A DNA stretch of 64,000 nucleotides from Candidatus Dojkabacteria bacterium HGW-Dojkabacteria-1 (lineage in GTDB: Bacteria; Patescibacteriota; Dojkabacteria; SC72): positions 239,242 through 303,241 of the forward strand of contig PHAO01000001.1 of NCBI GenBank assembly GCA_002840365.1, given 5' to 3'. Numbering within the stretch: the first letter of the stretch is position 1; each line of letters begins with the position of its first letter. Below are positions 1 to 64,000 of this stretch, piece after piece. Made by a program: the position numbers and the translations under genes. Under the pieces are notes generated by a model. It was not told where the DNA came from and did not search any database. It saw only the letters and a list, made by a program, of their open reading frames with translations.

Positions 1-11
1 ATGTTGTAGAG

Positions 12-434
12 ATGTTTTCTTTAAAGAAGTATGAGAATGTAAGGAGATTGTTTAGAAGATCTTTAATATATTTTTTTACATTAGCTATCCTTTTTGTTCC
101 AATTGCAATGTTTTTAACTAAGATTGGAATAGAGATTCTTTTTCCACAGTATTCTAATGGTATATTGATGGCACTACTTTTACCTGTTGCACTAACATCT
201 GCAAAAGCGATACCTGTTTTAGTTATAAATACGGGGTTAATAGCTTCTACTGGGCATGCAAAATATATGGCTGTAGAGAATGTGGTTGTTGGTGTAATAA
301 ATGTTTTACTTAATATTTTTGTAATACAGATATATGGATATATTGGTGTAGTATGGGTTACCTTTATACTTCAGAGTATATCTTTAGTAGTGTTGTATAT
401 AGTGTATTACAAGAGGTTGAGGGAGTATTGTTAA
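12..434 (+). CDS. C-terminal fragment of a polytopic membrane protein, possibly a polysaccharide flippase (Wzx/MOP-like); the reading frame is open to the window edge, so the gene probably starts upstream
   Basis: 140 aa made almost entirely of hydrophobic TM-like segments; frame has no stop back to position 3; sits next to peptidase and envelope genes. Confidence 0.35.
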   Translation: MFSLKKYENVRRLFRRSLIYFFTLAILFVPIAMFLTKIGIEILFPQYSNGILMALLLPVALTSAKAIPVLVINTGLIASTGHAKYMAVENVVVGVINVLLNIFVIQIYGYIGVVWVTFILQSISLVVLYIVYYKRLREYC

Positions 435-457
435 TATAGTTTAATGTATAATGACGC

Positions 458-1600
458 ATGGAACCTACAGAGACAATAGGATGTGAAAAAACAGAAATGG
501 GTGAAGATTTGGCCTTTCTTAAAAGCAAGATAGAGGAAGTGCATTTTGATCCTTATAGAAATGTTGATGAGCAAACATTTTCACAATCCCTGAATAGAGT
601 AGGATTTGTGGAGAAAAGGTATAGAGAAATAGCTATACAAGAATCTATAGCTTTACTTGGAGATGCACATACTACAGTCTGTAATTTTAGATTTGGCGAA
701 TTATTTCCAGTACGATATCAAGAAATAGGTGGATATTTTTATATTATTGGGGCTCCTGACATAGGAGACCATGTTGTTGGAAGGGAAGTCCGAGGGATAA
801 ATGGTCACAGTATCGAAGATATTGTTAAGAAAGTTAAATCTCTTTCATCAAAGGAAGGACCAGAGGTACTTTTGAGAGATCTTGCTTGGTATTTACAATC
901 AAATATGATACTTAGGTATTATGGTTTCTCAGATGGCAAAGAAGTGTCTCTTGACACAGATAACGGACAAATTCCACTAAAAGTAAGTCAAAAATTAGCT
1001 AATAATCTACAAAGGCTTGACCCTCTGAAATGGATACCTACGGATGTAGATGATGATGAAACATATTTTGGAAACCCATTGTATCAATTTCGTATTTTTG
1101 GTAATACCCTGTTCTTTAAATATAACGATTGTACTAATTCAGGATATTCGAAAGAATATTTGGAAAAATTTAAAGATCGGTTATTAGAGGAGGCAAGAAT
1201 TTGTCAAACACTTGTGGTTGATTTAAGGTCAAACGATGGAGGGAGTACTGAGGTGATGTGGGACTTGTTCGAGAGGTTGCCTGATGATAGGAAAATATAT
1301 GTTGCAATCGGTAGAAGAACATTTTCTTCTGCTATGCATCATCTTCTCTATTTGAAAAATTCAAAAGGAGCAACATTAATAGGTGAGAATGCGGGTCAAA
1401 AGCCGAACAGATTCGGAGATAGTTATCACTTTACTCTACCAAATTCAAAAATTAGGATGAAATCATCCTTCAAATATTTTGAATTACTTCCAGGTCAAGA
1501 TATTGAAGTAGTGGAGCCTGATATTCGGATTCCCCTTACTATTGAAGATTATGTGAATGGTACAGACCCCCTTGAGAAATGGATAAAAGAGATGCGCTAA
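458..1600 (+). CDS. S41-family (C-terminal processing / tricorn-like) serine peptidase, no obvious PDZ domain
   Basis: VDLRSNDGGS motif (S41 DLRxNxGG) and TFSSAM segment resembling the Ser-nucleophile region; 380 aa. Confidence 0.55.
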   Translation: MEPTETIGCEKTEMGEDLAFLKSKIEEVHFDPYRNVDEQTFSQSLNRVGFVEKRYREIAIQESIALLGDAHTTVCNFRFGELFPVRYQEIGGYFYIIGAPDIGDHVVGREVRGINGHSIEDIVKKVKSLSSKEGPEVLLRDLAWYLQSNMILRYYGFSDGKEVSLDTDNGQIPLKVSQKLANNLQRLDPLKWIPTDVDDDETYFGNPLYQFRIFGNTLFFKYNDCTNSGYSKEYLEKFKDRLLEEARICQTLVVDLRSNDGGSTEVMWDLFERLPDDRKIYVAIGRRTFSSAMHHLLYLKNSKGATLIGENAGQKPNRFGDSYHFTLPNSKIRMKSSFKYFELLPGQDIEVVEPDIRIPLTIEDYVNGTDPLEKWIKEMR

Positions 1601-2212
1601 TTACATAGTGTATACCCTTAATAGATTTTCTTCTGTAAGTAATATTAATCTCTTTTGCCCTACTGAAATATTTGTATACTCTGGTAATCCATCAATCCTT
1701 TTTCCCTTAGAATTTTGTACCTCCAGTAATTCTCCATTTTCAATATTTAATTTGTACGTTCTTCCTTCTAAGAAAGAATATGCATTTTGTAAAATAATAA
1801 AATTTTTCTTACACACAATTGGTATGACAGTAGGAAAGATATCCTTTTTAAAAAGTAAGTTCTCTTTTGAATCATACAAAGATATGGAAGTGCTAAATTC
1901 ATCCATACTCTTTATACTTCTATGCTCATACTCACACCTTAGTAATTCTCTCTCATAGCCATAGATACAGTTGTAACATACCTCTAAGATATTCTTAGTT
2001 CTGTTCTCCAGGTTATATATCTCAGAATTGGTGGTATATGAAAGTAATACATTGTCATGTGATATCCAATATATATTTAGAGGAACTTGTTCTGTGTTAA
2101 GTACATATTCAAAGAAAGGCTCTTTCTTTGTTTGGAAGATTGTTAAAAGTAACAACAGGATATTTTCAATCATGTATATATTTTCAAAAATTAGGATGAG
2201 GATTTTCACCAC
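1601..2212 (-). CDS. hypothetical protein, overlaps the 3' end of the upstream M23 peptidase gene (operonic)
   Basis: 203-aa ORF on the same strand, overlapping 2184..3602 by 29 nt; no recognisable motifs. Confidence 0.4.
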   Translation of the reverse strand: MVKILILIFENIYMIENILLLLLTIFQTKKEPFFEYVLNTEQVPLNIYWISHDNVLLSYTTNSEIYNLENRTKNILEVCYNCIYGYERELLRCEYEHRSIKSMDEFSTSISLYDSKENLLFKKDIFPTVIPIVCKKNFIILQNAYSFLEGRTYKLNIENGELLEVQNSKGKRIDGLPEYTNISVGQKRLILLTEENLLRVYTM

Positions 2213-3602
2213 TTAATCGATCAGGGAAGATATCTTTACCAATCGTAGGAATCATATTCCAATCCACATCAATATATTCAACAGGATTTGTATGTGTAGA
2301 AGAACTTAATCCTTTCCTTGTTTCGAAATGAAGATGATATCCAAGATTTTGACAATTCCATTTCCCACTGTTTCCACTAATACCTAGTACTTGATTTCTT
2401 TTTACAGACTCACCAATCTTTACACTGTAGGAATTCAAATGAAAGTAGGTGGAGTACATTCCATTCTTGTGCTTAAGGATTACAAAGTTACCACCTTGAT
2501 TACACTCCCCTCCATACTTGTCATATCCCACATTAACTACTGTAGCATCTGCAATACTTACGACTTTGTTTAGTTTTGCTCCAAAATCGATTCCCTTGTG
2601 TGGGCATTGATACTTTGTACACCCATACCACTGTGTAACCCCAAGATATCTTTCTAATGGGAAAGAGAACGGCTTAATCACAGGCGTAGCCTTTTGCATA
2701 GATATGGGTACTTTCTTTGTATATATTAAATCTACCCAAATATCTCTTTTGAATGAAAGATATATATTAAGCACAAAAGTTACTTTTTTCGAAGAGATAT
2801 CTGTATTGAATATTGTGTTGGTGAAGAATGCAGAATCCTTGAAACCAAAAGAGGAATTCTTTTGGTACATACCATCGACTTCAATATATCCATAGTAGAT
2901 TGGTTGAAGATTTCTTAGCTTCTTCTCAATTAATACCTGTTTGCATTTTCCCCAAGTATCAAAGTCTAGAAGAGAAAAAGGTTTGCACTCATATACATAT
3001 GTCTCTACTGATATTTCTTTTCTGTATATGCCATCTAAAGAAAGAGAGAAGTAGGTATTCCAATCTAAATACTTTGTATTCGTAATAGAAATACCTAAAT
3101 CACAATCAAGACTCTGTATTGAGTATGTCTCTTTCTTTAATATTGAAAGAGTACATTGGGTAGTATTGTTTTCTTGTATACCTTTTACTTCGGGAATATC
3201 TACAATTCTTGGCTCCTCATATATTTCTGTAAGAACAGATCTTTTTTCTACTGGGGGAAGGACCGGAGTAGGAATATCTTCAGGAGTATCTGGTATTTGT
3301 GGAGGGGTATAGGTTTTGTCAAAGAAGAAACAATCCAAGTCTTTGTAGTAGTAATCTTCCCTATCAATATATTTGTATCTCAGCCTCCTACAGTAGAAGG
3401 AGTTTTCTAAATGATATGTATATTCATATGTATTTGTCGTTGGCCAATGAGATATTTCAATATATTTAAAATCTTGCGTATATGAATATTGCAACTCATA
3501 TTCAATATTGTTGCCTAATGATTCCCACTCTGTTTTAAGAGGTAATTGAGAATATGTTGGGTATGAAATATTTAGTACAGTTGCAAATATTAGTGGTATC
3601 AT
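2184..3602 (-). CDS. secreted M23-family (LytM-type) metallo-endopeptidase
   Basis: N-terminal signal peptide; C-terminal HKGIDFGA ... NSGKWNCQNLGYHLHFE segment matching the M23 HxxxD / HxH metal-binding pattern. Confidence 0.75.
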   Translation of the reverse strand: MIPLIFATVLNISYPTYSQLPLKTEWESLGNNIEYELQYSYTQDFKYIEISHWPTTNTYEYTYHLENSFYCRRLRYKYIDREDYYYKDLDCFFFDKTYTPPQIPDTPEDIPTPVLPPVEKRSVLTEIYEEPRIVDIPEVKGIQENNTTQCTLSILKKETYSIQSLDCDLGISITNTKYLDWNTYFSLSLDGIYRKEISVETYVYECKPFSLLDFDTWGKCKQVLIEKKLRNLQPIYYGYIEVDGMYQKNSSFGFKDSAFFTNTIFNTDISSKKVTFVLNIYLSFKRDIWVDLIYTKKVPISMQKATPVIKPFSFPLERYLGVTQWYGCTKYQCPHKGIDFGAKLNKVVSIADATVVNVGYDKYGGECNQGGNFVILKHKNGMYSTYFHLNSYSVKIGESVKRNQVLGISGNSGKWNCQNLGYHLHFETRKGLSSSTHTNPVEYIDVDWNMIPTIGKDIFPDRLSGENPHPNF

Positions 3603-3689
3603 ATATACCTACATTGTTTCATCTAAAGATGAAGAAATCTTTAAAGAAATATTTTTGTACTAAGTAAAATATTGATATAATCGAGAGCT

Positions 3690-6626
3690 ATGATAAAACT
3701 ACTAGAAGGTCTTTTTGACTCTAACGAAAAACAACTTAAAAAAATTCAACTAATTGTAAATGAGATTAACTCCTTAGAAGAGGAAATGAGTAAGCTCTCT
3801 GATGAGAAGCTTAAGAAGAAAACAGAAGAGTTTAGAAAGATACTTAATGTAGACTTAGAACAATCAAGAAAAGATTTCTATGAACTCAGTAGAGAAGAAC
3901 TTAAGAAAATACTGGATGAAGAGAAAAAAGTCCTTAGAGAAATACTACCTCAAGCATTTGCAGTAGTAAGGGAAGCATCAAAGAGGGTTGCTAATCACAG
4001 ACACTTTGATGTTCAGGCAATGGCTGGATATGTATTGTTTGATAACAAGGTTGCTGAGCTGTTTACGGGTGAAGGTAAAACATTAGCAGCTAATATGCCT
4101 CTTTACCTGTATGCATTAACAGGTAGGGGAGCACATTTAGTTACTGTAAATGATTACCTTGCAAGAAGAGATGCAGAATGGAATGGGCATATATTAAATA
4201 GTCTTGGTATGACTGTCGCAGCTATTAACTCTGGTACACAGTATAGATATATTACTGATGAAGAGGTTCTTAAGCTCAAAGGGGATGAAGGTAAAGAGCT
4301 AATTGAGCAAAGAGAGAAAAAAGCTAAAGAGGCGGGTAGACTTAAGTATGATCATATGAGTGGTGTAAATCTAATTGAGTGTAGTAAAAAAGAAGCATAT
4401 GACTGTGATGTTGTATATGGTACTAACAATGAATATGGTTTTGATTACTTAAGAGACAATATGGTTGCCAGTTTAGCTGAGAGAGTTCAGGGTCCTAGAT
4501 ATTTTGCAATTGTAGACGAAGCAGACTCCATTTTGATTGATGAAGCTAGAACTCCTTTAATCATTTCTACTAGTGCAGAGGCATCTAATGAGATGTACAA
4601 ACAGTTTGCTAATTTAGCTAAGTCTTTACAAAAAGAAAAGCACTATACAGTAGATGAAAAATCTAATTCTGTATCCTTAAACGATGAGGGTATTGATGCA
4701 GTAGAGAAACTTCTGAAGGTTAAGAATGTATATGAGAATGCACAACTGGCATATCATTTAGACAATGCACTCAAAGCAAAAGAGCTCTACAAACTTGATG
4801 ATGAATATATGATTAAGGATGGTGAGGTATTAATAGTTGATGAGTTTACAGGAAGAGCTTTACCTGGAAGAAGATACAGTGAGGGATTACATCAAGCAAT
4901 AGAGGCTAAGGAAGGTGTAGAGGTTAAACGTGAGAGTAGAACCATGGCAACCATTACACTACAGAACTACTTTAGGTTGTATTCATACCTTTCAGGTATG
5001 ACAGGTACAGCACTTACTGAAGCTGAAGAGTTTGCATCCATTTATAATCTGGATACCATTGTTGTTCCTACTAACAGGCCTGTTGTAAGAAAGGACTACA
5101 ATGATGTTGTTTACAGAACAATGATGGGTAAATTCGAAGCTATCGTTGAAGATATTAAAGAACACAATGCAAAGGGGCAACCCATACTTGTTGGTACTAC
5201 ATCGGTAGAGAAGTCTGAGGCCTTGTCTATGATGCTTTCTAAAGAAGGTATTGCTCATGAGGTCTTAAATGCAAAACATCACGAGAGAGAGGCTAAGATA
5301 GTGTCAGAAGCAGGTCAAAAAGGCGCAGTTACAATTGCTACAAATATGGCAGGTAGAGGTACAGATATTGCTTTAGGTGAAGGAGTTAAGGAAGCTGGCG
5401 GATTGTATATCATTGGTTCAGAAAGACATGAATCTAGAAGAATAGATAACCAGTTAAGAGGTAGAGCAGGAAGACAGGGTGATCCAGGTGAATCAAAGTT
5501 CTTTGTATCATTCGAAGATGAACTGATGAGACTTTTTGGTGGAGAAAGAATGCAAGCAGTAATGACTCAAGCAGGACTTGAGGATGATATGCCAATATCA
5601 ATGGGTATACTAGGTAAAACTATAGAGAATGCTCAAAAGAAAGTAGAAGCTCACAACTATGATATTCGTAAAAGACTTGTTGAATATGATGATGTTTTAA
5701 ACAAACAAAGAAATATCATATATGATTTAAGAGCTAAGGTATTAGAAATATCTAGTGAGAGAAAGGAAACTGAAGAAATATCTTTAGAAAAAGATATTAA
5801 ATATACAACTAATTTAGATATTGAAAACCTTCAAGATATATTAGATGGTTTCGCAGTAACGAAGAAGGATACTTGGGATATTCAACAGCTAGAGGGATTA
5901 AAATTTAAACTTAATCCTTTGGATATATCCATTTTAAAGAAACTACTTGAATACATAGATATGCTTGTTCAAGCACAGCTTGAAGATGATATGGAGATAG
6001 ATAACATTGAGGAGAGAAATTTGTATATACAGGTAAAAAACTTACTTACAGAAGAGATATTTGAAAAAGGAGTAAAAGATCTTTCATTTAAAAACAGTAT
6101 TGAATTTTTTAGAAGTTTAGAAGGAAAGAGTATTACTGATATTAGTAAAGAATTAAAAAGATTGATATTTGTATCATATATTGAGCATATATATTCGATA
6201 GGGGTAGAGCCAATGAGGGAGCTATCTAAGGTACTAATACTTCAGGGGATAGACAGATATTGGATGGAACATCTTGATAATATGCAAGACTTAAGAGAGG
6301 GTATTTCTTTACGTAATCTTGCTCAAAGAGATCCTTTAGTAGAATACAAAAATGAAGGTTTCAGACTGTTTGATTCCATGCTAAGAAGTATTGATGAAAA
6401 TACTGTTAGTAGATTCTTCAAGGTAAGGGTGGTAAGAAATCAAAGTCCTTTACAAGCACCAATACAAACAGAAAAAGAAGAGGTAAGGAGTTTAACAGAC
6501 AACAGGCCAGGTAATGTAAGTAAGCAACAAACCGTTAAGAGAAGTAAGAAGGTAGGACGTAATGATCCTTGCCCATGTGGTAGTGGAAAGAAGTACAAGA
6601 AGTGTCATTATCCTGAATTTGAATAG
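3690..6626 (+). CDS. secA: preprotein translocase ATPase SecA (978 aa, with lineage-specific insertions)
   Basis: Full-length SecA architecture readable in the translation: NBD1 Walker A (TGEGKT), DEAD-like [17 protein letters not shown], and a C-terminal zinc finger [13 protein letters not shown]. Confidence 0.97.
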
Positions 6627-6643
6627 CTATTATTATGGGTTTA

Positions 6644-6670
6644 TTGACCTATCTCTCTTAATTGTAATAT
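6644..6670 (+). promoter_or_regulatory. candidate sigma70-type promoter (TTGACC ... TAATAT) between secA and the next gene
   Basis: TTGACC at 6644-6649 and TAATAT at 6665-6670 with a 15-nt spacer, TG immediately upstream of the -10; spacer is shorter than optimal. Confidence 0.2.
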
Positions 6671-6704
6671 CCTAGATTACTGTAATCAGTTATCGGTTAT
6701 AATT

Positions 6705-7199
6705 ATGTCAAATCATGAAAATACAAAGAAGGTAGTTACCCAGCGACAAAGTGTACATGTAGTTTTTTTCTCCTGTCCTGATTGTGGTGAAGAAACCGAA
6801 CATATTCAACTCTGTCCAGATTGTTCCAAACCAATGAGGGTAATAGATGTCGTTGAGAAGTTTGGAGATGATGCAGATGCATTTTTAAAAAAAGTTCAAG
6901 AGAAGATTGAGAATGGTACTTTTAAAAAAGATGATTTAATAGCTGTAGATGAAGAAGAACAACCTAATGTCATTGTCCTTGCAGACGATGATTCATTAGA
7001 TGATGGAGCTGTTGTTGATGATGGTGTTGACACATTAGGAGATATATTTCCTGATGATGAAGATGATGAGAAAGTTACCTCTTCTGCCCCAGAGGGTCTA
7101 ACAGATTTAGACGACATTGTCGCAGAATTAGATAAGGAAGAGGATGACGACTTCCCACTTGTTGATGACTTGGGGGATGAGGGTCTTCCAGAGCTTTAA
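6705..7199 (+). CDS. small zinc-ribbon protein with a long poly-acidic (Asp/Glu-rich) C-terminal tail
   Basis: CPDCGEETEH...CPDCSKP (CxxC-N11-CxxC) followed by about 90 residues dominated by D/E; stop overlaps the start of the next gene. Confidence 0.5.
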   Translation: MSNHENTKKVVTQRQSVHVVFFSCPDCGEETEHIQLCPDCSKPMRVIDVVEKFGDDADAFLKKVQEKIENGTFKKDDLIAVDEEEQPNVIVLADDDSLDDGAVVDDGVDTLGDIFPDDEDDEKVTSSAPEGLTDLDDIVAELDKEEDDDFPLVDDLGDEGLPEL

Positions 7200-8347
7200 T
7201 GCAAGAAAAATATTTCAAAAGAGTTGCTGTAATTGCTGATCAAATGACTTCCTTTGGTGGTGCTGATAGGGAGATGTTTTCAATGTTAAAACTTTTTCCT
7301 AATGCAGATATATATACCATTGCATTTGATGCAAACAAATATATTGGTATAAAGCAGAGGGTATATACAAGCTTTGTACAAAGAATACCTAAACCAAAAT
7401 CATTCTACAGACATTTAAAAATATTAACACCATGGGCATATGAAAGCTTTGATTTAAGGAAATACGACCTTGTAATTAGCATCTCAGCTGGTCCGGCAAG
7501 GGGAGTAATTACTGGTATATATCAACCCCATATCGCAATGGTAATGACCCCACCAAGAAGTCTTTGGGACAATGAACTTAATGTAAGAGCCTCTCGGTTA
7601 AAGAATATCTACAAACCAATTTCAACAATATTAAACACATATATGCGTATATGGGATTTAAGTATTTCTAAACGTGTAGATTACTGGACTGCTAATTCGA
7701 AATATATTGCAAAGAAAATACTAAAGAGATATGGGACTAATGCTACAGTAATATATCCTGGAATTTCAAAAGAGAGTTTTGAAAAAGTATCTAAGGAGCA
7801 GAAAAGAAAGATTTGTGAAAAGTACGACATAGAAGGAGAGTTTGTTCTTGTTGTATCTCGTTTGTACGATTACAAAAGAATAGATTGGGCAATACGAGCA
7901 TGTTTAAAAGCAGGTAAGCAATTAGTAATAGTTGGAGAAGGTCCAGATATGAAATATCTAAAGAGTATAGCTAATGGAAATACTCTAATTAAGTTCCTTG
8001 GATTTGTAGAAGATGATAGCGAAGTAAGAGTGTTTTTTAATATTGCAGAAGTATTACTCTTTTGTGGTATAGAGGATTTTGGATTGGTACCTGTAGAAGC
8101 TATGGCACAGGGGACACCAGTTTTTGCATATGAAGAGGGTGGCGTATTAGAAACAGTTAAGAGAGGTATATGTGGAGAATTTTTCAAAGATGAAAAAGAA
8201 TTAACTAAACTACTTAAGAATTTTAAGAAGAGAAGGTATAATCCTAGAGAGATTGTTAAAAGGGCACAGGAATTTACAGAAGAAAAGTTCTTAAATAATC
8301 TAGAAGAATATATTAAAAAAGTATATGACACAGAAAGAAAAAAGTAG
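7199..8347 (+). CDS. GT4-family glycosyltransferase
   Basis: EDFGLVPVEAMAQGTPVFAYEEGGVLETV, the canonical GT4 (E-x7-E) C-terminal motif. Confidence 0.85.
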   Translation: MQEKYFKRVAVIADQMTSFGGADREMFSMLKLFPNADIYTIAFDANKYIGIKQRVYTSFVQRIPKPKSFYRHLKILTPWAYESFDLRKYDLVISISAGPARGVITGIYQPHIAMVMTPPRSLWDNELNVRASRLKNIYKPISTILNTYMRIWDLSISKRVDYWTANSKYIAKKILKRYGTNATVIYPGISKESFEKVSKEQKRKICEKYDIEGEFVLVVSRLYDYKRIDWAIRACLKAGKQLVIVGEGPDMKYLKSIANGNTLIKFLGFVEDDSEVRVFFNIAEVLLFCGIEDFGLVPVEAMAQGTPVFAYEEGGVLETVKRGICGEFFKDEKELTKLLKNFKKRRYNPREIVKRAQEFTEEKFLNNLEEYIKKVYDTERKK

Positions 8348-9497
8348 TACATACAAGATAGCGGTAGTAGCAGATCCTCTTTACAAATATGGTGGAGCAG
8401 AGAAACATCTAGGAGATATACTTAGAGCTTTTCCAAACAGTACTCTTTTTACTGCATTTTGTGATAGGGATTTTGTTAAAAAATACTATCCTAATGTTGA
8501 AATTAAAACTTCCTTTATGCAATATATACCGGGAAAGTTTAAGTTCAGATATTTTCTTCAGTTAATACAACCTCTAGCTTACAAATCTTTTAGATACAAA
8601 GGATATGATGCGATAGTTTCAATATCTATTGCCTTTGCAAAATTCACAAGAGGAAATATTCCACATATAAATATATGTATGTCTCCTACGAAGTTCTTCT
8701 GGGAGAAAGAGGGTAGAACACTTAAGGAGAACAATCAATTAAAAGGAATTAATAGATTCCTATTTAGCTTCTACTCCTTCTTTATGGATACCTTCTTAGA
8801 AGATATCTGGAAAGGGTGGGATAAGGGTGCAGCTCAAAAAGTAGATAAAATGATAGCTATATCAAAAGCAGTTCAAAAGCGTATTAAAAAGTATTACCAA
8901 AGAGATAGTGATGTAATATATCCTCCTGTTGAAGTAAAAGCTATTCAAGAATTAACTAAAGTAAATAGGAAAGAAAACTGGTTTCTGTATCTTGGAAGAG
9001 TAGAAACATACAAAGGAGTAGAGCTTGCAATAAGGGCAGCTCATGATGCTAAGGTACCACTTAAGATTGCAGGTATAGGGGATGATTTAGAAAGAATGAA
9101 GGAGTTGGTAAAGGAATTAAATGCAAAGGGTTATGTCAAATTCTTGGGTTTTGTTTCAGAAGAGGAGAAACTAGAATTACTTTCTAAAGCTAAGGCTTTG
9201 ATTTTTCCTGTTAGGGGAGAAGACTTTGGTATTGTCCCTGTAGAAGCCAATGCAGCTGGTACCCCCGTTATTGCTTACAGAGATGGTGGTGTAGTTGAAA
9301 CTATTTCGGATATTAATCCTAAGAGTGGAGAGTTTTTCAAAAAGTATGATTACAAATCTCTTGCAAGGATACTTAAGAAATTTGATGGAAGACAGTACAA
9401 GGCAGAAAACTGTAGAAAACAAGCAAGTAACTTTGCAGTAGAAATCTTTATTTACAAGCTACAAAGGTATGTAGATGATGCTATACAGAATCGTTAA
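8325..9497 (+). CDS. GT4-family glycosyltransferase (second copy, overlapping start with upstream gene)
   Basis: EDFGIVPVEANAAGTPVIAYRDGGVVETI GT4 motif; translationally coupled to 7199..8347. Confidence 0.85.
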   Translation: MTQKEKSSTYKIAVVADPLYKYGGAEKHLGDILRAFPNSTLFTAFCDRDFVKKYYPNVEIKTSFMQYIPGKFKFRYFLQLIQPLAYKSFRYKGYDAIVSISIAFAKFTRGNIPHINICMSPTKFFWEKEGRTLKENNQLKGINRFLFSFYSFFMDTFLEDIWKGWDKGAAQKVDKMIAISKAVQKRIKKYYQRDSDVIYPPVEVKAIQELTKVNRKENWFLYLGRVETYKGVELAIRAAHDAKVPLKIAGIGDDLERMKELVKELNAKGYVKFLGFVSEEEKLELLSKAKALIFPVRGEDFGIVPVEANAAGTPVIAYRDGGVVETISDINPKSGEFFKKYDYKSLARILKKFDGRQYKAENCRKQASNFAVEIFIYKLQRYVDDAIQNR

Positions 9498-10107
9498 AAG
9501 AATCCTTGATTTAATACTAGCCACAGTACTTTGGATACTTACATCTCCATTAATGTTGTTGATTTCGATATTGATAAAGGTGTCTGATGGAGGTGAGGTG
9601 TTTGTTGGTACCCCTATTAGATATGGTCTGAATGGGAAATCATTCTTTATGTACAAATTTCGTACAATGATTCCGAATGCTCATCATATTGCGATGAACA
9701 ATGGTGAAATCAAAGACAAACTTTTAGGTAATCACAAGCTTGAGGGTGATATGAGAGTAACAAAGATTGGAAAGATATTGAGAAATACAGACTTGGATGA
9801 ATTACCTCAACTTATAAATGTAATTCTTGGTCAAATGAGTATGGTTGGTCCTAGGCCTTTTTATGAGGAGGAGGTTCTACATCACTTAGAGAAATATCCA
9901 GAAGACAAAAAATATTTTGAAGTCATCTTTAAATCGAAGCCTGGATTAACTGGCATCTGGCAAGTATCAGGCAGGAATGAAATACCTTTTAGAAAGAGAC
10001 TACAAATGGAGAGTGAATATGCTCTTAAACCTAGTATACTTAAGGATATGTACATATTTCTAAAAACTCCAATAATCGTCCTTACAAGAAAAGGTGCTCT
10101 TCAGTAG
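9475..10107 (+). CDS. bacterial sugar transferase (undecaprenyl-phosphate phosphoglycosyl transferase, short WbaP/WcaJ C-terminal-domain type)
   Basis: Single N-terminal TM helix then YKFRTM ... DELPQLINVILGQMSMVGPRP, the PF02397 signature. Confidence 0.85.
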   Translation: MMLYRIVKRILDLILATVLWILTSPLMLLISILIKVSDGGEVFVGTPIRYGLNGKSFFMYKFRTMIPNAHHIAMNNGEIKDKLLGNHKLEGDMRVTKIGKILRNTDLDELPQLINVILGQMSMVGPRPFYEEEVLHHLEKYPEDKKYFEVIFKSKPGLTGIWQVSGRNEIPFRKRLQMESEYALKPSILKDMYIFLKTPIIVLTRKGALQ

Positions 10108-10120
10108 ACCCGGGTCTACT
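10103..10120. repeat. perfect 18-bp palindrome AGTAGACCCGGGTCTACT overlapping the TAG stop codon of the sugar transferase
   Basis: Sequence is its own reverse complement; a near-identical copy (AGTAGACTAGGGTCTACT) is at 15996..16013. Confidence 0.8.
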
Positions 10121-10148
10121 AATATGTCTTAATATAGATAGATAAAAA

Positions 10149-10162
10149 TAGACTAGAGTCTA
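10149..10162. promoter_or_regulatory. inverted repeat TAGACT-AG-AGTCTA ending 3 nt upstream of the recO start codon; candidate operator
   Basis: 6-bp arms sharing the TAGAC/GTCTA core with the 10103 palindrome. Confidence 0.35.
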
Positions 10163-10164
10163 CT

Positions 10165-10779
10165 ATGAGGGATATTGTAACTGTAATAAAGTCGGTTAAT
10201 TACTCAGAAGCAGATAAAGTGCTTACTGTTTTTGGTAAAAGCATAGGTAAGTTTGCTCTCTTTGCAAAAGGTATTAGAAAGATTAATAGTAAGAATAGGG
10301 GGAATATGCAAACTCTTTGTACTAGTGAAATATCCTTCTATGAGGGTAAGGGTTTACCTGTACTGACAGAATCACAGCTAATACACTCTCCTAATACAGA
10401 TGTTCTAAAGGACAGAGTCGAGAATCTAAACAGAGTTTTAGTTATGCTTAATCGTATCCTTGCAGAATATGATTCTAATGAAAAGGTTTTTGAGATGTTG
10501 CAAAGCGTCTTAAAGAAGGATTTCAATATTGAATCTGTTAACAGATTCCGAGTAATCTTTCTTAAAGAGATGGGTTTTTTGCAAGATTTTTCTAAGTGTA
10601 ATATCTGTGGTAATGAGAAAGATTTAAGATATATTGATGTTTCTAACTTTGCCCTTCTTTGTAAAAACTGTTACATTAATGTAGGAAAGTGCTATGAATT
10701 AGGTGATAATCCATATACAGAGGAATTCTTTACACAGGCTTTGGATATATATGTTAAGAAAGTAATTGAAGAGATATAG
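10165..10779 (+). CDS. recO: DNA repair protein RecO
   Basis: N-terminal OB-fold-like region; C-terminal CNICGN ... CKNC zinc-binding CxxC-N-CxxC; size 204 aa. Confidence 0.7.
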   Translation: MRDIVTVIKSVNYSEADKVLTVFGKSIGKFALFAKGIRKINSKNRGNMQTLCTSEISFYEGKGLPVLTESQLIHSPNTDVLKDRVENLNRVLVMLNRILAEYDSNEKVFEMLQSVLKKDFNIESVNRFRVIFLKEMGFLQDFSKCNICGNEKDLRYIDVSNFALLCKNCYINVGKCYELGDNPYTEEFFTQALDIYVKKVIEEI

Positions 10780-10781
10780 CT

Positions 10782-12845
10782 ATGAGAATTAAAACTGCCA
10801 TATTACAATTCTGTCTTCTTGTATCTCTTTTTCTTTTTGTTCCCAATATATATGCTCAATTACAAGAAGATGTTGTTGTTACAGCAAATATTAATGTAGA
10901 TTTTTACTCCACAGTAAATGTTAATCCTTCAACGGTAGAAATATTTCAACCTAGTATCGTAGAGATAAGGGTACTTAATCCTAATGGTCAGGGTATACCT
11001 GGAAGACAGATAGTGATTGTTGCTCCTGGATTAAATATTACCCAACCTATTACACTTACTGATGCAACTGGTAGGACAACAGGTTCTGTCTCTAGTGGTA
11101 CTGCAGGAACATATACTGTCTGTGCAAAGGATACTACCTTTGGCTATGACATTGATATACAAAACTGTAAAACCTTGTATGTAATTCCTGTACCAGTTCC
11201 AAGTATGCTTCCTGAGCCACAGTATACAAAGGGTTTAACTAATACTGTTTTATGGCAAAGTTTAGGTACTGCATATAGGTACAATGTTCAGGTTAGTGAA
11301 TTTTCAAACTTTAGCGTAATTAAGCAGGAGTCAGGAGTTATTAATGCTACATCTTTTGAGTTTACAAATCTTGAAAATGGAAAGATGTACTTTTACAGAG
11401 TAAGGGCTCAAAATCTCTTTGGTGGTATAGGTGGGTGGTCTAATTCTGTATATAGTGTTCAAGATGCACAAAATCCATCTATCTCCATATTAGATATTGG
11501 TGGTGTTGGAGAAAATACTACTAACAATTGGAGTAGTAGTTTTACAATTACAATGCTTTTCAGGGTTACAGATAACCTGCAATTAGCTAGTACTCAATTC
11601 ATATGTCTTAATTCCCAAGGTAATTCATATCCTTGTACAAATAGCTCTAATCAAGAAGGAGATATATTTACTGTAAATATTAGGTTAGGTGATTTAGAGA
11701 GAATCTCAGGTACATTCCTAAGGCAGAGATATGAGTTCTGTGTAGAGGCCGTAGATGGTGCTACAAATGTTCAAAGGTTGTGTAATATATATATTGATAT
11801 TCCTCCGGGTGAAGAGGTTGTAGAGCCTCCTGTAGTCCCTCCAATTATCAAACGAGTAGAGAAGGTAATAGAGGATATTAATGTAATATTAGATGATACT
11901 GTTGGTAAGTTAGATCCTAAGGATTTGGATAGGGTAACTACAACTACTTCTGTTGTTACTGCTACTTCCGCAATCGCTATTGCTGCTGGTGGTTTAGGTA
12001 GTCTTCCATATTTCCTTCTTCAGCTATTCCTTAATCTTCTTTCTTTACTTGGATTTAGAAAGGGTGCTAAGCCTGTTGGTTTTGTATATGACTCTGTTAC
12101 TAAAGAGCCAATTTCTCAAGCTATTGTTAGAATCTTTAATGAAGAGAGTCGTATTGTATGGTCAGATGTAACTGATGGTAAAGGATATTTTACGGCTAGA
12201 TTAAAGGATGGTAAGTACAAGATTGTAGTAAGAGCGCCAAGATATATATATCCTTCTACTGTAGTATTTGGTAAAGAAGATTATCCTGTTACCAATGTCT
12301 ATCATGGTGAAGAGTTTGTTGTATCAAGTGAGACAGAAATCAATTTTGCTATTCCTCTTGATCCAATGGAAACATCAAAGTTAAGACTTAGATTAGAAGG
12401 TTTCTGGACTAGAGTTAGGTTCATAGTGAACATTTTACATGTTCTTCTTTTCCTTGCTGGTATTACTTTAGCTTTCTATACATATTACAATTCACCGTCT
12501 GTTCTTTCATTGGTAGTACTTCTTCTGTTTGTTCCAACTTTCTTCTTCATATTAAGAAATATCTTCTTACACAGGGACAGGTATGGATTTGTTTTAGACA
12601 AAGCAAAGAATCGTTTGGAGGGAGTAGTCATTGGTCTAAGAGAGTCTGAGTTTGACAAGATTGTTGCAAAGAGAGTAACAGATGTAAGAGGTAGGTATAG
12701 GTTCCTTGCTGATGAGGGTAGATATTACATTGAGATTTTAGATACTGGTTACAAGGTAGAGAGTATTAAGGGTGGTAATGAGGTATATGTTAAGAAGGAG
12801 ATGTTGGTTACAAGGGATATTGTTCTTACAAGGTTATCTAAGTAG
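10782..12845 (+). CDS. secreted surface protein: signal peptide, Fn3-like domain, C-terminal TM + carboxypeptidase-regulatory-like beta-sandwich + TM segments
   Basis: N-terminal signal peptide ending IYAQ; YFYRVRAQNLFGGIGGWS Fn3 signature; C-terminal GFRKGAKPVGFVYDSVTKEPISQAIVRI ... EDYPVTNVYHGEEF module paralogous to the C-terminus of the 2203-aa protein. Confidence 0.7.
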   Translation: MRIKTAILQFCLLVSLFLFVPNIYAQLQEDVVVTANINVDFYSTVNVNPSTVEIFQPSIVEIRVLNPNGQGIPGRQIVIVAPGLNITQPITLTDATGRTTGSVSSGTAGTYTVCAKDTTFGYDIDIQNCKTLYVIPVPVPSMLPEPQYTKGLTNTVLWQSLGTAYRYNVQVSEFSNFSVIKQESGVINATSFEFTNLENGKMYFYRVRAQNLFGGIGGWSNSVYSVQDAQNPSISILDIGGVGENTTNNWSSSFTITMLFRVTDNLQLASTQFICLNSQGNSYPCTNSSNQEGDIFTVNIRLGDLERISGTFLRQRYEFCVEAVDGATNVQRLCNIYIDIPPGEEVVEPPVVPPIIKRVEKVIEDINVILDDTVGKLDPKDLDRVTTTTSVVTATSAIAIAAGGLGSLPYFLLQLFLNLLSLLGFRKGAKPVGFVYDSVTKEPISQAIVRIFNEESRIVWSDVTDGKGYFTARLKDGKYKIVVRAPRYIYPSTVVFGKEDYPVTNVYHGEEFVVSSETEINFAIPLDPMETSKLRLRLEGFWTRVRFIVNILHVLLFLAGITLAFYTYYNSPSVLSLVVLLLFVPTFFFILRNIFLHRDRYGFVLDKAKNRLEGVVIGLRESEFDKIVAKRVTDVRGRYRFLADEGRYYIEILDTGYKVESIKGGNEVYVKKEMLVTRDIVLTRLSK

Positions 12846-12900
12846 TTTGTATTGAAAAATCTTTAATCTACTGGTATTATTGCGTGTTTAACACTAACGT

Positions 12901-12973
12901 GGGTGTATAGCTCAATTGGTAGAGCAAACGGCTCTTAACCGTTAGGTTCAGGGTTCGAGCCCCTGTACACCCA
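12901..12973 (+). tRNA. tRNA-Lys (anticodon CTT)
   Basis: Canonical 73-nt cloverleaf: GGGTGTA acceptor, AACGG/CCGTT anticodon stem, loop CTCTTAA, T-arm CAGGG-TTCGAGC-CCCTG. Confidence 0.85.
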
Positions 12974-13115
12974 TTTTTTTGATTTTCCATATCTCATACA
13001 GAATATCTTACATCGAGTGATCCTTTGGGGTTTTATGTTAATGATTTCCCTTTCTAGTTATTGTTTAAGCACAATCTTGTAGGATTTTTTACAGGTCTAT
13101 ATAATATAGTGTTCT

Positions 13116-13127
13116 TTAACAGGTCGA
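13116..13127. repeat. left arm of a 12-bp perfect inverted repeat TTAACAGGTCGA flanking the small ORF 13158..13367 (right arm at 13378..13389)
   Basis: Exact reverse-complement match 251 nt apart. Confidence 0.8.
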
Positions 13128-13157
13128 GAAAAAAGCTACAAAGAAGAGGAGTGTAAA

Positions 13158-13367
13158 ATGGGCGATAGAAAAGTTACAAGTGAAACGGTAAAAGGATCAG
13201 AAGTGTCAGGTGGTCCAGTTCGGTATGATAGGTCTGTAACTACCAATAAAGATGGTTCAACGCACTCAACAGAATCGGTAACTACGGAAAGAAGTAGTGG
13301 AAGATTTTCGTGGGATACTGATAAGAATGGTAAAGTTACCAAAGTTCATGGAAACATGAATAAGTGA
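13158..13367 (+). CDS. small hydrophilic Thr/Ser/Asp/Lys-rich protein (69 aa), GC-richer than its surroundings
   Basis: Strong RBS AGGAG 7 nt upstream of ATG; flanked by the 12-bp inverted repeat; composition differs from neighbouring genes. Confidence 0.45.
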   Translation: MGDRKVTSETVKGSEVSGGPVRYDRSVTTNKDGSTHSTESVTTERSSGRFSWDTDKNGKVTKVHGNMNK

Positions 13368-13377
13368 TTTGTAAAAA

Positions 13378-13389
13378 TCGACCTGTTAA
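13378..13389. repeat. right arm TCGACCTGTTAA of the inverted repeat pair
   Basis: Reverse complement of 13116..13127. Confidence 0.8.
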
Positions 13390-13460
13390 TGGTAAGGAGA
13401 GATCAAAATCTCAGTATAATCTCTCCTTACCAGTTTTATCTAAATTTTCAGGTTATTAAA

Positions 13461-13697
13461 ATGACTTTTACCCATAAAAAGGATGGGAATCTTCTTTACG
13501 AGATAGAAATCACTATTAAAGCTTATACTAAGATCTCAGAAAAGGATAAAAAAAGAATCAATAAGATTGCTCTATTAATTGATGCATTAGGTTTTGAAGA
13601 AGAGAGAACAGAAAAAGCATATAGATTTGTCAAAGAGATGGAGAAGAATGAATATCTATTGGATATTGAAGATTGTACTAAGGAACAAAGTGACTAG
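13461..13697 (+). CDS. hypothetical small protein; start chosen at MTFTHKK, though the ORF is open from 13389
   Basis: ORF only, no motifs; start ambiguous. Confidence 0.3.
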   Translation: MTFTHKKDGNLLYEIEITIKAYTKISEKDKKRINKIALLIDALGFEEERTEKAYRFVKEMEKNEYLLDIEDCTKEQSD

Positions 13698-13881
13698 TGA
13701 ATTTATACTCTCAAGATTTTGCAAATTGTTCGACTTCTGTTCCTGTACATCCACCATTTGATTCTTGTTATACTCGTATGTAGGTTGGTTGAGAGGTGGG
13801 GAAGCTCTCCTAGTTATCTTCTATAACTTGCGATGTGAAGCATCTATGGATTATGTCCTGAAGCGGTTCAAGTCCTACAAC

Positions 13882-14340
13882 CTACAACAAGCAATAACTC
13901 TTCCTATCTATATATTCCTGTTCTTCTTGAAGTAGTAGATATTTGTTCTCCTGTAATTCCTTATACAGTTCTCCTCTTGTATATTCCTTTATACTTAGTG
14001 GTACCTGTTCTTTAGTACTGTACCACTCTCCACTTTTCTCTAGATATTTCCAATCAGTATTCTCAGTATCAAATTCATAGATATATACCTTTTCACCAAG
14101 ATATTCATCCTTTATCTTCCTATCTACTTTTACAGTAATGATTTCTGAGTTATTTGTAGTACTAGATGAGAATGATGATATCCCACTAAATACTGCAAAT
14201 ATCTTAGCTTTTAATTCGATATCTGTTGCAAAGATTACACCTTTTGGAGTAGGAGTAGGAAATTTATGATAGTCATCTGGGTGAACAATTTGAGGTTCAA
14301 ATGGGTTTAAGTAAAATCTACTACCTTTATATATTTTCAT
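13882..14340 (-). CDS. hypothetical protein immediately downstream of, and probably co-transcribed with, the Elp3-like gene
   Basis: 152-aa ORF, 3-nt gap from 14343..15938 on the same strand. Confidence 0.45.
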   Translation of the reverse strand: MKIYKGSRFYLNPFEPQIVHPDDYHKFPTPTPKGVIFATDIELKAKIFAVFSGISSFSSSTTNNSEIITVKVDRKIKDEYLGEKVYIYEFDTENTDWKYLEKSGEWYSTKEQVPLSIKEYTRGELYKELQENKYLLLQEEQEYIDRKSYCLL

Positions 14341-14342
14341 TT

Positions 14343-15938
14343 CTATATATCTTTTATCATATACAATTCCATATCATCAAACCCTCTTTTTCTGTAATAT
14401 TCTTTTGTACCAATAGCTGATATTACAGAAAGCTTTTTGAATTTGTTTTTTCTAGAAATATTCTCTGCAATCTCTATCATCTTCTTACCTAATCCTAGGT
14501 GTTGTGATTCTCCAGAACTATCTTTACCAATATTTACTAAAGAGCCATATACATGTACTTCCCTTATCATTGCACTACTTTTTATCTCCTCTATGTATGA
14601 GTCTCTTTTTGGTAATGAGAGTCTGAGGAAGGAACATATTCTATCTGTTTTTTGGGTTTTGTAAGAAATGAAATACTCTGTTGAGACAGTAGTTTGGTAT
14701 TTAATAGTTTCTAGTTCTAAATCTTCCCACTTTATATCCTCATCCTTTATCTCTCTACTTCTAATATCTTGTATCTTTTTACCAACTCTCTCTATCTCTT
14801 CTTCTGCTATTTGTCTAAAGTTGGTACTTTTGTTTCCATCCACTATCTCATTAGAAGGAATATCCCTAACTATTCTTGTTAGTCTTGTATATCTTGGTGT
14901 CTTGGGTAATATTTCTACAAAGAGTTTAAGTAGCTCTTCTCTTGTATATGGTTTGTAGTTACCTTCTTTGTAATATTTCTCTAAAAGTGTATTTGCAATT
15001 ATTGATGTAGGATATATCTTAAGTTCATCTGGTATATATTCTTTCTTCCAAAGCCTATCATAGTCTTTTATATCTTCTTTTACACTTGAGCCATACAAAT
15101 TTGGCATCCAATGGGCATGTATTTTAAAACCTGCCAACCGAAGTAATTCGAAAGCCTTCTTCGTTTCTTTTGTACTGTGTCCTCTTCTATTTGATTCTAA
15201 GATATTGTCATTGAGACTCTGTATCCCTATCTGTATCTTTGTTGCACCAAGTTTTCTTAATCTAATTACTTCCTCTTCCGTTATGTAATCTGGTCTTGTT
15301 TCTAATACTAGTCCTACATTTCTACATACAGTTGTTTCATTTATTCCTTGTGCTTTATACAATTCTTCCCAAGATATTTTCTCTGTACCCGTATCTTTCT
15401 CATACTTTGTATTACCAAAGCTATTCATTCCATCGAAACATCTTTTTACAAACCAAATTATGTACTGTTCAGGATAGAAGGAGCAAGTACCACCAAGTAT
15501 AATGAGTTCTATTTTATCTGTGTTATGTCCAATGTTTTGTAATGCCTTTATACGATTGTATGTTTGGTAGTAGGGGTCAAACTCATTCTTTAATGCTCTC
15601 TGTGCTCCTGGCTCACTAGCTATATATGACTTTGGCATTCTTACATCACTTGGACAGAATATACATTGCCCAGGGCATGCAAAGGGTTTCATAAGGACTG
15701 TTACTGTTGCTACACCAGATTGAGTTCTAGTTGGTTTCATCCTTATTCTTTCTTCTATTATTTTGTTTACTTCTATTTCTTTCTTTTTGAGTAATGTTTT
15801 GTATGCTTCTACTAGTTCATCATGTCTGTAAAGCCCTTTTCCCTCTTTTGGATATTTCTTAAGTATGGTTTGAAGGGAGTTTTCTCTCCATGTTTTAGTA
15901 TTTTGTATTTGTTCAAATATTTCTTTGAAATTTTGCAT
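14343..15938 (-). CDS. Elp3-like radical SAM / GNAT acetyltransferase (elongator protein 3 homologue; putative tRNA U34 modification enzyme)
   Basis: CPGQCIFCP (CxxxCxxC radical-SAM cluster) near the N-terminus after an Elp3-like leader; C-terminal HLGLGKKMIE ... YYRKRGF GNAT-like motif; 531 aa matches Elp3 size. Confidence 0.75.
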   Translation of the reverse strand: MQNFKEIFEQIQNTKTWRENSLQTILKKYPKEGKGLYRHDELVEAYKTLLKKKEIEVNKIIEERIRMKPTRTQSGVATVTVLMKPFACPGQCIFCPSDVRMPKSYIASEPGAQRALKNEFDPYYQTYNRIKALQNIGHNTDKIELIILGGTCSFYPEQYIIWFVKRCFDGMNSFGNTKYEKDTGTEKISWEELYKAQGINETTVCRNVGLVLETRPDYITEEEVIRLRKLGATKIQIGIQSLNDNILESNRRGHSTKETKKAFELLRLAGFKIHAHWMPNLYGSSVKEDIKDYDRLWKKEYIPDELKIYPTSIIANTLLEKYYKEGNYKPYTREELLKLFVEILPKTPRYTRLTRIVRDIPSNEIVDGNKSTNFRQIAEEEIERVGKKIQDIRSREIKDEDIKWEDLELETIKYQTTVSTEYFISYKTQKTDRICSFLRLSLPKRDSYIEEIKSSAMIREVHVYGSLVNIGKDSSGESQHLGLGKKMIEIAENISRKNKFKKLSVISAIGTKEYYRKRGFDDMELYMIKDI

Positions 15939-15995
15939 CGTGTATTATACTGGTAAACCCTAGTCTAACAGAAGAGCTTTATGTAGAGGTTTTTT

Positions 15996-16013
15996 AGTAG
16001 ACTAGGGTCTACT
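15996..16013. repeat. near-palindrome AGTAGACTAGGGTCTACT overlapping the TAG stop (minus strand) of the flavoprotein gene; second copy of the 10103 element
   Basis: 7-bp arms AGTAGAC/GTCTACT with a 4-nt spacer; complementary CCCTAGTCTA lies at 15958..15967. Confidence 0.75.
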
Positions 16014-17228
16014 TCTTGCGGCAGTAATTCCTGTACTCCAACATATTTGTAAGTTGTATCCTCCTGTTGGGCCATAGACATCTATTATCTCTCCTGCAAA
16101 GTAGAGGTTATCTATGAGTTTGGATTTCATAGTTTTAGGATCTATTTCCTTTATACTTACTCCTCCACTAGTTACGATTGCCTTGTCCCAGCTTTCTAGT
16201 CCTGATACTGTTAATTTGAAATCCTTAAGTAAGTCTATTATGGTATTCCTTTGTTCCCTGTTTATATCACATGCTTGAGTTGAGGGGGGTATTTGAGAAA
16301 GATCTACAACGATGGGGATTAGAGAAGATGGAAGGTAGCTTTTAAGTAGGGTTCTTAAGTTTTTTCTACCACTTTCTTTTAAATCATGTTGCAACCTTTT
16401 GTCTAATTCTTCCTTTGGTATTGCTGGTTTAAAATCTATACTGATATTTACTTCCCCTTTTTCAAGTGCATCTCCAATCTCTCTAGACATATCAATCACT
16501 ATCGGACCACTTAATCCTTCGTGTGTGAAAAGGGCTTCTCCAAATTTACTACATACCTTTTTCTCATTTTGATATGCAGAAATAGTAACGTATTTAAGAG
16601 ATAGTCCTGCTAATTCTTTTACATATTTTTCTTTACAAAGTATTGGTACTAGAGCTGGTTTAAGCTCTGTAATTGTATGCCCTATTTCTTTTGCTAGAGT
16701 ATATCCATCTCCATTTGATCCTGTTACTGGGTATGTTTTTCCTCCTGTTGCAAGAATATATTTTTTTGCTTTGAAGTCTCCCTTGTATGTAGTTACCGAT
16801 GAGATTGTATTTCCATCCATATTGAATTTCATTACTGAAGTATTTGGTAATATGTTTTCTCCTACCTGTTCAGTTAATGCATATATGATGTCTACAGCCT
16901 TATCACTTTTAGGAAATACTCTTTTTCCTCTTTCTACCTTTAAGGGTATCTTAAGTATATCTTTGAAATATTTCATAGTATCTTCTACTGAAAATCTTGA
17001 AAAAGCTCCGTAGAGAAATTTTCCATTTCTTTGATATTTGGAGACTAAATCATCAAGATTTGTATTATGGTTTGTTACATTACATCTTCCTTTACCAGTA
17101 ATTACTAACTTTTTCCCTGGTCTCGGATTTCTTTCTATGATTAAGAATGATTGTCCTAATCTTTTACACTCAACTCCTGCGATGAGTCCTGCTGCTCCCC
17201 CTCCAATTATTATTGTGTCATATGTCAT
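16002..17228 (-). CDS. HI0933/BaiN-family FAD-dependent oxidoreductase
   Basis: N-terminal YDTIIIGGGAAGLIAG Rossmann dinucleotide fold and KGRCNVTN, typical of the HI0933 family. Confidence 0.75.
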   Translation of the reverse strand: MTYDTIIIGGGAAGLIAGVECKRLGQSFLIIERNPRPGKKLVITGKGRCNVTNHNTNLDDLVSKYQRNGKFLYGAFSRFSVEDTMKYFKDILKIPLKVERGKRVFPKSDKAVDIIYALTEQVGENILPNTSVMKFNMDGNTISSVTTYKGDFKAKKYILATGGKTYPVTGSNGDGYTLAKEIGHTITELKPALVPILCKEKYVKELAGLSLKYVTISAYQNEKKVCSKFGEALFTHEGLSGPIVIDMSREIGDALEKGEVNISIDFKPAIPKEELDKRLQHDLKESGRKNLRTLLKSYLPSSLIPIVVDLSQIPPSTQACDINREQRNTIIDLLKDFKLTVSGLESWDKAIVTSGGVSIKEIDPKTMKSKLIDNLYFAGEIIDVYGPTGGYNLQICWSTGITAARSRP

Positions 17229-17299
17229 TGTCTATTATACAATTGCCTGTAATTAATATATATATTAAAATCTACAAATTAACTTGTATTGATACATGC

Positions 17300-17896
17300 A
17301 TGCTAGCTAAAAACAAAGAGAAGACACTTGTAGTATTTAAACCAGATGTTGTTCAAAGGCAGATAGTTGGAGAGATTGTAAGTAGGTTCGAGAGAAAGGG
17401 TTTTAAACTTGTAGGAATGAAGATGTTAATACCTAGTAAAGAATTAGTAGGTAAGCATTATGAAGACAAGAAAGAATATCTAATGGAAACAGGAGAGAAG
17501 GCTAAAAAGGGTGCTATCGCAAGAGGAGAGGATGTAAGTGATTGGAACAGTTTGGAAAGGGGTAGGTGGATTAGAGAATCAAATATTAACTATCTTACGT
17601 GTGGTCCTGTTATAGCGATTGTTCTTCAAGGTTTTGGAGTTATTTCAGGAGTCAGAAAGATGCTTGGTAGTACAAGCCCAGCTGATGGTGATGTAGGTAC
17701 AATTAGGGCAGATTTTTCTTTAGATTCATTTGCATTAGCAGATGAGCAAGGGAGAGTTACAAGGAGTATGGTTCATGCTTCAGATAGTGTTGAGAATGCT
17801 GAAAGGGAAATTGGCCTATGGTTTAATGCTACTGAGATTTCTGAGTATGAGACTGCTGCAGAGAAAATCTTCTATGATGTAGGTTGGAGTAATTAG
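17300..17896 (+). CDS. ndk: nucleoside diphosphate kinase (with insertions); start refined to MLAKNKEK
   Basis: LVVFKPDVVQRQIVGEIVSRFERKGFKLVGMKM matches the NDK N-terminal signature. Confidence 0.7.
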   Translation: MLAKNKEKTLVVFKPDVVQRQIVGEIVSRFERKGFKLVGMKMLIPSKELVGKHYEDKKEYLMETGEKAKKGAIARGEDVSDWNSLERGRWIRESNINYLTCGPVIAIVLQGFGVISGVRKMLGSTSPADGDVGTIRADFSLDSFALADEQGRVTRSMVHASDSVENAEREIGLWFNATEISEYETAAEKIFYDVGWSN

Positions 17897-18546
17897 AGTT
17901 TAAGAAGGTCATCAACAAGGTTTTGTTTTTCTGTACTTAAGGTTGTATCTATTTCTTCAGATTCAAACTTTTGTATTTGTATTTTTCCATCTAGGAAATT
18001 TTTTAGTCTTTCGAAGTCTTTTTTTAAAGTAGATTTAAGAGTAGGGTTATACAAAGCTACAGCTGGATGATACATTGCAAATATTGGTATACCCGTACTA
18101 TGTTCATATGCTTGTCCATGAGCAAGTGAGATTTTCAAATCAGGTATGAATCGCTCTAATGCATGTTTACCAAGAGGAATAATGACCTTTGGCTTTATAT
18201 GTAACAATTCAGCATTTACCCATGTTCTACAAGCATCTTTTTCTTCAGGAAGGGGGTCTCTGTTATTAGGGGGTCTGTATTTAACTACATTTGTGACATA
18301 TACATCTTCTCTTTTGTATCCAATATTACTTAGTAATTGATCTAGTAATTTCCCCGCTGCTCCTACAAATGGTTTTCCTTCTTTGTCTTCATTTAAACCA
18401 GGGGCTTCCCCTATGAACACTATTCCGGACTTTGGTTTTTGTGTTTCATATACTGGTTGTGTAGCACTTCTTTTTAGAATACACCTGTTATGTACTGCGA
18501 AGTACTCATGTATTTCTTTCAGTGATTTAAAGTCTTCTATTTTCAT
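17893..18546 (-). CDS. uracil-DNA glycosylase, family 4
   Basis: GEAPGLNEDKEGKPFVGAAGKLLD, the family-4 UDG GE(A/G)PG ... F.G..G motif. Confidence 0.8.
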   Translation of the reverse strand: MKIEDFKSLKEIHEYFAVHNRCILKRSATQPVYETQKPKSGIVFIGEAPGLNEDKEGKPFVGAAGKLLDQLLSNIGYKREDVYVTNVVKYRPPNNRDPLPEEKDACRTWVNAELLHIKPKVIIPLGKHALERFIPDLKISLAHGQAYEHSTGIPIFAMYHPAVALYNPTLKSTLKKDFERLKNFLDGKIQIQKFESEEIDTTLSTEKQNLVDDLLKL

Positions 18547-18602
18547 CTCCCCATTATACCAATTAAGATTGAGTAAGTTTTGTAGTATAATGGGCGAGTT
18601 AA

Positions 18603-19625
18603 TTGTATATTTTTAATATGGAAAATACAGATTACAAAGTACAAGTTTTTACAGGGATTAGGCCCTCTGGTGGTTTAACTATTGCTAATGCAATTGGTGC
18701 TGTTAATCCCATTGTAAAGATACAAGAGGAAGAAGAGGTTGGTAATACAATGGTCTTTGTTGCAGATTTGCATGCCTTAACTGATGCTGAACCAAAAGAA
18801 ACTCAAAGTAACATTGTTGATGTCGTAAAGGATTACATCTCTTTGGGTTTGGATGTAAACAGAAACAGAATCTTTGTGCAGTCTTTTCTTACTCAAGAGA
18901 TAGCTGAATTGAACTTGTATCTTTCAAGACTTGTCACTATTGCAGAATTAATGAGAGTACCTACATTAAAAGAAAAGATTAAGAAGGGACAAAACGAGAG
19001 TAATGCTAGTGCATTACTTGCAATGTACCCTATTATGATGGCTTCAGATATTCTTTTACAAAAATCTGAATATGTTCCTGTTGGTGAGGATCAGGTTGCC
19101 CATATTGAAATTACTAGAGTATTGGCTCAGAAGTTTAACAAAAAATATGGAAATGTATTCCCTCTTCCTAAGGTATTGTCTTTGGGTAAGCCTGTAAGGA
19201 TTAAGTCTTTGACTGGTAATGGAAAGATGAGTAAAACAGATCCTAGTGGAGCAATTCTACTAGATGATCCGATTGAGATATCTTTAAACAAGGTAAAGAG
19301 AGCTCAAAGTGCTTTTGCCAAAGAGAAGTCAGAGAGTTTAGATTCTTTGGTATTGATAGGGGAGTTTGTTGGAAACGAAAAAGAGAGAGAAGAAATACTA
19401 TCCATTATGAAAAGACACTATGATGGTGAGAATGTAATGGGTGAGCTAAAGGGTGTAATTTCTACTGGCTTAGAAAGATTTTTAAAGGAGTTTCAAGAGA
19501 AGAAAGCATCTTTGAAAGAGGAGGATATTCTCAAGAAGGTAAAAATAGATGGTGATATAGCAAGAGAGAATGCTAAAGAGACATTAAGAGATGTTAGGAA
19601 AGCAATGGGATTGGAATATTTTTAA
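18603..19625 (+). CDS. trpS: class I aminoacyl-tRNA synthetase, most likely tryptophanyl-tRNA synthetase
   Basis: KMSKT (KMSKS) motif, degenerate HIGH region (SGGLTIANAIG), 340-aa size typical of TrpRS; TyrRS not excluded. Confidence 0.6.
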   Translation: MYIFNMENTDYKVQVFTGIRPSGGLTIANAIGAVNPIVKIQEEEEVGNTMVFVADLHALTDAEPKETQSNIVDVVKDYISLGLDVNRNRIFVQSFLTQEIAELNLYLSRLVTIAELMRVPTLKEKIKKGQNESNASALLAMYPIMMASDILLQKSEYVPVGEDQVAHIEITRVLAQKFNKKYGNVFPLPKVLSLGKPVRIKSLTGNGKMSKTDPSGAILLDDPIEISLNKVKRAQSAFAKEKSESLDSLVLIGEFVGNEKEREEILSIMKRHYDGENVMGELKGVISTGLERFLKEFQEKKASLKEEDILKKVKIDGDIARENAKETLRDVRKAMGLEYF

Positions 19626-21640
19626 TTATCTCTTATTCTGACAATATATCTTTGTCCATGACCAAACACTTCATCCATATCACCTTCTTTTACAACGAAG
19701 ATTTTTATTCTACCATCATTGTGTCTGTTTGAATCTGCTACAAGCAGTACTGTTTCTCCTCTTTCATCTTTGATTTTATCCAGTATTAATCCGATATGTC
19801 CTGTAGGTTTTCCAGTACCTGCCATTGGGGCACCATCTACTCTTACAAAAAGGTCCCCGGGGTTATAATCATCAATACTAAGTTCTCCTCCTGCAATGGC
19901 TTGGGCTCCATAGTTTGTTGCCATAGACCTTTTCTCTTTATAGGTGTAATTTCTGAGTCCTTCGGGTATTAATTCTCTAGCACTATCTGCTGGAGCACTT
20001 CCAACGTATGGTATTGGTATTTCTGGATACAGCCAGGAGGCCATCATCACAAAGCCTACACATTGTAATGGTTGGTTTTTTACTTGTGCAGTTGTTGATA
20101 ACATAAGTATTCTATCAACCCTTTCTTTGTTTTCTTCTGTAACATACTTTTTATACCAATCAGAGTTTCTTAGGTATTCATTTAATCTTTGTGGATTCTC
20201 ATAGGTATATGTATTTACAGACTCTTGTAATTCCAATACGTTTTTCAAGGTTGAGTTTTGCTCTATTCTTTCTGAAAAAAGTCGTAAATCTTCTACGTTG
20301 TATATTAAATCAGCAGAGTTTTGCATTTGTATATCAATGGGATGATTTAATACATTTATGTCCATTTGATTGTCATTTAGTCTCTCTTGGTGTTGTGAAC
20401 TTCTGAAATATCTGTAGTTTTCAAGGTCTATTGCTAATTTTTCTGTTTGATCTTTTGGAGGAAAGTCTTCAAATGAAAGCGAAACTACAAGAAAGACATC
20501 TGAAAGACCTCCTACACCATCTTTCTCGGTTGCACTATATGGTAAATCAGAGGGAGTTGTAAAAGTTTTAATATGAAGATATTTGTCTTCACCTTGAACC
20601 CATCGAAAGTCAAATGTTTCTCTATCATTGTAATCTACTGTTGCATCTACAAGATATTCAGAAGGACTAAAAGGTCCTTGTGCATACCTTACTGGATGAG
20701 CCCATTGTTCCAAAATTTTGTATTGATTGGTATTTTGTAGATGAACGAGTGCAGAGGTTCCAGTTGCCATTGCGCAGACCCCCCCTCCTTTTACCTTGGA
20801 TTTGGAACTTGTTAGTCCGTATTCGTACTCATTTTTTTTGTTTAAATCTTTTAAACCAATCATATTTAAATATGATTGTTCTGTATTTTTTCTTAGAGGC
20901 CCATTTACATCTTGGTACTCAGACATATTTCTGAGAGCAATTAAGGTATTTGTAACTTTATTAGGATATATGAAATCCTCTGTTACTACATATGATACTA
21001 TTTTACTATTTGTTTCCTTCTCTTTGGTAAACTCTATCTCCGTCCCATTTTCGTCTGTGGCACCAAGGAGCACAGCTGAGACAAAGTTTGCACCAAATGT
21101 ATTCGCGATTAGACCTAATTTAATTTTTTCTCCATTGGGTCCGGTAATATTTCTTATTTCCGCTATTTCAAAACTGTGTCCGTAAGGAACTATTATTTCT
21201 TTAACCTCTCTTCTTTCATCTACAAAATTATCTTTTCTAAGAGGAATCATGTACATCGAAGTTTCATTTAATATTTCTATACCATATCCTGGTTCTTTTG
21301 CTTCAATTTTTTCTATTTTATATTCACTCCAGTCAGTAATATTTAAAATCTCATGATTAAAGGGCTTACTTTCTTGTGATATTGTTTGTTCAGTAGGTGT
21401 TTCAACAAGGGTTTGTATTGAAGGTGTTAGCGTAGGTGTCGCAAAGCTAGGCGCTTTTGCAGTATTTGTATATTCGAACCCCATGGGGGTAGCAAGGGTT
21501 TCAGTAACTGGTGGTTCTGTAACAGCTTCTTCTGCTTTTGCTTGTGCGGATTGGCCTATATTTGTACATCCTGTAACAGCAGAGGCGAGAAGAGATGTTA
21601 CAGTAAGAAGTTCTACTGCTTTGTTGTGTTTTCCTTCCAT
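19622..21640 (-). CDS. lipoprotein with C-terminal CHAP-domain (Cys/His amidase-peptidase)
   Basis: Lipobox AVTGC after a signal peptide; C-terminal QCVGFV ... PGDLFV ... GHIGLILD matches the CHAP Cys/His pattern; 1-nt gap from the giant surface-protein gene. Confidence 0.6.
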   Translation of the reverse strand: MEGKHNKAVELLTVTSLLASAVTGCTNIGQSAQAKAEEAVTEPPVTETLATPMGFEYTNTAKAPSFATPTLTPSIQTLVETPTEQTISQESKPFNHEILNITDWSEYKIEKIEAKEPGYGIEILNETSMYMIPLRKDNFVDERREVKEIIVPYGHSFEIAEIRNITGPNGEKIKLGLIANTFGANFVSAVLLGATDENGTEIEFTKEKETNSKIVSYVVTEDFIYPNKVTNTLIALRNMSEYQDVNGPLRKNTEQSYLNMIGLKDLNKKNEYEYGLTSSKSKVKGGGVCAMATGTSALVHLQNTNQYKILEQWAHPVRYAQGPFSPSEYLVDATVDYNDRETFDFRWVQGEDKYLHIKTFTTPSDLPYSATEKDGVGGLSDVFLVVSLSFEDFPPKDQTEKLAIDLENYRYFRSSQHQERLNDNQMDINVLNHPIDIQMQNSADLIYNVEDLRLFSERIEQNSTLKNVLELQESVNTYTYENPQRLNEYLRNSDWYKKYVTEENKERVDRILMLSTTAQVKNQPLQCVGFVMMASWLYPEIPIPYVGSAPADSARELIPEGLRNYTYKEKRSMATNYGAQAIAGGELSIDDYNPGDLFVRVDGAPMAGTGKPTGHIGLILDKIKDERGETVLLVADSNRHNDGRIKIFVVKEGDMDEVFGHGQRYIVRIRDN

Positions 21641-21641
21641 T

Positions 21642-24600
21642 TTATGTTCTTGCTATCTTAAGATTTCTGTTAATCAATTTTCTTCCCTTAGTTGATATTT
21701 CTGTTTTACCTTCTACAATCTTTATACCACTATCTGTTGTTTCTATAATATATTCTCCTTTCTCTGAGATATCAAATGAGTATCTCCCTTCCGAGTCTGT
21801 AACTCTTTTTGCTACTACCTTATCAAAATCTTTGTCCTTAAGTATGAGTATGATATTTACAGCGGGTGTACCATTTTCATAAAGAACTTTTCCTGTTTTT
21901 CTTCTCATACCAATAATGCTTTTTACAAGAACATATGTGGTTGGAATGTAAAGTAGTAATATCGCTAGGTTTTGTGTAATTGGATTCTTTGAGTATACAT
22001 ATGAAGCTATTGTAATACCTCCAAGGAAGAGAATTAGGTTTATGATTGGTAGTATAGATGAAGCAAAACTTCTGAAGAGAGTAAATGCTTTCTTTTGTAT
22101 TGCTTTCTGATCTGGGTCTATGGGGATTACAACATTTATTTCATTTTCCTTAAGCAGTATCTTTTCTCCGTGGTATACATTGGAAAGTGGGTAATCTTCC
22201 TTTCCAAGTATTAGTTTAGATGGGAAGTCATAGTTTCTTCCTTTCACTTCAAGTATATATTCTCCGGTAGGGATGTCTGTTCTAAAGAGTCCATACCCAT
22301 CTGTTACTGCAGTATCAACAAGTTTTTTCTCAAGATCATATATTCTAACAATTGCTTGCTGTATTGGTGCTCTTGTAATTGAATCATATACATATCCAGC
22401 AGGGTATCTCTTTCTTCTAAACCCTATTGAGCTTAGGATGTTGATAAAGATTTGTGACATAGCATATCCTACCTGTCCAAGGTTTCCTAAGATTGATGCT
22501 AATCCTACTGAAACAGTAACTGCAGTAGCAGTAGCTGATACCGTAGTGAGTCTTTCTTTTTCTATATTTCCCAGTGGTGAGCTATCAAGTAAATTGAATG
22601 TTGTAGTTACTACTCCCTCTACTGCATTAGAGATGTTGTCCCTTATTCTTCCTGTTGTTGGTATTACTGCTGGTTTCTCATACAGTTCTCCCTGTGCACC
22701 TGTTCCTCTTAGTCCATCTGCTATCCAATATGTTACTCCTGATATACTTGCTTGAGATACTGTTACATCATTTCCTTCGACTTTTAGCTTTTGAGGGAAG
22801 TTTCCTGTATACAGGACTGCTTTGTTACAATCAACTTTTATTTCTTCTAAGCTTCTTGCTTCTGGACATATTCTAAATGCGTTGTCTGAATCCTTTTTAA
22901 CTACATACATAGTATACTTATCTGTTAATCCATGTGTAGTATTAAGCTTCACAACAGTCTTACCTTGTTGTGGAGAAGTTTGAATAATTGCATTACTCCA
23001 GTCTCTGTTGTTCTCAAATGATATTGGTAAGTCAGCTACAACAAAATCTTCAGTTAAGATTCTTACTGTTTGAACACCTGTTTGTGCTCCTTCAACATTA
23101 CTTACATCAATATTTCTGTTGTCTACAAGTATAGTACTTATGTTTTCAGGCTTGTTAAGAATAATGGAGAATGTTTTACCTGTATTACTTTCTACAAATG
23201 CAGTTTCTACATTTGCATTGTTAATAGCCTTAACTCTAAATGCATATTGGGCTCCAGGTTCAAGAGATCTAATTGTTAAACCGGTATTTCCTCCCCATGA
23301 TGAATGCGTTCCCCAAACGACATTGTCTACAAGTTGCATGGTTGTATAGTCAAGATATTTTCCAGTGTTACTTTCCTGTATTGCAAATCTTGTAGTAGTG
23401 GGGTTTCCATTTCTGTCGAATCTTATCCTACCTGTACTTCCTCCTACGGTTTCAAAGATTAGGTCTCTTGGAAGGTTGGCCCATGTGGTAGCAGAAATTG
23501 TTTCAGAGAATCCTGAGAACAAATTATCTGAGTTAACGCTTCTTACTCTAAAGGTATATGTTGTATTTGGTGGAAGATTTGCTAATGTGAAGTTACTGTT
23601 TACTCTTGTATCATCATGTATTACTGTTGCAGTTGTAAATCTGTTTTCGTTATCAATATTTCCATTTGTTACTGCTTCAACCAATTGATATCTTGTATTT
23701 GCAGGATTAAGATTCTTGTCTACAGTTAATTCTATTGAACTTCCACTAATTACTCTTGCTCTTACACTTGGTACTCTTGAGAAGGTATGTGCACTTATTG
23801 ATTGGGAACAATCTGTTTCAAGATTTTGAGAGTTTCTTGCTCTTACACAGAATGTATATCTTGTATTGGCTTCTAGGTTTTGAATATTTACTCCACTGTT
23901 ACTACCGAAATCTTGTAAGGATCTCCATACAGGTTGTGTATCGAATACTCTTGTTGATGGATTCACATTCTGATTACGATTTACTTCCATTAATCTGTAT
24001 GTAGTAGAGGTGTTGTTACTGTTAGCATTAATCACTACAGACATTGTAGTTGTATCAATTGCTGTTACAGAGGTAATAGCTGGTTGGTAAGAAAGAGTAA
24101 TGATACTTACTTCATTACCATATTCTGTCTCTATGGAGTCATCATTAAGGGCTTTTACTCTGAAGGTATATTCTGTATTTGGTAATAGTCCATATACGGT
24201 TATTCCATTATTTGAGCCCAACTGTATATATGTTGCATAGTAGGGTGAGTCCTGAAGTAATTGAGAGTTAGTATTAAGATATTTCCCAGAGATTTTTTCT
24301 TGTAGAAGATATCTAGTAGTAGAAGGATTATTATTTGTATTTACAGTTAAGTCAACACTGTCAGCAGTATATTTTCCTGCTGTAATATTTTGTAATGATG
24401 GTACATTTGCAAACGTTATTGCAGAAACCACATTACTAAATGTACTCTCTGCAATACTGTTGTATATTTTCATTTTCCTTGAGTAAGAGGTATTAGGTTG
24501 CAGGTTGTTTTCTGTACAGCTAAGTATTTCTGTCCCAAGACAGGTTTTAATTAATACTCCATTTTCGTTATACAACTTAATACCTAATATACTGTCTGTA

Positions 24601-27600
24601 TATTCAGATATTCTCCATGTTATTTGACTACTTGAATCAACAACTGGAGCTATTGCTGTGATTGGTGAGAGTAGGGTAGTAGCAGAGGATGTTCCAGAGA
24701 AGTCCGTTTCAACATTTTCTCCATTTCTTGCTTTAACCTTGAAAGTGTATGTTGTTCCTGAATTTAACCCTATTACACTAAATGGTGTTAAATCTGCATT
24801 GTTCTCTCCCCAGAATGGAGTTGCTTGTAATTCTCCTGTTGTTAAATTTAGATATTTGCCTGTAAATGTTTCTTGTATTAGAAGCTCAGTATATTCTGGA
24901 TTTGCTCCATTCAGTACTCTTAGAGATATTGTTGAATTACTTGTAGCATATACATCTGTAAGACTTGGTGTTGTTGCGAGTGTATATGTAGAAATTTGGG
25001 TTGAATAAAGGGTTTCTTGTCCATCGAAGTTTCTTGCTTTTACTCTGAATGTGTACTGTGTATTTGGTTGTAATCCTATTGCTACATCTGATGTACTTTT
25101 AATCCACTCCCTTATTCCCGAATCACATCCTGTTTCTATACATTCAAAGAAGAGTCCAGAATCTCCTGTTGAGAGATTGTTTACTCCAGTTGCATTAAGA
25201 GATACAGAGGTAGTAGAGAGTGGGCCTGCAGAGAGAGTCGGTACACTTGCTTGAGTATATATGGTTATTGTATCTGAATATTCTGTTTCAACATTATCTC
25301 CATTTCTAGCTTTTACCTTAAATGTATATGGTGTGTTGTTTGAGAGTCCTGTTACGGTAGGATTATTGTCTAGTGTCCATACATTAATATTTGTATCGCA
25401 ACTACCCTCGCAATCAAAGTACAGTTCTCCACCATTTACTGGTTGTGTTGCTGTGAGAGATATTGAAGTATCTGTCTTAACTCCAGAATATTGTATTGTT
25501 GGAACAGATACTAATGTATATGCACTTGCGCTGTTTGAGGGAGAGCTTTCTGCTTCATTGTTAAATACGATTGCGTATCTTGTATATTGTGTATTTTCAG
25601 AGAGATTCTCTTCATCACAATATGTTAGATTTTGACCTACACAAGTTACTTTAAGAATGTCATTTTCATCATACAGCATTATTCCTTCCTCTCCACTTGC
25701 ATTATCAACGAATTCCCAACGCATTGATGTGGTCGTAAGTGGTGTTCCTTTAAACTCTGTTACAGTGTTTGGTACATCAAGCATTTTAAAAGTAGCTGTT
25801 GAGGACCAAGGGCTTTCTGTACCAGGTGTATCTATGAATCTTATCCTCCAAAAGTATGTTACTCCGTTTAGTGAAAGAGCTACTCCTTCATATTGAATTG
25901 GTATTGATCTTAAGCCATTCTCAATCCGGTCACTTCCTAAAAGCGCTATATATCCACTATCCCACATAGTTGTACCTGTAAAGGAAGAATTTGTATTTAC
26001 TTGGACTTGATAATGAGTTCCAAGATCTGAAGGATCAGAATCAGTAAAGACTGCACTAAACTGAGGCTGTAATGTTGTTACTTGGGTTGGATTTGTTTGA
26101 TTGTTTGTTTCAAGTGAAGATGGTGCATTAGGTGTAGAATTCATCTTGAAGGTATTTGTTGACGACCAACCACTAACAGATCCATTTACATCCCATACTC
26201 TCATTCTCCAGTAATATGTAGTACCATCAAGTGTCAAAGTATTTCCTTGGTATGTTATATTTGGAGTTCTTGTATTGTTTGCAGTTGTGGCCATAGAGGT
26301 CTCACCACTATCCCACATAGTTGTACCTGTAAAGGAAGAATTTGTATTTACTTGTATCTGATACTTGTTACCACTGTCACCATCAGGGTCTGTAAACAAA
26401 GCGCTGAAATTAGGTTGTGTGTTTGTAATAGAGGTTGGATTTACTAATCCTTCCGTTTGTAGTTGTGTTGGGGCGCTTGCAGGAGTATTCATCCTGAAAG
26501 ATGCTGCAGAGGACCATGCCCCTTCTGCACCTTTGTTATCCCAGTATTTTATTCTCCAGTAATATGTAACTCCATTCAAAGTGAGATTAGATTGTCCATA
26601 TGTAATATTTGGTCCTCTTGTTCCTCTTGTTACTGCAGAGATATTTATTTTTCCACTATCCCACATCGTAGTACCATTAAACGCTGATGTTGTATTTACT
26701 TGTAATTGATATGACACCCCTGTATCTCCAGTATCTGGATCATTGAAAATTGCACTGAAAATAGGGTTCATTGTTGTTACTCTCGTAGGATTTGTAGCAT
26801 CATTTGTTGTAAGGCTTGTAGGTGCTGTTGGAGGTGCGTTGTAAGTCTCCTCCGCGCTTTGGGAGACATTTACAGATGCTTTTCTTTGAGCAAAAATGGT
26901 TGTTATGTATGGTGGGAGTGCTTGTACTGCGGATGTTGTCGCTGTACAGCTATGAGTATGTGTATCATGCACGAAGGCTGAACCTGAAACCCTATATATT
27001 CCCTGAGAACTTGCACTCTGTCCTCCCGTTGTAACACTTATACTGTGGGTGTGTGTTGCTCCTGCGTATGAAGAACCTGCTGTTACAGCTCCAAGTGGAA
27101 ATTTTCCATCAAGAGCGGAAAATCTTGTCCAGCCGTATGGTGGAAGAGCTGTTGTCATTTCAATAATGCCGTTACTGGCATATGTTAAGGTAGAAGCCTG
27201 TCCATATGTTACTGAATAATATGGAATGTTATTATTTCCTGCTGTAGTAGTGGTACTGTTCGTCGTATGGAAGTGGTTTGCCGCAGCACTTGTACTACTG
27301 TGGGCGTCCTTACTATCCCTAGAATTGTTTGTTCCAGTATTGTATCCACCCGTGGCACTATGTGTATGTGTTGCAGATCCCCCACTTGCTACAAACCCAT
27401 TTCCACCCTTTGGATATCTTCCTGTGAGAGTTGAATAGTAAGTGAAATTAGCAGCTAGAGTTGTTGAGTTTGTATTAAACATTGCAATGGTATTTGCTGG
27501 ATGTGAGAGAGAAGTGTTTGAACAGTAGTATAGTTGGGTGAATGGGGGGTCAATCGTTGTATCTGTTACATTTACGGTTGCTCCTGTATGAGTATGATTA

Positions 27601-28253
27601 GCTAGCTGTGCAGTAGTGTTGGGAGAATCATCGTCAGCACCATTATGGAAAGTTCCAATTGCTGTTCCAGTTGTACAACTTGCAGTTCCATGATTATGGG
27701 TACCATTGGAACTTGTGCCATAGGAGGAGGAACCATATGGAAATTTCCCATCATATACACTTTCTCTAGTCCATCCACTTGGGCATGATGCAGAAGAAAG
27801 GACAAGGAATTTCCCACTCCAGGATGCTTGTCCACTTGTTGCGGAAGGGTTTGAATAGTAGAGATAAATTGTCTTACCTGCTGCAGGAAGACTTGGAATT
27901 CTGACCCAAACTTGTGTAGTTGTTGTATTACATCCTCCCTCTATCCAGTATGCAAGTAATGTCGTGTCATTACTATCAACAAATCGTAAGTCATTACAAT
28001 TAGATTGTAATTTTCCACTTGATATTAATGTTGATGTATTTACCACTACTAAAACATCTTCGTTTGTAAGGTCGGAACCTGTACCACTAACTGTTAATGT
28101 TCTTCTATTTGCCCAACTACTGTTATACCAGCCCCTTACCTCTTGTACATTCGTACTCATTACAAATATAGCCGTGATTAAACCAGTAAGACTAAGAAGT
28201 GCAATTACAAATATCAATATTTTCCTAAGTTTCTTTTTCTTGGCAGTTTTCAC
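21642..28253 (-). CDS. giant (2203 aa) cell-surface protein: N-terminal DUF2341/LamG-like domain, His/Thr-rich HTH-repeat region, about ten tandem Fn3 domains, C-terminal carboxypeptidase-regulatory-like domain and TM anchors
   Basis: N-terminal TM/signal; LRFVDSNDTTLLAYWIEGG ... VWVRIPSLPAAGKTIYLYYSN (DUF2341-like); repeated ATHTHS/HDTHTHS motifs; repeated TYYWRI(K/R) ... WSS and YTF(K/R)VKARN ... ETEYS Fn3 units with about 100-aa period; C-terminal GFRRKRYPAGYVYDSITRAPIQQAIVRI module. Confidence 0.85.
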   Translation of the reverse strand: MKTAKKKKLRKILIFVIALLSLTGLITAIFVMSTNVQEVRGWYNSSWANRRTLTVSGTGSDLTNEDVLVVVNTSTLISSGKLQSNCNDLRFVDSNDTTLLAYWIEGGCNTTTTQVWVRIPSLPAAGKTIYLYYSNPSATSGQASWSGKFLVLSSASCPSGWTRESVYDGKFPYGSSSYGTSSNGTHNHGTASCTTGTAIGTFHNGADDDSPNTTAQLANHTHTGATVNVTDTTIDPPFTQLYYCSNTSLSHPANTIAMFNTNSTTLAANFTYYSTLTGRYPKGGNGFVASGGSATHTHSATGGYNTGTNNSRDSKDAHSSTSAAANHFHTTNSTTTTAGNNNIPYYSVTYGQASTLTYASNGIIEMTTALPPYGWTRFSALDGKFPLGAVTAGSSYAGATHTHSISVTTGGQSASSQGIYRVSGSAFVHDTHTHSCTATTSAVQALPPYITTIFAQRKASVNVSQSAEETYNAPPTAPTSLTTNDATNPTRVTTMNPIFSAIFNDPDTGDTGVSYQLQVNTTSAFNGTTMWDSGKINISAVTRGTRGPNITYGQSNLTLNGVTYYWRIKYWDNKGAEGAWSSAASFRMNTPASAPTQLQTEGLVNPTSITNTQPNFSALFTDPDGDSGNKYQIQVNTNSSFTGTTMWDSGETSMATTANNTRTPNITYQGNTLTLDGTTYYWRMRVWDVNGSVSGWSSTNTFKMNSTPNAPSSLETNNQTNPTQVTTLQPQFSAVFTDSDPSDLGTHYQVQVNTNSSFTGTTMWDSGYIALLGSDRIENGLRSIPIQYEGVALSLNGVTYFWRIRFIDTPGTESPWSSTATFKMLDVPNTVTEFKGTPLTTTSMRWEFVDNASGEEGIMLYDENDILKVTCVGQNLTYCDEENLSENTQYTRYAIVFNNEAESSPSNSASAYTLVSVPTIQYSGVKTDTSISLTATQPVNGGELYFDCEGSCDTNINVWTLDNNPTVTGLSNNTPYTFKVKARNGDNVETEYSDTITIYTQASVPTLSAGPLSTTSVSLNATGVNNLSTGDSGLFFECIETGCDSGIREWIKSTSDVAIGLQPNTQYTFRVKARNFDGQETLYSTQISTYTLATTPSLTDVYATSNSTISLRVLNGANPEYTELLIQETFTGKYLNLTTGELQATPFWGENNADLTPFSVIGLNSGTTYTFKVKARNGENVETDFSGTSSATTLLSPITAIAPVVDSSSQITWRISEYTDSILGIKLYNENGVLIKTCLGTEILSCTENNLQPNTSYSRKMKIYNSIAESTFSNVVSAITFANVPSLQNITAGKYTADSVDLTVNTNNNPSTTRYLLQEKISGKYLNTNSQLLQDSPYYATYIQLGSNNGITVYGLLPNTEYTFRVKALNDDSIETEYGNEVSIITLSYQPAITSVTAIDTTTMSVVINANSNNTSTTYRLMEVNRNQNVNPSTRVFDTQPVWRSLQDFGSNSGVNIQNLEANTRYTFCVRARNSQNLETDCSQSISAHTFSRVPSVRARVISGSSIELTVDKNLNPANTRYQLVEAVTNGNIDNENRFTTATVIHDDTRVNSNFTLANLPPNTTYTFRVRSVNSDNLFSGFSETISATTWANLPRDLIFETVGGSTGRIRFDRNGNPTTTRFAIQESNTGKYLDYTTMQLVDNVVWGTHSSWGGNTGLTIRSLEPGAQYAFRVKAINNANVETAFVESNTGKTFSIILNKPENISTILVDNRNIDVSNVEGAQTGVQTVRILTEDFVVADLPISFENNRDWSNAIIQTSPQQGKTVVKLNTTHGLTDKYTMYVVKKDSDNAFRICPEARSLEEIKVDCNKAVLYTGNFPQKLKVEGNDVTVSQASISGVTYWIADGLRGTGAQGELYEKPAVIPTTGRIRDNISNAVEGVVTTTFNLLDSSPLGNIEKERLTTVSATATAVTVSVGLASILGNLGQVGYAMSQIFINILSSIGFRRKRYPAGYVYDSITRAPIQQAIVRIYDLEKKLVDTAVTDGYGLFRTDIPTGEYILEVKGRNYDFPSKLILGKEDYPLSNVYHGEKILLKENEINVVIPIDPDQKAIQKKAFTLFRSFASSILPIINLILFLGGITIASYVYSKNPITQNLAILLLYIPTTYVLVKSIIGMRRKTGKVLYENGTPAVNIILILKDKDFDKVVAKRVTDSEGRYSFDISEKGEYIIETTDSGIKIVEGKTEISTKGRKLINRNLKIART

Positions 28254-28352
28254 TATTAATATTTAATCAAAATGTGAATCAACAAGCAACAATTTTAATT
28301 TCAAAAAGAACTAAGTTGCATTAAATACTTTTCTTTGGTCTAATTTTAAGAC

Positions 28353-29450
28353 ATGAAAAAAGTTCTTATAGTAATTGGTAGTGCTGGAGGTGGTCATATT
28401 GCATGTGCAAGAGCTATTGAAACAGCACTTTTAAAGTATAAGAAAGAACTGGATATTGAGATTGTAGACCTATTTCAACTCTCTGTATTTACAAAAGGTT
28501 ATGATTTTTACTATTACCTTGTTACTAGATTTAGATTTGTTGAAAAGATATACAATTTTGGATATTGGTTGATAAATAGGAGTAAGGTATTTAGTGAAGT
28601 AGTATTTTTTTTCTCAGTTCTTCCACTATATTCTCCTACTAGAAGATATTTAGAAGAGAAAAAACCTGATTTAGTTATCTGTAACAACGGTCCTACTGTA
28701 AGAGCAGTAGGTATGTGTAAGAAAGAGCTGAATTTTAAATATGTAATTACTGTACCAGACTTAATATCTGTTAATCGTTGGTGGGCTGATGGTAGAGCAG
28801 ATATTATCTTTTCACCAACTAAAGAAGCAGATGAAATATTAAGAAATTACTGTAAAGAATGTAATGTAGTCTCACCTTACTATCCACTGCGTGATGTACC
28901 TATGTATTCGAAAGAGGGGATATTAAGAATTAGAAAAGATATATTTAATGAATACGGATTTGATGTAAACAAGAAAACTATACTTATTACCGGTTGTGGT
29001 ATGGGTACTGGTAATATTGTTCAGGGTTTAATGAGATATATTCGTAAGCATGATTACCAATTTATCATTATGGTTGGAAGAGACAAAGTCTTAGGTAGAG
29101 CTCTTAAATTGATGTTTAAGAAAAATACAAGAGTAGCAATTCAAGGATATACAACAGAAATATTAGATCTTTTTGCAATATCTGATGTGATTATTGCAAA
29201 ACCGGGACCTGCAACTGTACTAGAGATTGAAAAGGTAGGTAAGAAAGCTATCTTTACATATCCAGTTGGGTACCAGGAATGGGGGAACGTTGATTACCTA
29301 CTTACGAATCCTAATTTTAGATATGTTGGTAAAAGGTTTGATTTAATACCAGAGCATATTGAAGAGTTACTTACTATTAAAACAAAAAAGCACCAGAGTC
29401 TAATTAAAGACTCCAGTGCTATTGTAGAATATCTGTTTAAACAAAAGTAA
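28353..29450 (+). CDS. GT28-family glycosyltransferase (MurG / MGDG-synthase / UgtP-like)
   Basis: N-terminal GSAGGGHIACARA (G-rich GGxGGH loop) and C-terminal IIAKPGPATVLEIEKVGKKAIF resembling MurG-type motifs. Confidence 0.6.
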   Translation: MKKVLIVIGSAGGGHIACARAIETALLKYKKELDIEIVDLFQLSVFTKGYDFYYYLVTRFRFVEKIYNFGYWLINRSKVFSEVVFFFSVLPLYSPTRRYLEEKKPDLVICNNGPTVRAVGMCKKELNFKYVITVPDLISVNRWWADGRADIIFSPTKEADEILRNYCKECNVVSPYYPLRDVPMYSKEGILRIRKDIFNEYGFDVNKKTILITGCGMGTGNIVQGLMRYIRKHDYQFIIMVGRDKVLGRALKLMFKKNTRVAIQGYTTEILDLFAISDVIIAKPGPATVLEIEKVGKKAIFTYPVGYQEWGNVDYLLTNPNFRYVGKRFDLIPEHIEELLTIKTKKHQSLIKDSSAIVEYLFKQK

Positions 29451-30660
29451 GTGCGTAACCCTTTTTACCAGCTCTTCCTGTTCTACCAATACGATGTATG
29501 TAATCATCGTAATTTTCAGGAATGTCATAGTTTATTACATGACTAATGTTGTTTACGTCCAATCCTCTTGATGCTACATCTGTAGCGATTAATATATTAA
29601 GATTATCCCTTTTGAAAGCATCTATTATTCTAGTTCTTTGTGCTTGTCTTTTATCTCCATGTAATGCATTTACTTTAACTCCTTTATCAAAAAGTTTCTT
29701 TGAAAGATTTTCTGCTTCTCTTTTAGTTCTTGTAAAGACTAATATCTTTTTAAATTCATCTTTACTTAAGTAATCACAGAGTACATTAAACTTGTTTTCA
29801 CCTGGTTTTAGTCTAACTACATCCTGGTCTACATTTTTACCTGGTTCTTGTTTCTCAATTTCAATTCTTACAGGATTTTTAAGTAATGTATTTGCAATTT
29901 CTTCTGATTTTCTATTCATTGTTGCAGAAAAGAAAAGGGATTGTCTATTTTCGCTTAAGCGAGAAGTTATATACCTAATATCTTCAATGAATCCCATATC
30001 TAACATTCTATCTACTTCATCTAATATGACATTGTTTATTTCCTTTAGGTATATAGCGCCTCTCTCAGAAACGTCTTTTAATCTTCCTGGTGTTGCAATT
30101 ACAAATGCAGGGTCTCTTCTAAGAATCCCTATTTGTGCACCTATACTATTTCCACCAATTACTAATACTGACCTTAGTCCTGTATTTCTAGCTAATTGCA
30201 TAAATTCATCCTGTATTTGAATTGCTAATTCTCTTGTAGGTACTACGATAAGGAATCTCTGATTTCTATCGTGTACTCCCTTATTTATCATTGGGATTAA
30301 GAAAGCTGCCGTTTTACCAGACCCTGTACTTGCTAATCCCAATATATCTCTCCCTTGTAGTATCTTTGGTATAGCTTCGTATTGAATCTTTGTTGGACTA
30401 GTATATTTCTTGTATGTAATATTTCTTTTAAGTTCTTTAACTAAATCAAACTCTAAGAGATTATGATCTAATACATAAATACTTGGTAAATCTTCATATA
30501 CAGCTTTTGCTATTAATTGATTTACACTAATCTTTGATCCTCTCCTGTTATATCCTCCACCTCTCCTACTATTACTGTATGAGCTACTTCTGTAAGAAGA
30601 TCTTCTTCTATTGTTGTAACGGTTATTACGACCGTAATTCTTTCTGGAATAGTTTTCCAT
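29437..30660 (-). CDS. DEAD-box ATP-dependent RNA helicase with an N-terminal Arg/Ser/Gly-rich tail
   Basis: Q-motif (TSPTKIQ), Walker A ASTGSGKTAAF, DEVD box, SAT, ARGLD, HRIGRTGR motifs. Confidence 0.9.
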   Translation of the reverse strand: MENYSRKNYGRNNRYNNRRRSSYRSSSYSNSRRGGGYNRRGSKISVNQLIAKAVYEDLPSIYVLDHNLLEFDLVKELKRNITYKKYTSPTKIQYEAIPKILQGRDILGLASTGSGKTAAFLIPMINKGVHDRNQRFLIVVPTRELAIQIQDEFMQLARNTGLRSVLVIGGNSIGAQIGILRRDPAFVIATPGRLKDVSERGAIYLKEINNVILDEVDRMLDMGFIEDIRYITSRLSENRQSLFFSATMNRKSEEIANTLLKNPVRIEIEKQEPGKNVDQDVVRLKPGENKFNVLCDYLSKDEFKKILVFTRTKREAENLSKKLFDKGVKVNALHGDKRQAQRTRIIDAFKRDNLNILIATDVASRGLDVNNISHVINYDIPENYDDYIHRIGRTGRAGKKGYALTFV

Positions 30661-30812
30661 GTAAGTAAATATTTAATTTTATCTTCAGTTTATAGAGGTA
30701 ACCGAAAATAAAAATATTTAACCTTAATGGATTTGGGGCGATTATTTCGTTTAAATCTATCAAACAAGAAATGATTATATCACTAATATACAAAAATACC
30801 TAATATATATTC

Positions 30813-31106
30813 CTATTCTTTCTCTATACCGTTTGAGTTTGTCTCTTCTAGTTCTAAATATTGTAATGCTAATTCTCTTAAATCATCTGGTTCCATTTCT
30901 ACATTTTGTGCATTTCTTGCAATTACATCTTCTAATTCTTCTTCTGTCATTTCTAATCTCATTGCTCTTGCTGTACAGATAACGGTTCTTTCCCTCCTTA
31001 TATCTAATCTCTCTCTTTGACTCTTTGGATTTCCTACGTAAAGAGCTGGTTTTGATTCATCGCGTATCCAGACTGTGTCTCCGTTGTCATTTGTAAATGT
31101 TGGCAT
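30813..31106 (-). CDS. hypothetical acidic protein
   Basis: 97-aa ORF, no motifs. Confidence 0.3.
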   Translation of the reverse strand: MPTFTNDNGDTVWIRDESKPALYVGNPKSQRERLDIRRERTVICTARAMRLEMTEEELEDVIARNAQNVEMEPDDLRELALQYLELEETNSNGIEKE

Positions 31107-31244
31107 TTGTGTTAGTAAAAATATATTAAAGAAGCCAGATTATACCAAATCTTTAATGTTTGAACAGTATTTTGTCTGTCTAATTGTATGATTTTCAATC
31201 ATTGTGTAATATGGAAAGATATCTTACTTGTTACATACTGTCCC

Positions 31245-32228
31245 ATGAAATTAATAACTGGAGCGACTGGTAGAGTAGGTATTGCATTGGTCAGAGAGCT
31301 TAATACAAGGGGAGAGAAGGTTAAGGTATTGGTTAGAGAGGGTTCTAATACAAAAGAATTAGAACAATTTAATTGTGAGTTTGTACATGGAGATATATTA
31401 GAGGTAGATAAATGGGAAAGTAGTTTGGAAGATATAGATTCTATTTTTCATTTAGCAGCACATATTAATATTTCTTCAAAGAAGAAAGATTTTACATTTG
31501 ATACTAATATCCAAGGTACAAAAAATATTGCAGATTTGTGTTTGAGAAAGGAAATAGTAATGGTATATGCATCTTCAATACATGCTCTTTCTGCTCCTAG
31601 TGATGGTTCTACTATTACAGAGCAAACTACTTTTGTCACAGATTCGAAAGAAAGAAGAGGTATATATGATTACTCCAAATCATATGCTACGAAGTATGTA
31701 TTAGAAAAAGCAAATGAAGGTTTGAAAGCTATAATTGTTCATCCTACAGGCATTATTGGTCCATATGATTTCAGACCATCTCTCTTTGGTCAAGGTATGA
31801 TTGATAGTGTAAAGAGTGGTTTGAAATTAACTACTGGTGGTAAGTTTGACTATGTTGATGTACGAGATGTAGTTTGGGGTATGCTAAAGGCTTTAGAATT
31901 AGAAAAATATGGAGAGAGATACATTCTTTCTGGGGAGCAGCTTAGTATGGAGGAATATGTTAATTACTTAAAAGAATTTACTGGGATACAATCTAATACA
32001 AAAATATTGGGATATACCAGTAGTTTACTTCTTGCTTACATCTCCTCTATACTCAACAAGGATTCACAGATTACACCATATGGTGTAAAAACTCTCTACA
32101 GTAACAGTAATATTTCTCATGAGAAATCTACTAAAGAGTTGGGCTACAATCCTAGAAGCGTAAAAGAGTCACTTTTTGATCAGTATACTTGGTTTAAATT
32201 AAATGGATATCTAGATGAAAAAAAGTAG
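31245..32228 (+). CDS. NAD-dependent epimerase/dehydratase (extended SDR family); start refined to MKLITGATG
   Basis: ITGATGRVG Rossmann motif and a YxxxK-containing central region. Confidence 0.75.
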   Translation: MKLITGATGRVGIALVRELNTRGEKVKVLVREGSNTKELEQFNCEFVHGDILEVDKWESSLEDIDSIFHLAAHINISSKKKDFTFDTNIQGTKNIADLCLRKEIVMVYASSIHALSAPSDGSTITEQTTFVTDSKERRGIYDYSKSYATKYVLEKANEGLKAIIVHPTGIIGPYDFRPSLFGQGMIDSVKSGLKLTTGGKFDYVDVRDVVWGMLKALELEKYGERYILSGEQLSMEEYVNYLKEFTGIQSNTKILGYTSSLLLAYISSILNKDSQITPYGVKTLYSNSNISHEKSTKELGYNPRSVKESLFDQYTWFKLNGYLDEKK

Positions 32229-32913
32229 AGTAGAACTAGAGCAAGCAAAAGAGAGAGTACTTAACTCTAAAGTATTTCTTTTTGATTTTGATGGTACTTT
32301 AGTAAATCTTGATAAGTTAAATGTTGATGCTTTTGCATTAGTATTTAAAGATATGTTCAATTTAGAATTTACTAGAGAGGACTTTATGAAATATATCTCA
32401 GGTAGAGGTTCTGAGAATGGTTTAAGGGAATATTTAGGTGTACATGGTGTAGAAGAGTTCTCATCCAAAGAGTTAAATGACCAATTCTATGTACACAAGA
32501 ACAGGTTGATAGAGGAGAAATTGGAAGAGGAGGTATATCTTTTGCCAGGTATTAAGGAGTTTTTAGAGCATTTCAAAGAGAGTGGAAAGAGAAATATTGT
32601 AGTTACCTCTTCAAGAAGGGAGCATGTAGAGAGGATGCTTACTCATTTTGGTGTTTATCATCATTTTGAAATTGTTTTTGATAGGTACAATGTTGTTAAG
32701 GGTAAGCCTGATCCTGAACCTTTTGAGAAGGCAATGGAGTATGCAAAGGTAAATAGTAATGAGTGTATTGCATTTGAAGATTCCTTCTATGGTCTTCAGT
32801 CTTCTAAAGGTGCTAACCTTTTTACAATAGGGGTATTAAATGATGGTTGGAATGAAGATTTTGTATATGATTTAGCGGATTTTGTAATCGAAAGCTATAC
32901 GGATATTCTTTAA
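32215..32913 (+). CDS. HAD-superfamily hydrolase (beta-phosphoglucomutase-like)
   Basis: VFLFDFDGTLVN (HAD motif I DxDGT), VVTSS motif II, C-terminal EDS motif. Confidence 0.75.
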   Translation: MKKSRVELEQAKERVLNSKVFLFDFDGTLVNLDKLNVDAFALVFKDMFNLEFTREDFMKYISGRGSENGLREYLGVHGVEEFSSKELNDQFYVHKNRLIEEKLEEEVYLLPGIKEFLEHFKESGKRNIVVTSSRREHVERMLTHFGVYHHFEIVFDRYNVVKGKPDPEPFEKAMEYAKVNSNECIAFEDSFYGLQSSKGANLFTIGVLNDGWNEDFVYDLADFVIESYTDIL

Positions 32914-32966
32914 TACTTGAAGTTCATTTTTAATGTTGATATCTTTATATATACTAATTTGTAATA

Positions 32967-33761
32967 TTGTATTTAATGGATAGATTTGAAGAATTAAGAA
33001 AGGCTCAAGAAGGGACATTAGAGCAACCTAATACCACACCTGAGCAAGAGGCAGTTGTTTCTCCACAACCTTCTGTAAGTATGGAAGAGAGTGTTATTTC
33101 AACTATGTCTAATGAAGAGAAAAGAGCAAAGACTTTGAATATGATTCTTTTGGTTATGGTTTTTGCAATGATTGGTTTGTTTGCATATCTTTTCTTTACT
33201 GATAGGTTACTACTTGGAGTAGAGAATCCTTTCTCAAAGCAGGTTGTAGAAGAGGAGGAAGATATAGAAGAAGAGAAAGATGAAGAAGAAGGGTCTGCTG
33301 TACAAATGAAAGAGTATGTAAATACAGAGTTTGGAGTTAAATTTGAATATCCTGAGTCATGGGTTGTACAGGAGGATGTTGTAGAAGGTTCCTTAGGTTT
33401 GGAAATAAAGGAGAGGTCAGCTAATCCTGATTTTGTATTTGTATATAGTTTACCTACTGCTTCTGGACCAGAAATTTGCTATTTCTCTGATACTGAAAAT
33501 CCAGAAGAGATAGTGATTGGTACTTTGTATGACAATTTCTTTTCAATCAATACAGATTCTTCTCTTAGAAGAACTCTTTGGGTAAGTCAGGGAGTTTCAG
33601 AATACAAGGTATGTAAGAAGGATACAAATGGTAATTATACAGATTGGATACAAGCAGGGTATGTATCATACAAAGTTAATATGAACAGACCTGATGCACA
33701 GAGTATGTTAAAGATTATGGATGATATCTTACTATCATTCGAATATACAGGGAATATTTAG
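32967..33761 (+). CDS. hypothetical membrane-anchored protein with an acidic linker
   Basis: Single TM helix (LNMILLVMVFAMIGLFAYLFF) then an E-rich segment and a globular domain. Confidence 0.45.
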   Translation: MYLMDRFEELRKAQEGTLEQPNTTPEQEAVVSPQPSVSMEESVISTMSNEEKRAKTLNMILLVMVFAMIGLFAYLFFTDRLLLGVENPFSKQVVEEEEDIEEEKDEEEGSAVQMKEYVNTEFGVKFEYPESWVVQEDVVEGSLGLEIKERSANPDFVFVYSLPTASGPEICYFSDTENPEEIVIGTLYDNFFSINTDSSLRRTLWVSQGVSEYKVCKKDTNGNYTDWIQAGYVSYKVNMNRPDAQSMLKIMDDILLSFEYTGNI

Positions 33762-33782
33762 ATAATTGTTATATATGACTTG

Positions 33783-33823
33783 GCTAAGGAGACACGGTGA
33801 TGACACATGTGTGCCTCCTTAGC
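33783..33823. terminator. hairpin (GCTAAGGAG ... CTCCTTAGC, 9-bp stem, 23-nt loop) between convergent genes; candidate bidirectional terminator and boundary of the GC-rich gene
   Basis: Inverted repeat read directly from the sequence. Confidence 0.45.
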
Positions 33824-33835
33824 TAGTCAGTGAAT

Positions 33836-34618
33836 TTAGTCCTCCCAGGAATCTATATGAGTCCATTTTGGTCTTGCATGAATTGCTATATCCTTCCCGG
33901 TGTACTGGTCATGGATAGAAATCATGCAACAAGGAGCATCTTTTACTCTTCGCCAATACTCGCCCTGTATTCCAGTAATCTCGCTTATGAAGCGAATCAT
34001 ATCCTCAGGATCGCTTGTAGCGAAATCCCAATGAATACCTGGTACCCAGTCGTTTGGCCAGAGCTGATGCTCAACCCAGAAGATTCCGTTTGGTGATTGC
34101 CGCGTTTGAACGGGTATGTACCATCGTTGATGGTCTGGTGCAGACTTTGAAATCGCAACAGAATCATACCTGTCCAAAGTCTTCCCTATCTCTTCTTGGC
34201 AATCTTGCTCTGACTGGTGCTTGAACCCTACGTGGTGGAAGCGTACTTCATAGGATATGGACCACATCAGTAGAGCAGCCAGCATTAGGTCAACGTTATC
34301 GTTTTCCCACGCTGAGGCAGCCACAATGTAGTGATCCTCGCGGAGCCCACCTTTCCATTCGCAGCCATCGTCAAAATTCGGAATCGGAGTTCTTGAGATT
34401 CCTTGACGAGAGCCCTTGGCAAGAAGGGTGTATGCTTTCCATGCTGCGTACATGGCAGGGGAGTTATCATCTCCAATGCCACCAGCCCATTTGGAAAGTT
34501 GTGACTCTACACCATACCCAGTATGATCAGCTTCAATCATATGGATATAGGTGGGAGTCTGTGATGCGCCGAGTAGTAAATCGGCAAGGTAGAAGGATCT
34601 TTCAAAAAGCGTTTGCAT
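33836..34618 (-). CDS. GC-rich (foreign-looking) gene; possible amidase_2 / PGRP-like N-acetylmuramoyl-L-alanine amidase, start refined to MQTLFERS
   Basis: GC content by eye well above neighbours (roughly mid-40s % versus about 33%); RBS AAGGAG 7 nt upstream of the chosen ATG; weak resemblance to amidase_2 motifs (HYIVA ... FHHVGFKHQSEQDC). Confidence 0.4.
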   Translation of the reverse strand: MQTLFERSFYLADLLLGASQTPTYIHMIEADHTGYGVESQLSKWAGGIGDDNSPAMYAAWKAYTLLAKGSRQGISRTPIPNFDDGCEWKGGLREDHYIVAASAWENDNVDLMLAALLMWSISYEVRFHHVGFKHQSEQDCQEEIGKTLDRYDSVAISKSAPDHQRWYIPVQTRQSPNGIFWVEHQLWPNDWVPGIHWDFATSDPEDMIRFISEITGIQGEYWRRVKDAPCCMISIHDQYTGKDIAIHARPKWTHIDSWED

Positions 34619-34711
34619 TGCATATCTCCTTTTTGGAATGTTTTTCACTGACTTTTAAAGAACCCCTTATTATACTATGGGCTCTATATAAATTCTAGTT
34701 AGGAGAGGAGT

Positions 34712-35113
34712 TTAAAGATTTATTAATTTGAGTAGGTACGGCATAAAGATTATCAATCCTAGGATTACAGAAAGTATCGCACTAACTAATACTGCACCTG
34801 CACTAACATCTTTTGCATATTTAATATTTACTCTGTACTCTTCAGAAACAGTGTCACATACTGCCTCTATTACACTGTTAAAAGCTTCTGATATAAGGAC
34901 TAATGCTATTAAAAATCCTACAGCTATCCAATCACTATGTGAGATTTTAAGTAGATATGCAAAGACTATTACTAATACAGCAACTACTAATTGAATTCTG
35001 AAATTTCTTTCATTCTTTACTATCGATATTACACCTTCAATAGCGTGTTTTTGGCTTTTTAATATACTTTGTGGTGTTCTAAATGTACTACCCATATAGC
35101 TCCCATTATACAT
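34712..35113 (-). CDS. dgkA: diacylglycerol kinase / undecaprenol kinase (DgkA family)
   Basis: Three TM helices and the SEAFNSVIEAVCD motif characteristic of DgkA. Confidence 0.8.
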   Translation of the reverse strand: MYNGSYMGSTFRTPQSILKSQKHAIEGVISIVKNERNFRIQLVVAVLVIVFAYLLKISHSDWIAVGFLIALVLISEAFNSVIEAVCDTVSEEYRVNIKYAKDVSAGAVLVSAILSVILGLIIFMPYLLKLINL

Positions 35114-35139
35114 AAAAGTCTGAAAAAGTAACTAGTATT

Positions 35140-35571
35140 TTACTCCTCAACAACAACAGTTCCAGTCATATATGGATGTGGTGTACAAATATAGTCATAT
35201 GTTCCTACCTCTGTAAATGTATAGCTAAAGGTTTGTCCCCTTCTAAGTAGTGGTCCTTTGAAATCTCCGTCTCCTGCAATATCATGTTGTACACTGTCTT
35301 GGTTAGTCCAAGTTACTGTATCTCCAGGTTTAATTACTACTGTTGATGGAGAGTATACATAGTTTCGTATTGTTACATTTATAGTGTTACTTGTTCCTTC
35401 TACTTGTTCTTGTTCATCATTGTTTTCTTGTATATCTTCATCTTGTACTTGTTGGTTGGGGCTATCATTTGTTCTGGTATCTCTTTGTGGTACAAAGAAA
35501 AGTAAGACAAGTACTATACCTATAGCTACAACAAAGATTACTGAGAGTACAATTACTAAAATTTCTTTCAT
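35140..35571 (-). CDS. membrane-anchored cupredoxin (plastocyanin/azurin-like blue copper protein)
   Basis: N-terminal TM; type-1 copper ligand pattern H (SVQHD) ... C-x2-H-x2-M (YICTPHPYM). Confidence 0.7.
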   Translation of the reverse strand: MKEILVIVLSVIFVVAIGIVLVLLFFVPQRDTRTNDSPNQQVQDEDIQENNDEQEQVEGTSNTINVTIRNYVYSPSTVVIKPGDTVTWTNQDSVQHDIAGDGDFKGPLLRRGQTFSYTFTEVGTYDYICTPHPYMTGTVVVEE

Positions 35572-35593
35572 ATTAATATGGTTATTAATTTAA

Positions 35594-36016
35594 TTAGGAG
35601 ATTTTCATATCCTCGCTATCCATAGGATAGTATCCCTGTAGAGAAGGTGGTAGATATTCCATATTATATCCCTCTATTTTATGCAATTTTCTTGCAAAGA
35701 ATTCTGTCTCTACCTCACCAAGCCCTATTCCCCAAAGATATTTAAAACATTCACTGTTATCTTCTCTTGTAAATATTTCTACTAATCCTTCAGCAATATC
35801 TTCGTTTAGTAAGCCTTTAGACCAATCATTTAATATTAGATACAGTTGTCTTTGATTTTCTGTAACATATTCTATTACTGGTATATGGTACTTTACTAAG
35901 AGATTTGTTAATTCATTCGCATCTGGATCTGCTCCTTCTGTTTTTTCATACAAATCATCTAATTCATTAGCAAATTGAAAAAGTAGATGATTTAACTCAT
36001 CAATATTGTTTATCAT
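35594..36016 (-). CDS. hypothetical protein
   Basis: 140-aa ORF, no motifs. Confidence 0.35.
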   Translation of the reverse strand: MINNIDELNHLLFQFANELDDLYEKTEGADPDANELTNLLVKYHIPVIEYVTENQRQLYLILNDWSKGLLNEDIAEGLVEIFTREDNSECFKYLWGIGLGEVETEFFARKLHKIEGYNMEYLPPSLQGYYPMDSEDMKIS

Positions 36017-36035
36017 TGAAGGGTATATATTAAAA

Positions 36036-36236
36036 TTATATATACAGACTTAATGCAAAGAGTACGTGTAGAAGTACTATTATTGAGAATATGATTGCAC
36101 TTATTTTGTGATATTTAAACATTTTTGGATATCCTTTGGTCATTAATATTCCCGTCGTTATCTGTATTATGAAAAAGATTAATGCTAAGAGTCCTAGCCA
36201 AAATACAATTGGTTTACCAAGTATTATAAATATCAT
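36036..36236 (-). CDS. small two-TM membrane protein
   Basis: 66 aa, two hydrophobic helices. Confidence 0.3.
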   Translation of the reverse strand: MIFIILGKPIVFWLGLLALIFFIIQITTGILMTKGYPKMFKYHKISAIIFSIIVLLHVLFALSLYI

Positions 36237-36281
36237 GTATATATTTGATTAGCTTAATATTAATACAGTATACAATGTAGG

Positions 36282-36878
36282 TTGGGAATATACAAAATTT
36301 TAAATTTAAGTGATATATTAATTAATAACTTTAGTTCTTTCTTTATGAATACATCCTTCTGGAAAATCTTATCCATTATATTCATTGTGTTTTTTGTTGT
36401 AACTGGCGGTTATATTTTCTATCTGTTTAATCAAGGTTTTTTTGAAAGATGCGAGAAATCAGTAAATGAAGAGCAAGTGATTCAACAGAGTTGTAAATAC
36501 TCTGTAAGTAGTGAAAATATGAATCTCCCAGTAAAGGTTTACAGAAGTTTTACTCAAATGGAAGATTCTGAGGGCAATTTTGTTGGTTACTTGGAGAATA
36601 TTTTGAAACTAGATTCTGAAAGGAAGACTTTTGAAATAAGTATTCAATTTGAACAGTATGGATATATTTTAAAGGGTACTTATGAAGAGAAAGAAGATGA
36701 GATTAAATTGGTATATGATCCTGCAGCATTTGATGATTTAGATTCTTCTGTTAATACTTTGGTTCTAAATGTATACAATGGTGATATTTCAATCTTAGAA
36801 TTTGTTAGTGAGCCAATATCAACACTGTCCCCAAAGAAAGGGGATATGTTTGTGTATTTTTTGAGTGAAGATAGATAA
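36282..36878 (+). CDS. hypothetical membrane-anchored protein
   Basis: N-terminal TM helix then a soluble domain; 198 aa. Confidence 0.4.
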   Translation: MGIYKILNLSDILINNFSSFFMNTSFWKILSIIFIVFFVVTGGYIFYLFNQGFFERCEKSVNEEQVIQQSCKYSVSSENMNLPVKVYRSFTQMEDSEGNFVGYLENILKLDSERKTFEISIQFEQYGYILKGTYEEKEDEIKLVYDPAAFDDLDSSVNTLVLNVYNGDISILEFVSEPISTLSPKKGDMFVYFLSEDR

Positions 36879-37282
36879 ATCTATCCTAACAAGAATTTTA
36901 ATATCTCATATACCAAGAATGCAGGCCATACTATTGCCTTAAGGATTCCTAATGCTCCCATCCAAAAGGTAGTTGCAGTAGAGATGTAATATATAGCTGC
37001 TCCAATTAGACCGAAACCATATACTGCATTTCCTGATTGATTGCTGTAATTATGTTTTGACATATTAAAAAACACTTATATTATTTAAATGATACATACA
37101 GTGTGTATACAGTACATACTACTGCTATTACAGCAAAGATTACAAGATTGTCTTGTATAAATTGTGGGAAGTAAGAACCAATTATTGTACCTATGGAAAG
37201 TAGTGCAAATTTAAATATTGCTATCTGCTTCCATGTGTATGTGTATGATTTAAGAAATTTCATACAAAAAGAAAAAAATAAT

Positions 37283-37882
37283 TTAAATCTCTTTAATTAA
37301 CTCTACAATATCTTTTTCTATTTCACTAGGTTCTACATTGGGAGCATATCTTTTGTATGGTTTTCCATCTTTATCTATTAAGAATTTTGTAAAATTCCAT
37401 TTGATAGAGTTACCCATTAAACCATCAGGTAGTTCTCCTTTGAGATATGTAAATACAGGGTGTTCATTCTTTCCATTAACATCTATTTTTTCTGAGAGAA
37501 GGAATGTTACCCCAAAGTTTAATTTACATACCTCTACCATATCTTCATTTGATTCTGGTTCTTGATTAAGAAATTGATTAGAAGGAAATCCAATTACTTC
37601 TAATCCTTTTCCTGCATATTCTTTATTTAGTCTCTCTAAATCTTTAAACTGATATGAGAAACCACACTGTGTAGCAGTGTTTACAATTAATACAACTTTT
37701 CCTTTGTAATCACTCATCTTTATCTCATCACCCATTGTGTTCTTAAATGTTAAGTCGTAAAAATTCATATCTGTTTTTTTACTTAAGTTATTTGAATATG
37801 CCCTTACTCCTCCTATTAGTAAAATGCTAAGTAAGAGGAAGAGAGAAATTATTAATATTGTTTTTTTCTTTTTTGATTCCAT
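37283..37882 (-). CDS. glutathione peroxidase-family thiol peroxidase with N-terminal signal/TM anchor
   Basis: VNTATQCGFS and FPSNQFLNQEP match the GPx signatures (VNVASxCG, FPCNQFxxQEP) with Cys/Ser variation. Confidence 0.8.
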   Translation of the reverse strand: MESKKKKTILIISLFLLLSILLIGGVRAYSNNLSKKTDMNFYDLTFKNTMGDEIKMSDYKGKVVLIVNTATQCGFSYQFKDLERLNKEYAGKGLEVIGFPSNQFLNQEPESNEDMVEVCKLNFGVTFLLSEKIDVNGKNEHPVFTYLKGELPDGLMGNSIKWNFTKFLIDKDGKPYKRYAPNVEPSEIEKDIVELIKEI

Positions 37883-37944
37883 GTATTAGGGGTAAAATTT
37901 AAAGAAGGGTATTCTTCTTTTGTATGAAGGGAGGTAATATTTTT

Positions 37945-38658
37945 TTATTTTATATCTACACTTGCAGGAACTGTTCCTACAAATTTAACACCTTCTGAGG
38001 TAACTATTGCTTCTTTTACATTGGTGTAACTAGAGAGCTCTCTTGTTTTAGCCGTTATATTCTCTAGTAAATCAGCCAATGAATTATTCAGGGAGTTCGG
38101 TACTGTATATCCCCCTATCTTTAAACTCTCAATATCATATATTGCATTGTTCTCAGTTATTGAAGCTCTGCCTTTTGCATACAAGGGAAGTGGGTCTGGT
38201 ATGTATTTAAGATATGTTTTTGCTTTGTTAATATCTTCTTGTGTATACCCAAGCATCTTTGCAAATGATTCTGCTACAGGTATAGATATTGATGAAGATG
38301 CTTCTACTGTACCATCACCATTTATCCTTATCTGTGAATTCTTAAAGGGTAAATCACTCCAATCCTTTTCCCATCCTGCTATCCATGAGTTAATTTCACT
38401 TTGTGTAAAGGTATGATCTAATTCTATACCTCCCTCAAATACTAATTCTCCACTTTTAGGTGTTTCTCCTTTTAGATTGTTTACATACCCTATGTCATCA
38501 TAGAAAGAGTATATTTCATCTGGTGTTTCTCTTACTCCTAGTTCTACCTGTTTAAGTGCTGCATTTGTTAGAGATGGTACTTTACCACTTAAAGCAAGAT
38601 ATCCGAGTCCTACAACAATCAATATTATTATTAATACAAAGAGGAGGATTTTTTTCAT
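37945..38658 (-). CDS. hypothetical secreted / membrane-anchored protein
   Basis: N-terminal TM or signal helix; 237 aa. Confidence 0.4.
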   Translation of the reverse strand: MKKILLFVLIIILIVVGLGYLALSGKVPSLTNAALKQVELGVRETPDEIYSFYDDIGYVNNLKGETPKSGELVFEGGIELDHTFTQSEINSWIAGWEKDWSDLPFKNSQIRINGDGTVEASSSISIPVAESFAKMLGYTQEDINKAKTYLKYIPDPLPLYAKGRASITENNAIYDIESLKIGGYTVPNSLNNSLADLLENITAKTRELSSYTNVKEAIVTSEGVKFVGTVPASVDIK

Positions 38659-38688
38659 TGATTAATTGGGATAGAAAATATTTTATTA

Positions 38689-39270
38689 TTAAAATATATC
38701 TTTTTTCTCTTTCTCTGTAAATCTTCTTATAGTTGGAATTACAAAATAGTTAAACACAGATATTAGTAATCCCAATACAATTGCCCCTATACTCCATTCT
38801 ATTACTCCTGGTAAGAATAGTTGAATAAATGCATATCGTATATTCTGTATTGAGAAGTTAAGTACCATATTTTCAAAATTAGGTAGTCCTACAAAGAATA
38901 GTAGGAATACATAGTGCAGGTAGTAAGAGATTACAGAGATTAGGTATGCCAATATTGTTCTAAGGGTAAGAATTTTAAGAGATATTAGTTTCTCTTTTTT
39001 ACTTTTAATGTATACATACAGACTTAGTAAGTACCATGGTAGTAACATATATATGAACAGAGGGATGAGTTGTAATGGATTGTTGCTGTTTCCAAATATT
39101 TTAGAAAAGATGGGGCTAATGGTATTTTGATAATGGAAATCAAAGATACCGAAGAGAAAAGATATTGTTATAAGGGTGAAAATACTTCTTTTCATTTTAG
39201 ATACTATAACACAAAGAGATATGAGTAAAAAATATTTACAAAGTAGTACTGTTTTGATAAATTGAATCAA
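38689..39270 (-). CDS. polytopic membrane protein, unknown function
   Basis: 193 aa, about 5 hydrophobic helices. Confidence 0.4.
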   Translation of the reverse strand: MIQFIKTVLLCKYFLLISLCVIVSKMKRSIFTLITISFLFGIFDFHYQNTISPIFSKIFGNSNNPLQLIPLFIYMLLPWYLLSLYVYIKSKKEKLISLKILTLRTILAYLISVISYYLHYVFLLFFVGLPNFENMVLNFSIQNIRYAFIQLFLPGVIEWSIGAIVLGLLISVFNYFVIPTIRRFTEKEKKDIF

Positions 39271-39347
39271 TATATGAGAAAACTTGCCTACCCTTCATTC
39301 ATGTTTTTGTTTACAGCATTAATACTTTTTCTTTTTTACCATCAAAG

Positions 39348-41921
39348 GTGCATGCCCAGTATTCTGGATTAGGAAGTGGAACTATAGAATTACCATACGT
39401 AATTACAACATGTTCCCAATTACAGGAGATAGGGGATGATCCCACAGCTCACTATGTCTTAGGTAATGACATATATTGTGAAGAGAGTGAGTTATGGAAT
39501 GATGGTAATGGTTTTATACCTATTGGTGGAGGGCAGGATTTCTGGGGAACTTTAGATGGAAATAGTTTCACCATATATGATTTGTATATTAACAGACCCG
39601 AAGAGAATAATATTGGATTATTTCATACGATTGAGGGTGGAGAAGTGAAGAATTTAACACTTGAGAGAGCATATGTTAGAGGCAACGGCAGAGTTGGGGC
39701 TTTAGCAGGACAATCATCAGATGGAGATTATTTTAATATTTCAGTTATCGATTCAATTGTTATATCAGAAGATATCTATTTTGGAAGTAATGTCGGAGGA
39801 ATTGTAGGATTTAGTGAAGATAGTATTACTATTGAAAATTGTAGTTTTAATGGGACAGTAACAGGATACAATTATGTAGGAGGTCTTCTAGGAAATGGCT
39901 ATGGAGGAGGATCAGAAATATATATTATTGATTCGTATAATGAGGGAGTTATTTCTGGTAAAAGTGGTGTAGGTGGATTAGTAGGAGTTTCAAGTTATAT
40001 TCACGAGATATCTAATTCCTACAACACTGGTTCTGTTGTCGGTTTCTACAGAGTAGGTGGATTGGTAGGTTACTCACAGTATGATATTTCAATCACGGAT
40101 TCATACAATGAGGGTAGTATTTCTGGTTACTATCGTGTAGGAGGATTAGTAGGTGGTGTTGAGGAGAAGGTGACAATATTAAGATCGTACAATGAAGGCC
40201 CGATTTCTTCCCTTTTAGAAAATTATGATCCTGAAGAGTATGATTTACCTTCGTGGATAGATCAATATGTCTGTGTAGGTGGATTAGTAGGTGCAGCTTG
40301 GAAGAGTGATATTTCCAAGTCATATAATCTTGGTAATATGCAAGCATTGGGTGGTTCTAGGTCAGTTGGTGGTATTTTAGGTTGCGGAGGTTTAGTAGAT
40401 ATACAAGAGACTTACAATAAAGGTGATATAGAAACGGAATTAACAATTTCAAGGATGGTTTCAATAGATGGAGTTGGTGGTCTGGTAGGTATGGCAATTA
40501 ATATGAAGCTTATGAACACATATAATGCGGGGAATTTAAGTGTCAGCTATTGGAATGATTGTACAGAATATTTTACAGATGGCTATTTATATTTTTCATG
40601 TGGCTATTTCCCTTTCAGTGGCGGTTTAGTTGGTACCTCTATGGTTTCCTCTGTTAGAAATTCATATAACAGAGGTGATATTACTATTGCTGAGAGTCAG
40701 GAAGAATTAGCCGAAGGGGGAGTAGGTGGGTTATTTGGGCTTCTTCTAATGGATGAGTGGATGATAAATGATATAGTTAATAATTTTGAGAAGGATTTTG
40801 TAGAGAGAGTTACAACATATATAGCCGAATTAATTAATAATTTCGCAGTAGGATTAATAACAAACCTTTACACAGGGGATAATGTCTTTGTAGGAGGATT
40901 AGTGGGTATGTTTTTTGCAGGTAATTGTACAGATAATAACTGTGTAGATGAGTATATTAATTTTCAAAATAATTGGTGGTTTAATGGTATAACCAAAGCA
41001 ATAGGTACAGTGGTTGGAGATATCTTCAGTATTCCTCAAATGTATTCAGAAGAGCAAGAGGAAGGTAGGTTTGAAAGAGCAAGTACAATGGAAATATTTA
41101 AGACCTATTCACACAAGGTATACAATACTGATCCTGAATGGGATTTTAATACAATATGGAATTCGGTATATGATGGTAAAGGTTATCCAGTATTAGGAAT
41201 ACAAAGCTTGGTGATGCCTTCTGCACCTGTCGCTAGTGTTGTTTCTGGAACATATTCTAGTGGTTTTAATGTATCTCTTTCATCTTCAGCCAGTACAATT
41301 AGATATACAATAAATGGAATAAATCCATCATGTAGTACAGGAATAATATATACAGGTTTAATACCAATATCTTCATCCTCTGTGATTAAAGCTATTGGTT
41401 GTTCAGATGATGTTTCTTCTTCTCTTTCTGAGTTTACATACATCATATTGCCAAGTGGTCCAACACCAGATACAACACCGTCTTTAACAACTTTAATAAA
41501 GAGAAAGATATATACTCCTCCAACTGTGTTGGAGAATTTAGAATCAAGTAGTGAAGTACAAGAAGAGAAAGAGGAAACGAAGGTAGAAGAGAGTAAAGAA
41601 GTAGTATTTAGAATAAAGATTGTAGATGAGAAAGGTAATGCCTTGGTAGGTGCAAAGGTTATCTTTGAGGGTAAGGAGTATATTACTGATATGAATGGAG
41701 AAATAAGGGTTAATGGAATAGAGAGTGGTGAGTATGTATTAAAGATTACTCATGATGGTAAGGAGTATGAACAGGGGGTTGTTTTAGGGAATTCTAACCT
41801 TGTAACTGAGGTAATATTAGAAGATACAGAAAAGAAAGATTTCCCGTGGTGGGTAGTAATAGCTGTGGGTAGTGTATTACTAGTTACAGGAGTATATGCA
41901 TTTAGGAAGAAACAGATTTAG
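39348..41921 (+). CDS. surface protein with about ten tandem GLUG-like repeats (SYN-G-I-G ... VGGLVG), a CHB_HEX_C-like domain, a carboxypeptidase-regulatory-like domain and a C-terminal TM anchor
   Basis: Repeated [SY]YNxGxISGxxxVGGLVG units of roughly 25-30 aa; STIRYTINGINPSCSTGIIYTGLIPISSSSVIKAIG resembles the chitobiase/hexosaminidase C-terminal domain; C-terminal WWVVIAVGSVLLVTGVYAFRKK anchor. Confidence 0.6.
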   Translation: MHAQYSGLGSGTIELPYVITTCSQLQEIGDDPTAHYVLGNDIYCEESELWNDGNGFIPIGGGQDFWGTLDGNSFTIYDLYINRPEENNIGLFHTIEGGEVKNLTLERAYVRGNGRVGALAGQSSDGDYFNISVIDSIVISEDIYFGSNVGGIVGFSEDSITIENCSFNGTVTGYNYVGGLLGNGYGGGSEIYIIDSYNEGVISGKSGVGGLVGVSSYIHEISNSYNTGSVVGFYRVGGLVGYSQYDISITDSYNEGSISGYYRVGGLVGGVEEKVTILRSYNEGPISSLLENYDPEEYDLPSWIDQYVCVGGLVGAAWKSDISKSYNLGNMQALGGSRSVGGILGCGGLVDIQETYNKGDIETELTISRMVSIDGVGGLVGMAINMKLMNTYNAGNLSVSYWNDCTEYFTDGYLYFSCGYFPFSGGLVGTSMVSSVRNSYNRGDITIAESQEELAEGGVGGLFGLLLMDEWMINDIVNNFEKDFVERVTTYIAELINNFAVGLITNLYTGDNVFVGGLVGMFFAGNCTDNNCVDEYINFQNNWWFNGITKAIGTVVGDIFSIPQMYSEEQEEGRFERASTMEIFKTYSHKVYNTDPEWDFNTIWNSVYDGKGYPVLGIQSLVMPSAPVASVVSGTYSSGFNVSLSSSASTIRYTINGINPSCSTGIIYTGLIPISSSSVIKAIGCSDDVSSSLSEFTYIILPSGPTPDTTPSLTTLIKRKIYTPPTVLENLESSSEVQEEKEETKVEESKEVVFRIKIVDEKGNALVGAKVIFEGKEYITDMNGEIRVNGIESGEYVLKITHDGKEYEQGVVLGNSNLVTEVILEDTEKKDFPWWVVIAVGSVLLVTGVYAFRKKQI

Positions 41922-42149
41922 TATTTTTATCCTTTCTTTATACAAAGGTTTTGCTTACTAAAGCATTCTAATATATATTATAGGGATGAGAATAGAGAAG
42001 ACCTTCAATCCCCAACGTTTGAAAATACTCCTCAAGTATCACAGGGTATTACTGATTCAGGAAACAATCAAGATTAGTAATCCTAAAAAAATAATCTTTT
42101 CGTCTCCGGTCCATCTTCCTTTAATATTTATACGAAAGTATAATCATTT

Positions 42150-42875
42150 ATGGTTACCTTTAAAGTCGATAAAGAATATGTATTTCAAGAATTAAAATCT
42201 CTTCTTAATGACGATTCTGTTTTTAAAGATGAAGTATTTGAAGTTCTTGAAAAAGATTTTCCTGAGTTAGTAAAGGAGTATAAATCTAATCCTTCAGATG
42301 AGGTAATAAAGAGGTATTTAAATCTAGTTATTGATAATTCTGTAGAGGAATACAAAGTAGAACTAGAGAAGTATTGGAGACAGTATGAGAGTAATATATT
42401 ATCAGCCCTATTTGAGATAACTGGAGTATCAATAGATACAGATATTACATGCTACTTAAGGAACATACATTGGTATCCAAGAGATATTGATAAACAAGAA
42501 TTTGCACTTTGTGCTCAGGATTCCTTGTTTAACAGTATGTCTACTATGATCCATGAGATCACGCATTTTTACTACTTTAAAAAATGGGAGGAAGTATTTC
42601 CTGATATACCAAAAGAACAATATGAAGCACCTCACCCATATTGGCATTTAAGTGAATTAATGGCATATGTTATTGATAACGATATTAGAATAAGAGGAAT
42701 TAGCTATACTACATGGATACAATCAGAGTATGCTTATCAATGGTTTGATAATGAAGGAAAGATATCTATTCAGGGATATTTTGATAGGTTGTATAATGAA
42801 AACATTACAGATTTCAAAGAATTCCTGTTGAAGGCTAAAAAAGTTGTTGATGAGAATCCTGGACTTTTTGAGTAG
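42150..42875 (+). CDS. putative zinc metallopeptidase (HExxH motif)
   Basis: MIHEITHFYY HExxH motif in a 241-aa cytoplasmic-looking protein. Confidence 0.4.
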   Translation: MVTFKVDKEYVFQELKSLLNDDSVFKDEVFEVLEKDFPELVKEYKSNPSDEVIKRYLNLVIDNSVEEYKVELEKYWRQYESNILSALFEITGVSIDTDITCYLRNIHWYPRDIDKQEFALCAQDSLFNSMSTMIHEITHFYYFKKWEEVFPDIPKEQYEAPHPYWHLSELMAYVIDNDIRIRGISYTTWIQSEYAYQWFDNEGKISIQGYFDRLYNENITDFKEFLLKAKKVVDENPGLFE

Positions 42876-42930
42876 AGATTGGAATTGGGAGGAAAATTAG
42901 TTTAGAACCAAAAAGAAAAGCAGGAAATTT

Positions 42931-43446
42931 TTATACTTTTTCATTCCCAATTATCTGATATATATCATTCCGAATTTTCCCAATATTGTTTACATCTGTA
43001 CTTTGTATCCTAAGTAGAGGCATATTGGCTTCTTGAAAGATTCTTTCTACTAAATTATCTCTATCTCTCCTATCATTTCTTGAGTGGGAGATATCATCTA
43101 ATTCTATTGCTAAAAGGGGTGAAAGATATACTTTGTCACAGATTACATAGTCTATAGATTTTCTTTGTATATGGCTTAGAGCCCCTTTCCAGTCTTGTCC
43201 TATTACTTTGTTATCTAATATTGAATCTAAATGTATCTGTGGAAATATGTAATATCGGTTATCTAACAGTTGGTTTAAGGTCTTAAAGAGATCGGATTCC
43301 GCTTTTGTTAATAGGTACTTCTTTCTAGTATATTGATATATTTTTTTGGTTTTATACCTATTTTTCTTTTTTATTAATGATGAAACTACAGAGAGTAATG
43401 CAAAGATAGGGATGAGGATTAGGATGTATATTATGAAGGTATCCAT
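42931..43446 (-). CDS. membrane-anchored DUF2726 (NERD-like) domain protein
   Basis: N-terminal TM; KSIDYVICDK ... AIELDDISH ... RDRDNLVERIF resembles the DUF2726 pattern. Confidence 0.5.
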   Translation of the reverse strand: MDTFIIYILILIPIFALLSVVSSLIKKKNRYKTKKIYQYTRKKYLLTKAESDLFKTLNQLLDNRYYIFPQIHLDSILDNKVIGQDWKGALSHIQRKSIDYVICDKVYLSPLLAIELDDISHSRNDRRDRDNLVERIFQEANMPLLRIQSTDVNNIGKIRNDIYQIIGNEKV

Positions 43447-43472
43447 GTTAATAGTATATATTGTTGTTTAGA

Positions 43473-44054
43473 TTATTCAAAACTTTTAAAAATTTCTTTG
43501 TAAAAGGAAAATTTTGAAGAAACATTATTATTTAAAACCTCTAGAGTGTGCCCAAGCATCTGATAATTAACAGAGAGTATCGCATCCTCACTTAATAAAG
43601 GATAATCCTTCTTTAAGTTTGTCCAATCAAGAGATTCTGCATTTACATGGCTAAAACTATGAGTGATTTTTACTACCTTATTGTAGTATTCTTTTGAAAA
43701 TCCAACCTCTAACATTCTCTCCCCAAGGTTACTTTTTGTCCATCTCTTCCCGAATCCAAAATCATCTTTGGAGATATCTACGAGATATTCCTTTATTCTC
43801 GTTTCAAAATTTTTATTTAAAATCCATTTTAAATTTACGGTATTTTCTATTAAAGATCTTAGTAAGATGGCTGCTTCCTGAGTAAAATTCTTCTCACATA
43901 ATAAAAGAATTGCCCCAGTAATATGAAATGAATTATAAGAGAGGCTGTGGATTAAAATATTTTTAGGAGTTTTTTCATAATTTCTTCCGATTTCGTCGAA
44001 GACAGAGTCCGTTTTTTTAATAGTATCAACAATTACACTTCTATATTGTCTCAT
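43473..44054 (-). CDS. hypothetical protein immediately downstream of the Type IIG RM gene (overlapping stop/start)
   Basis: 193-aa ORF overlapping the RM gene end by 14 nt; no motifs. Confidence 0.45.
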   Translation of the reverse strand: MRQYRSVIVDTIKKTDSVFDEIGRNYEKTPKNILIHSLSYNSFHITGAILLLCEKNFTQEAAILLRSLIENTVNLKWILNKNFETRIKEYLVDISKDDFGFGKRWTKSNLGERMLEVGFSKEYYNKVVKITHSFSHVNAESLDWTNLKKDYPLLSEDAILSVNYQMLGHTLEVLNNNVSSKFSFYKEIFKSFE

Positions 44055-47000
44055 TTTTTATATTTTTATCAATTTCTTTCATAATCCTATCTGTTTTTTC
44101 TAGAATTACTATTATTTTTTGATAATGCTCTATGTCTATGTTAGTTAATTCTATTCCTCTTCTATCCTTTAACCATTTTTGTGCAGGCTGATAACCACCT
44201 ATATAGAAATTCCATGCAATTTCAGACACATTTCCAAAGTATTGGGTATCATTAATATAGACATTGCTGTTTTTGTATCTTATTTTTTCTACAACATCAG
44301 ATCCACTAATAGGATATGTAGTTATATATTTATTAATTTTTGATGATTCCATTAAATGTAATTCTCTTAGTTTTGTTCCTATCTTTACTAATTTCTTAAA
44401 AGATTCTTTGTCTTTAGGGTATGGTACTCTAGGAAAATCTATCTTTAAGAATTCTTTGTATTTCTCCCTATATTTAGGACTATGTAATACTGCATATATA
44501 TAATCAAAGATATCTTCTGGTGTAGTTTTACCAACTATTTCCTCTATTTTTTTCACTATTTCGGTATTCAAGTTTGGTGTTTTAGTACCATCGTCGGAAT
44601 AGAGGTAGAGTGGGAAGACATAGCTATTATCTAATGGGGAGCAAATAGCCTTATCAGTTATATCCTTTGTCACAAAGTAACAATGAAATGGGCTTCGGTC
44701 TCTTTTTGTGCTATTTAGAACGAAATTAGGCTTTTCGAGAATATGTTTCATAACTGCATGTCGAGGATTGAAAACAATGTTCTTATGATAATAAATAAAT
44801 CTGTTATCAAAAATCCTGTAAGAGTATGTCTTAATCAAATCTTCCCTATATGTTTTTCCTCCTTTTCTTGTGTCAGATAATTTCCAAAGAGCGTTGTCTT
44901 GGAGTGAATATTTTGATTTAATTTCTTCATCTGTTAGGTTAGGATCATAGAAGTCTTTAATCTTTTTCTCTAAGTTATTTTTGTTTGTATTTACAGCATA
45001 ATTGTCCTTTGCGGTAGTAATACCCATACTGTGAACTTTAAAAAATTCTTGCAATGAAATTCCTCTGTTATATTCATTTATATTTTCATAATTTTTTTCC
45101 TCAAAGAAGTAGTAAGGTTCTTGATACTTTATTTGTAGAAAAGGAGTAGATCCAATTTTGAGTGAATTTAACTCTCTTAATTTCTTTTCTCTAGTTCCCC
45201 AGATATCATATCTAAATATTTTTCCTAATTCATTAGATTTTTTCTTGTTTGTTTTTATACCAATAAATATTGCTACTCCAGGTTGAATATCAAAAACATT
45301 TTCATCTTTACTTCCATCTGGACTAATATCTTTTGTCTTTGTATTTCCATGCAAATCTATTATGTAGATTTTGTCAAAGGTTTTAAGTAAACTCCATCTC
45401 ATACCCCTAAAGGTGGGATTTTCTAAGTAACCATGGTTTGTTATGAAGGCAACAATTCCAGAATTATTCTTTTCAATGAAATTCTCTGCTAAGCCAAAAA
45501 ATTTTACATAATCATCATTTAGCCAATGTTTTTTTTCTTTTAATTTCTCATCTCCTCCTGGCTCAACTTTGTATTTATTAATTATACTCTTCGCATAAGG
45601 AGTTTCGTTTGAGGAAACTCCGCTATAAGGAGGATTTCCTATTACCACCATAACGGAAGTGTTTCTCTTAATCTTTTCTGCTTCCTTAGATTCTTCGGTA
45701 ATACTTTCTGCAAAACCAAAAGAAAATAGACCTTCTTGTTTAATCCCTTGTTCTAAGGCATTTGTTAAATAAATACCTAATCTTTTATTAAAATGTATAA
45801 AGCCAGTCTTTTTAAATGCAATACTTAGCTTAAGGTGAGCTATGGTATATGGAGCCATCATTAATTCAAAAGCATGAATACGAGGTAAAAGATCATGATG
45901 AACATATGAAGGCCACCGGCCTTTTTGACCAGAATCTAAAATATTTTTATAAATGAGGTTTATAACTGCACTAATAAAAGTCCCTGTTCCAGTGGCAGGA
46001 TCCAATACTTGAACAGTATGTTTTCCATCTGCAGATTTTGAAGTATCTGCTAAACCATTGTGAAGATTAAAATCTTTTTTGAGAATGGTATCTACTGAAG
46101 TCACGATGAAATTCACAACGGGGAGGGGTGTATAGTATGCCCCCATTCTTTTTCTTAAAGCAGGATCATACTCTTGAAGGAAGTCTTCGTAAAAATGTAT
46201 CACAGGATCTTTACCATCTTTTTTTTCAAAGTATTCCTCAAGTAGATTTTTTACATCAGCATGAGAGAAAATTTGGCAAAGTTCATCTACAATATATTCC
46301 AATCTTTTATCGAAATTAGGTCCTGCTATATGATCGAAAAAATGCATTAGTAAGGGATTGGATTGGGGTACTAAATCTCTTGCTTCCTGCCTTGTAAAAC
46401 GATCTTGAGATTCATCGTTATATCTTGCTGCGAATAAGCCGTAGACCAATGTCTGGGCATACATATCCGCAAAAGATTCTACAGTTAGATCGCTTACTAA
46501 AAGTTTCTTAATCATTTCATAGACTCTCGCAATTTCTGTTCCTTCTTTTAAGAATTCTTTAACATTATCTCTTATTCTTTGTGCTTTCCCCGCCATTATT
46601 TTTGAGAGGTGAGCTCCCGATTTAATTGGTTCTTTGTATGATTTTGAGAAATCAACGAGCGTCTTTTCTAAAAGGACATAGTTATCGGGGATAGAAGATA
46701 TTGTTTTTGTTTTTTTATCGACATTTCCAATTTTAATAGGTTCCTGATATAAAAGACCATTTCTGTAAAAGCGAAATTCTAGATAATCAGTTAATACAAG
46801 ATTTGCATATCCATAGTACCTAGCCATTTGCTCAGATTTTTCTATCTTGTCTAAAGATACTCCTAAATCCTTTGTTTCCATGTATAAGATAGGGATTTCC
46901 CCATTAAAAATAACAAAGTCTGGTTTATTTTTATCCTCGGTTTTAGCCTCTTGCCTTATTTTTCTTACTTCAATTCGATTAAAAATTTCCTGTAGTAGAT

Positions 47001-47094
47001 TCTGTATTGGTGTTCTATATGAATACTCTGTTCCTTTTTCACTTTTGTATATTTCAGATATGGAAGAAAGATATTTTTCGAAGGTTTGTTGCAT
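44041..47094 (-). CDS. Type IIG/IIL-like restriction-modification enzyme: N-terminal PD-(D/E)xK nuclease fused to a gamma-class N6-adenine DNA methyltransferase and a C-terminal target-recognition region
   Basis: KPDFVIF-x11-ETKD (PD ... ExK); motif I VLDPATGTGTF; motif IV VIGNPPYSG; 1017 aa; AT-rich relative to flanks. Confidence 0.8.
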   Translation of the reverse strand: MQQTFEKYLSSISEIYKSEKGTEYSYRTPIQNLLQEIFNRIEVRKIRQEAKTEDKNKPDFVIFNGEIPILYMETKDLGVSLDKIEKSEQMARYYGYANLVLTDYLEFRFYRNGLLYQEPIKIGNVDKKTKTISSIPDNYVLLEKTLVDFSKSYKEPIKSGAHLSKIMAGKAQRIRDNVKEFLKEGTEIARVYEMIKKLLVSDLTVESFADMYAQTLVYGLFAARYNDESQDRFTRQEARDLVPQSNPLLMHFFDHIAGPNFDKRLEYIVDELCQIFSHADVKNLLEEYFEKKDGKDPVIHFYEDFLQEYDPALRKRMGAYYTPLPVVNFIVTSVDTILKKDFNLHNGLADTSKSADGKHTVQVLDPATGTGTFISAVINLIYKNILDSGQKGRWPSYVHHDLLPRIHAFELMMAPYTIAHLKLSIAFKKTGFIHFNKRLGIYLTNALEQGIKQEGLFSFGFAESITEESKEAEKIKRNTSVMVVIGNPPYSGVSSNETPYAKSIINKYKVEPGGDEKLKEKKHWLNDDYVKFFGLAENFIEKNNSGIVAFITNHGYLENPTFRGMRWSLLKTFDKIYIIDLHGNTKTKDISPDGSKDENVFDIQPGVAIFIGIKTNKKKSNELGKIFRYDIWGTREKKLRELNSLKIGSTPFLQIKYQEPYYFFEEKNYENINEYNRGISLQEFFKVHSMGITTAKDNYAVNTNKNNLEKKIKDFYDPNLTDEEIKSKYSLQDNALWKLSDTRKGGKTYREDLIKTYSYRIFDNRFIYYHKNIVFNPRHAVMKHILEKPNFVLNSTKRDRSPFHCYFVTKDITDKAICSPLDNSYVFPLYLYSDDGTKTPNLNTEIVKKIEEIVGKTTPEDIFDYIYAVLHSPKYREKYKEFLKIDFPRVPYPKDKESFKKLVKIGTKLRELHLMESSKINKYITTYPISGSDVVEKIRYKNSNVYINDTQYFGNVSEIAWNFYIGGYQPAQKWLKDRRGIELTNIDIEHYQKIIVILEKTDRIMKEIDKNIKNETI

Positions 47095-47172
47095 TAACTT
47101 TTGTTAGAATTGTTAAGTTAGCTTATAGAATTTTACATTTTCTTAGTTTTTATAACAAGGGAAGAAAAGTAG

Positions 47173-48171
47173 TTATTCTTCTTTCTTTGGATATTTTTTT
47201 AGCATTTTTGATAACAACAGAAGGGTTATTTCTATTGCAATATTTCTAGATAAACGGAAATATTCCTTATTTGAAACAAAAGAATGCCCTCCCTCTTTAT
47301 GAAGAACTCCGACAAAGGAGGTTATTAGGTCATCGTCTCTATCCGATAATTCTAATTTTATTTTAAGATATCGCCTATAACGTGCAATATCTCGCAAATT
47401 TTTTCCTTCAGGGTCTTTATATTTCGGAATATTATCTCCTTCAACTGAAGAGATTCTTTTTGCTATATCTTGAACCAAATCACTGAAAAAAGATCGGAAA
47501 TCATTAATTAAACCTGCTGATATGCTACGACTTTTTGTGTTAAGATGTTCGTCTATCTCAGTTAAAAATTCGTTATATTTCTCATCTAAGTCGATATATT
47601 TTATTATTCTTTTTACCTCTTTTACATCTTTGTTAATTTCAATATTTACTGCTCTAAGTTCACCTTTTAATCCTATGATTGAGAGATCAATTAACTTTTG
47701 TAAGACTTCTTCCTTAAAATTGTTCAAATCTTGAAAAAATTCGTGAACGAGTATCTTCTTTAGAGATAATCTTAAATCAAACAATTCATCAGTTGAGAGA
47801 GAAATGAGATTCTCTTCGAGTATTAGGTCAATGAAAGAGAAAATATTGGAAGATTCATTACTTAGATTGTTATAAAGACTTGATTGAATATGTTCTAAAA
47901 CCTTGTCTTTGTGTCCAAGATTAAATAACGTCCATGATCTAATGGGCAAAGTGTTTATATCATATCTTGAAAGTAGTAGCTTAACAAAAGAGCTTCTTAG
48001 TTCTACGTTGGTTTCCTCGATAGAGTGATATAGATCTTGTAAAATTTCGGAATTGGGATAAGAAAAATTGCTATCAGAATCAAGAAAGAAGGTGAATATT
48101 CTACTGTTGATATCGGAAATTTCCTTTGTTAAAACAATTTGAACTCTTTTTTCTAACTTTTCTTCATTCAT
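47173..48171 (-). CDS. hypothetical protein heading the defence-island operon; start refined to MNEEKLEK because the longer ORF runs into tRNA-Asp
   Basis: 332-aa ORF on the same strand 78 nt upstream of the RM gene. Confidence 0.45.
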   Translation of the reverse strand: MNEEKLEKRVQIVLTKEISDINSRIFTFFLDSDSNFSYPNSEILQDLYHSIEETNVELRSSFVKLLLSRYDINTLPIRSWTLFNLGHKDKVLEHIQSSLYNNLSNESSNIFSFIDLILEENLISLSTDELFDLRLSLKKILVHEFFQDLNNFKEEVLQKLIDLSIIGLKGELRAVNIEINKDVKEVKRIIKYIDLDEKYNEFLTEIDEHLNTKSRSISAGLINDFRSFFSDLVQDIAKRISSVEGDNIPKYKDPEGKNLRDIARYRRYLKIKLELSDRDDDLITSFVGVLHKEGGHSFVSNKEYFRLSRNIAIEITLLLLSKMLKKYPKKEE

Positions 48172-48183
48172 TATTCTTGAAAA

Positions 48184-48260
48184 TGGCGGGGTGAACGGGA
48201 CTCGAACCCGCAACCTTTGCAGTGACAGTGCAATGCTCTAACCAGTTGAGCTACCACCCC
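48184..48260 (-). tRNA. tRNA-Asp (anticodon GTC)
   Basis: Reverse complement reads GGGGTGGTAGCTCAACTGGTTAGAGC ... TTGCA-CTGTCAC-TGCAA ... GGGTTCGAGTCCCG ... CCGCCA. Confidence 0.85.
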
Positions 48261-48343
48261 AAAATGCTAAAAGAGTATATCAAACGTATATTAAAAATAC
48301 AATGTGATATAATTTTTGTATATAAATATATAAAGCCCCATAT

Positions 48344-49231
48344 ATGGATAATAATATACTCTCCTTAATAAGTAATTTCGCAGAAATTACCCTCTTTAAT
48401 GTAGATGAACAAGGAAGAATAAAGAAAGTAATACTAAATACCAAAGAAAATTTCAAAACAACAGGAGTTAAATATGTATTTGAGTTCTTTTCTAAAGAAG
48501 ATGCAGCTAGATTAATGGATATGCTAAGTGTAGGAATTGATCAAGAAAGAGAATACTTTCTCTTCAAAAGACAATTCAATATCCCTGACTATGCAGATGT
48601 AAGTGTAAGAACTATAAATGGAGAGATATATGTAGGATTCCAATTCTACAAAACCTCAAGAGAAAGAGAACTAACATTGGAAAGAAGAATCAATGAATTA
48701 AATACTGCTGCTAATACAGATCCAATGACTAAACTCCTTAACAGATATGGATATTGGGAAAGGGTAAAAGCGATACTTAACTGTGGAGACTCTGAAAGAA
48801 GGGTAGGTATATTGGTAGTAGATATAGACAAATTAAAGACCATTAACGATACAATGGGACACAAGACAGGAGACAAGGCAATTACACAGATAGGGGATTT
48901 AATATCATCCACTATACGTAATCGGGACATAGCGGTTAGATATGGAGGTGATGAGTTTGTAATAGTGGTTGAGGAGCTATCCGGAAGTAAGAGTACTGCA
49001 CATGGATTAGGTAGTAGACTTGTAAGAACTATTAATCAAAACAAAAAGAATTTCCTAACAACAACATCCATAGGGGTACATGTTACAAGAGTTGGAGATT
49101 TTGAAAAATATCTTAACAATGAAAACAAACTAAGAAAGGAATGGGACAAAGCAGTAGAGATTGCAGACAAAATGGCATACAAAGCTAAGGAAAATGGCCG
49201 TAACCAAGTACAATTCTCTAAGGAAGCTTAA
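48344..49231 (+). CDS. GGDEF-domain diguanylate cyclase with an uncharacterised N-terminal sensor domain
   Basis: RYGGDEFVIVV GGDEF motif preceded by the RxxD-like I-site region. Confidence 0.8.
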   Translation: MDNNILSLISNFAEITLFNVDEQGRIKKVILNTKENFKTTGVKYVFEFFSKEDAARLMDMLSVGIDQEREYFLFKRQFNIPDYADVSVRTINGEIYVGFQFYKTSRERELTLERRINELNTAANTDPMTKLLNRYGYWERVKAILNCGDSERRVGILVVDIDKLKTINDTMGHKTGDKAITQIGDLISSTIRNRDIAVRYGGDEFVIVVEELSGSKSTAHGLGSRLVRTINQNKKNFLTTTSIGVHVTRVGDFEKYLNNENKLRKEWDKAVEIADKMAYKAKENGRNQVQFSKEA

Positions 49232-49560
49232 GAATTCTTTTCAATTACATCAACAAAAGTCTCCTTATCCTGTAAACCAATCATTGTTTCTACCAATTCA
49301 CCATCTTTAAAAAGCATTACTGTTGGAATACTCATAATTCCATACTTAGCAGGGAACTCTCTCTCCTCATCTACATTCATCTTACAAACTTTAGCTTTCT
49401 CTTTAATCTCTTCTGCTAGTTCTTCAATGATAGGGCCTAACATTCTACATGGACCACACCATGGAGCCCAGAAATCTACTAATACTAATCCCTTTGCATC
49501 TAAAACTTCTTCTTGAAAGTTACTGTCTGTTACATGTACTAGAGCCATAATTGTAAACAC
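49228..49560 (-). CDS. trxA: thioredoxin
   Basis: WAPWCGPCR active site, 110 aa. Confidence 0.92.
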   Translation of the reverse strand: MFTIMALVHVTDSNFQEEVLDAKGLVLVDFWAPWCGPCRMLGPIIEELAEEIKEKAKVCKMNVDEEREFPAKYGIMSIPTVMLFKDGELVETMIGLQDKETFVDVIEKNS

Positions 49561-49612
49561 TTAATTTAGCTTTGTAATAGGCAATTCTGCATATTCCTAG
49601 TATAATTATACC

Positions 49613-50704
49613 ATGAAAAGATTTAGATTAACTAACAATAACTGGGACGAAGCAATTAAAGAAGCAGTAAAGGTACTAAATGAAGGTGGGCTTGTAGTAT
49701 ATCCTACAGAAACCTGTTATGGTATTGCTGTAGATGCTACTAATGAGAGAGCATTAAGTAAGCTTCTCTCATACAAAACATTCAGAGGTTCCAAACCTAT
49801 CTCAGTAGCTGTAGCTAATAGAGAGATGGCAGAAAGGTATGTAGAAATAAATGAAATGGCAGAAAATATATACAAGAACTACTTACCAGGACCAATAACT
49901 GTGGTATCAATGAGTAAAGGAGTTCTTAAACCACCAGTTGTTTCTAAGCAAGATTCTACCGGTATTAGAATACCAGATTACAAATTTACACTTAAGTTGA
50001 TTGAATCTTTTGGAAGACCAATTACTGCGACCTCTGCAAATGTATCTTACAAACCACATCCATACAGTATTGATCAATTGATAAAGGATTTACCTAAGAA
50101 AAGTGAATCCCTTATTGATCTATTCTTAGATGATGGAGAACTACCAAAAAATGTACCATCTACAATATTAGATACCACTATGAATACTCTTACTGTACTA
50201 AGGGAAGGAAAGCTAAAATTTGAAGATGCAATTTTACAAAGTACTCTTTTGGAAGAGAAAATAACTAAGAAACCTGAACATACAAGTGATATGGGAGAGT
50301 CCTTTACTAAGGAATACCTAAAGGATTTAGAAGGTAGTGTTGTAATTGCATTAAGTGGAGAGCTAGGTGCTGGTAAAACTCAATTCACAAAAGGTATTGG
50401 AGTAGGACTTGGGGTAGAAGAGCTAGTTAATTCACCTACATATACAATCATAAATGAGTATGAATATGGTAGTAAGGTATTAGCACATATGGACACATGG
50501 AGACTCATGGATGAGGATGATTTAAACAGGTCTGGACTAATTGAGCATTTGGAGAAGGGTAACATTGTAGTAATAGAGTGGGCAGACAAATTCTACCAAG
50601 AGCTGGAAGGGATATGTCGCCAAAAAAACATCCCTATGTACAAAGTAACATTTAAATATATTTCACTTAAAGAAAGAGAGATAAAGATATATGGTACTAA
50701 CTAA
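49613..50704 (+). CDS. fusion of TsaC/Sua5 (YrdC domain, threonylcarbamoyl-AMP synthase) with the TsaE (YjeE) P-loop ATPase
   Basis: N-terminal VVYPTETCYGIAVDATNERA (YrdC); C-terminal ALSGELGAGKTQFTKGI (TsaE Walker A). Confidence 0.75.
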   Translation: MKRFRLTNNNWDEAIKEAVKVLNEGGLVVYPTETCYGIAVDATNERALSKLLSYKTFRGSKPISVAVANREMAERYVEINEMAENIYKNYLPGPITVVSMSKGVLKPPVVSKQDSTGIRIPDYKFTLKLIESFGRPITATSANVSYKPHPYSIDQLIKDLPKKSESLIDLFLDDGELPKNVPSTILDTTMNTLTVLREGKLKFEDAILQSTLLEEKITKKPEHTSDMGESFTKEYLKDLEGSVVIALSGELGAGKTQFTKGIGVGLGVEELVNSPTYTIINEYEYGSKVLAHMDTWRLMDEDDLNRSGLIEHLEKGNIVVIEWADKFYQELEGICRQKNIPMYKVTFKYISLKEREIKIYGTN

Positions 50705-51779
50705 GGAAATATTAAAAGAGAAACCATTAATACTTGCAATAGATACAAGTTGCGATGATACCTCTGTTGCACTACTTAGAGGGAGAGAGGTATTAAATAG
50801 TGAGCTTTCATCTCAGATAGAGTTACATTCTGAATTTGGGGGTGTAGTTCCTGATTTAGCAAGGAGATTACATGAGGAGAATATTGAAGAGGTTTACAAC
50901 AAAGCATTAAACAACAATCCAGGGATGATAAATAATGTGGATTACATAGCTGTAACAACTGGTCCTGGATTAGCCATAGACTTAGAAGTAGGTCTTAAGT
51001 TCGCAAAGGATTTGGCAGATAGGTATAACAAGCCTTTTGTTCCTGTTAATCATATGGAAGGGCATCTTTTTTCATCTTTACTTCTTAATTCAAAAGGTAA
51101 TGGGTTAGTAAGTGATGAGGAATTAGTAGATGCATTTCCTGCAATTGCCCTCCTTATGTCCGGAAAGCATACCGAGATAGTGTATGTAGAGAGTATTGGG
51201 GAGTACAAGAAGCTTGGTCAAACATTAGATGATGCAGCAGGAGAGGCGTTTGATAAAGTGGGTAGAGTTTTAAACTTAGGATATCCTGGTGGTCCTGTTG
51301 TAACAGAGTTTGCAAAGAGAGGAAAAAGTGGAGTAATTAAGTTTACTACTCCAATGAAGAACTCTGGAGATTTAAACTTCAGCTATTCAGGTCTTAAAAC
51401 TGCAGCATTGTACAAGTCAAAAGAATTAAGAGAAAAGGGTATTCCTGAGAGAGAATGGATATATGATTTCTGTAGAGGATTTTTAGATGCTGTAGTTGAT
51501 TCTGTAGTTATTAAATTGCAGTTAGCTATAGAGAAACATCCAGAGGTAAAAACTGTATTTGTAGGAGGAGGAGTGTTTAATAGTGAAGAGATACTTAGAA
51601 AGGTTGGTAATACTGTTAGGTCTTACAATCTTAATTACTACTTTCCAGAGATAGAGTACAGAAGTGATAACGCAGCTATGATTGGTGTTAGTGCATATTT
51701 AAATATACTTCAGGGGAAGTATATTACAGACAAAGATGAGATAGAGGAGATTGATAGAGATCCTAGACTTTCACTTTGA
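50691..51779 (+). CDS. tsaD: tRNA N6-adenosine threonylcarbamoyltransferase TsaD (Kae1/Gcp family)
   Basis: LAIDTSCDDTSVAL N-terminal motif and PVNHMEGHLF metal-binding motif. Confidence 0.85.
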   Translation: MVLTKEILKEKPLILAIDTSCDDTSVALLRGREVLNSELSSQIELHSEFGGVVPDLARRLHEENIEEVYNKALNNNPGMINNVDYIAVTTGPGLAIDLEVGLKFAKDLADRYNKPFVPVNHMEGHLFSSLLLNSKGNGLVSDEELVDAFPAIALLMSGKHTEIVYVESIGEYKKLGQTLDDAAGEAFDKVGRVLNLGYPGGPVVTEFAKRGKSGVIKFTTPMKNSGDLNFSYSGLKTAALYKSKELREKGIPEREWIYDFCRGFLDAVVDSVVIKLQLAIEKHPEVKTVFVGGGVFNSEEILRKVGNTVRSYNLNYYFPEIEYRSDNAAMIGVSAYLNILQGKYITDKDEIEEIDRDPRLSL

Positions 51780-51823
51780 CATTTTCAGAAGTAATAGAGT
51801 ATAATCCGAAGTCTTTTTTAAGG

Positions 51824-51896
51824 GCGCTGGTGGGGAAGTTGGTATCCCGTTGGATTTTAAATCCAAAGCTCGAAGGTTCAAGTCCTTCCCAGCGCG
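51824..51896 (+). tRNA. canonical 73-nt tRNA cloverleaf with anticodon TTA (reads UAA/UAG); suppressor-type tRNA with Gln-like features (discriminator G73, UUUUAAA loop)
   Basis: Acceptor GCGCTGG/CCAGCGC, D-arm GGGA-AGTTGGTA-TCCC, anticodon stem TTGGA/TCCAA with loop TTTTAAA, variable AGCTC, T-arm GAAGG-TTCAAGT-CCTTC; all arm lengths canonical. Confidence 0.55.
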
Positions 51897-51903
51897 CCTT
51901 AAG

Positions 51904-51961
51904 CAGTAGGGGTACATAGAGTGAGGTTTTCCTCCTTGTCCTCCTCAGTACCTCTACTGCT
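51904..51961. terminator. 13-bp stem hairpin (GCAGTAGGGGTAC ... GTACCTCTACTGC, one G-U pair, 32-nt loop) between the suppressor-type tRNA and the convergent eno gene
   Basis: Inverted repeat read from the sequence; the loop is long for a classical intrinsic terminator. Confidence 0.35.
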
Positions 51962-51963
51962 TT

Positions 51964-53241
51964 CTATTTCCCAAGACTGTTTTCAATGATTAGGAGTCTA
52001 TTGTATTTTGCTAACCGTTCGCCTCTATCTGGACCTCCAAATTTGGATTGTTGAGCTGGTGTACCTACAACTAGGTCTGCAATAAAGTCATCATTAGTTT
52101 CTCCACCTCTGTGTGATATTACTGCATTCATTCCGTTGTCTACGGTCATCTTTATAGCTTCCAATGTTTCTGTTACTGTTCCAATTTGATTTAGTTTAAT
52201 TAGAACGGCATTAATTGCTTTTTCTTGTATACCCTTTTGAATAAGTTTGGTATTTGTAACAAGTAAATCATCTCCAACAACTTGAAGTTTGCTTCCTAAC
52301 TCTTGTGTGAGTGTAGTCCAGCTTTCCCAGCTATCTTGCTCAAACATATCCTCTGTTGAATATATTGGATACTGTGAATACCATTCCTTTTGTATCTCAT
52401 ACCACTCCTGTGGTGAAAGAGATTTGTTTTCTTTCTTTAAATCATATTTTCCACTTTCTTTGTTGAAGAACTCCGATGCTGCAAAGTCTAGTGCTATTTC
52501 AAACTGCTCTCCTGGTTTGTATCCTGCTCTTTTAATACCTTCCAAAATAATATCTAATGATTCTTTGTTACCACTTAGTTCTTTAGGTATGTATGCCCCC
52601 TCAAATCCTACACCTACAGAGTATCCTTTCTCATCTAATACATCGTGAAGTGCATGGAATATTTCGCTCCCTGCTCTAAGTTGTTCTTTGAAGTTAGGAA
52701 AGACACCTTCCTTTGGAACTACCATGTACTCCTGTATATCTGTAGACCAATTACCATGTTTTCCACCTTCCATTACAAGTATTTGAGGTCTTGGTAGTTT
52801 AAATTTTTCTACTGAGTACTCTTTCTCCCAATATATCATTCCAATATATTCATACAGCTCTATACCAACTCTTTTTGCTACTGCTTTGCAAAATGCCATA
52901 GAGCAAGACAGTATTGAATTGCCTCCTAGTTTAGATTTATTCTCTGTTCCATCTAATTCTCTAAGAAAATCATCAAACTGTTTTTGTGATTCAAACTCTT
53001 TGTCTATGACTGCATTCTTTATAGTTGTGTTTACAATCTCTACTGCTTTAAGTACACCTTTACCATTGTATCTAGCCTTATCTCCATCTCTTAGTTCAAG
53101 TACTTCATTTACTCCAGTTGAAGCTCCACTTGGTACTTCTCCTCTTGCTTTATCTCCACTCCATAGCTCTATTTCTGTTGATATTGTTGGTATTCCTCTA
53201 GAGTCTAATATTTCTATTGCGTGTACATTCTTTATTTTCAT
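51964..53241 (-). CDS. eno: enolase (phosphopyruvate hydratase)
   Basis: Full-length match to the enolase pattern (IEILDSRG ... SHRSGETED-like HRGGETNDDFIADL ... ). Confidence 0.95.
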   Translation of the reverse strand: MKIKNVHAIEILDSRGIPTISTEIELWSGDKARGEVPSGASTGVNEVLELRDGDKARYNGKGVLKAVEIVNTTIKNAVIDKEFESQKQFDDFLRELDGTENKSKLGGNSILSCSMAFCKAVAKRVGIELYEYIGMIYWEKEYSVEKFKLPRPQILVMEGGKHGNWSTDIQEYMVVPKEGVFPNFKEQLRAGSEIFHALHDVLDEKGYSVGVGFEGAYIPKELSGNKESLDIILEGIKRAGYKPGEQFEIALDFAASEFFNKESGKYDLKKENKSLSPQEWYEIQKEWYSQYPIYSTEDMFEQDSWESWTTLTQELGSKLQVVGDDLLVTNTKLIQKGIQEKAINAVLIKLNQIGTVTETLEAIKMTVDNGMNAVISHRGGETNDDFIADLVVGTPAQQSKFGGPDRGERLAKYNRLLIIENSLGK

Positions 53242-53359
53242 TTCATTTCTCTTAGCAATTTATTACTTGATTGTTGCACAAAGTAGTTTAGTAGGCAAGA
53301 AAAACCCATAGTAGGTGTTTAGATGGTATAATACGGGACTAAAATATTATGATTTCTAA

Positions 53360-53851
53360 ATGGGAGACAAAAAAGATTTACCAGCATTGATAAAGGAATG
53401 GTTTGAGCCAGATACATCTCCTACAGAAGAGATTGTGGTTGAGGTACAAGATGTAATCTTGGAAGAATTAGAGTATGAGAGTGTAAGTCAGGATGTATCG
53501 GAAGAATTACAAATGGTTGGAATAGATTCGGTAGTAGAGGAGACGGTTGGGAACGATCCTTCTGCTTTAGATTTTCTTAAGGAGAAATTTCCTTCTCTTT
53601 TGGGTAATTGTAATTCTTGGAAAGATGTATTTAAGGAGGCAGCTAGAATATCTAGAGAGGTACACAAAGAATACTTCTTTATACAGGTATTCGCATCAGG
53701 CGTCATCCTAACATATATGGCTACAAATCCATTCCTTAAATCTTTAGGTCCTGTATTAGCATCTGTGGGTTACAGAAACAGTAGTGTAATACAAAGGGGA
53801 GTATCAGAAGAGGATGTTAGAAAAGTTCTTGGAGGTAGTTCTAAAAAGTAG
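53360..53851 (+). CDS. hypothetical protein
   Basis: 163-aa ORF, acidic N-terminal half. Confidence 0.35.
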   Translation: MGDKKDLPALIKEWFEPDTSPTEEIVVEVQDVILEELEYESVSQDVSEELQMVGIDSVVEETVGNDPSALDFLKEKFPSLLGNCNSWKDVFKEAARISREVHKEYFFIQVFASGVILTYMATNPFLKSLGPVLASVGYRNSSVIQRGVSEEDVRKVLGGSSKK

Positions 53852-53878
53852 AAGAATTTGTTAGAATATCGACATCAA

Positions 53879-53964
53879 GCCGAGGTGGTGGAATTGGCAG
53901 ACACGCTACCTTGAGGTGGTAGTGGGAGTAAAATCCTGTGCAGGTTCAAGTCCTGTTCTCGGCA
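53879..53964 (+). tRNA. tRNA-Leu (anticodon GAG), long variable arm
   Basis: GCCGAGGTGGTGGAATTGGCAGACACGCTACCTTGAGGTGGTAG ... GGTTCAAGTCC ... TCTCGGCA; nearly identical 5' half to E. coli tRNA-Leu(GAG). Confidence 0.9.
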
Positions 53965-53995
53965 GAGTATTTATGGTGTATAATACACACGTTTA

Positions 53996-54072
53996 GGGCG
54001 ATTAGCTCAGCTGGCTAGAGCATCTCGTTTACACCGAGAGGGTCGTAGGTTCGAATCCTACATCGCCCACCA
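53996..54072 (+). tRNA. tRNA-Val (anticodon TAC), CCA encoded
   Basis: GGGCGAT-TA-GCTCAGCTGGCTAGAGC-A-TCTCG-TTTACAC-CGAGA ... GTAGGTTCGAATCCTAC-ATCGCCC-ACCA. Confidence 0.9.
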
Positions 54073-54226
54073 TTCCATAGGGTGTTATTTTGTTTAACTC
54101 ATCTCTCAATATTCCTGCTTATATTACATCGAGTAGTAAAATTTCCTCAGTTACTGAAATATTTCTTGTTAATGACAACTATAAGTTATATAATCCAATA
54201 TCTCAAACCGAAAGGAGGTGAGGTAA

Positions 54227-54322
54227 ATGTTTGCAGTGAAGTATTTCACTCAGGTCGAGTCAACTGATGCTAACGCAACTAGCACAGTAGACAAATCGAG
54301 CGGGCAGACTGACTTCGATTAG
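54227..54322 (+). CDS. unannotated 31-aa peptide MFAVKYFTQVESTDANATSTVDKSSGQTDFD; candidate graspetide (microviridin-like RiPP) precursor
   Basis: RBS AAAGGAGG 9 nt upstream; leader FAVKYF resembles the microviridin PFFARFL recognition motif; core rich in Thr/Ser donors and Asp/Glu/Lys acceptors; 104 nt upstream of an ATP-grasp gene; GC-rich. Confidence 0.55.
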   Translation: MFAVKYFTQVESTDANATSTVDKSSGQTDFD

Positions 54323-54426
54323 TCGTCACCGGCAAGCAAGAAGGGGATGTGGAGATCCACAATGCATTATTATGGCCGACACCTCTCTACATCCCCCTAG
54401 CTCTTTCAAGCATTTAAGGAGAAATC

Positions 54427-55362
54427 ATGAGCGCAATACTAGTAGTAACCACATTGCCAGACCCCCACGTAGAAATGGTAAAAAAGCATCTCAGTTCTGA
54501 TGCGAATGTAGTCATATTTGATCCAAAGACTCTGGCGTTGTCCGGTGGCTTTACGCTTTCAGACGCAGGGCTTTTATCCACTCTTGATGGGGTTAATCCG
54601 ACCTCAATTTGGTATCGGAAGCCAAAGTATGTTTCTGATGCTGAGCTAGAGAAAATGGGAATCCCGAAAGATTTAATCTCTGCAATTTCATCTCTACATG
54701 AGGAGGGATTCTCACTAATTAGCGAGGCATATCCTGAAAGTCTTTGGGTATCAAAACCAACTGCAATCAAAAGTGCTTCAAACAAGCTTTTGCAAACTTT
54801 GATTGCAAAGAAGATTGGATTCCGTGTTCCGGAGACAATCTTTTCGACGGATCCGGTGGCAATAGAGGGCTTACGAAGCAGGGTGGGAGACATTGTGATT
54901 AAGCCATTGGGAAGGCCGTTTGCAACTGTAAATGGTATACCTTCCTGGTTTTTTGCTACTGTTATCCCTTCCTCTCAGACAATGGATTATGAAGGTCTAG
55001 GGTTAACTCCTATGATTTTTCAGCAGTTAATCCATAAGCTGTTTGACTTAAGAGTAACTATCATCGGTAACAAGATATTTGGATGTAAAATAGTTTCAGA
55101 TCAAGTTGATTGGCGAACTGTACAGTCAAAACCTGATACTCTATATACACCCTTCGAACTTGATAGAAATATCATCGAGAAATGTTTACTCATGAATCAG
55201 CAACTTGGTCTGAACTTCGGGGCCTACGACTTCGCTTATTCCAAGGAGGGGGAATATGTTTTTTTAGAGATAAATCCTAACGGACAGTGGGGATTTGTTG
55301 AAGACAAAACGGGATTACCCTTATCCAAGACAATGGCGGAATTACTGACCGGTTCTCTTTAA
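54427..55362 (+). CDS. ATP-grasp ligase, candidate graspetide (omega-ester/amide) macrocyclase
   Basis: 311 aa, the size of RiPP ATP-grasp maturases; EYVFLEINPNGQWGF ATP-grasp C-terminal motif; GC-rich relative to the host; RBS AAGGAG. Confidence 0.65.
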   Translation: MSAILVVTTLPDPHVEMVKKHLSSDANVVIFDPKTLALSGGFTLSDAGLLSTLDGVNPTSIWYRKPKYVSDAELEKMGIPKDLISAISSLHEEGFSLISEAYPESLWVSKPTAIKSASNKLLQTLIAKKIGFRVPETIFSTDPVAIEGLRSRVGDIVIKPLGRPFATVNGIPSWFFATVIPSSQTMDYEGLGLTPMIFQQLIHKLFDLRVTIIGNKIFGCKIVSDQVDWRTVQSKPDTLYTPFELDRNIIEKCLLMNQQLGLNFGAYDFAYSKEGEYVFLEINPNGQWGFVEDKTGLPLSKTMAELLTGSL

Positions 55363-55364
55363 AT

Positions 55365-55949
55365 GTGCTGGGGGAAAGCTTTTGGTATAATACTCCAATG
55401 AAACAAAGCTATCCCCCAGTCACAACTGCGACGAAAAAAATCGCAAAAAGATTAATTGAAATGGCAAAGCAAGACCAATTGGTTCGCGATAAATATTTAT
55501 CAAAAAGTGGAAAAAAATATTTAGATCAGATGTCGAAGGTTGATGAAATGAATAGAAAAGAGTTTAAAAGAATTTTCAAACAAACAGGGTTAATTACTTC
55601 TGAATATGGTGAAGAAGCTCAAATGGCGGCCTTTTTAATTGTTCAACATATGCCAAGAGAAGAAGTTGAATTGATGAAAGAATATCTTTCATTAATGAGA
55701 AAGAATATGACGGGTTACCCTCCAAATATATATGCAATGTTAACCGATAGAGTAAGAAATTGGGAAGGAAAGAAACAGTTGTATGGAACTCAATTTGTAT
55801 CGGTAGAAGGAAAAGAGAATATATACAAAATGAAGGATATATATAAACCGAAAGAGGTAGATAAAAGAAGGCTTGAGATAGGTTTGGAACCTTTAGAAGT
55901 GTATATGGATAATCTAGCGAAAGAGAAGGGGGTAACTTTAATTTCTTAA
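55365..55949 (+). CDS. hypothetical protein directly downstream of the ATP-grasp gene (3-nt gap); possible accessory of the peptide locus
   Basis: 194-aa ORF; composition closer to the host than the two upstream genes. Confidence 0.4.
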   Translation: MLGESFWYNTPMKQSYPPVTTATKKIAKRLIEMAKQDQLVRDKYLSKSGKKYLDQMSKVDEMNRKEFKRIFKQTGLITSEYGEEAQMAAFLIVQHMPREEVELMKEYLSLMRKNMTGYPPNIYAMLTDRVRNWEGKKQLYGTQFVSVEGKENIYKMKDIYKPKEVDKRRLEIGLEPLEVYMDNLAKEKGVTLIS

Positions 55950-56030
55950 GCAAGTAATTTCTAAGGTATGTTTCTGATACAATTGTAGTTTTATTAATAC
56001 ATCCTACTATTTTAGTTTATACATTTCCCT

Positions 56031-56441
56031 ATGGCTGATATTAAAGATGACATTGAAAAAGGTGATGATTATATATGGGAATGGGCTGAACCAGGGCGTA
56101 TTGATGGTACTAGCCTCATTATCCTTAACGAAAATCTTGCAGCGGCAATGGGTATCGCGAATAGTGTTTTTCCAGTTCTAGAGGGTAAAGAATCTGAGAA
56201 TTTAAACAAATTTGTTCGTAAATTCTATCAAGAAAATATTTTAGAAATAGAGAATTTAGATTTACTTGTACAGAACCTTTTTCTTCTTCGATCTATTGAT
56301 TTACAAATGAGAGAGACAAAGGAATTGTTAAAAAGAGAAATAATGCTCAACTGTGCTCAGGTTGCTCTTACAGACATATTGCTATTAATAGCTGATAATC
56401 CAAGTCTTTTTGCTGAGATAGATAATAGAATGAAATATTAG
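56031..56441 (+). CDS. hypothetical protein
   Basis: 136-aa ORF. Confidence 0.35.
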   Translation: MADIKDDIEKGDDYIWEWAEPGRIDGTSLIILNENLAAAMGIANSVFPVLEGKESENLNKFVRKFYQENILEIENLDLLVQNLFLLRSIDLQMRETKELLKREIMLNCAQVALTDILLLIADNPSLFAEIDNRMKY

Positions 56442-56522
56442 TTTTGACTCATTTAGTATATCTGTGTATATTTTAATAATATCTGTCTTACCAGATAGTA
56501 TAAATTTATACATAGATAATAT

Positions 56523-57959
56523 ATGGATTCCAGTTTTACAAGTTTTCTTACCATTTCATATCAGGAATTAGAAAAATTAAATCTAAAGGCTAAGAAAAAA
56601 AGAAAGAATAGGGCATTAGTTAATGAAAAAGCTTTAGAAAAAGAGTATAGGGAATATTTAGAAAAAACAGAAAGTATAAAGGCAGTAACAGTAGCATTCT
56701 CAGATTTGGAAGGAAGGTTTCATATGCTTGACTATGACAAAAAATTTTTACTTGAATCAAGTAATAACTTAACATTTGATGGTTCTTCTGTTAGAGGGTT
56801 TAGTAGTGTAGATGAATCTGATTTAAGATTAAGATTAGATTGGGCCTCTTTTTACTGGTTACCTGCAGATATATTTGGAGCAGGAAAGGTGGCAATATTT
56901 GCAGATATCTGTACTAGAGAAGGAGAAATTCATTCTTCGGATTTCAGAGCAAGATTAAAAGTATTGCTAAAGGATCTTTACAAGAAGAAAATGGAAATAA
57001 ATGTAGGAAATGAATTAGAAGGGTTTCTTTTTGAAGGTGTTGATGCAGAGATGCACTTCAGAGAAAGTAAAGGTTTTAAATTGGTATCTTTGGGTGGTTA
57101 CTACCACTCTTTACCAAAAGACAAACTAAGACTCTTTATCGATTCTGTTGCAGAGGCACAAAGGGCTCTGGGTTTTGAGAATGAGAAAGATCATCCAGAG
57201 GTAGCTCCATCTCAGTTTGAGCTAAATTACAAGTATACAGATGCTATCAATGCAGCAGATCAGATTCAGCTTTACAAAATGATAGCAAGACAAATTGCTG
57301 AGAATATGGGATGTACAGCATGTTTTCTCCCTAAGCCTTTGACTAATATCAATGGTAGTGGAATGCATACCAATATTTCAATATTAAAGAATGGCAAGAA
57401 TTCCTTCTATACGAAAAATGGTATAGAGACCCTTTCTAAATTTGCAAAAGATTTCATAGATAGGGTATTGGCAAATGCAACAGATATTTGTTTAGTATTA
57501 AATTCAAGTGTTAATTCATACAGAAGGTTAGATCCTAATTTTGAAGCACCTAATCAGATTAAGTGTTCTGCTGTCGATAGATCTGCAATGATTAGAATAC
57601 CTACTGGGAATGAAAACTCTACTCGTATTGAAGTAAGATCTGTTGGTTCTGATACTAATCCATATCTTTTAACATATACCTTGTTGAAGATTGGGTTGGA
57701 AGGCCCTAAAACAGAGATAGACGAATCTAAGAGACAAAGAACTAGAGTATTGCCTGGTAATATCCATGATTCTCTTAGAATCTTTAAGGCAAGTGATTTA
57801 ATGACAGAAGTCCTTGGTGAAGATGCAAAAGAAAGATATGCAAATCTTAAAGAGAAGGTTGCAGACAGGGCTCACAAGGAATTAGGTAAGAGTATAAAGA
57901 AGTCTGAGGTTATATATCATCACGAAATAACTAATCAGTATCTTTGGAATCAGTTTTAA
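56523..57959 (+). CDS. glutamine synthetase-family protein (GlnA-like; gamma-glutamyl ligase)
   Basis: N-terminal beta-grasp FDGSSVRGF; ATP-binding KPLTNINGSGMHTNIS motif (KP..G.NGSG.H.N.S). Confidence 0.8.
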   Translation: MDSSFTSFLTISYQELEKLNLKAKKKRKNRALVNEKALEKEYREYLEKTESIKAVTVAFSDLEGRFHMLDYDKKFLLESSNNLTFDGSSVRGFSSVDESDLRLRLDWASFYWLPADIFGAGKVAIFADICTREGEIHSSDFRARLKVLLKDLYKKKMEINVGNELEGFLFEGVDAEMHFRESKGFKLVSLGGYYHSLPKDKLRLFIDSVAEAQRALGFENEKDHPEVAPSQFELNYKYTDAINAADQIQLYKMIARQIAENMGCTACFLPKPLTNINGSGMHTNISILKNGKNSFYTKNGIETLSKFAKDFIDRVLANATDICLVLNSSVNSYRRLDPNFEAPNQIKCSAVDRSAMIRIPTGNENSTRIEVRSVGSDTNPYLLTYTLLKIGLEGPKTEIDESKRQRTRVLPGNIHDSLRIFKASDLMTEVLGEDAKERYANLKEKVADRAHKELGKSIKKSEVIYHHEITNQYLWNQF

Positions 57960-58019
57960 ATTGATTAAAAATGTTTTCTGTAATATATTCTTAGGGTATA
58001 TAACCTGAGAGCTAAATAC

Positions 58020-58655
58020 ATGGAAACAAAAATAGACCTAGATAGGTATCGAAGTTACTATGAGAAATTTGATATAGGGCATGGATGGGGACATATTGAA
58101 TCTGTGAGAAATTTTGCACTAGAACTGGGTAAAAAATACTGTCCAGAGAAACTAGAATTACTTTGGGTTGCAGCAACACTACATGATATTGGTCTATCAG
58201 TCTCAAGAGAGAATCACGAAAACGATGGTGCAGATATGATATTAAAGGATGAAGAATTAAGAAAGTACTATACTCAAAAAGAGATTGAAGAGATAGCAAA
58301 TGCTGTAAGACAACATAGGGCATCATGTGGTAATCCTCAAACAGACTTTGAAAAGATAATTAGTGATGCAGATAAGGTATCTGATGATACAAATAGTGCA
58401 TTTCAAAGAGCATACTATTGGGGTAAGGAGAAGCTTCCTCAGGTAAACCATGAAGGACAACTACTAAGGGCTGCATATCATCTACATGAAAAATTCGGTA
58501 AGAGTGGTACAGGTAGAAGATTGTATTTCAAAGAGAGTATTGAGAAGATAGATTCTGTATATGACCCTATCTTCGAAGCATTAGAGAGTTATGACTTAAA
58601 GAAGTTAGAAAGTTTTTTAAAGTTGTTTGAAATTGATAAAGGTTTCTTTTTGTAA
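58020..58655 (+). CDS. HD-domain phosphohydrolase
   Basis: HGWGH ... ATLHDIG HD motif. Confidence 0.7.
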   Translation: METKIDLDRYRSYYEKFDIGHGWGHIESVRNFALELGKKYCPEKLELLWVAATLHDIGLSVSRENHENDGADMILKDEELRKYYTQKEIEEIANAVRQHRASCGNPQTDFEKIISDADKVSDDTNSAFQRAYYWGKEKLPQVNHEGQLLRAAYHLHEKFGKSGTGRRLYFKESIEKIDSVYDPIFEALESYDLKKLESFLKLFEIDKGFFL

Positions 58656-58689
58656 TATATTTAAATGGATAACATAAATCTTTTTAAGT

Positions 58690-58890
58690 ATGGATTTACT
58701 AAAATACATAATTGTGGGAGTAGGTTGTTTGTTTGTAAGTCTAATACTTTCTATCATGGTTAGGAACATACTCGCAGGTGTGGGCTTTGCAATTCTTTCC
58801 TTTGGGGGATACATACTTTGGAATTATTTTAATGCTGCTAAAAATGATCCTCCCAAAAGTCCTTTTGACAATACACCAACGGACAATTAG
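58690..58890 (+). CDS. small two-TM membrane protein; its stop codon overlaps the 5' end of tRNA-Val(CAC)
   Basis: 66 aa, two hydrophobic helices. Confidence 0.35.
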   Translation: MDLLKYIIVGVGCLFVSLILSIMVRNILAGVGFAILSFGGYILWNYFNAAKNDPPKSPFDNTPTDN

Positions 58891-58954
58891 CTCAGTTGGT
58901 TAGAGCACTACATTCACATTGTAGGGGTCAGTAGTTCGAGTCTACTATTGTCCA
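58881..58954 (+). tRNA. tRNA-Val (anticodon CAC)
   Basis: GGACAAT-TA-GCTCAGTTGGTTAGAGC-A-CTACA-TTCACAT-TGTAG ... GTAGTTCGAGTCTAC-ATTGTCC-A. Confidence 0.85.
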
Positions 58955-59424
58955 GTTTCTGGCTTTACTTTGCTTGTACAGAATGCACACTTAGTGGATT
59001 TTTTACTAATATCTGAAAAACAGTATGGACATTTCATTGTCTTTTTTTCTTCCTTTACCTGTTCTTTCTCTGTTGCTTTGTTAATAGCTCTAACAATGAA
59101 ATACAAAATTATTGCCGTTATAGTAAAGGTAATTAACGCATTTAATACTAATCCGTACTGAATTACTACTGCTTGTGCTTCTTGTGCTTGAGCAAGTGTA
59201 TCATATTGCTCTTTACCAAGGGTAAAAAACATTTCAGAAAAATCTAAATTTGCCGTTAAAAAACCAATTGGAGGTGTAAAGATATTCTTTACTAAAGCGT
59301 CAACTAAATCCTTAAATGCTACACCAATGATTACTCCAATTGCTAAAGTAATGGCGTTGTCTTTCATTGCAAATTTTTTAAACTCCTTTAATTCCTTTCT
59401 AATACCCTTAAGAATTCTTCCCAT
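58945..59424 (-). CDS. mscL: large-conductance mechanosensitive channel MscL with a C-terminal zinc-ribbon extension
   Basis: LKEFKKFAMKDNAITLAIGVIIGVAF ... IFTPPIGFL matches the MscL N-terminus; C-terminal CPYCFS ... CAFCTS CxxC-N12-CxxC. Confidence 0.85.
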   Translation of the reverse strand: MGRILKGIRKELKEFKKFAMKDNAITLAIGVIIGVAFKDLVDALVKNIFTPPIGFLTANLDFSEMFFTLGKEQYDTLAQAQEAQAVVIQYGLVLNALITFTITAIILYFIVRAINKATEKEQVKEEKKTMKCPYCFSDISKKSTKCAFCTSKVKPETGQ

Positions 59425-60637
59425 TTCTTTTTAAAATGTAAAAAATTAAAACCAACAATACAAAGAAGAAGAGTGATGCATATACTATAATTTGATTCAT
59501 AAAGGCATCTTTCAAGGAATCATTGTTAAATTGAAAGAGTGTATATTGCAATGCAACAAGTAAAACTAAGAAGAAGATATGTATATATGAGTCCTTTATC
59601 AGTAATGAATTAATTACCATATATGAGACTGCATATACTGTCATGGCGATTCCATATAGTGTAATATATGGCACTATTTCAGAGTACATTCCCTTGAATA
59701 CAATATCTACTATTTCTTTTGTAAACAGGAAATATACAGCAGAGATAGCGAGTCCTGTTAATGCAGAAATAGTTAGAGAGATGAGTAAGGTTTTCTTTCT
59801 GAATTGATCTTCTTCATTTGCTAACTTTGAAATCATTACACCAGCAATAGTAATTGATGCAAAGTAAACAATCTTTCCTACAAGTGATAGTGCTCCATAT
59901 GATGCTCTTACTTCAGGATTTACAAGTATTAAATCAAGTGTAAATGGTGCATTAAGAAGTAAGAATGTTATAAATAGGAGTACAACTGCTTTGTATTGAA
60001 TATTGATTTTCTCTGTAGAGAGTTTCATGCTTCCTGTTCTTACGAAAGGAAGTACAAAGATTAGTGTTAACATAGCAGGTATTACATTCGAAAGAATAGG
60101 GAGTGTAATATCTAAGCTATTTGATATTGCATAGTAGCCCATTACAAACTTAAGGATTGTCTCAACAACAAGAATTAAATTCAATGTAGCTATCTTTTCT
60201 AACCCAAGTAGAAAGCCCTTTGGAATTGGAGAAATAATTGCTCCAAAGAGAGCTAAGCTGAGTGGTAATATGTATTTGTCAGGTATATTTGCAAAAGCAG
60301 CTATTTGTTCTCCAAAGATTAAGAATAGTGCAGACAGTGTAACTGCAACAAGTCCTAATTGTAGTGTACTTCTAATCTTGAATTTTTCTAGATTAAAGTC
60401 TCTTTTTTGAGCAACCCTTTTAGTTATTGCAGTTTGTATTGCAATTGCAGGTATTTGTACTAGGTATATTATTCCCAAAGCGGCATTGTAAAGACCAAAG
60501 TCATTACTTTGGAGATTTCTAGCAAGGTAAATATTGAAAAGATAGTTAAGGAAATTTACAAAGACTCCTACGAGTATGGTGATTAATATATTTTTTAGAA
60601 AGGTATTTTCTCCATTAAAATATTTACTTAGTGTCAT
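59408..60637 (-). CDS. MOP-superfamily polysaccharide biosynthesis protein (Wzx-like flippase)
   Basis: 409 aa, about 12 predicted TM helices, N-terminal pattern typical of polysaccharide biosynthesis proteins. Confidence 0.6.
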   Translation of the reverse strand: MTLSKYFNGENTFLKNILITILVGVFVNFLNYLFNIYLARNLQSNDFGLYNAALGIIYLVQIPAIAIQTAITKRVAQKRDFNLEKFKIRSTLQLGLVAVTLSALFLIFGEQIAAFANIPDKYILPLSLALFGAIISPIPKGFLLGLEKIATLNLILVVETILKFVMGYYAISNSLDITLPILSNVIPAMLTLIFVLPFVRTGSMKLSTEKINIQYKAVVLLFITFLLLNAPFTLDLILVNPEVRASYGALSLVGKIVYFASITIAGVMISKLANEEDQFRKKTLLISLTISALTGLAISAVYFLFTKEIVDIVFKGMYSEIVPYITLYGIAMTVYAVSYMVINSLLIKDSYIHIFFLVLLVALQYTLFQFNNDSLKDAFMNQIIVYASLFFFVLLVLIFYILKRNGKNS

Positions 60638-60700
60638 GGTGTATACTTGTCTAGTTATATATAATTAATAGAATACGATAATTTAATAAACTTTACCATT

Positions 60701-61867
60701 ATGGAACTAATAATAGCATTAATCGGAGGTATAGCCTTGGGTATTGGAATCTTCTATTTCTTCTTCAAAGGTAATAGTAAGCAACAGGAAGAAATCTCTG
60801 AAACAATATCTCAAAAGTTAAATGAGATAATGCCAAATATCTTAAGCCAGGCTAATGAGAGTTTAGTTAGGATGGCTGATCAGAAGTTGGGTGCAGAATC
60901 TAACAAAACAAGAATAGATTTAGAAAATAAAAGGTCTGAGATAGAAAGATTGGTAAAAGTAATTCAAGAGGATTTGAAAAGTAGTAAAAAAGATTTAGAA
61001 CTCTCTGAAAGAGAAAGGATTAATTCATTCTCGGCTCTTAAATCTTCTTTAGATGATTATAAAAAGATTACAGAGCAGCTTTCTGTAAGTACGGAGAATT
61101 TAAAAAAGGTTCTTTCGAATAATCAGTTAAGAGGTCAATTCGGGGAGCAGGTTGCAGAAGATTTACTTAAGATGGCAGGTTTTGTCCCAGGTGAGACATA
61201 TACAAGGCAGGAGTCTGATAATGGAAGTAGACCTGATTTCACAATATATTTCCCTGACAAGACGAAGATAAATGTTGATGCTAAATTCCCATATTCTTCA
61301 CTACAAAAAATGACTGAAACAGATGATGCTGATTTAAGAGCTAAGCATATGAGACAGTTTGAAACAGATGTTAAAGAGAAGATTAAACAGGTTACAACCA
61401 GAGAGTATATTAATCCTGAAGATAGGACTGTAGATTTTGTAATTCTCTTTATTCCAAATGAAATGATATTCTCCTTTATCTACGACAAGATGCCTCATAT
61501 ATGGCAAGATGCTATGCAAAAGAAGGTTGTATTAGCTGGTCCATTTAGTTTTACTGCTATTCTAAGAATGGTAAAGCAGGCATATGAGAATTTTAGAATT
61601 CAAGAGAATATATACAAGATTGTTGGGCATGTTCAATCAGTAGAAAAAGAGTTTGACAAGTTTAGTGAGGAGTTTGATAAGGTAGGTATAAGGATTCAAC
61701 AATTACAAAAGCAGTACTCAGATGTAAGCACAACACGTGTAAATCAGATGAAGAGAAAGATAGATCTTGTAAAGTTAGAAGGTGGTAGTGCGAAAGAGAG
61801 TTCACTTAATGATATTGTTTCTATACCAGAGAAAAGTAATTCTACCTCTCAAGGAACACTGTTGTAA
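60701..61867 (+). CDS. rmuC: DNA recombination protein RmuC
   Basis: N-terminal TM helix, long coiled-coil, C-terminal VDFVILFIPNEMIF region typical of RmuC. Confidence 0.7.
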   Translation: MELIIALIGGIALGIGIFYFFFKGNSKQQEEISETISQKLNEIMPNILSQANESLVRMADQKLGAESNKTRIDLENKRSEIERLVKVIQEDLKSSKKDLELSERERINSFSALKSSLDDYKKITEQLSVSTENLKKVLSNNQLRGQFGEQVAEDLLKMAGFVPGETYTRQESDNGSRPDFTIYFPDKTKINVDAKFPYSSLQKMTETDDADLRAKHMRQFETDVKEKIKQVTTREYINPEDRTVDFVILFIPNEMIFSFIYDKMPHIWQDAMQKKVVLAGPFSFTAILRMVKQAYENFRIQENIYKIVGHVQSVEKEFDKFSEEFDKVGIRIQQLQKQYSDVSTTRVNQMKRKIDLVKLEGGSAKESSLNDIVSIPEKSNSTSQGTLL

Positions 61868-61917
61868 AAAAGAGGGGGCTTGTGAGCCCCCTTCAGTTTC
61901 CTCTTTTGTGTATCAGA

Positions 61918-62616
61918 TTACATAGTAGGTGTTGTTTCTTGTGCTGGAGTGCTTTCTACTTTTGGAGTAGAGGTATTACTCTTTGGTTTCCATGCTAATA
62001 GGTAGAGTAGTACAAACATACCGAAAGGAATTAAGATTAGAAGTACGAGTAACTTCTCATATCCTCTCTTTTCTGTAATATTTGCTAATGCAATGATAGA
62101 GATAATCATTACTATGAATGCACCAATTCCTGGTATTAAGAGTAAGAGTAATAACCATGGGTTCTGTCCTCCAAGTTGTAGCATCATAATGCTGTTTAGT
62201 ATTGGAATCCAAGCAAACCATGGATTCTCATATCCCATTTCCTTACCAATTTTCATAAGAGCAAGTGCAGAGAAGATGTATCCTCCCAAACCAAATACTA
62301 TTGCAAAGAGCATATATACTCCTGCAAACAATGCCATAAAGCCTGCTCCTAAAAGACCAGCTGCAACGTCAGCGGCATCTTGCCCTTGTGTTGTATACAA
62401 GAGATCATCTGCTGTGTCATAATCCCATTCCCAATCCCAATCTGTTCCTTCATCTGTGGTGTACATATACTCATCTGGAGCCTCATCTGTAGTTGGATCC
62501 TGATAAAGGATAGGGGTATCATCTACAGGTACTTCCTCTTCTTGTGCTCTTACTACACCTAATGGTAGTAGTGTAAGTACTAAAAGAGTTACTAAAAATA
62601 GCTTTAGTTTACTCAT
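61918..62616 (-). CDS. secreted/membrane protein with acidic (D/E/W-rich) N-terminal region and multiple TM helices; paralogue of 62684..63097
   Basis: Signal peptide; shared motif WFAWIPILN ... LQLGGQNPW ... LIPGIG with the adjacent gene. Confidence 0.45.
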   Translation of the reverse strand: MSKLKLFLVTLLVLTLLPLGVVRAQEEEVPVDDTPILYQDPTTDEAPDEYMYTTDEGTDWDWEWDYDTADDLLYTTQGQDAADVAAGLLGAGFMALFAGVYMLFAIVFGLGGYIFSALALMKIGKEMGYENPWFAWIPILNSIMMLQLGGQNPWLLLLLLIPGIGAFIVMIISIIALANITEKRGYEKLLVLLILIPFGMFVLLYLLAWKPKSNTSTPKVESTPAQETTPTM

Positions 62617-62683
62617 TAATAAAATATATATAAAAATTATCTATACTCTTAAAGAGTAGCACCTATGTCTTTAATCTTCAAGG

Positions 62684-63097
62684 TTACTTTTTCTGATATT
62701 CTCCCCAAGCAATATATCCTTGAGCAATAAATTGTGCAATCATTCCTCCGTTTGGTATTAACCATGCAAGCGCTACAATTAATCCTACCCATGTTGGAAA
62801 ACCTCTTAGTTCTGAAATTCTAACCCAAGCGACTGCACTTAGTACTGTAACCGCTATCCAACCCAAAAATGGGATAAAGATTAATAAATAGTACCAAGGA
62901 GAGTAGCCTCCCAGTTCTAATTGATATGCTCCTTTTACAATTGGTATCCAAGCTCTCCAAGTATCTGTGTTTCCTAATTTCTCTGCTATCTTACTTAATA
63001 CTAATGAAGTGTATATGTAAATTCCTAAAACAAAAATGGAAATCATAGTTCCATATACAGTAAAAAACGTTATGAAATACAATAGATCTTCGTTCAT
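62684..63097 (-). CDS. small polytopic membrane protein; paralogue of 61918..62616
   Basis: WRAWIPIVKGAYQLELGGYSPWYYLLIFIPFLG motif shared with the neighbouring gene. Confidence 0.45.
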   Translation of the reverse strand: MNEDLLYFITFFTVYGTMISIFVLGIYIYTSLVLSKIAEKLGNTDTWRAWIPIVKGAYQLELGGYSPWYYLLIFIPFLGWIAVTVLSAVAWVRISELRGFPTWVGLIVALAWLIPNGGMIAQFIAQGYIAWGEYQKK

Positions 63098-63174
63098 ATG
63101 AGAAGTGAATTAAATAATATAGTTAAATATATAGATATTTGTAAAAGAAGACAAACATATGTTAATTTATATCA

Positions 63175-63759
63175 ATGCCAAGTAAGAATTACTTCAAAAT
63201 AATAAAAGGAACAAATCCAATACTTCTATCAGCTCCGCATGTGTTTTCACACAAAAGACCTTCTTTAACTCCATCTTACAAATTAGGAGAGCCATGGACA
63301 GATGATATTGTTTATGAGATATGTGCTAATACAGGTGCATGGGGTATAGTCCTGACACAAGAAACTGATACAGATCCTAATTATATCCCTTTAAAAAGAA
63401 ATCCTTATAAACAAGAAATTACAAAAATTGTTCAAGAGAACAAGATTATAAAATTTTTAGATTTTCATGGACTAAGGAATGAGAGTGAAATAGATGTAGG
63501 TATCTACTATCCTACTAGATTTCAGAACTCCATCTTACTTGCAGAGACTGTCAGTAAAGCATTAGGAAAGGGTAAATTGAGAGGTATTAATTCATGTATA
63601 TTTAGATTTGAGGATAATGGGCAGGAGACATTAGGTGAGTATGTTGCTACTAAGCTTAGAGTACCTTCTATACAGTTAGAGATTGCCAGATACATTAGAG
63701 AAGACAAAATACTTAGAAATACATTTATTGAAAACCTATCTAATATCTTCAGAGTGTAG
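63175..63759 (+). CDS. hypothetical protein, possibly N-formylglutamate amidohydrolase (FGase)-like
   Basis: LLSAPHVFSH and DFHGLRNES weakly resemble FGase family motifs. Confidence 0.3.
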   Translation: MPSKNYFKIIKGTNPILLSAPHVFSHKRPSLTPSYKLGEPWTDDIVYEICANTGAWGIVLTQETDTDPNYIPLKRNPYKQEITKIVQENKIIKFLDFHGLRNESEIDVGIYYPTRFQNSILLAETVSKALGKGKLRGINSCIFRFEDNGQETLGEYVATKLRVPSIQLEIARYIREDKILRNTFIENLSNIFRV

Positions 63760-63843
63760 TATTCATTAATATTTTGAGTCTTTTTTGACCTTGTTATCTA
63801 CCTCTGTTATTCTTGTATATCTAACTTTATATAGTCATTTACT

Positions 63844-64000
63844 ATGACCACTGTTAAAAAAGAGGTAAAAACCGTTGTTGAAAGTCCAAAGAACAAAGCT
63901 ATTGATATTGCAGTTGCGCAAATTGAGAAACAATTTGGTAAAGGCTCCATTATGAAGCTAGGAAGCAAGGAGAAGGTTGCTGTTGAAGTAATTCCCACAG
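63844..64000 (+). CDS. recA: recombinase RecA, N-terminal fragment (continues beyond window end)
   Basis: [22 protein letters not shown] is the conserved RecA N-terminus. Confidence 0.85.

Follow-up and report, generated by a model that had tools for sequence, protein, structure and literature searches.

Bacterial MITEs, for example the Correia elements of Neisseria, RUP and ERIC, are short non-coding insertions with terminal inverted repeats, usually 100-400 bp in size. They are intergenic, lie near promoters and gene ends, and their transcribed hairpins can alter the fate of an mRNA. The MIRU of mycobacteria are small units between the genes of operons that overlap the upstream stop and abut the downstream start; they are tandem direct repeats carrying small ORFs, not palindromic doublets. 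CPR bacteria (Patescibacteria) have very small genomes that are densely packed with genes and generally poor in repeats. Our search of the literature gave no account of REP-, REPIN- or MITE-type elements for this group.

REPINs are inverted doublets of short palindromes whose distance is fixed and whose spacer is less conserved (Bertels & Rainey 2011, PMC3116915). GTAG REPs are located between unidirectional or convergent ORFs, frequently supply a TAG stop to the flanking ORFs, and dimerise with spacers of 20-100 bp that are alike in length and unlike in sequence (Di Nocera et al. 2013, PMC3733652). The survey of GTAG REPs lists eight phyla, and CPR is not among them (PMC3733652).

We analysed a stretch of 64,000 nucleotides (the window) from Candidatus Dojkabacteria bacterium HGW-Dojkabacteria-1. 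It contains two copies of a 62-bp non-coding unit, one upstream of recO and one upstream of elp3. We give about an even chance to the idea that this unit is a low-copy REP doublet (REPIN/BIME) or MITE-like insertion element in the genome of this CPR bacterium.

A bipartite unit at two gene junctions

The earlier note on this DNA had described a perfect 18-bp palindrome that holds the TAG stop of the Bac_transf gene, an inverted repeat ending 3 nt before the recO ATG, and the same arms again around the TAG stop of a minus-strand gene. The first and the last are present as described, the last (AGTAGACTAGGGTCTACT at 15996-16013) at the stop of an HI0933-like gene. The inverted repeat at recO is also there (TAGACTAGAGTCTA, 10149-10162), but its core ends 2 nt before the ATG, not 3, and extra arm bases (GTCTACT) extend to 10164. 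Absent from the earlier note was a second, degenerate palindrome at the elp3 locus (15953-15968, minus strand TTAGACTAGGGTTTAC), 44 bp from the first. Because this spacing is the same as that at the recO locus, the two loci carry one shared bipartite unit (Table 1).

Table 1. Positions of the two copies of the unit, their parts and one flanking element in the window.
Feature	Position	Strand	Remarks
Copy 1, 62-bp unit	10103..10164	+	between Bac_transf stop and recO start
pal1 of copy 1	10103..10120	+	perfect 18-bp palindrome AGTAGACCCGGGTCTACT; holds TAG stop 10105-10107 of gene 9475-10107
Spacer of copy 1	10121..10147	+	AT-rich; unalignable with spacers of all other copies
pal2 of copy 1	10148..10164	+	aATAGACTAGAGTCTACT; adjoins recO ATG at 10165
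Copy 2, 62-bp unit	15952..16013	-	between HI0933-like stop and Elp3-gene promoter
pal1 of copy 2	15996..16013	-	minus strand AGTAGACCCTAGTCTACT; central CTAG holds stop 16002-16004 of gene 16002-17228
Spacer of copy 2	15969..15995	-	
pal2 of copy 2	15952..15968	-	minus strand TTAGACTAGGGTTTACC; reverse complement matches pal1 at 14/15 positions, including central CCTA/TAGG
TATAAT -10 box of elp3	15944..15949	-	flank, outside the unit; 5 nt before ATG (15938)

Each unit has two palindromes of about 18 bp, of the form AGTAGAC-N4-GTCTACT, with centres exactly 44 bp apart at both loci. The two palindromes of a unit are inverted copies of each other and flank a spacer of ~26-28 bp, and the unit has terminal inverted repeats, as MITEs do. 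GTAG is found at both outer ends of the doublet (A-GTAG-AC ... GT-CTAC-T) and is base-paired with CTAC inside each 18-bp palindrome. A 15-nt core of pal2 of copy 1 is identical to pal2 of the elp3 copy in a relative, L229. Copy 2 sits directly upstream of aGTATAAT.

The spacers of different copies could not be aligned with each other (local alignment with shuffles), and homology among them is not demonstrable. An ungapped comparison had suggested hyper-divergence of "orthologous" spacers; we dropped this idea, as local alignment with shuffles shows only that the spacers are unalignable. Neutral saturation could account for this, since identity at 4-fold sites is only 59-64%.

The palindromes occur well above chance expectation. 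There were seven matches to GTAGAC-N4-GTCTAC with up to two mismatches, compared to 1.75 expected, and none of 100 shuffles reached seven. AGAC-N4-GTCT had four matches (0.93 expected). In contrast, the bare 7-mer GTCTACT was not enriched (10 matches compared to 8.7 expected), and weak matches to the palindrome were at or below chance level. Thus, the signal comes from four sites in two paired loci and not from a densely dispersed word. As the 7-mer is not enriched, we also rejected a DNA-uptake sequence. We conclude that the stop-codon palindrome of the earlier note is real and far beyond chance.

We did not find many dispersed copies of the unit: there were two in the 84 kb of sequence scanned from this genome. 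In ~1.2 Mb of related loci there were no further copies besides those at these same two junctions, and a scan of 185,579 species representatives with the strict bipartite pattern gave a single CPR genome. The window had no other repeat family of this kind.

Filled and empty junctions in relatives

We compared the orthologous junctions, as the earlier note had proposed, and found empty sites at both loci in close relatives (~82% nucleotide identity). Presence of the unit is patchy among close relatives at both loci. The recO junction is filled, with the 44-bp spacing, in L213 (RecO 93%), L215, L134 and L236. It is empty in L234 (RecO 94% identical), L231, L153 and L154, and there Bac_transf overlaps recO. 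L219 has a 22-nt spacer at this junction without the unit. The window organism, L234 and L213 are at roughly equal distances from one another.

The elp3 junction is empty in L213 and L235, where it reads ...gatcaTAGTATAATACACGATG, and similarly in L231 and L134. In these four relatives the sequence is ...gcaaga TCA TAG TATAAT..ATG. The sequence GTATAATACACG-ATG is likewise present at the empty junctions of L213 and L235. A BLAST alignment to L213 breaks exactly at copy 2, with 15952-16013 of the window in place of 4 nt (TCAT). Based on these comparisons, the 62-bp unit is a discrete insertion at junctions where the genes of relatives abut or overlap. Comparison of filled and empty junctions revealed no consistent direct repeat, that is, no target-site duplication of the kind expected for a MITE.

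The spacing is 44 bp in 7 of 8 copies and ~44.5 bp centre to centre in L134, in which the pal1 spacer is 5 nt. The copies form a decay series: the unit of L215 is decayed, and in the elp3 copy one palindrome is degraded in L229 and the other in the window. In L213 the hairpins are weak, with stems down to 4 bp, and yet the AGAC/GTCT half-sites and their 44-bp spacing are retained. A remnant in L230 matches part of the elp3 spacer (CTAACAGAAGAGCTTTATGTAGA on the plus strand) in the opposite orientation relative to elp3; the match scored 23, a score that none of 300 shuffles reached.

A near-identical unit is present outside of Dojkabacteria, in the Saccharibacteria MAG L120 (AGTAGACCCTAGTCTAC, 44 bp, TAGACCTGGGTACAC). 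It lies between a LiaF-like gene and a convergent UDG gene, partly inside a coding region, and a TAG in it is again a stop codon. The L120 hairpin is followed by CTTTTT, and it is the sole copy with such a T-run. As judged from this convergent-gene site, placement of the unit is independent of context.

Stop codons and folding

The TAG of the palindrome functions as a stop at all three of these junctions, two unidirectional in the window and one convergent in L120. Location downstream of an ORF, between unidirectional or convergent genes, together with supply of a TAG, is as described for GTAG REPs. The earlier note had regarded this as a conserved palindrome that incorporates the stop codon. 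The stop is indeed inside the palindrome at both window loci, but its position varies among copies: it is in the left arm at recO, in the centre at elp3 (in a different frame), inside an extended ORF in L213, which translates through pal1, and 6 nt upstream in L236. The embedded stop codon is better read as a by-product of the landing site. On this view, the GTAG head would land on a TAG where an ORF ends, or provide one itself, in a genome that has hardly any room between genes.

Folding predictions gave two kinds of structure. As RNA, the local hairpins of copy 1 had -8.0 kcal/mol (pal1) and -3.5 kcal/mol (pal2), and pal1 of copy 2 had -8.2 kcal/mol (z = -3.7). Alternatively, pal1 and pal2 of the elp3 copy can pair with each other in a stem of 15-16 bp (-22.8 kcal/mol as RNA, z = -3.5), and the whole-unit stem of the recO copy had -23.4 kcal/mol (z = -3.1). 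The elp3 copy as ssDNA had a fold of -9.6 kcal/mol (z = -2.6).

Comparison of copies revealed some compensatory change. In the local-hairpin model 75% of cells were paired, a value reached by none of 500 shuffles, and the covariation score was 0.176 compared to 0.106, reached by 8 of 500. One pair in pal2 of L236 has changed from A:T to C:G, a compensatory change, and a singlet palindrome at the 3' end of the HI0933-like gene has GAC/GTC in L215 compared to GAT/ATC in L236. For the long stem between pal1 and pal2, covariation was not beyond that in shuffles.

A possible insertion element and its alternatives

The earlier note had offered three options: a small REP-like repeat, a shared operator, or a terminator/attenuator family. 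The first is now favoured, based on a discrete 62-bp insertion that is absent from relatives' junctions, inverted GTAG-headed palindromic ends, and a copy between convergent genes in another CPR class. Like REPINs, BIMEs and the "HH dimers" of GTAG REPs, the unit is an inverted doublet of short palindromes at a fixed distance with a poorly conserved spacer, able to form two hairpins or one long one. It shares with them the outer-end GTAG that supplies a TAG stop, the position just 3' of ORFs between unidirectional or convergent genes, the differences in presence between related genomes, and the decay of one partner to leave singlets. It differs in that GTAG REPs measure 20-40 bp and end on one side in a GTAG tag that is unpaired, whereas here the palindromes are 18 bp and the GTAG is paired with CTAC. 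In addition, REPs have hundreds of copies per genome, compared to two in 84 kb here, with no RAYT gene seen and with a CPR host. The unit also resembles bacterial MITEs as a short non-coding intergenic insert with terminal inverted repeats near promoters and gene ends, but it is smaller, no target-site duplication was found, and each of its terminal repeats is itself palindromic. It is like the MIRU in its intercistronic position over a stop and next to a start, and unlike them in being a palindromic doublet.

As an insertion element, the unit would be co-transcribed with its flanking genes. In RNA or ssDNA it would fold, like REP/BIME sequences, as two local hairpins or as one stem of 15-16 bp. 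Such a fold could shield the 3' end upstream of it, or provide a site for processing in the intercistronic RNA. The unit would be copied by an enzyme that recognises hairpins, for example an IS200/RAYT-type Y1 transposase. We saw no transposase or RAYT gene in the window, in its +/-10 kb flanks or in the relatives' loci, and no parent insertion sequence with the same ends in the sequence examined. Several points count against an insertion element: the low copy number, when classical REPs and REPINs are high-copy, and the failure to find a mobilising enzyme, a target-site duplication, covariation in the long stem or homology between the spacers of different copies, together with the paired GTAG. 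The half-sites and spacing kept in L213 would also fit a protein-binding site.

We consider it unlikely that the unit is a paired operator. Each palindrome would bind a helix-turn-helix repressor that acts as a dimer, such as one of TetR or phage-CI type, and the two dimers, 44 bp or about four helical turns apart, would straddle or occlude the recO and elp3 promoters. Several features are consistent with this. The palindromes have dyad symmetry and span 16-18 bp; their AGAC/GTCT half-sites do not vary, and the 44-bp phasing holds although the spacer is variable. At elp3, pal2 lies between about -29 and -15 of a promoter of leaderless type, and at recO it abuts the ATG. Pairs of GTAGAC-N4-GTCTAC, 42-47 bp apart, precede TetR-family genes in Actinomycetota, and such pairs also precede FabR-like genes in Marinobacter; phage contigs carry triple TAGACA-NN-TGTCTA operators with a 22-bp period. 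However, the pairs at TetR-family genes lie upstream of, and are conserved with, their regulator gene. Here we found no regulator gene, that is, none for an HTH or TetR protein, within 84 kb, and the sites show the behaviour of an insertion. Whole blocks of 58-62 bp come and go among close relatives, and sites upstream of recO and elp3 are absent in close relatives and so are not conserved with the orthologous genes. The L120 copy is between convergent genes and partly coding, and L213 translates through pal1. Other observations argue in the same direction: the two loci differ by 13 nt in where the site lies relative to the start codon, no -10 box is conserved at a set place in the spacer, the compensatory change in L236 is confined to one palindrome, and recA has no upstream site. 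The operator option is still live, though weakened by the insertion polymorphism, the convergent-gene copy and the missing palindrome at recA.

A related notion, which we think quite unlikely, is that the unit, rather than a selfish REP-like relic, is a horizontally mobile protein-binding cassette common to Dojkabacteria and Saccharibacteria, two distant CPR classes. A putative CPR protein would bind its two dyad sites at a selected 44-bp phasing, and insertion at gene junctions would rewire or insulate the expression of neighbours such as recO, elp3 and UDG; or else that it is a new mini-element moved by a non-RAYT enzyme.

An intrinsic terminator or attenuator, in which the pal1 hairpin after the stop would end or attenuate transcription before recO or elp3, seems improbable. 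Pal1 forms a 7-bp hairpin (~-8 kcal/mol) directly after a stop codon, a scan weakly flagged 10103-10120 as terminator-like, the L120 hairpin is between convergent genes and precedes CTTTTT, and viral contigs have many AGTAGAC-N4-GTCTACT hairpins, unrelated to the unit, that resemble terminators and carry T-runs. But the hairpins of both window copies have no T-tract (the tails are AATATGTCTT in copy 1 and AAAAAACC), pal2 is directly before start codons and cannot terminate there, and the stems of L213 are down to 4 bp without loss of the sequence. Termination also leaves the fixed bipartite layout and the insertion polymorphism unexplained.

We consider it highly improbable that the palindromes are crossover sites of a recombinase, either as a mini invertible switch or as attC/dif-like sites. 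Two simple sites with inverted 7-bp arms around a variable centre do resemble attC, the L230 remnant is inverted, and the two window copies, themselves mutually inverted, bracket a 5.8-kb segment whose middle varies between relatives. However, tyrosine recombinases need more than a 4-bp core spacer, and sites separated by 26 bp are too close to synapse. Furthermore, we saw no recombinase gene, inversion of the 5.8-kb segment was not seen in any relative, and the arms do not match GTTRRRY, the R-box consensus of attC.

Finally, chance similarity between two unrelated palindromes, a concern raised in the earlier note, can for practical purposes be dismissed: palindromes that are short and AT-rich occur often, and the 7-mer arms show no enrichment, but there are two exact 12-position matches and two near matches, both loci have the same 44-bp spacing, no shuffle reached the observed count, and relatives carry units at the same junctions.

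Other identities were tried and rejected. The proximity to recO raised the possibility of an SOS/LexA box, but the recA-recX-recJ operon, just right of the window, has no such palindrome upstream of recA, and a literature probe gave no matching motif. As for known RNA families, Rfam gave a tRNA and otherwise noise over 9500-16500. We also rejected a CRISPR-like repeat-spacer-repeat, given repeats of 18 bp that are mutually inverted and spacers with no exact match in IMG/VR. Each spacer contains -10-like hexamers, with start positions that vary by ~9 nt, and a scan found no canonical promoter inside the unit. The small ORFs between the two copies, considered as sources of a local regulator, had no Pfam hits. 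A viral scan with the single palindrome recovered mostly unrelated terminator hairpins, Gastranaerophilales matches from the genome scan belong to a different nested-repeat family, and a text search of papers for the motif gave only primer noise.

If the unit is indeed an insertion element, then miniature mobile DNA would operate even in streamlined CPR genomes, as a doublet common to two CPR classes, with gains, losses and inversions at the junctions within operons. For annotation, the unit explains why some ORFs here end in, or read through, the same palindrome. The doublet would also be a marker of recent genome change between close lineages, and would point to sites at which protein binding or the structure of the mRNA may uncouple genes otherwise fused in an operon.

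A bipartite palindromic unit at two loci

We found that the palindromes at recO and elp3 belong to one unit with more structure than the earlier note had recognized. The observation itself is real: the palindrome holding the TAG stop of the transferase gene and the related inverted repeat next to the recO start are both present. That note also reported the same arms, again with a TAG stop, at a second locus. The palindrome and stop are there, but the stop is the central CTAG, in another place and frame than at recO, and a second palindrome had been missed. Because that second palindrome has the same 44-bp spacing, the recO and elp3 loci carry one common unit. It is exactly 62 bp at both: pal1 (18 bp), a spacer of ~27 bp, and pal2 (~17 bp). 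Matches to the palindrome with two or fewer mismatches were far above chance (7 versus 1.75 expected; 0 of 100 shuffles reached 7). Weaker matches were at or under chance, and the bare 7-mer arms were not enriched, which rejects a DNA-uptake sequence.

Features of the two loci and GTATAAT-preceded starts (window coordinates)
Feature	Sequence	Position	Strand	Remark
pal1, recO copy	AGTAGACCCGGGTCTACT	10103-10120		holds TAG stop (10105-10107) of bacterial sugar-transferase gene (9475-10107)
pal2, recO copy	TAGACTAGAGTCTA	10149-10162		outer arm bases extend to 10164, adjoining recO ATG at 10165
pal1, elp3 copy	AGTAGACTAGGGTCTACT	15996-16013		
pal2, elp3 copy	degenerate palindrome	15953-15968		exactly 44 bp from pal1, as at recO
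HI0933-like gene		16002-17228	-	stop is central CTAG of elp3-copy pal1
Elp3 gene		14343-15938	-	radical-SAM/GNAT tRNA-modification enzyme; downstream gene at second locus
GTATAAT-preceded starts		458, 15938(-), 17228(-), 18546(-), 42150, 49613		

The two units are mutually inverted and flank a 5.8-kb segment that includes 12845-14340, between a 687-aa surface-protein gene with tRNA-Lys(CTT) (12900-12974) and the end of the elp3 operon. The small ORFs here and in the equivalent region of L213, L215, L219, L231 and L236 (loci of relatives) differ in every relative.

The window belongs to a 547-kb metagenome contig. The source-named RecO and Elp3 homologues are from Candidatus Dojkabacteria, a CPR/Patescibacteria lineage, and G+C is ~34%. 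In many genes the ATG follows GTATAAT by 5-7 nt and lacks a Shine-Dalgarno sequence, which suggests that mRNAs with no leader or a very short one are common, apparently even the rule in this genome. A well-formed tRNA just after tsaD (51824-51898, +; Rfam 68.8 bits) carries a UUA anticodon, which would decode the UAA stop; since most genes in the window still stop at TAA, it looks like a suppressor type and not a full code change. On the minus strand, a small defence-like island (42931-47094) encodes a 1017-aa single-chain MmeI/Type ISP-like restriction-modification enzyme (Type_ISP_C, N6_Mtase and Eco57I domains) beside DUF5677 and DUF2726 proteins, and a 2203-aa ORF (21642-28253) has several internal repeat families spaced at ~270-350 nt; its product is likely to be a very large surface protein bearing Ig-like repeats.

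Presence and absence of the unit in other genomes

We retrieved related loci through Elp3 and RecO homology. L213 is ~82.6% identical to the window in nucleotide sequence overall, and the BLAST alignment breaks exactly at 15952-16013, where L213 has 4 nt. The empty elp3 junction of L213, L235 and L231 reads ...aga TCA TAG TATAATACACG ATG, with the HI0933-like stop overlapping the elp3 -10 region; in L134 the two genes abut without the unit (gcaagatcat ATG). The closest relative by Elp3 (L229, 92% identical) has the unit with 44-bp spacing, a perfect pal2 and a decayed pal1, and its HI0933-like gene is deleted. L230 retains a remnant that matches the window spacer in reverse orientation (score 23, reached by 0 of 300 shuffles). 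Several close relatives (L229 8700-8825, L230 4315-4417, L219) have lost the HI0933-like flavoprotein gene that precedes elp3; a short 3' remnant of it lies beside the unit in L229 and beside the unit remnant in L230.

At recO, the unit is missing from L234 (RecO 94% identical), L231, L153 and L154, in which the transferase gene overlaps recO, and from L219, which has a 22-nt spacer. It is present with 44-bp spacing, decayed to varying degrees, in L213 (93%), L215 (87%), L236 (81%) and L134 (79%). L213, L234 and the window organism lie at roughly equal distances from one another, so presence or absence is patchy among close relatives. As judged from these sequence comparisons, the unit is an insertion. 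Identity at four-fold degenerate sites is no more than 59-64% between the compared genomes, so spacers that cannot be aligned fit neutral saturation; the AGAC/GTCT cores persist across copies, and so does the spacing. In L213 the sugar-transferase ORF (9327-9965) lost ~19 nt and continues across pal1 and stops at a TGA within the spacer; the C-terminus of the transferase (…VRPGSSRGS) is thus encoded by the palindrome.

A scan for the strict bipartite pattern, with one genome per species, gave a single CPR match, in a Saccharibacteria MAG (L120). It has AGTAGACCCTAGTCTAC and, 44 bp on, TAGACCTGGGTACAC; the former matches pal1 of the window's elp3 copy at all 17 bases. On one side of the unit is a LiaF-like gene, its TAG stop falling within the left arm; on the other is a convergent gene, UDG, with a 3' end that enters the unit. 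A promoter is not expected in this position.

Folding and pairing

Pal1 of the elp3 copy and the reverse complement of its pal2 agree at 14 of 15 positions, the non-palindromic centre (CCTA/TAGG) included, indicating that the two palindromes are inverted copies, that is, terminal inverted repeats. Folded whole as RNA, this copy forms a stem of 15-16 bp (-22.8 kcal/mol, z = -3.5); the corresponding value at recO is -23.4 kcal/mol (z = -3.1). As local hairpins, pal1 reaches ~-8 kcal/mol and pal2 ~-3.5 to -4.5 kcal/mol. Folded as ssDNA, the elp3 copy alone stands out. Across eight copies, ~75% of dyad cells within palindromes were paired (reached by 0 of 500 shuffles) and the within-palindrome covariation score was 0.176 versus 0.106 (8 of 500), giving modest support for dyad pairing having been kept inside each palindrome. 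Covariation in the long pal1-pal2 stem was no greater than in shuffles. There were two compensatory changes, in pal2 of L236 and in a lone palindrome of L215 and L236 at the HI0933 3' end. This singlet occupies the elp3 junction in a more distant lineage; it is AAGAGACCCACGTCTTT in L215 (~14494-14530) and AAGAGATACTCATCTTT in L236 (~15728-15765); its arms are GAC/GTC and GAT/ATC, respectively, within the coding sequence of the HI0933-like gene.

The kind of element

The best-fitting reading, at about even odds, makes the unit a miniature insertion element with few copies, either of the REP-doublet (REPIN/BIME) or of the MITE kind. GTAG-tagged REPs often supply a TAG stop to flanking ORFs from their termini, lie near ORF 3' ends between unidirectional or convergent genes, and form dimers with GTAG outward; the 20-100 bp between the partners can be alike in length while differing in sequence (PMC3733652). 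In REPINs the two partners are inverted and held at a constant distance, and the spacer between them is less conserved (PMC3116915). The 62-bp unit agrees with this published behaviour point by point. Unlike in REP/RAYT systems, its GTAG is base-paired and not an unpaired tag, its palindromes are 18 bp long, and there are two copies in 84 kb of genome scanned. We saw no transposase in the window, its flanks or the relatives' loci, and no recognizable target-site duplication. Insertion and behaviour favour the suggestion of a small REP-like repeat, but membership in REP/RAYT is not established.

The main alternative, a paired operator bound by a protein, is credible but rather improbable. Half-sites and phasing are conserved even with weak hairpins, and equivalent palindrome pairs lie upstream of TetR-family genes in Actinomycetota and FabR-like genes in Marinobacter, with similar triple operators on phage contigs. 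However, the sites are gained and lost as blocks, the Saccharibacteria copy lies between convergent genes, L213 translates through pal1, and no regulator gene was found nearby. The region upstream of recA also has no site, on which ground a LexA box is rejected.

Ten Actinomycetota loci (L110, L111, L115, L116, L117, L123, L125, L127, L130, L131) have conserved sites ctaGTAGACacgcGTCTACtag and GTAGACacgtGTCAAg, 42-47 bp apart. A ~200-aa ORF lies directly downstream in six (L110, L111, L117, L125, L127, L131), and five of these ORFs, when read, looked TetR-like by eye; at the other four loci the script gave an ambiguous downstream ORF or none. These pairs are probably autoregulatory operators. 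Three tandem GTAGAC-N4-GTCTAC/GTATAC sites precede FabR-like TetR-family genes in L106, L113 and L122 (Marinobacter, Tamilnaduibacter), and two precede a similar gene in L104 (Paraburkholderia). IMG/VR phage contigs L221, L222, L227 and L228 have three ATAGACAnnTGTCTAT operators repeating every 22 bp, an arrangement that resembles a phage immunity region; in L224 the 22-bp unit TAGACATTCGTCTTATACACAG is arrayed in tandem. Six Gastranaerophilales MAGs (L103, L105, L108, L118, L126, L129) have another, multi-copy nested inverted-repeat family (GGTAGACTAAAGTCTACCCTAC ... GTAGGGTAGACTTTAGTCT...), which seems to be a true MITE- or REP-like repeat of Melainabacteria.

Recombination sites or a mini invertible switch are unlikely: the geometry is unfavourable, and neither a recombinase gene nor inversion of the segment was seen. 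The terminator/attenuator family proposed earlier fails for the window copies because they have no T-tract. A CRISPR-like reading and known Rfam RNA families were checked and rejected.

The earlier note had pointed to a conserved palindrome taking in the stop codon at different loci. The position of the stop varies, from the left arm (recO) to the centre (elp3) to 6 nt upstream (L236), with read-through of pal1 in L213. If the unit is an insertion element of this kind, we read the embedding as a by-product of its landing place, with no design, since almost no DNA lies between the genes. The unit is best filed as a candidate new variant of low-copy palindromic-doublet mobile DNA in CPR bacteria.

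What the first reader, a model, noticed from the sequence alone, without database searches (positions are those of the whole stretch)
10782..12845. Recurrent C-terminal anchor module (TM + carboxypeptidase-regulatory-like beta-sandwich + TM helices) shared by three unrelated large surface proteins
The C-terminal roughly 250 residues of the 687-aa protein are clearly paralogous to the C-terminus of the 2203-aa protein, and the 857-aa GLUG-repeat protein (39348..41921) also ends with a CarbopepD-like beta-sandwich and a TM anchor. The shared segments are GFRKGAKPVGFVYDSVTKEPISQAIVRI ... EDYPVTNVYHGEEF in the 687-aa protein and GFRRKRYPAGYVYDSITRAPIQQAIVRI ... EDYPLSNVYHGEKI in the giant. This looks like a lineage-specific cell-surface sorting or anchoring cassette, analogous to LPXTG, PEP-CTERM or archaeal PGF-CTERM but structurally different, that is reused by different passenger domains.
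Basis: seen in the sequence. Interest (0 to 1): 0.6.

Follow-up and report, generated by a model that had tools for sequence, protein, structure and literature searches.

The report
Shared membrane-anchor module of Patescibacteria surface proteins
Two otherwise unrelated surface proteins in this window end in the same ~310-residue membrane-anchoring module (membrane helices alternating with two small beta-sandwich domains), which turns out to be a very large, apparently undescribed family that ultrasmall Patescibacteria (CPR) bacteria attach to many kinds of secreted protein; it is not a short cleavable sorting signal.

Summary
The 687-aa protein (10782..12845, +) and the 2203-aa protein (21642..28253, -) share a C-terminal block of about 340 residues (37% identity, E 2e-72), longer than the 250 reported. 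The 857-aa GLUG protein is not a member: it has only a generic, sub-threshold beta-sandwich and one terminal helix.

The module is a tandem duplication of [membrane helix, basic linker, CarboxypepD_reg/transthyretin-like sandwich] joined by one extra helix. A profile search found 2823 representative clusters at E<=1e-30, a count inflated by tandem-repeat proteins. Of 126 full-module proteins examined, 114 carry it within 30 residues of the C-terminus. They range from about 260 to 3662 aa. Passengers include fn3, GLUG, cadherin-like, beta-helix, LamG and beta-propeller domains, mostly behind signal peptides. Free-standing copies of about 310 aa also exist. Every named source is Patescibacteria.

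I found no cleavage motif, no match to a known sorting-signal model and no recurrent enzyme neighbour. My best reading is an uncleaved stop-transfer anchor with three membrane helices. Charge bias, helix-count parity and composition put both sandwiches in the cytoplasm (inferred, about 65%). I classify it as a new variant of a known kind.

The parts
10782..12845 (+). P1 gene (687 aa): signal peptide, Big_1/fn3-type passenger, then the C-terminal anchor module
   Evidence: ORF. Pfam hits Big_1, fn3 and CarboxypepD_reg (63.5 bits). About 45 syntenic orthologues of roughly 690-720 aa sit downstream of RecO in Dojkabacteria-type genomes.
10782..10856 (+). P1 signal peptide (MRIKTAILQFCLLVSLFLFVPNIYA|Q)
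   Evidence: Read directly from the sequence. The same MK/RIKTAL... N-terminus is present in the orthologues. The cleavage site is inferred.
11934..12056 (+). P1 hydrophobic region 1 (aa 385-425). It consists of a Thr/Ser/Ala-rich half (1a) and an amphipathic Leu-rich half (1b) and is followed by the basic linker RKGAK. I take it to be the stop-transfer membrane crossing.
   Evidence: Family profile. Hydrophobicity and hydrophobic moment. AF2 predicts helices 9-36 and 38-52 with a one-residue break.
12075..12365 (+). P1 beta-sandwich 1 (aa 432-528): CarboxypepD_reg/transthyretin-like domain with the conserved extension Y.FPS...NVYHGE...IPLDP. This is the most conserved part of the module.
12420..12569 (+). 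P1 TM2-TM3 helical hairpin (aa 547-596) with the short uncharged loop YNSPS. It is basic on both outer flanks.
   Evidence: AF2 helices. Lys/Arg profile. Octanol-scale scores of -9.2 and -12.9.
12585..12833 (+). P1 beta-sandwich 2 (aa 602-684), a paralogue of sandwich 1
   Evidence: hhalign of unit 1 against unit 2 gives probability 99.4-99.5% and E about 1e-21. The AF2 strands have pLDDT of roughly 86-96.
21642..28253 (-). P2 gene (2203 aa): basic N-terminus with a hydrophobic signal or anchor, a DUF2341 / Rha78A-Ig / multiple-fn3 passenger, then the same C-terminal module
   Evidence: ORF, Pfam. P2-like giants lie in the same relative position in L005 and L007.
21645..22571 (-). P2 anchor module (aa 1895-2203). 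Region 1 lies at about 22419-22541, sandwich 1 at about 22113-22400, TM2-TM3 at about 21906-22067 and sandwich 2 at about 21648-21893.
   Evidence: BLASTP against P1. Pfam CarboxypepD_reg, 42.7 bits in two stretches. Alignments A1 and A4.

Best explanation
P1 and P2 end in a shared module of about 310 residues that serves as a permanent, uncleaved membrane anchor for Sec-exported surface proteins of Patescibacteria.

Anatomy (shown): a hydrophobic region of about 40 residues, an Arg/Lys linker, a transthyretin-like (CarboxypepD_reg) beta-sandwich with a conserved FPS...NVYHGE...IPLDP extension, a two-helix hairpin, a second basic linker and a second sandwich. It arose by tandem duplication of a [TM helix, basic linker, sandwich] unit.

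Mechanism (inferred): the N-terminal signal peptide sends the passenger through Sec. The first hydrophobic region, with its basic flank, acts as a stop-transfer sequence. The TM2-TM3 hairpin then inserts. The result is three membrane crossings, with the passenger outside and both sandwiches pressed against the cytoplasmic face. The strongly conserved first sandwich probably binds a common partner or ligand, or self-associates.

The module also works as a free-standing membrane protein in some lineages, so it is more than a sorting tag.
For: Homology and anatomy:
- P1 and P2 share 37% identity over 340 aa, E 2e-72.
- Both proteins pass the Pfam CarboxypepD_reg cut-off with two stretches each.
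- AF2 (pLDDT 86) gives helix, sandwich, two helices, sandwich.
- hhalign of unit 1 against unit 2 gives 99.4-99.5% probability.

Family:
- 2823 cluster representatives at E<=1e-30.
- 114 of 126 full modules lie at the extreme C-terminus. N-terminal extensions run from 1 to 3346 aa.
- 76 of 87 Met-start fused members have an N-terminal signal-like segment.
- Passengers are typical extracellular domains.
- Named sources are Dojkabacteria, Saccharimonadales, Microgenomates, Curtissbacteria, Magasanikbacteria and Uhrbacteria.

Not a cleaved signal:
- Genuine stand-alone genes exist.
- No known sorting-signal model or motif matches.
- The juxtamembrane motif is present in only about a third of members.
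- No recurrent enzyme neighbour.

Cytoplasmic sandwiches:
- Across 118 members, Lys+Arg per sequence is 3.9 just after region 1, about 4.0 before TM2 and 2.7 after TM3. It is 0.2-0.5 in the opposite loops, and the flank ahead of region 1 is acidic.
- Stand-alone variants have either an uncharged or acidic short N-tail, one TM helix and then a basic stretch. P0014 instead has a very basic N-terminus and two TM helices. In both, the second hydrophobic stretch is only 8-9 residues flanked by Arg/Lys, so parity puts the sandwich inside.
- Half 1a is only marginally hydrophobic in 44 of 118 members.
- The sandwiches have cytoplasm-like composition (charged residues 24% and 33%, Lys+Arg 11.5% and 18%). 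Their own passengers have 17.6% and 5.2%.
Against: - The topology is inferred. No dedicated topology predictor was available and there are no experimental data.
- Region 1 is about 40 residues long, with a central Gly/Pro and an AF2 kink. In 71 of 118 members both halves could span the membrane. That would give four helices and place the sandwiches outside with the passenger.
- The closest structural relatives of the sandwich are overwhelmingly extracytoplasmic: NOMO, carboxypeptidase D, CnaB pilins and SlaB.
- No cytoplasmic partner has been identified.
- Uncleaved status is inferred from architecture only.
- The family count is inflated by proteins with tandem CarboxypepD_reg repeats (41 of the 167 proteins examined).
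Confidence: 0.6

Rival explanations
1. Same family and same anchoring role, but a four-helix topology. Region 1 would be a helical hairpin, so the passenger and both sandwiches are all outside. The sandwiches would act as a membrane-proximal stalk or as wall- or glycan-binding feet.
For: - Region 1 is about 41 residues long with a central Gly/Pro.
- AF2 breaks the helix at one residue.
- 71 of 118 members have two TM-like halves.
- The duplication could be read as two copies of [hairpin plus sandwich].
- Structural neighbours of the fold are mostly extracellular.
- There is a loose sugar-related context: two GT4 genes and Bac_transf upstream of P1, PMT_2 overlapping a stand-alone copy, and a semiSWEET gene next to another.
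Against: - It would place about 10 Lys/Arg per protein on the outer membrane flanks and almost none inside.
- It is impossible for the Saccharimonadales-type members, whose second half is only 8-9 hydrophobic residues between basic residues.
- Half 1a is sub-threshold in 37% of members.
- The composition of sandwich 2 is cytoplasm-like.
Confidence: 0.27
2. One reading: a cleavable C-terminal sorting cassette, analogous to LPXTG, PEP-CTERM or PGF-CTERM, recognised by a dedicated processing enzyme that releases the passenger or attaches it covalently.
For: - The module is C-terminal, lies on secreted proteins and is shared by many passenger types.
- A D-x-x-[VI]-G-x-L motif ahead of region 1 is conserved in about a third of members.
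- A sortase gene lies 2.5 kb upstream of one member.
Against: - The module is about ten times longer than known sorting signals and contains two well-folded, highly conserved domains.
- Free-standing copies exist that have nothing to sort.
- No NCBIfam sorting-signal model or motif matches.
- The upstream motif is not universal.
- No enzyme family recurs beside it; only housekeeping synteny is seen.
Confidence: 0.05
3. The module is primarily an autonomous membrane protein with its own activity, for example ligand or ion handling by the conserved His/Glu/Asp-bearing sandwich 1. Anchoring of passengers would be a secondary by-product of gene fusion.
For: - Verified stand-alone genes exist.
- Sandwich 1 is more conserved than the TM helices: 2.32 against about 1.6 bits per column, with near-invariant Y-D-S-x-T-K, T-D-x-x-G, F-P-S, N-V-Y-H-G-E and I-P-x-D-P.
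- There is a weak NCBIfam hit of P2 sandwich 2 to a NikL-family ECF subunit model, 24.6 bits against a cut-off of 100.
Against: - The great majority of members examined are fused, always at the C-terminus, to secreted passengers.
- No catalytic or transporter family is matched.
- This reading is compatible with the best explanation rather than exclusive of it.
Confidence: 0.08

Closest known systems
LPXTG / sortase cell-wall sorting signal (Gram-positive bacteria)
   Same: It is C-terminal, sits on signal-peptide-bearing surface proteins with many different passengers, and contains a hydrophobic stretch followed by basic residues that halts translocation.
   Different: The LPXTG signal is about 35 aa, has a defining cleavage motif, is removed by sortase and is never free-standing. 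Here the module is about 310 aa, has no LPXTG-like motif, contains two folded sandwiches and extra TM helices, and also occurs alone.
PEP-CTERM/exosortase, PGF-CTERM/archaeosortase and GlyGly-CTERM/rhombosortase signals
   Same: They are lineage-restricted C-terminal tags shared by many secreted proteins.
   Different: These are short tripartite signals (motif, TM helix, basic tail) with a dedicated, co-distributed enzyme. No model hit, no motif and no recurrent enzyme neighbour were found here.
Type IX secretion C-terminal domain (Por_Secre_tail)
   Same: It is a C-terminal beta-sandwich domain appended to diverse passengers.
   Different: The T9SS domain has no TM helices, belongs to diderm Bacteroidota and is cleaved by PorU. 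P1 and P2 do not match the Pfam model.
C-terminal TM anchor plus cytoplasmic tail of Mollicutes adhesins (for example Mycoplasma pneumoniae P1) and, more loosely, eukaryotic integrin- or cadherin-type receptors. This comparison rests on my own knowledge and was not tested here.
   Same: This is the 'works like' comparison: a large extracellular adhesin-type ectodomain held by a stop-transfer helix, with a conserved cytoplasmic portion that can couple to intracellular structures.
   Different: No sequence or fold relationship. Those tails are short or disordered, not paired beta-sandwiches with an extra TM hairpin. Coupling is unproven here.
NOMO (BOS complex) and archaeal SlaB: stacked prealbumin/transthyretin-like sandwiches ending in a TM anchor
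   Different: In NOMO and SlaB all the sandwiches precede a single terminal TM helix and lie on the non-cytoplasmic side. Here the sandwiches follow TM helices and are predicted to be cytoplasmic. Only single-domain similarity was found.

Membership tests
CarboxypepD_reg (Pfam PF13620), transthyretin-like sandwich | Whole-protein HMM score at or above the gathering cut-off of 32.3 bits | tested here: met
   P1 scores 63.5 bits and P2 scores 42.7 bits, each with two stretches. P3 scores 20.8 bits and does not pass.
CarboxypepD_reg (Pfam PF13620), transthyretin-like sandwich | Transthyretin/prealbumin-like beta-sandwich fold | tested here: met
The module family defined here (profile A1/A4) | One continuous match to at least 230 of the 318 profile positions, covering region 1, sandwich 1, the TM hairpin and sandwich 2 | tested here: met
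   P1 and P2 match end to end. 126 database proteins do likewise. P3 does not, scoring 1.8-3.1 bits over 30-37 aa.
The module family defined here (profile A1/A4) | Located at the extreme C-terminus of the protein | tested here: met
   The median distance to the C-terminus is 3 aa, and 114 of 126 are within 30 aa. The longer tails are charged or Pro-rich and contain no further TM helix.
LPXTG/sortase sorting signal | An LPXTG-type motif within about 35 aa of the C-terminus, followed by a hydrophobic stretch and a basic tail | tested here: not met
   A regular-expression scan finds no motif in P1. P2 has only IPTTG, 340 aa from its end. No NCBIfam LPXTG model hit at E<=0.1.
LPXTG/sortase sorting signal | A sortase encoded in the genome that processes the protein | not testable with these tools
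   Only a 64-kb window is available. None of the 33 window ORFs scanned against Pfam is a sortase; the remaining roughly 15 ORFs were not scanned. A sortase near one distant member does not recur.
PEP-CTERM / PGF-CTERM / GlyGly-CTERM signals | A short C-terminal motif, TM helix and basic tail matching the NCBIfam/TIGRFAM models | tested here: not met
   No model hit. There is no PGF or GlyGly-type motif, and the only PEP is at P1 residue 144, inside the passenger.
T9SS C-terminal domain (Por_Secre_tail) | A Pfam PF18962 match at the C-terminus | tested here: not met
   P1 and P2 have no hit. P3 has only E 0.025 at 15.3 bits against a cut-off of 27.
Stop-transfer (type I-like) membrane anchor | An N-terminal export signal plus a downstream hydrophobic segment with a positively charged cytoplasmic flank | tested here: met
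   P1 has a signal peptide and P2 a basic N-terminus followed by a hydrophobic stretch. 76 of 87 family members behave likewise. There are 3.9 Lys/Arg immediately after region 1.
Stop-transfer (type I-like) membrane anchor | The C-terminal portion stays in the cytoplasm and is not cleaved off | not testable with these tools
   Inferred only, from charge bias, parity in the variants and composition. Reporter fusions or proteomics are needed.

The most novel reading that the evidence does not exclude
The module is a Patescibacteria-wide transmembrane coupling device. Two conserved beta-sandwich domains on the cytoplasmic face would link thousands of different surface adhesin-type proteins, from 400 to more than 3600 aa, to one common intracellular partner such as a cytoskeletal, motor, signalling or secretion component. 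That would give these host-attached ultrasmall bacteria an integrin-like inside-outside connection. The free-standing copies would be the ancestral or adaptor form.
Probability: 0.2. Interest if true: 0.8.

Novelty: new variant of a known kind. Interest (0 to 1): 0.55.

Why it matters
Patescibacteria (CPR) are a large share of bacterial diversity. The cultivated ones live attached to host cells, yet how their many large surface proteins are held on the cell is essentially uncharacterised.

This module marks a large, easily searchable set of surface-displayed proteins, on the order of thousands of 50%-identity clusters. That gives a practical handle for cataloguing candidate adhesins and host-interaction proteins in any CPR genome.

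If the two conserved sandwiches really are cytoplasmic, the surface proteins share a common intracellular interface. That would be unusual for a fold otherwise seen mostly outside the cell. It also suggests a testable route for coupling or clustering across the membrane.

No Pfam, NCBIfam or PDB entry captures the architecture, and none of the papers found in the held library mentions it.

Tried and rejected
- A second word-indexed homologue search with profile A2 returned only 5 proteins and added nothing on taxonomy. The listing of cluster members gave almost no names.
- P0002 looked like a stand-alone copy. It is in fact the syntenic P1 orthologue interrupted by an in-frame TGA.
- The mid-size members P0174 and P0281 appeared to lack a signal peptide, which would have challenged the topology. 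They are truncated gene calls. The true ORFs are 755 and 816 aa and have N-terminal hydrophobic signals.
- Neighbour clustering over the fetched loci (539 neighbouring ORFs) recovered only Dojkabacteria housekeeping synteny: RecO, GT4, radical SAM, SecA and a sugar transferase. No candidate processing enzyme emerged. Distant members share no neighbour family.
- Searches for LPXTG, PEP, PGF and GlyGly motifs found nothing relevant. The juxtamembrane motif is confined to a subfamily.
- There are no phage or PHROG relatives.
- AF2 output gives no coordinates, so the angle at the region 1 kink and the side of the membrane on which the domains sit could not be read from the model.
- The metagenome scan for the odd tRNA's anticodon arm hit only its reverse complement inside an ordinary tRNA-Leu(UAA).
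Full report
**What is in the window**

The window has 34% G+C. Its gene content is that of a Patescibacteria (CPR) chromosome, most likely Dojkabacteria/WS6. The best genomic match to the module is 92% identical. Nearly all matched loci (52 of the 54) are titled either Dojkabacteria/WS6 or 'uncultured Candidatus Saccharibacteria'.

- P1 is 10782..12845 (+), 687 aa.
- P2 is 21642..28253 (-), 2203 aa.
- P3 is 39348..41921 (+), 857 aa as called.

**Checking the observation**

BLASTP aligns P1 345-684 with P2 1856-2202 at 37% identity, 60% positives and E 2e-72. Elsewhere the two proteins share only weak fn3-like similarity. The shared block is therefore real and about 340 aa long, with a core of about 310 aa.

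Pfam finds two CarboxypepD_reg stretches in each protein (P1 63.5 bits, P2 42.7 bits, cut-off 32.3). It also finds unrelated passengers: Big_1 and fn3 in P1, and DUF2341, Rha78A-type Ig and several fn3 domains in P2.

A two-sequence HMM of the module hits only P1 and P2 among all stop-to-stop ORFs of the window. P3 scores E 1.7, which is in the noise. Family HMMs give P3 1.8-3.1 bits over 30-37 residues. P3 has a sub-threshold sandwich (20.8 bits) placed before a single terminal helix with an RKKQI tail, which is a different and simpler anchor.

**Anatomy**

AF2 with a 24-sequence alignment gave mean pLDDT 86.2 and pTM 0.52. The predicted elements are:

| Element | Model residues |
|---|---|
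| Helix | 9-36 |
| One-residue break | 37 |
| Helix | 38-52 |
| Beta-sandwich 1 | 63-158 |
| Helix | 163-200 |
| Helix | 204-225 |
| Beta-sandwich 2 | 232-314 |

Sandwich 1 carries a conserved C-terminal extension, Y.FPS...G..D.P..NVYHGE......IP.DP. It is the most conserved part of the module at 2.32 bits per column, against about 1.6 for the helices.

hhalign of the first half against the second half gives 99.4-99.5% probability and E about 1e-21. The alignment starts in the helix that precedes each sandwich. In divergent members the second sandwich also carries the FPS...YHGE...IPLD extension. The module is therefore a tandem duplication of [TM helix, basic linker, G-x-V-x-D sandwich] joined by one extra helix.

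**Family**

A profile search of 1.84 billion cluster representatives found 23,182 hits at E<=1e-3, 7,257 at E<=1e-10 and 2,823 at E<=1e-30. These counts are inflated by proteins with tens of tandem CarboxypepD_reg repeats.

I examined 167 proteins in detail:

- 126 carry the whole module in one stretch.
- 114 of those end within 30 aa of the C-terminus (median 3 aa).
- The N-terminal extension ranges from 1 to 3346 aa.
- 76 of the 87 fused members whose call starts with Met have an N-terminal signal-like hydrophobic segment. Most of the other 11 look like truncated calls.

Passenger domains in 40 diverse members include fn3 (13), GLUG (5), SBBP beta-propeller (4), cadherin-like (3), Flg_new_2 (3), LamG, M26_N, Big_1 and FG-GAP. 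NosD/beta-helix with Big_9 and cadherin domains occurs in another member. Named sources are Dojkabacteria, Saccharimonadales, Microgenomates, Curtissbacteria, Magasanikbacteria, Uhrbacteria and 'Patescibacteria group'. There are no phage relatives.

P1 itself is a conserved protein of about 690-720 aa found downstream of RecO in about 45 genomes. In two of them a P2-like giant lies in the same relative position as in the window.

Genuine free-standing copies of about 310-384 aa exist. Their gene boundaries are fixed by real neighbouring genes. Two apparent exceptions were artefacts. P0002 is a P1 orthologue split by an in-frame TGA. The 'signal-less' P0174 and P0281 are truncated calls of 755-aa and 816-aa genes that do have export signals.

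**Is it a sorting signal?**

I found nothing to support that reading.

- No NCBIfam model for LPXTG, PEP-CTERM, PGF-CTERM or related signals matches.
- No such motif is suitably placed.
- The only conserved juxtamembrane motif, D-x-x-[VI]-G-x-L, occurs in about a third of members.
- No protease- or transpeptidase-like gene recurs next to the module. The neighbours are syntenic housekeeping genes, and distant members share no neighbour.
- The size, the two well-folded domains and the stand-alone copies all argue for a permanent membrane anchor.

**Topology (inferred)**

Four lines of evidence bear on this.

1. Charge bias. Across 118 aligned members, Lys+Arg per sequence is 3.87 in the ten columns after hydrophobic region 1, about 4.0 before TM2 and 2.74 after TM3. 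It is 0.2-0.5 in the middle of region 1 and in the TM2-TM3 loop. The flank ahead of region 1 is acidic. By the positive-inside rule the sandwich side is cytoplasmic. Because the passenger is exported, region 1 should then cross the membrane once.

2. Parity in the stand-alone variants. Some have a short acidic or uncharged N-tail, one strong helix and then KNRLFRPR or KNKKK. P0014 has a strongly basic N-terminus followed by two helices. In both kinds the second half of region 1 is only 8-9 hydrophobic residues between basic residues and cannot span the membrane.

3. Hydrophobicity. On the octanol scale half 1a is marginal (-2.3 kcal/mol for the best 17-residue window) and sub-threshold in 44 of 118 members. 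Half 1b (-8.5), TM2 (-9.2) and TM3 (-12.9) are clear. Half 1b is the most amphipathic segment.

4. Composition:

| Region | Charged residues (KRED) | Lys+Arg |
|---|---|---|
| Passengers | 17.6% | 5.2% |
| Sandwich 1 | 24.1% | 11.5% |
| Sandwich 2 | 32.9% | 18.2% |
| Cytoplasmic proteins of the window | 25.5-31.9% | not computed |
| The GLUG ectodomain (P3) | 15.9% | not computed |

Against this reading:

- Region 1 is about 40 residues long with a central Gly/Pro and an AF2 kink.
- Both halves are TM-like in 71 of 118 members.

I put three helices with cytoplasmic sandwiches at about 65% and the four-helix, all-outside alternative at about 27%.

**Function**

The passengers are adhesin-type ectodomains of a monoderm, probably host-attached, bacterium. 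The module most likely tethers them to the cell membrane through a stop-transfer helix plus a helical hairpin. It would present two conserved sandwiches on the inner face. Their strong conservation and stand-alone occurrence imply a shared interaction with a partner, with lipid, or with each other, beyond mere anchoring. That step is speculative.

**Comparison and novelty**

The module works like a type I stop-transfer anchor. Its closest functional analogy, from my own knowledge, is the C-terminal TM helix plus cytoplasmic tail of Mollicutes adhesins. It fails every tested defining feature of the LPXTG, PEP-CTERM, PGF-CTERM and T9SS-CTD signals.

Its domains belong to the known CarboxypepD_reg family. 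However, no Pfam, NCBIfam or PDB entry covers the whole architecture, and none of the papers found in the held library describes it. One paper notes large fn3/DUF2341 proteins in Patescibacteria as putative adhesins without mentioning their C-termini (PMC11809585).

I classify the module as a new variant of a known kind, of moderate-to-good interest. Its main value is as a marker for the CPR surface proteome and as a testable hypothesis of cytoplasmic coupling.

Noticed in passing
window 51824..51898 (+): A canonical-looking type I tRNA (Rfam 68.8 bits; perfect 7-bp acceptor stem, U33, A37) has the anticodon UUA, which would read the UAA stop codon. It lies between TsaD and enolase, so it is in the core chromosome and not in a mobile element. 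TAA is nevertheless the commonest stop codon of the window's ORFs (28 of 47). Its D-arm is unlike those of the other tRNAs in the window. A metagenome scan for its anticodon arm found only the reverse complement inside a tRNA-Leu(UAA). Unexplained.
   Followed up: partly
window 39261..39350 (start of the GLUG gene 39348..41921): As called, the GLUG protein starts at a GTG codon ('VHAQYSG...') and has no signal peptide. An ATG at 39274 in the +1 frame encodes the signal-like peptide MRKLAYPSFMFLFTALILFLF... It would join the main frame if one base were gained or lost in the T-runs at about 39331-39341. This is either a homopolymer assembly error or a slipped-strand on/off switch.
   Followed up: partly
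L003 7981..7983 (JGI 3300040801 contig, syntenic P1 orthologue): The orthologue is interrupted by an in-frame TGA exactly where relatives have a conserved Gly (DDTI*KLDP against DDTVGKLDP). In the window only 2 of 47 ORFs end in TGA. It could be a GGA-to-TGA error or a pseudogene. A TGA=Gly reading seems unlikely, because the other genes on that contig have normal lengths.
   Followed up: partly
window 19622..21640 (-): A 672-aa predicted lipoprotein (LLASAVTGC lipobox-like N-terminus, weak VanW hit) starts at the P2 stop codon, so it is probably co-transcribed with the giant protein. No homologue was found in the fetched loci.
   Followed up: partly
window 3690..10779; L060 3293..5634; L001 7639..8939: There is a loose sugar or glycan theme around module genes. 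SecA, a 164-aa ORF, two GT4 genes, Bac_transf and RecO precede P1 in about 30-46 of the related loci (counts differ by gene). A stand-alone copy overlaps an upstream PMT_2 (GT-C glycosyltransferase) gene by 4 nt. Another stand-alone copy sits next to a semiSWEET (PQ-loop) gene. This may be only synteny.
   Followed up: partly
L062 4149..6416 and L063 1534..3984: Public gene calls truncate Thr/Ser/Ala- or Pro-rich surface proteins and replace their 5' parts with spurious ORFs in another frame or on the opposite strand, for example an Arg-rich 219-aa 'protein'. Lengths and 'signal-less' status of such proteins in databases are therefore unreliable.
   Followed up: yes
window 44041..47094 (-) and 48344..49231 (+): The window also holds a 1017-aa Type ISP restriction-modification enzyme (Type_ISP_C, E 2e-83) and a GGDEF diguanylate cyclase. 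Neither is related to the finding.
   Followed up: no
P0101 / L059 10001..17632: One family member (2543 aa, beta-helix, Big_9 and cadherin passenger) begins with a sequence that resembles a response-regulator receiver domain instead of a signal peptide. It is either a fused or mis-joined gene call or an unusual architecture.
   Followed up: no

Follow-up and report, generated by a model that had tools for sequence, protein, structure and literature searches.

A stand-alone Elp3 in a Dojkabacteria genome and a sporadic neighbouring gene with a predicted ADP-ribosyltransferase fold

We analysed a window of 64,000 nt (the whole stretch of DNA considered here) from Candidatus Dojkabacteria bacterium HGW-Dojkabacteria-1 (GCA_002840365.1, PHAO01000001.1 239,242-303,241, forward strand), with attention to two minus-strand open reading frames encoding proteins of 531 and 152 amino acids. 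The reading that we consider probable is that the former encodes a stand-alone Elp3 and that the latter, p152, is a non-partner accessory gene whose product has an ADP-ribosyltransferase (ART) fold and which occupies a variable stretch of the chromosome. Both reading frames were present as originally predicted (Table 1), but the gap between them, given before as 3 nt, is 2 nt: the stop codon TAG of the Elp3 gene is followed by AA and then by the ATG of p152. No promoter-like or terminator-like site was found in this 2-nt gap. Because the two genes are only 2 nt apart, p152 is probably co-transcribed with the Elp3 gene in the window. Directly upstream of the Elp3 gene, on the same strand and separated by 63 nt, is a gene for an HI0933-like flavoprotein. 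A gene of this kind precedes the Elp3 gene in at least 16 related loci, overlapping its start in three of them (L014, L018 and L023); other loci, among them that of the closest relative (L010), have no such gene there.

Table 1. Features of the Elp3-p152 locus (positions in the window).
Feature	Position	Strand	Basis or remark
Elp3 gene	14343..15938	-	531 aa; TIGR01211, Pfam, solved structures, PKN02663.1
p152 gene	13882..14340	-	152 aa; ART fold (predicted); directly downstream of Elp3
Radical-SAM [4Fe-4S] motif CPGQCIFC of Elp3 (C88, C92, C95)	15654..15677	-	Translation
Acetyl-CoA-binding motif QHLGLG, Elp3 KAT/GNAT domain (residues 479-484)	14487..14504	-	Translation
tRNA-Lys(CUU)	12900..12974	+	ARAGORN and Rfam, 73.6 bits; far edge of variable stretch
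Variable stretch, tRNA-Lys to 3' end of Elp3 gene	12975..14342	.	Contains p152 and two small + strand ORFs
Two small ORFs in variable stretch	13158-13367 and 13389-13697	+	ORFs in window
HI0933-like FAD flavoprotein gene	16002..17228	-	TIGR00275 438.8 bits, PF03486

Against the Elp3 model TIGR01211, the 531-aa protein scored 491.7 bits (cut-off 350), with residues 9-530 aligned to model positions 4-521 of 522, so that the assignment to Elp3 holds over the full length. Other radical-SAM families scored far below this, each also far under its own cut-off (MnmL/YtqA 61 bits, RaSEA 52, HemW 40), and the grouping with HemW-like or other radical-SAM enzymes that had been named as the possible refutation was therefore not seen. 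The Pfam families Radical_SAM and Radical_SAM_C matched the protein; the Pfam match to a GNAT domain was weak (Acetyltransf_10, E 0.0012, under its cut-off). The closest solved structures were archaeal, bacterial and eukaryotic Elp3 proteins. Alignment to the archaeal and Dehalococcoides enzymes, proposed earlier as a check, ran end to end through a shared radical SAM and KAT architecture (MinElp3 of Methanocaldococcus infernus, PDB 6IA8/6IAZ, E 6e-97 for 6iaz; DmcElp3 of Dehalococcoides mccartyi, 5L7J, E 1e-84), and the eukaryotic Elongator Elp3 proteins (PDB 8PTX, 8AVG and 6QK7) were homologous over residues 57-529 (E ~1e-80 to 1e-83). The public entry PKN02663.1 is identical in sequence and is called Elp3 by both NCBI and UniProt; the name is correct and not new.

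The two sequence hallmarks attributed to the protein, a radical-SAM CxxxCxxC motif and a C-terminal GNAT domain, were both present. The cysteine triad, C88-x3-C92-x2-C95 (C88-PGQ-C92-IF-C95), aligned with those of DmcElp3 and MinElp3 and was kept in all 84 aligned bacterial homologues; its spacing is that of DmcElp3, in contrast to Cx4Cx2C in MinElp3 and Cx9Cx2C in eukaryotic Elp3. In the alignment, QHLGLG at residues 479-484 lies opposite QHMGYG (MinElp3) and QHRGLG (DmcElp3). Of the 84 homologues, 83 have the pattern QHxGxG, and L026 is masked (X) at this point. Up to residue 530, the C-terminal region could be aligned with the KAT domain of Elp3 proteins of solved structure. Residues E207, K302 and Y304 of MinElp3, located in the tunnel or active site, are essential (PMC13315578); their equivalents in the window's protein are E213 (in LETRPD) and K307 and Y309 (in LKIYP). 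By homology, the gene product is thus identified as a genuine Elp3 of the tRNA U34 carboxymethyl (cm5U) synthase type: the radical-SAM domain would cleave SAM, the KAT domain would hydrolyse acetyl-CoA, and the acetate/acetyl radical so produced would modify tRNAs at C5 of wobble uridine U34, giving cm5U. Eukaryotic Elongator has a scaffold of Elp1, Elp2 and Elp4-6; none of these would be expected for the stand-alone protein.

The protein has a basic, archaeal-type N-terminal extension (16 of residues 1-70 are K or R), resembling the long basic N-terminus of MinElp3, whereas DmcElp3 is without such an extension (PMC6367351). In the linker, MinElp3 and DmcElp3 have the Zn-binding sequence CRCIRC and the window's protein has IQDIRS, so the Zn-binding cysteine triad is not kept. 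According to an earlier report (PMC6367351), bacteria and archaea conserve this triad and eukaryotes lack it, but CxCxxC was kept in just 15 of the 84 bacterial homologues, and about 67 of the 84 had lost the triad. Since eukaryotic Elp3 also lacks the full triad, the Zn-binding cysteines do not define the family.

In the literature, Elp3 is described from only a few bacterial species (PMC7663514, PMC6367351), and the original prediction said the same. Genome data contradict this. Among species-representative genomes there were at least 574 confirmed relatives of the window's Elp3, and the best 80 of these were all from bacterial MAGs of many phyla, each with 45% identity or more along almost the whole protein. 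Elp3 is therefore not rare in bacteria. Reviews treat bacterial Elp3 as a Dehalococcoides curiosity, but the genomes show it in Patescibacteria and several other phyla; our literature search found no paper combining Elp3 with the candidate phyla radiation.

The conserved neighbour of bacterial Elp3 is a divergently transcribed Trm9-like methyltransferase gene, not p152. Of the 49 informative loci that lie outside the clade of the window, 43 had such a gene, which encodes a SAM-dependent methyltransferase of ~250 aa. Its best solved relative was the tRNA mcm5U34 methyltransferase Trm9 (PDB 5CM2, E 5e-15), in an almost end-to-end match that aligned profile positions 26-231 with residues 3-186 of the chain; no NCBIfam model reached its cut-off. 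Clustering of Elp3 with Trm9 has been reported in the archaeon Sulfolobus (PMC6144793). The usual pairing of Elp3 with a Trm9-like methyltransferase suggests that many bacteria have a complete mcm5U pathway of the archaeal/eukaryotic type. No Trm9-like homologue was found within the 64-kb window, and none adjoined the Elp3 gene in about 30 loci of its clade.

p152 had been proposed as a dedicated partner of the stand-alone Elp3, with conservation beside Elp3 in other genomes as the check. In the Dojkabacteria clade of the window, 22 species-representative loci were informative: p152 was adjacent to the Elp3 gene in one (L010), apart from it in four and absent from 17. In the four loci (L011, L013, L016 and L017), 1-2 unrelated genes lay between the two, 1-2.4 kb apart; in two of those without p152 (L041 and L020), tRNA-Lys began within about 20-70 nt after the Elp3 gene. 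Adjacency was also seen in metagenome contigs (L001-L007 and L097), and in one further locus (L096) a DUF5680 gene separated the two. Relatives of p152 were present without Elp3 in L090-L094, in one JGI contig and in L009, in the last with no Elp3 nearby. The more distant homologues P0024, P0010 and P0021 had neighbours other than Elp3.

If p152 shared an operon with the Elp3 gene because its product served as an accessory subunit of Elp3 (assisting, for example, in binding tRNA, in delivering electrons or in a later step), its placement on the same strand after a 2-nt gap, with nothing like a promoter or terminator between, would be expected. The tight arrangement does recur, in L010, L006/L007, L001-L005 and L097, where Elp3 shares 55-92% identity with that of the window. 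Yet Elp3 does without p152 in most of the informative sister species, unrelated genes, some on the opposite strand, intervene in five loci, p152 occurs in L009 away from any Elp3, none of the distant family members examined adjoins Elp3, and no p152 homologue was found within 4 kb of Elp3 in the roughly 50 loci of other lineages. Adjacency is thus confined to a few close Dojkabacteria, with insertions or loss in sister species. The synteny largely refutes a dedicated partnership, which we regard as highly improbable; p152 is a rare, lineage-restricted accessory gene. Because the 2-nt spacing recurs in at least four lineages, in which p152 is 53-93% identical to that of the window, there may be a lineage-specific functional link between p152 and Elp3. 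For this locus itself little changes, as Elp3 was already named publicly and the proposed partner does not hold; the by-products that may prove useful are the wide occurrence of bacterial Elp3 with its Trm9-like pairing and the p152 family with its ART fold.

The gene p152 sits in a variable chromosomal spot between Elp3 and a conserved tRNA-Lys. The tRNA-Lys gene adjoined a gene for a 687-aa surface protein in 19 of 25 related loci and was found additionally in L009, there beside RecO. In relatives, the interval between the Elp3 gene and the 687-aa gene can be as short as about 140 bp, and is then empty of genes (L020, L041 and L033), or as long as 3.6 kb, and it contained unrelated genes in different genomes. 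Two candidate features of this stretch were discarded. Visual inspection suggested a tRNA-like 3' fragment at about 13790-13880, downstream of p152, but Rfam found none there at E<=1. Twelve nucleotides at the 3' end of tRNA-Lys recur (12962-12973 and 13742-13753, 11/12 identical); this repeat, considered as an att remnant, was no better than shuffled controls (local-alignment score 19 against a shuffled mean of 18.8; 145 of 300 shuffles reached 19) and was dropped for this reason. As a separate observation on tRNA genes, an exact 23-mer of tRNA(UUA) had no match in metagenome contigs, and an 18-mer of its anticodon arm retrieved, among 80 loci fetched, only unrelated sequences and three opposite-strand tRNA-Leu(UAA) genes.

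Homologues of conserved length (53-93% identity) and a structure model of high confidence (AF2, mean pLDDT 89.3) indicate that p152 is a real gene. The predicted structure has the core fold of the ARTs, and an earlier model of low confidence showed the same fold theme. The family is tiny and sporadic, with 19 representatives in 1.84 billion proteins. In 24 diverse members the only invariant columns were G6, A38 and E105, within the pattern [YF]-[RKHC]-G-[ST] ... [FWY]-A-[ST] ... E-[WYF]; in the AF2 model, G6 lies in strand 1 and A38 in strand 2. In ARTs, the signature residues are H or R on the first strand, Y or S-T-S on the second, and a catalytic E, D or Q on the fifth. From the order of secondary structure elements and the known ART motifs, we tentatively take K5-G6, A38-T39 and E105 to correspond to the ART motifs, with E105 at the position of the catalytic Glu; these are likely the key residues of p152. 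Given its fold, p152 would most likely bind NAD+ and use it to ADP-ribosylate a substrate, or catalyse a related reaction that depends on NAD+. At the level of sequence profiles, p152 had no detectable similarity to named ART families (for example Tpt1/KptA, Arr, pertussis/cholera-type toxins, DarT and RES toxins; the RNA-binding lobe of Tpt1 is also missing from p152), and the family profile retrieved nothing from PDB sequences at E<=10. Neither NCBIfam nor PADLOC gave a significant match, PHROGs gave only scattered ones (all E>0.004), and in Foldseek comparisons with viral structures two unnamed proteins were the only matches.

Other readings of p152 start from the same fold. The first-motif residue, Arg or His in characterised ARTs, is Lys in the clade of the window and Cys in one member; some members, possibly including that of the window, may for this reason be catalytically inactive. 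Together with the lack of profile matches to active ART families, this substitution would fit a non-enzyme, either a module that binds NAD+, ADP-ribose or nucleic acid or a degenerate member, but E105 is invariant in 24 of 24 members and the G6 and A38-[ST] positions are likewise invariant, as for a preserved active site, so we consider a non-enzyme rather unlikely. A toxin of the ART type, belonging to a toxin-antitoxin or polymorphic-toxin system (like DarT, ParT/RES, MbcT or Tre) and neutralised through an immunity gene next to it, would agree with the resemblance of the predicted fold to many ART toxins and with the variable genomic spot and patchy distribution of p152. We judge it improbable: p152 has no antitoxin partner, no delivery domain and no signal sequence. 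No conserved antitoxin or immunity gene (as in DarTG, ParST, MbcTA or RES-Xre) and no consistently adjacent small gene on the same strand was found beside genes of the p152 family, the neighbours changing by locus (Elp3, a 296-aa membrane protein, an opposite-strand DUF5680 gene, UDG, or none). In addition, no PADLOC defence model was matched and no relatives were found on IMG/VR viral contigs. Recruitment of p152 as an NAD+-dependent enzyme acting on tRNA or on Elp3, by Tpt1-like RNA chemistry or by ADP-ribosylation regulating wobble-uridine modification, where the Trm9-like gene is missing, would account for the recurrent 2-nt coupling to Elp3 and for the place beside a tRNA gene; we give this idea very little credence. 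On the main reading, p152 represents a tiny unannotated family whose predicted ART fold and invariant Glu make it a candidate source of a new NAD+-dependent activity.

In Pfam, no family matched p152 at its gathering threshold. The sub-threshold matches were led by DUF6886 (PF21820), a family of unknown function for which our literature search found no mention. The window's p152 itself had no match to DUF6886; colinear matches were obtained for 8 of 24 family members, all below the gathering score of 27 bits (best E 0.0012), with P0021, for example, aligned at 18.4 bits to profile positions 20-140 of 164.

The 531-amino-acid Elp3 ORF and the 152-amino-acid ORF located 3' of it (hereafter p152) were confirmed as consecutive genes on the minus strand. 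The stop codon TAG of the Elp3 gene is separated from the ATG of p152 by AA, a gap of 2 nt rather than the 3 nt of the original prediction. Simple scans detected no promoter-like or terminator-like site between the two genes; therefore, they are likely co-transcribed. Their exact sequences are public in a 734-kb contig of Candidatus Dojkabacteria bacterium HGW-Dojkabacteria-1 as PKN02663.1 ('tRNA uridine(34) ... radical SAM/GNAT enzyme Elp3') and PKN02662.1 ('hypothetical protein').

The assignment of the 531-aa protein to Elp3 was borne out. It matched the NCBIfam model TIGR01211 (ELP3) over its full length with 491.7 bits (cut-off 350), and MnmL/YtqA (61 bits), RaSEA (52) and HemW (40) scored far under their own cut-offs, so that grouping with HemW-like or other radical-SAM families is ruled out. 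The closest solved structures were all Elp3, those of Methanocaldococcus infernus (MinElp3, E 6e-97) and Dehalococcoides mccartyi (DmcElp3, E 1e-84), with eukaryotic structures at about 1e-80 to 1e-83. As predicted, cysteines for the [4Fe-4S] cluster are present (C88, C92 and C95 in CPGQCIFC), together with the acetyl-CoA motif of a C-terminal GNAT domain (QHLGLG, residues 479-484). The Cx3Cx2C spacing is that of DmcElp3 but differs from Cx4Cx2C in MinElp3 and Cx9Cx2C in eukaryotes. E207, K302 and Y304 of MinElp3 line the tunnel and are essential (PMC13315578); their counterparts by alignment are E213 (LETRPD) and K307/Y309 (LKIYP). The N-terminus is long and basic (16 K/R among residues 1-70); an N-terminal extension is required by MinElp3 for tRNA binding and missing in DmcElp3 (PMC6367351). 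In place of the zinc-binding linker cysteines CRCIRC of MinElp3 and DmcElp3, the window protein has IQDIRS. Among bacterial homologues from loci L001 and L006-L089, these cysteines are lost in about 67 of 84 and CxCxxC is kept in only 15. By homology to the published mechanism, Elp3 would cleave SAM reductively, its KAT domain would hydrolyse acetyl-CoA, and the carboxymethyl group would then be joined to C5 of U34. Judged by its sequence, the gene is Elp3; it is already annotated and hence not new.

The view that Elp3 occurs in only a few bacteria is out of date. Scanning one genome per GTDB species, we confirmed at least 574 relatives. The best 80 of these, all from bacterial MAGs, are at least 45% identical across almost the full length and include, by record titles, Dojkabacteria, other Patescibacteria, Anaerolineae, Thermoanaerobaculia, other Acidobacteria, Polyangiaceae, Limisphaerales, Geobacter and Pseudomonadales. 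The Cys triad is kept in all of the best relatives aligned, and QHxGxG in all but one, which is masked at those positions. Elp3 is not rare in bacteria.

p152 had been proposed as a dedicated partner of Elp3, a claim for which conserved gene order is the decisive test. Loci of the Dojkabacteria clade keep the order TrpRS, UDG, NDK, (HI0933-like), Elp3, a variable stretch, tRNA-Lys(CUU), a 687-aa surface protein and RecO. Among the 22 species-representative clade loci with sufficient downstream sequence, p152 lies directly 3' of Elp3 in one (L010), is 1-2.4 kb away with 1-2 unrelated genes interposed in four (L011, L013, L016, L017), and is absent from 17. Two loci without p152, L020 and L041 (Elp3 80% identical), have tRNA-Lys next, within about 20-70 nt of Elp3. 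p152 does adjoin Elp3 in metagenome contigs L001-L007 and L097; in contig L096 a DUF5680 gene separates them, and in contig L009 p152 borders on tRNA-Lys and RecO, and the 4.9 kb upstream contain no Elp3. Distant relatives in other organisms (P0024, P0010, P0021) lie 3' of a UDG gene or amid unrelated genes, and at about 50 Elp3 loci from outside the clade, no p152 homologue occurs within 4 kb. The role of dedicated partner is not supported.

The variable stretch carries 0 to 5 genes in Dojkabacteria loci and is a gene-turnover hotspot. Its other occupants differ by species (DUF5680, DUF2726, a NUDIX-wHTH protein, DUF4153, DUF4352, a membrane-protein family). Because unrelated genes fill it in different species, p152 is only one among a number of interchangeable occupants; the spot is flexible, and its border with Elp3 is incidental. 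Neither an integrase nor a significant att repeat turned up between tRNA-Lys and Elp3. On the other side, the gene immediately preceding Elp3, on its strand, encodes an HI0933-like FAD flavoprotein, as in many relatives. Its end overlaps the Elp3 start in several (L014, L018, L023), an operon-like arrangement by appearance; other relatives, among them the closest one, L010, lack it. The flavoprotein could be unrelated, or it could supply electrons to the radical-SAM cluster.

Clustering of the ORFs flanking Elp3 across 80 loci revealed one neighbour recurrent across phyla, a gene for a class I SAM methyltransferase of about 250 aa that lies immediately upstream of Elp3 and is divergently transcribed. 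A profile of the family detects it in 43 of the 49 outside-clade loci with sufficient upstream sequence, mostly less than 100 nt from the Elp3 start, and at none of some 30 loci from the window's own clade; the 64-kb window has no homologue. The best solved relative of the profile is Yarrowia lipolytica Trm9 (5CM2, E 5e-15, nearly full length), and other methyltransferases match over the Rossmann core only. The conserved N-terminal FY..A..F..TR..PW and the HH motif resemble motifs of Trm9/ALKBH8. No NCBIfam model scored above its cut-off. In Sulfolobus, an archaeon, a clustering of Elp3 with Trm9 has been reported (PMC6144793). The sequence data suggest that bacteria carry an Elp3-Trm9 gene pair (mcm5U-type). 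A conserved pairing of this sort was what the original prediction sought, but it involves another gene and is missing in the window's lineage.

The p152 family is tiny: among 5.8 billion proteins, a word-indexed search returned 7 clusters (53-93% identity), and among 1.84 billion cluster representatives, exhaustive HMMER searching gave only 19 matches (E<=1e-3). The window's p152 had no significant match in Pfam, NCBIfam, PADLOC or PHROGs; 8 of 24 family members gave colinear sub-threshold matches to the uncharacterised Pfam DUF6886. Its predicted model (mean pLDDT 89.3) matched OspC3, pertussis toxin S1, heat-labile enterotoxin A, CARDS, ArtA, rifampin ADP-ribosyltransferase Arr, diphtheria-type toxins, AcrF11, PARP15, DarT, scabin, MbcT, RES toxins and tankyrase. 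The ADP-ribosyltransferase (ART) fold is shared, judging by entry titles, by 33 of the 37 top matches, and an earlier, poorer model pointed in the same direction. Only three residues are invariant in an alignment of 24 diverse members, namely G6 ([YF]-[RKHC]-G-[ST], first strand), A38 ([FWY]-A-[ST], second strand, ahead of a helix) and E105 (E-[WYF], a later strand), as placed by model and family alignment. We infer that they map to the ART signature motifs, since their places and order are those of the three motifs (compare 'HGS', 'YFA' and 'NEY' of PARP). Characterised enzymes have Arg or His at the first motif position, whereas p152 of the window has Lys. From the fold matches and this motif placement, with Lys first, we interpret p152 as an ART-fold protein that stands alone, most probably an NAD+-using enzyme. 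Among the p152-family loci examined, no conserved neighbour could serve as antitoxin, and viral contigs, PADLOC and PHROGs tied the family neither to phages nor to known defence systems. p152 represents a new, very small family inside a known fold class, the one mildly interesting orphan gene of an otherwise ordinary locus. A protein of the representative library from outside the window, P0013 (1870 aa), matches the middle of the p152 profile (positions 51-108) 9 times, each in a stretch of its own, which suggests a repeat made from part of the p152 fold or a compositional artefact.

Coordinates of features in the window and in compared loci
Feature	Position	Strand	Basis or remark
Elp3 ORF, 531 aa	14343..15938	-	ORF call
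p152 ORF, 152 aa	13882..14340	-	ORF call
Variable stretch, tRNA-Lys(CUU) 3' end to Elp3 3' end	12975-14342		same interval in L001-L096
IQDIRS in place of Zn-cysteines, Elp3 residues 389-394	14757-14774		alignment
HI0933-like FAD flavoprotein	16002-17228	-	TIGR00275
Surface protein, 2206 aa	21642-28262	-	fibronectin-type-III (fn3), Ig-like, CarboxypepD_reg domains
Type ISP restriction-modification enzyme	44041-47103	-	Type_ISP_C, N6_Mtase
tsaD	50685-51779
tRNA(UUA), 75 nt	51824-51898	+	Rfam 68.8 bits
Enolase	51964-53259
Trm9-like gene, directly upstream of Elp3	L028-L088, e.g. L087:3093-3851, L085:3227-3979	opposite to Elp3

Between tsaD and enolase, in core chromosome and not prophage, lies a well-formed class I tRNA. 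Its anticodon loop, UUUUAAA, gives a UUA anticodon that would read UAA, a stop codon. The discriminator is G73. Among the loci retrieved by metagenome scans with the anticodon arm, none had a similar tRNA. Despite this tRNA, TAA ends more of the window's long ORFs than any other stop codon, 29 of 49 (TAG 18, TGA only 2).

Follow-up and report, generated by a model that had tools for sequence, protein, structure and literature searches.

VanW domains form a second family of peptidoglycan L,D-transpeptidases, recognised only in 2024, and have been described so far mainly in Firmicutes and Actinobacteria, usually alongside PG4 domains. Their transpeptidase activity depends on a catalytic cysteine, for which a Cys–His–Asp triad has been proposed, although only three of seven foreign VanW proteins tested had this activity and Cys-to-Ala mutants retained carboxypeptidase activity (PMC11348318). 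Here we analyse a gene for a 672-amino-acid protein in the genome of a Candidatus Dojkabacteria bacterium, located in a 64-kb stretch of DNA (hereafter, the window), that combines a VanW-type domain with a divergent, CHAP-like thiol peptidase domain.

The protein resembles the VanW L,D-transpeptidases (for example, Ldt4 and Ldt5 of C. difficile and enterococcal VanW-B; PF04294) in its homologous catalytic domain, with a GGG[VM]C motif and Cys, His and Asp in register, and in being a predicted membrane-tethered, extracytoplasmic protein that pairs this domain with a putative peptidoglycan-binding one. It differs from them in having no PG4 or G5 domain, in placing an SH3b-like domain before VanW and a CHAP-like thiol domain after it, in its sub-cutoff Pfam score, in the replacement of His by Glu in some orthologues and in its host, a CPR bacterium rather than a Firmicute or Actinobacterium. 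With CHAP hydrolases (LysK, LysGH15, Ly7917, PlyGRCS, LysIME-EF1, PcsB and PlyC; PF05257) it shares the Q-C and G-H motifs, an acidic-x-Asn motif (D636-S-N638 here, E/D-Q-N there) and the co-occurrence of an SH3b-type domain. However, its sequence has diverged beyond the reach of the Pfam model, an insertion lengthens the Cys-to-His spacing (~88 residues, compared with 63 in LysK), a family-specific helical region precedes the CHAP-like domain and, unlike a phage lysin, the protein is encoded on the chromosome, apparently carries a lipid anchor and has its CHAP-like domain joined to one of synthase type. In carrying several peptidoglycan-active or peptidoglycan-binding modules on one extracytoplasmic polypeptide, it also recalls class A PBPs and SH3b-NlpC/P60 proteins such as BCE_2878 of B. 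cereus. The literature that we searched described no protein in which VanW transpeptidase and CHAP-type hydrolase domains are fused; the domain combination is unannotated, but its component kinds are already known.

Gene and domain architecture

The initial annotation placed a 672-residue open reading frame directly downstream of a giant surface-protein gene with a 1-nt gap, and the junction sequence (...ACA TAA A ATG...) bears this out exactly (Table 1). Because the two reading frames differ, read-through of the TAA could not join the two proteins, and a fusion of this kind was rejected; a chance open reading frame was ruled out by 60 homologues, mostly of 620–695 residues, and by confident structure models. 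The 1-nt spacing makes co-transcription with the giant gene likely in the source genome. At its 3′ end, the gene overlaps a convergent TrpRS gene by 4 nt. Scans of the sequence collection found no relatives of the tRNA(UUA).

Table 1 Features of the locus, with positions in the window
Feature	Residues	Position	Strand	Basis
CDS, 672 aa plus TAA stop	1–672	19622..21640	-	ATG start
Predicted lipoprotein signal peptide or membrane anchor	1–25	21566..21640	-	Hydropathy, sequence
Thr/Ala/Glu/Pro-rich disordered linker	26–92	21365..21565	-	pLDDT, composition
All-beta SH3b-like fold, putatively peptidoglycan-binding	93–225	20966..21364	-	
VanW-type domain	226–420	20381..20965	-	Sub-threshold Pfam match, hhalign to VanW-B, orthologue matches
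VanW candidate triad, Cys	289	20774..20776	-	
VanW candidate triad, His	315	20696..20698	-	
VanW candidate triad, Asp	332	20645..20647	-	
Helical region	421–515	20096..20380	-	Helices 437–515 in AlphaFold2 model
Divergent CHAP-like cysteine peptidase/amidase domain	516–672	19625..20095	-	
CHAP-like Gln526-Cys527 (position of Cys)	526–527	20060..20062	-	
CHAP-like Gly614-His615 (position of His)	614–615	19796..19798	-	
CHAP-like Asp	636	19733..19735	-	
CHAP-like Asn	638	19727..19729	-	
Upstream neighbour, 2203-aa surface protein		21642..28253	-	
Convergent TrpRS gene		18603..19625	+	

The N terminus (MEGKHNKAVELLTVTSLLASAVTG, followed by C25) has a short charged stretch, a hydrophobic segment and then AVTG-C25, which fits the lipobox claimed initially. 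Of 28 aligned homologues, 24 retain the lipobox Cys, 2 of them with the motif after an N-terminal extension of ~220 residues; its complete absence from the other 4 suggests a plain membrane anchor in some family members. Neither Lgt nor LspA was seen among the open reading frames scanned, which comprised part of those in the window. The following linker is predicted to be disordered (AlphaFold2 pLDDT <50 for residues 1–89) and, over residues 28–92, contains 13 Thr, 8 Ala, 8 Glu and 7 Pro among 65 residues. Its earlier description as a GC-rich Thr/Pro linker stands for composition, but it is GC-rich only relative to an AT-rich genome (43.6% GC in its codons, compared with 35.7% for the whole gene and 34% for the window).

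What had been called a long N-terminal region is real, but it holds two domains that had been overlooked, one SH3b-like (residues 93–225) and one of VanW type (residues 226–420). The model of the former matches the SH3b fold over the greater part of the reference domain; no match at E ≤ 10 came from Pfam SH3_3, SH3_5 or related models. For the latter, Pfam VanW (PF04294) matched the 672-residue protein with E = 1.9 × 10−4 and 21.4 bits, under the gathering cutoff of 27, and matched 22–23 of 28 orthologues (best E = 3.7 × 10−8); protein P0105 scored 27.7 bits, and 16 of the 60 homologues carry PF04294 in the precomputed annotation of the collection. Alignment of the family profile by hhalign to E. 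faecium VanW-B (the reference, taken from a vanB plasmid; 128 bits with Pfam VanW) gave a probability of 94.5% and E = 7.8 × 10−8 over 99 columns, with C289, H315 and D332 in register with VanW-B residues in the motifs GGGMCQ (Cys), SGHVV (His) and VDATI (Asp), respectively. All 28 sequences have C289 and D332, and the GGGVC motif is likewise conserved. At position 315, His is present in 23 of the 28 orthologues, as in the source protein, and Glu in the other 5, so VanW transpeptidation may not be universal across the family. A tblastn search of plasmids with the VanW region found nothing, and a word-indexed protein search with the VanW-region profile returned six further short relatives and no canonical VanW.

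The initial annotation also assigned a C-terminal CHAP domain on the basis of the motifs QCVGFV (residues 526–531) and GHIGLI (residues 614–619); a Cys/His fold of CHAP type with QC and GH motifs stood up to analysis, whereas Pfam CHAP (PF05257) gave no match to this protein at E ≤ 10. Sub-threshold Pfam CHAP matches occurred in only 4 of 28 orthologues (best E = 0.025), and the distant relative P0090 scored 17.3 bits against a cutoff of 26. Residues 516–672 nevertheless model with the fold of solved CHAP domains, and hhalign against CHAP gave a probability of 75.6% and a pairwise E of 2.4 × 10−5 over a confident core of 25 columns, compared with 0.1–0.2% for negative controls. In that alignment, QC, GH and D-x-N are in register with their counterparts (QC, GH and [ED]QN) in nine reference CHAP domains, with high confidence in the His region only. 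All 28 sequences share Q526, C527, G614, H615 and G617, and the 27 that extend far enough also share D636, N638 and R639; when we looked for loss of the Cys or His, the catalytic residues were found to be kept in every orthologue examined. Foldseek comparison of the whole model with the PDB returned nothing significant (best E = 0.19, with CHAP/papain-like proteins at probabilities of ≤0.44), phmmer and HMM-profile searches of PDB sequences returned only NlpC/P60 at E ~1 and an irrelevant match at E = 2.4, and NCBIfam held nothing relevant for the protein. On fold and profile–profile evidence, the C-terminal domain is thus predicted to be a divergent domain of CHAP type.

Family distribution and genomic context

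The family comprises 84 cluster representatives among 1.84 billion proteins, mostly from Candidatus Dojkabacteria, and its members are labelled 'hypothetical protein' in every source that names one. Two of the 84 (P0083, a fasciclin-repeat protein according to Pfam, and P0088) match none of the four family domain profiles and were rejected as repeat-driven false positives. VanW plus CHAP-like is the dominant architecture, with VanW found in 48 of the 82 true representatives with a CHAP-like domain; other partners of the CHAP-like domain include Amidase_2 (P0090) and polysaccharide deacetylase (P0089). The helical region directly precedes the CHAP-like domain in 66 of the 82, some of them lacking VanW, and the two travel as one module. 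This module follows an SH3b-like domain in VanW-free proteins (P0077, P0079 and P0080), lies at the C terminus of a 6,855-residue secreted giant encoded beside pilN and pilO in another MAG (P0101, locus L044) and is internal to a 2,884-residue protein (P0137). VanW-only relatives (P0052 and P0055) occur in the same clade, which suggests that the VanW domain is functional on its own.

We also assessed the claimed functional pairing with the giant upstream gene, the 2,203-residue product of which contains DUF2341, three Ig_Rha78A_N, fn3 repeats, CarboxypepD_reg and hydrophobic segments at both ends. A giant gene lies upstream on the same strand in a single subclade only (the window, L001, L012, L014 and L022, with L004 being the same contig, and probably L011 and L013), and within it the intergenic gap in the other pair-keeping genomes is 31–70 nt rather than 1 nt; in L012, L014 and L022, the pair and a wider synteny block are kept down to 45–52% identity. 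Adjacency is absent from at least 12 other loci, both at 46–50% identity to the source protein (L017, L018 and L009) and elsewhere (L006, L008, L019–L021, L023, L025, L026 and L034), so that the expected co-occurrence mostly fails. L018 lacks the giant gene but still has TrpRS downstream. Some of the loci without the pair are as closely related to the window as those with it. Neighbours vary by lineage, some having no link to peptidoglycan; in L017, L018 and L009, they are enolase, a HAD hydrolase or GH3. The informative ones are peptidoglycan genes: GH3 is directly upstream and a GlmS-like gene is nearby in L009, MreB-MreC-PBP2 and a FemAB-like gene lie a few genes away in L008, MurB lies three genes away in L006, and a deacetylase and Amidase_2 flank the gene on the same strand in L034. 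Adjacency to the giant gene is therefore local synteny and not a conserved two-gene system.

Proposed function

The earlier suggestion was host-cell-wall remodelling; with VanW and SH3b-like domains found, the reading shifts from a host-wall hydrolase to an enzyme that cross-links and cleaves peptidoglycan, most simply that of its own wall. We favour, with moderate confidence, a bifunctional enzyme, tethered to the membrane, that both cleaves and cross-links peptidoglycan in the wall of the Candidatus Dojkabacteria cell that makes it. The domain folds, homologies and catalytic-residue conservation are observed, and from them we infer a chemistry for each domain, an own-wall substrate and any coupling of the two activities. 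A lipid anchor or signal anchor would fix the protein to the membrane's outer face (the lipobox Cys in 24 of 28 homologues argues that it stays on the envelope of its producer), the disordered linker of ~65 residues would allow the folded part to extend into the wall, and the SH3b-like domain would dock on peptidoglycan. Cys289 of the VanW domain would then attack a tetrapeptide stem, releasing D-Ala4 and forming a thioacyl enzyme, from which the stem could pass either to a neighbouring stem, which would produce a 3-3 cross-link, or to water, in which case the domain would act as an L,D-carboxypeptidase. The helical and CHAP-like module (Cys527, His615, Asp636 and Asn638) would cleave a peptidoglycan amide bond, either MurNAc-L-Ala or a peptide bond of the stem or cross-bridge, and bond-making and bond-breaking on one polypeptide could together serve growth or repair of the producer's own wall. 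Taken further, this scheme would give a genome-reduced CPR bacterium a self-contained 'cut-and-relink' machine on one lipid-tethered polypeptide, with which it could open its peptidoglycan and cross-link it again without needing a multi-protein elongasome, and the helical and CHAP-like module, on giant surface proteins, could also be used on a partner wall in episymbiosis; this extension is speculative, and we hold it to be quite improbable.

Dojkabacteria belong to the CPR, many members of which are episymbionts, and this frequent lifestyle is among the points in favour of a host-directed hydrolase, in which the giant adhesin would hold a partner cell while the tethered SH3b–CHAP enzyme opens its peptidoglycan. 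The 1-nt gap, with the co-transcription that it implies here, the persistence of the pair and synteny block in L012, L014 and L022, the SH3b-plus-CHAP layout, which is that of phage endolysins and of bacteriocins active against foreign walls, and the helical and CHAP-like module fused to P0101 near pilN and pilO and embedded in P0137 are all consistent with such a role. We nevertheless consider it unlikely: the adjacency is missing from at least 12 loci, including three at 46–50% identity, L018 retains TrpRS with no giant gene, gaps in the other pair-keeping genomes are wider, it is hard to see what a VanW cross-linking domain would do against a foreign wall, a lipid anchor would hold the enzyme on its producer, and deacetylase and Amidase_2 domain partners fit peptidoglycan housekeeping. 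Alternatively, the giant neighbour might be a substrate, with VanW acting as a protein-to-peptidoglycan ligase that anchors surface proteins covalently to the wall and the CHAP-like domain releasing or trimming them. We know of no VanW enzyme that attaches proteins, and the adjacency is not conserved, which makes this ligase very improbable, even though the giant gene adjoins in one subclade and VanW and YkuD-type enzymes have thioacyl chemistry in common. The precedent is that some YkuD-type L,D-transpeptidases link lipoproteins (for example, Lpp) and outer-membrane proteins to peptidoglycan (PMC12729407).

A different question is whether both thiol domains work. If VanW were carboxypeptidase-only or merely bound peptidoglycan, the protein would be a tethered CHAP autolysin for cell separation, as might be expected from the Glu at the His position in 5 of 28 orthologues, the score of the source protein under the Pfam VanW cutoff, the existence of VanW-free SH3b-like/helical/CHAP-like proteins and, among characterised enzymes, the four of seven foreign VanW proteins with no transpeptidase signal and the Cys-to-Ala mutants that were still carboxypeptidases (PMC11348318). 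Against this stand the invariance of Cys289 and Asp332 with the retained GGGVC motif, the full Cys–His–Asp set of the source protein aligned to VanW-B and the VanW-only relatives of the same clade, and we judge a single working domain to be rather unlikely.

Together, these results correct a tempting over-reading of the tight spacing to a giant surface-protein gene, which is local synteny only, and describe a compact, unannotated family, mainly of CPR Dojkabacteria, that unites VanW, an SH3b-like domain and a CHAP-type thiol peptidase of divergent sequence in one protein. Should VanW and the thiol peptidase both prove active, a cross-link maker and a bond breaker would be naturally fused in this protein, which would make it a useful model for the coupling of wall synthesis and hydrolysis and provide a handle on the wall biology of uncultivated, genome-reduced bacteria.

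Gene structure and domain architecture

The initial annotation of this region described a lipoprotein with a C-terminal Cys/His CHAP domain, encoded 1 nt downstream of a giant adhesin, and proposed that the pair might remodel host cell walls. The open reading frame (its product hereafter termed the window protein) was recovered as described, and the gap to the upstream giant gene is exactly 1 nt because the junction reads ACA TAA A ATG; at its 3′ end, the gene overlaps a convergent TrpRS gene by 4 nt. The N-terminus, MEGKHNKAVELLTVTSLLASAVTG/C25, is consistent with the proposed lipobox, and the reported GC-rich Thr/Pro linker corresponds to residues 28–92, which are Thr/Ala/Glu/Pro-rich, predicted to be disordered and encoded at 43.6% GC (versus 35.7% for the whole gene). 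An AlphaFold2 model of the window protein built with a 28-sequence alignment (pLDDT 84, pTM 0.80) was disordered over residues 1–89 and confident over residues 90–672, and a sub-model of residues 90–420 reached a pLDDT of 94.6 and a pTM of 0.92. We assign four regions to the ordered part with high confidence, including SH3b-like and VanW domains that had been missed in what was previously an anonymous N-terminal region.

Features of the window and domains of the window protein
Feature	Position	Strand	Length (aa)
M23 peptidase	2184..3602	-	472
Big_1 and CarboxypepD_reg surface protein, syntenic with locus L004	10782..12845	+	687
Window-protein ORF, ATG start	19622..21640	-	672
SH3b-like domain	residues 93–225		
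VanW domain	residues 226–420		
Helical region	residues 421–515		
CHAP-like domain	residues 516–672		
Upstream giant ORF	21642..28253	-	2203
GT28/MGDG-synthase-like glycosyltransferase	28353..29450	+	
Envelope protein with GLUG, M26-N-like and CHB_HEX_C domains	39348..41921	+	857
Type ISP restriction-modification enzyme (N6_Mtase, Type_ISP_C)	44041..47094	-	1017
GGDEF diguanylate cyclase	48344..49231	+	
tRNA with anticodon UUA	51824..51898	+	

Pfam VanW matched the window protein below its cutoff (E = 1.9e-4; 21.4 bits, cutoff 27) and 22–23 of 28 orthologues (best E = 3.7e-8), and the family profile aligned by hhalign over 99 columns (Prob 94.5%, E = 7.8e-8) with VanW-B from an E. faecium vanB plasmid, which itself scores 128 bits against Pfam VanW. 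In this alignment, Cys289 (GGGVC), His315 and Asp332 (VDATV) fall on the Cys, His and Asp of the VanW-B motifs GGGMCQ, SGHVV and VDATI. Work published in 2024 established VanW domains as L,D-transpeptidases that require a conserved Cys; a Cys-His-Asp triad was proposed, and the fold lacks PDB relatives (PMC11348318; review PMC12729407). Likewise, no PDB relative was found for the VanW part of the residue 90–420 sub-model. The His315 position (window 20696..20698) is Glu in 5 of the 28 orthologues (P0005, P0009, P0010, P0012 and P0021), in which VDSSV replaces VDATV after the Glu and the VanW Cys is still invariant. P0021 is the copy in L004/L022, a locus that retains the giant gene upstream.

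For the C-terminal domain, in which the QCVGFV and GHIGLI motifs occupy residues 526–531 and 614–619, the reference was a set of nine aligned phage CHAP domains (LysK, whose sequence was confirmed as 100% identical to phage 812, and eight others at 29–65% identity) with invariant QC, GH and [ED]-Q-N motifs. Against this reference, the family's C-terminal block gave an hhalign Prob of 75.6% and E = 2.4e-5 (0.1–0.2% for the protein's other three regions, used as controls), with high confidence around the His motif only, the extended alignment placing QC, GH and D636-S-N638 on the reference QC, GH and E/D-Q-N. Q526, C527, G614, H615 and G617 are invariant in all 28 sequences, so that no orthologue examined has lost the Cys or His, and D636, N638 and R639 are kept in 27 of 27. 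The NlpC/P60 enzymes MepS, CwlO and LytE scored lower than CHAP domains. The previously claimed CHAP-type Cys/His domain stands, but neither the window protein nor any orthologue reached the Pfam CHAP threshold; the domain is divergent, would work as a CHAP domain does and is probably a remote member of the CHAP group. Neither Foldseek nor HMM searches against the PDB produced a significant match; structure matches of 116–143 residues were lost once residues 421–672 were omitted, after which Ly7917 and PlyGRCS matched through their SH3b parts only (~80 residues). No Pfam support was found for residues 93–225; short relatives such as P0052 and P0055 (~390–410 aa) consist of SH3b-like and VanW domains alone.

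Distribution and genomic context

A search of 5.8 billion proteins yielded 60 homologues, most of 620–695 aa, which belonged to Candidatus Dojkabacteria (WS6, CPR) where a source was named and were called 'hypothetical protein' by every source naming them. Most of the 25 loci in one-genome-per-species contigs were labelled Dojkabacteria or with a generic Patescibacteria name (30–37% GC). Homologues also occur on contigs of 42–48% GC in Anaerolineaceae-labelled MAGs (L023, L024, L027 and L031–L033); horizontal transfer, mis-binning or a broader spread of the family could explain this. The L023 copy is full-length (663 aa, 35% identity) and keeps every catalytic residue. One locus, in a Woesebacteria MAG (L034 7022..10822), encodes a distant homologue (27% identity) between polysaccharide deacetylase and Amidase_2 genes on one strand, in what looks like a small peptidoglycan-modification cluster.

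Only 84 proteins matched residues 516–672 in a phmmer search of 1.84 billion cluster representatives (E ≤ 1e-3), two of them false positives. Mapping of four family HMMs assigned 48 to VanW plus CHAP-like (26 with a detected SH3b-like domain), 17 to helical plus CHAP-like, 14 to CHAP-like only (several being fragments) and three to SH3b-like, helical and CHAP-like without VanW; the helical region and CHAP-like domain travel as a single module. Its identifiable enzyme-domain partners, including Amidase_2 in P0090 and polysaccharide deacetylase in P0089, are all peptidoglycan-directed. The module also lies inside a 2884-aa protein, and a CHAP-like domain ends P0101 (L044 4101..24668; 49.5% GC MAG), a 6855-aa secreted giant protein in which the preceding sequence appears similar by eye without matching the helical-region profile; its gene closely follows pilN, pilO and the gene for an fn3-like protein, and the neighbourhood also includes genes for a class A PBP and GH18.

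Four distinct genomes carry a giant same-strand gene (>2200 aa) immediately upstream: the window's (L001–L003 are near-identical contigs), L012 (52% identity, 31-nt gap), L014 (50%, 69 nt) and L022 (45–46%, 39 nt; the same contig as L004), where the syntenic block comprises GT28-like, giant, window-protein homologue, TrpRS, UDG, NDK and radical SAM genes. The contigs of L011 and L013 break off inside a large upstream ORF, probably the giant gene. The giant gene is absent from L017 (50% identity; enolase upstream), L018 (46%; HAD hydrolase upstream, TrpRS still downstream), L009 (48%; GH3 upstream, GlmS-like gene nearby), L006, L019, L020 and L021 (F420-ligase-like gene upstream; MurB three genes from the L006 homologue), L008 (MreB-MreC-PBP2 and a FemAB-like gene a few genes off), L023 (DeoC), L025 (Big_5 and C39-like protein), L026 (CCA-adding enzyme) and L034; the pairing is thus a matter of local synteny in a single subclade, and the 1-nt gap is specific to close relatives of the window genome. 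The giant protein (DUF2341, three Ig_Rha78A_N, fn3 repeats, CarboxypepD_reg and terminal hydrophobic segments) is a large surface protein of a kind typical of CPR bacteria and may be an adhesin. The GT28/MGDG-synthase-like gene, its divergent neighbour here and in L004/L022, may be its true conserved partner.

Elsewhere in the window, a well-formed tRNA (Rfam tRNA 68.8 bits; 'tRNA-Stop' by ARAGORN) adopts a cloverleaf fold, with UUUUAAA as its 7-nt loop, and would decode the stop codon UAA, the commonest among the window's 55 ORFs (TAA 33, TAG 20, TGA 2). It lies between tsaD and enolase, a housekeeping context with no obvious prophage; no relatives turned up when sequence collections were scanned with its anticodon arm and T-arm.

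Proposed function

The endolysin-like SH3b plus CHAP layout, the P0101 fusion and the CPR lifestyle would suit a host-directed hydrolase coupled to the adhesin; however, adjacency to the giant gene is not conserved, which leaves the functional pairing unsupported, and the VanW domain and membrane anchor also argue against this reading, which we consider unlikely. In the published assay, only three of seven foreign VanW proteins were active (PMC11348318); that one of the VanW and CHAP-like domains is active, and not both, seems a shade less probable again. Action of the VanW domain as a protein-to-wall ligase appears very improbable.

We moderately favour an own-wall bifunctional remodelling enzyme. 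A lipid or signal anchor would tether the protein to the membrane, the flexible ~65-residue linker would allow it to extend into the wall, and docking onto peptidoglycan would fall to the SH3b-like domain. VanW Cys289 would react with a tetrapeptide stem to give a thioacyl intermediate, leading to a 3-3 cross-link or to L,D-carboxypeptidase action, and the Cys527/His615/Asp636/Asn638 site would cut an amide bond in the wall. The folds, homologies and residue conservation are established here, and we infer the chemistry, the own-wall substrate and any coupling of the two activities. All three folded domains are of known kinds; the joining of VanW and CHAP-type domains with an SH3b-like one is unannotated, and a literature search did not recover it.
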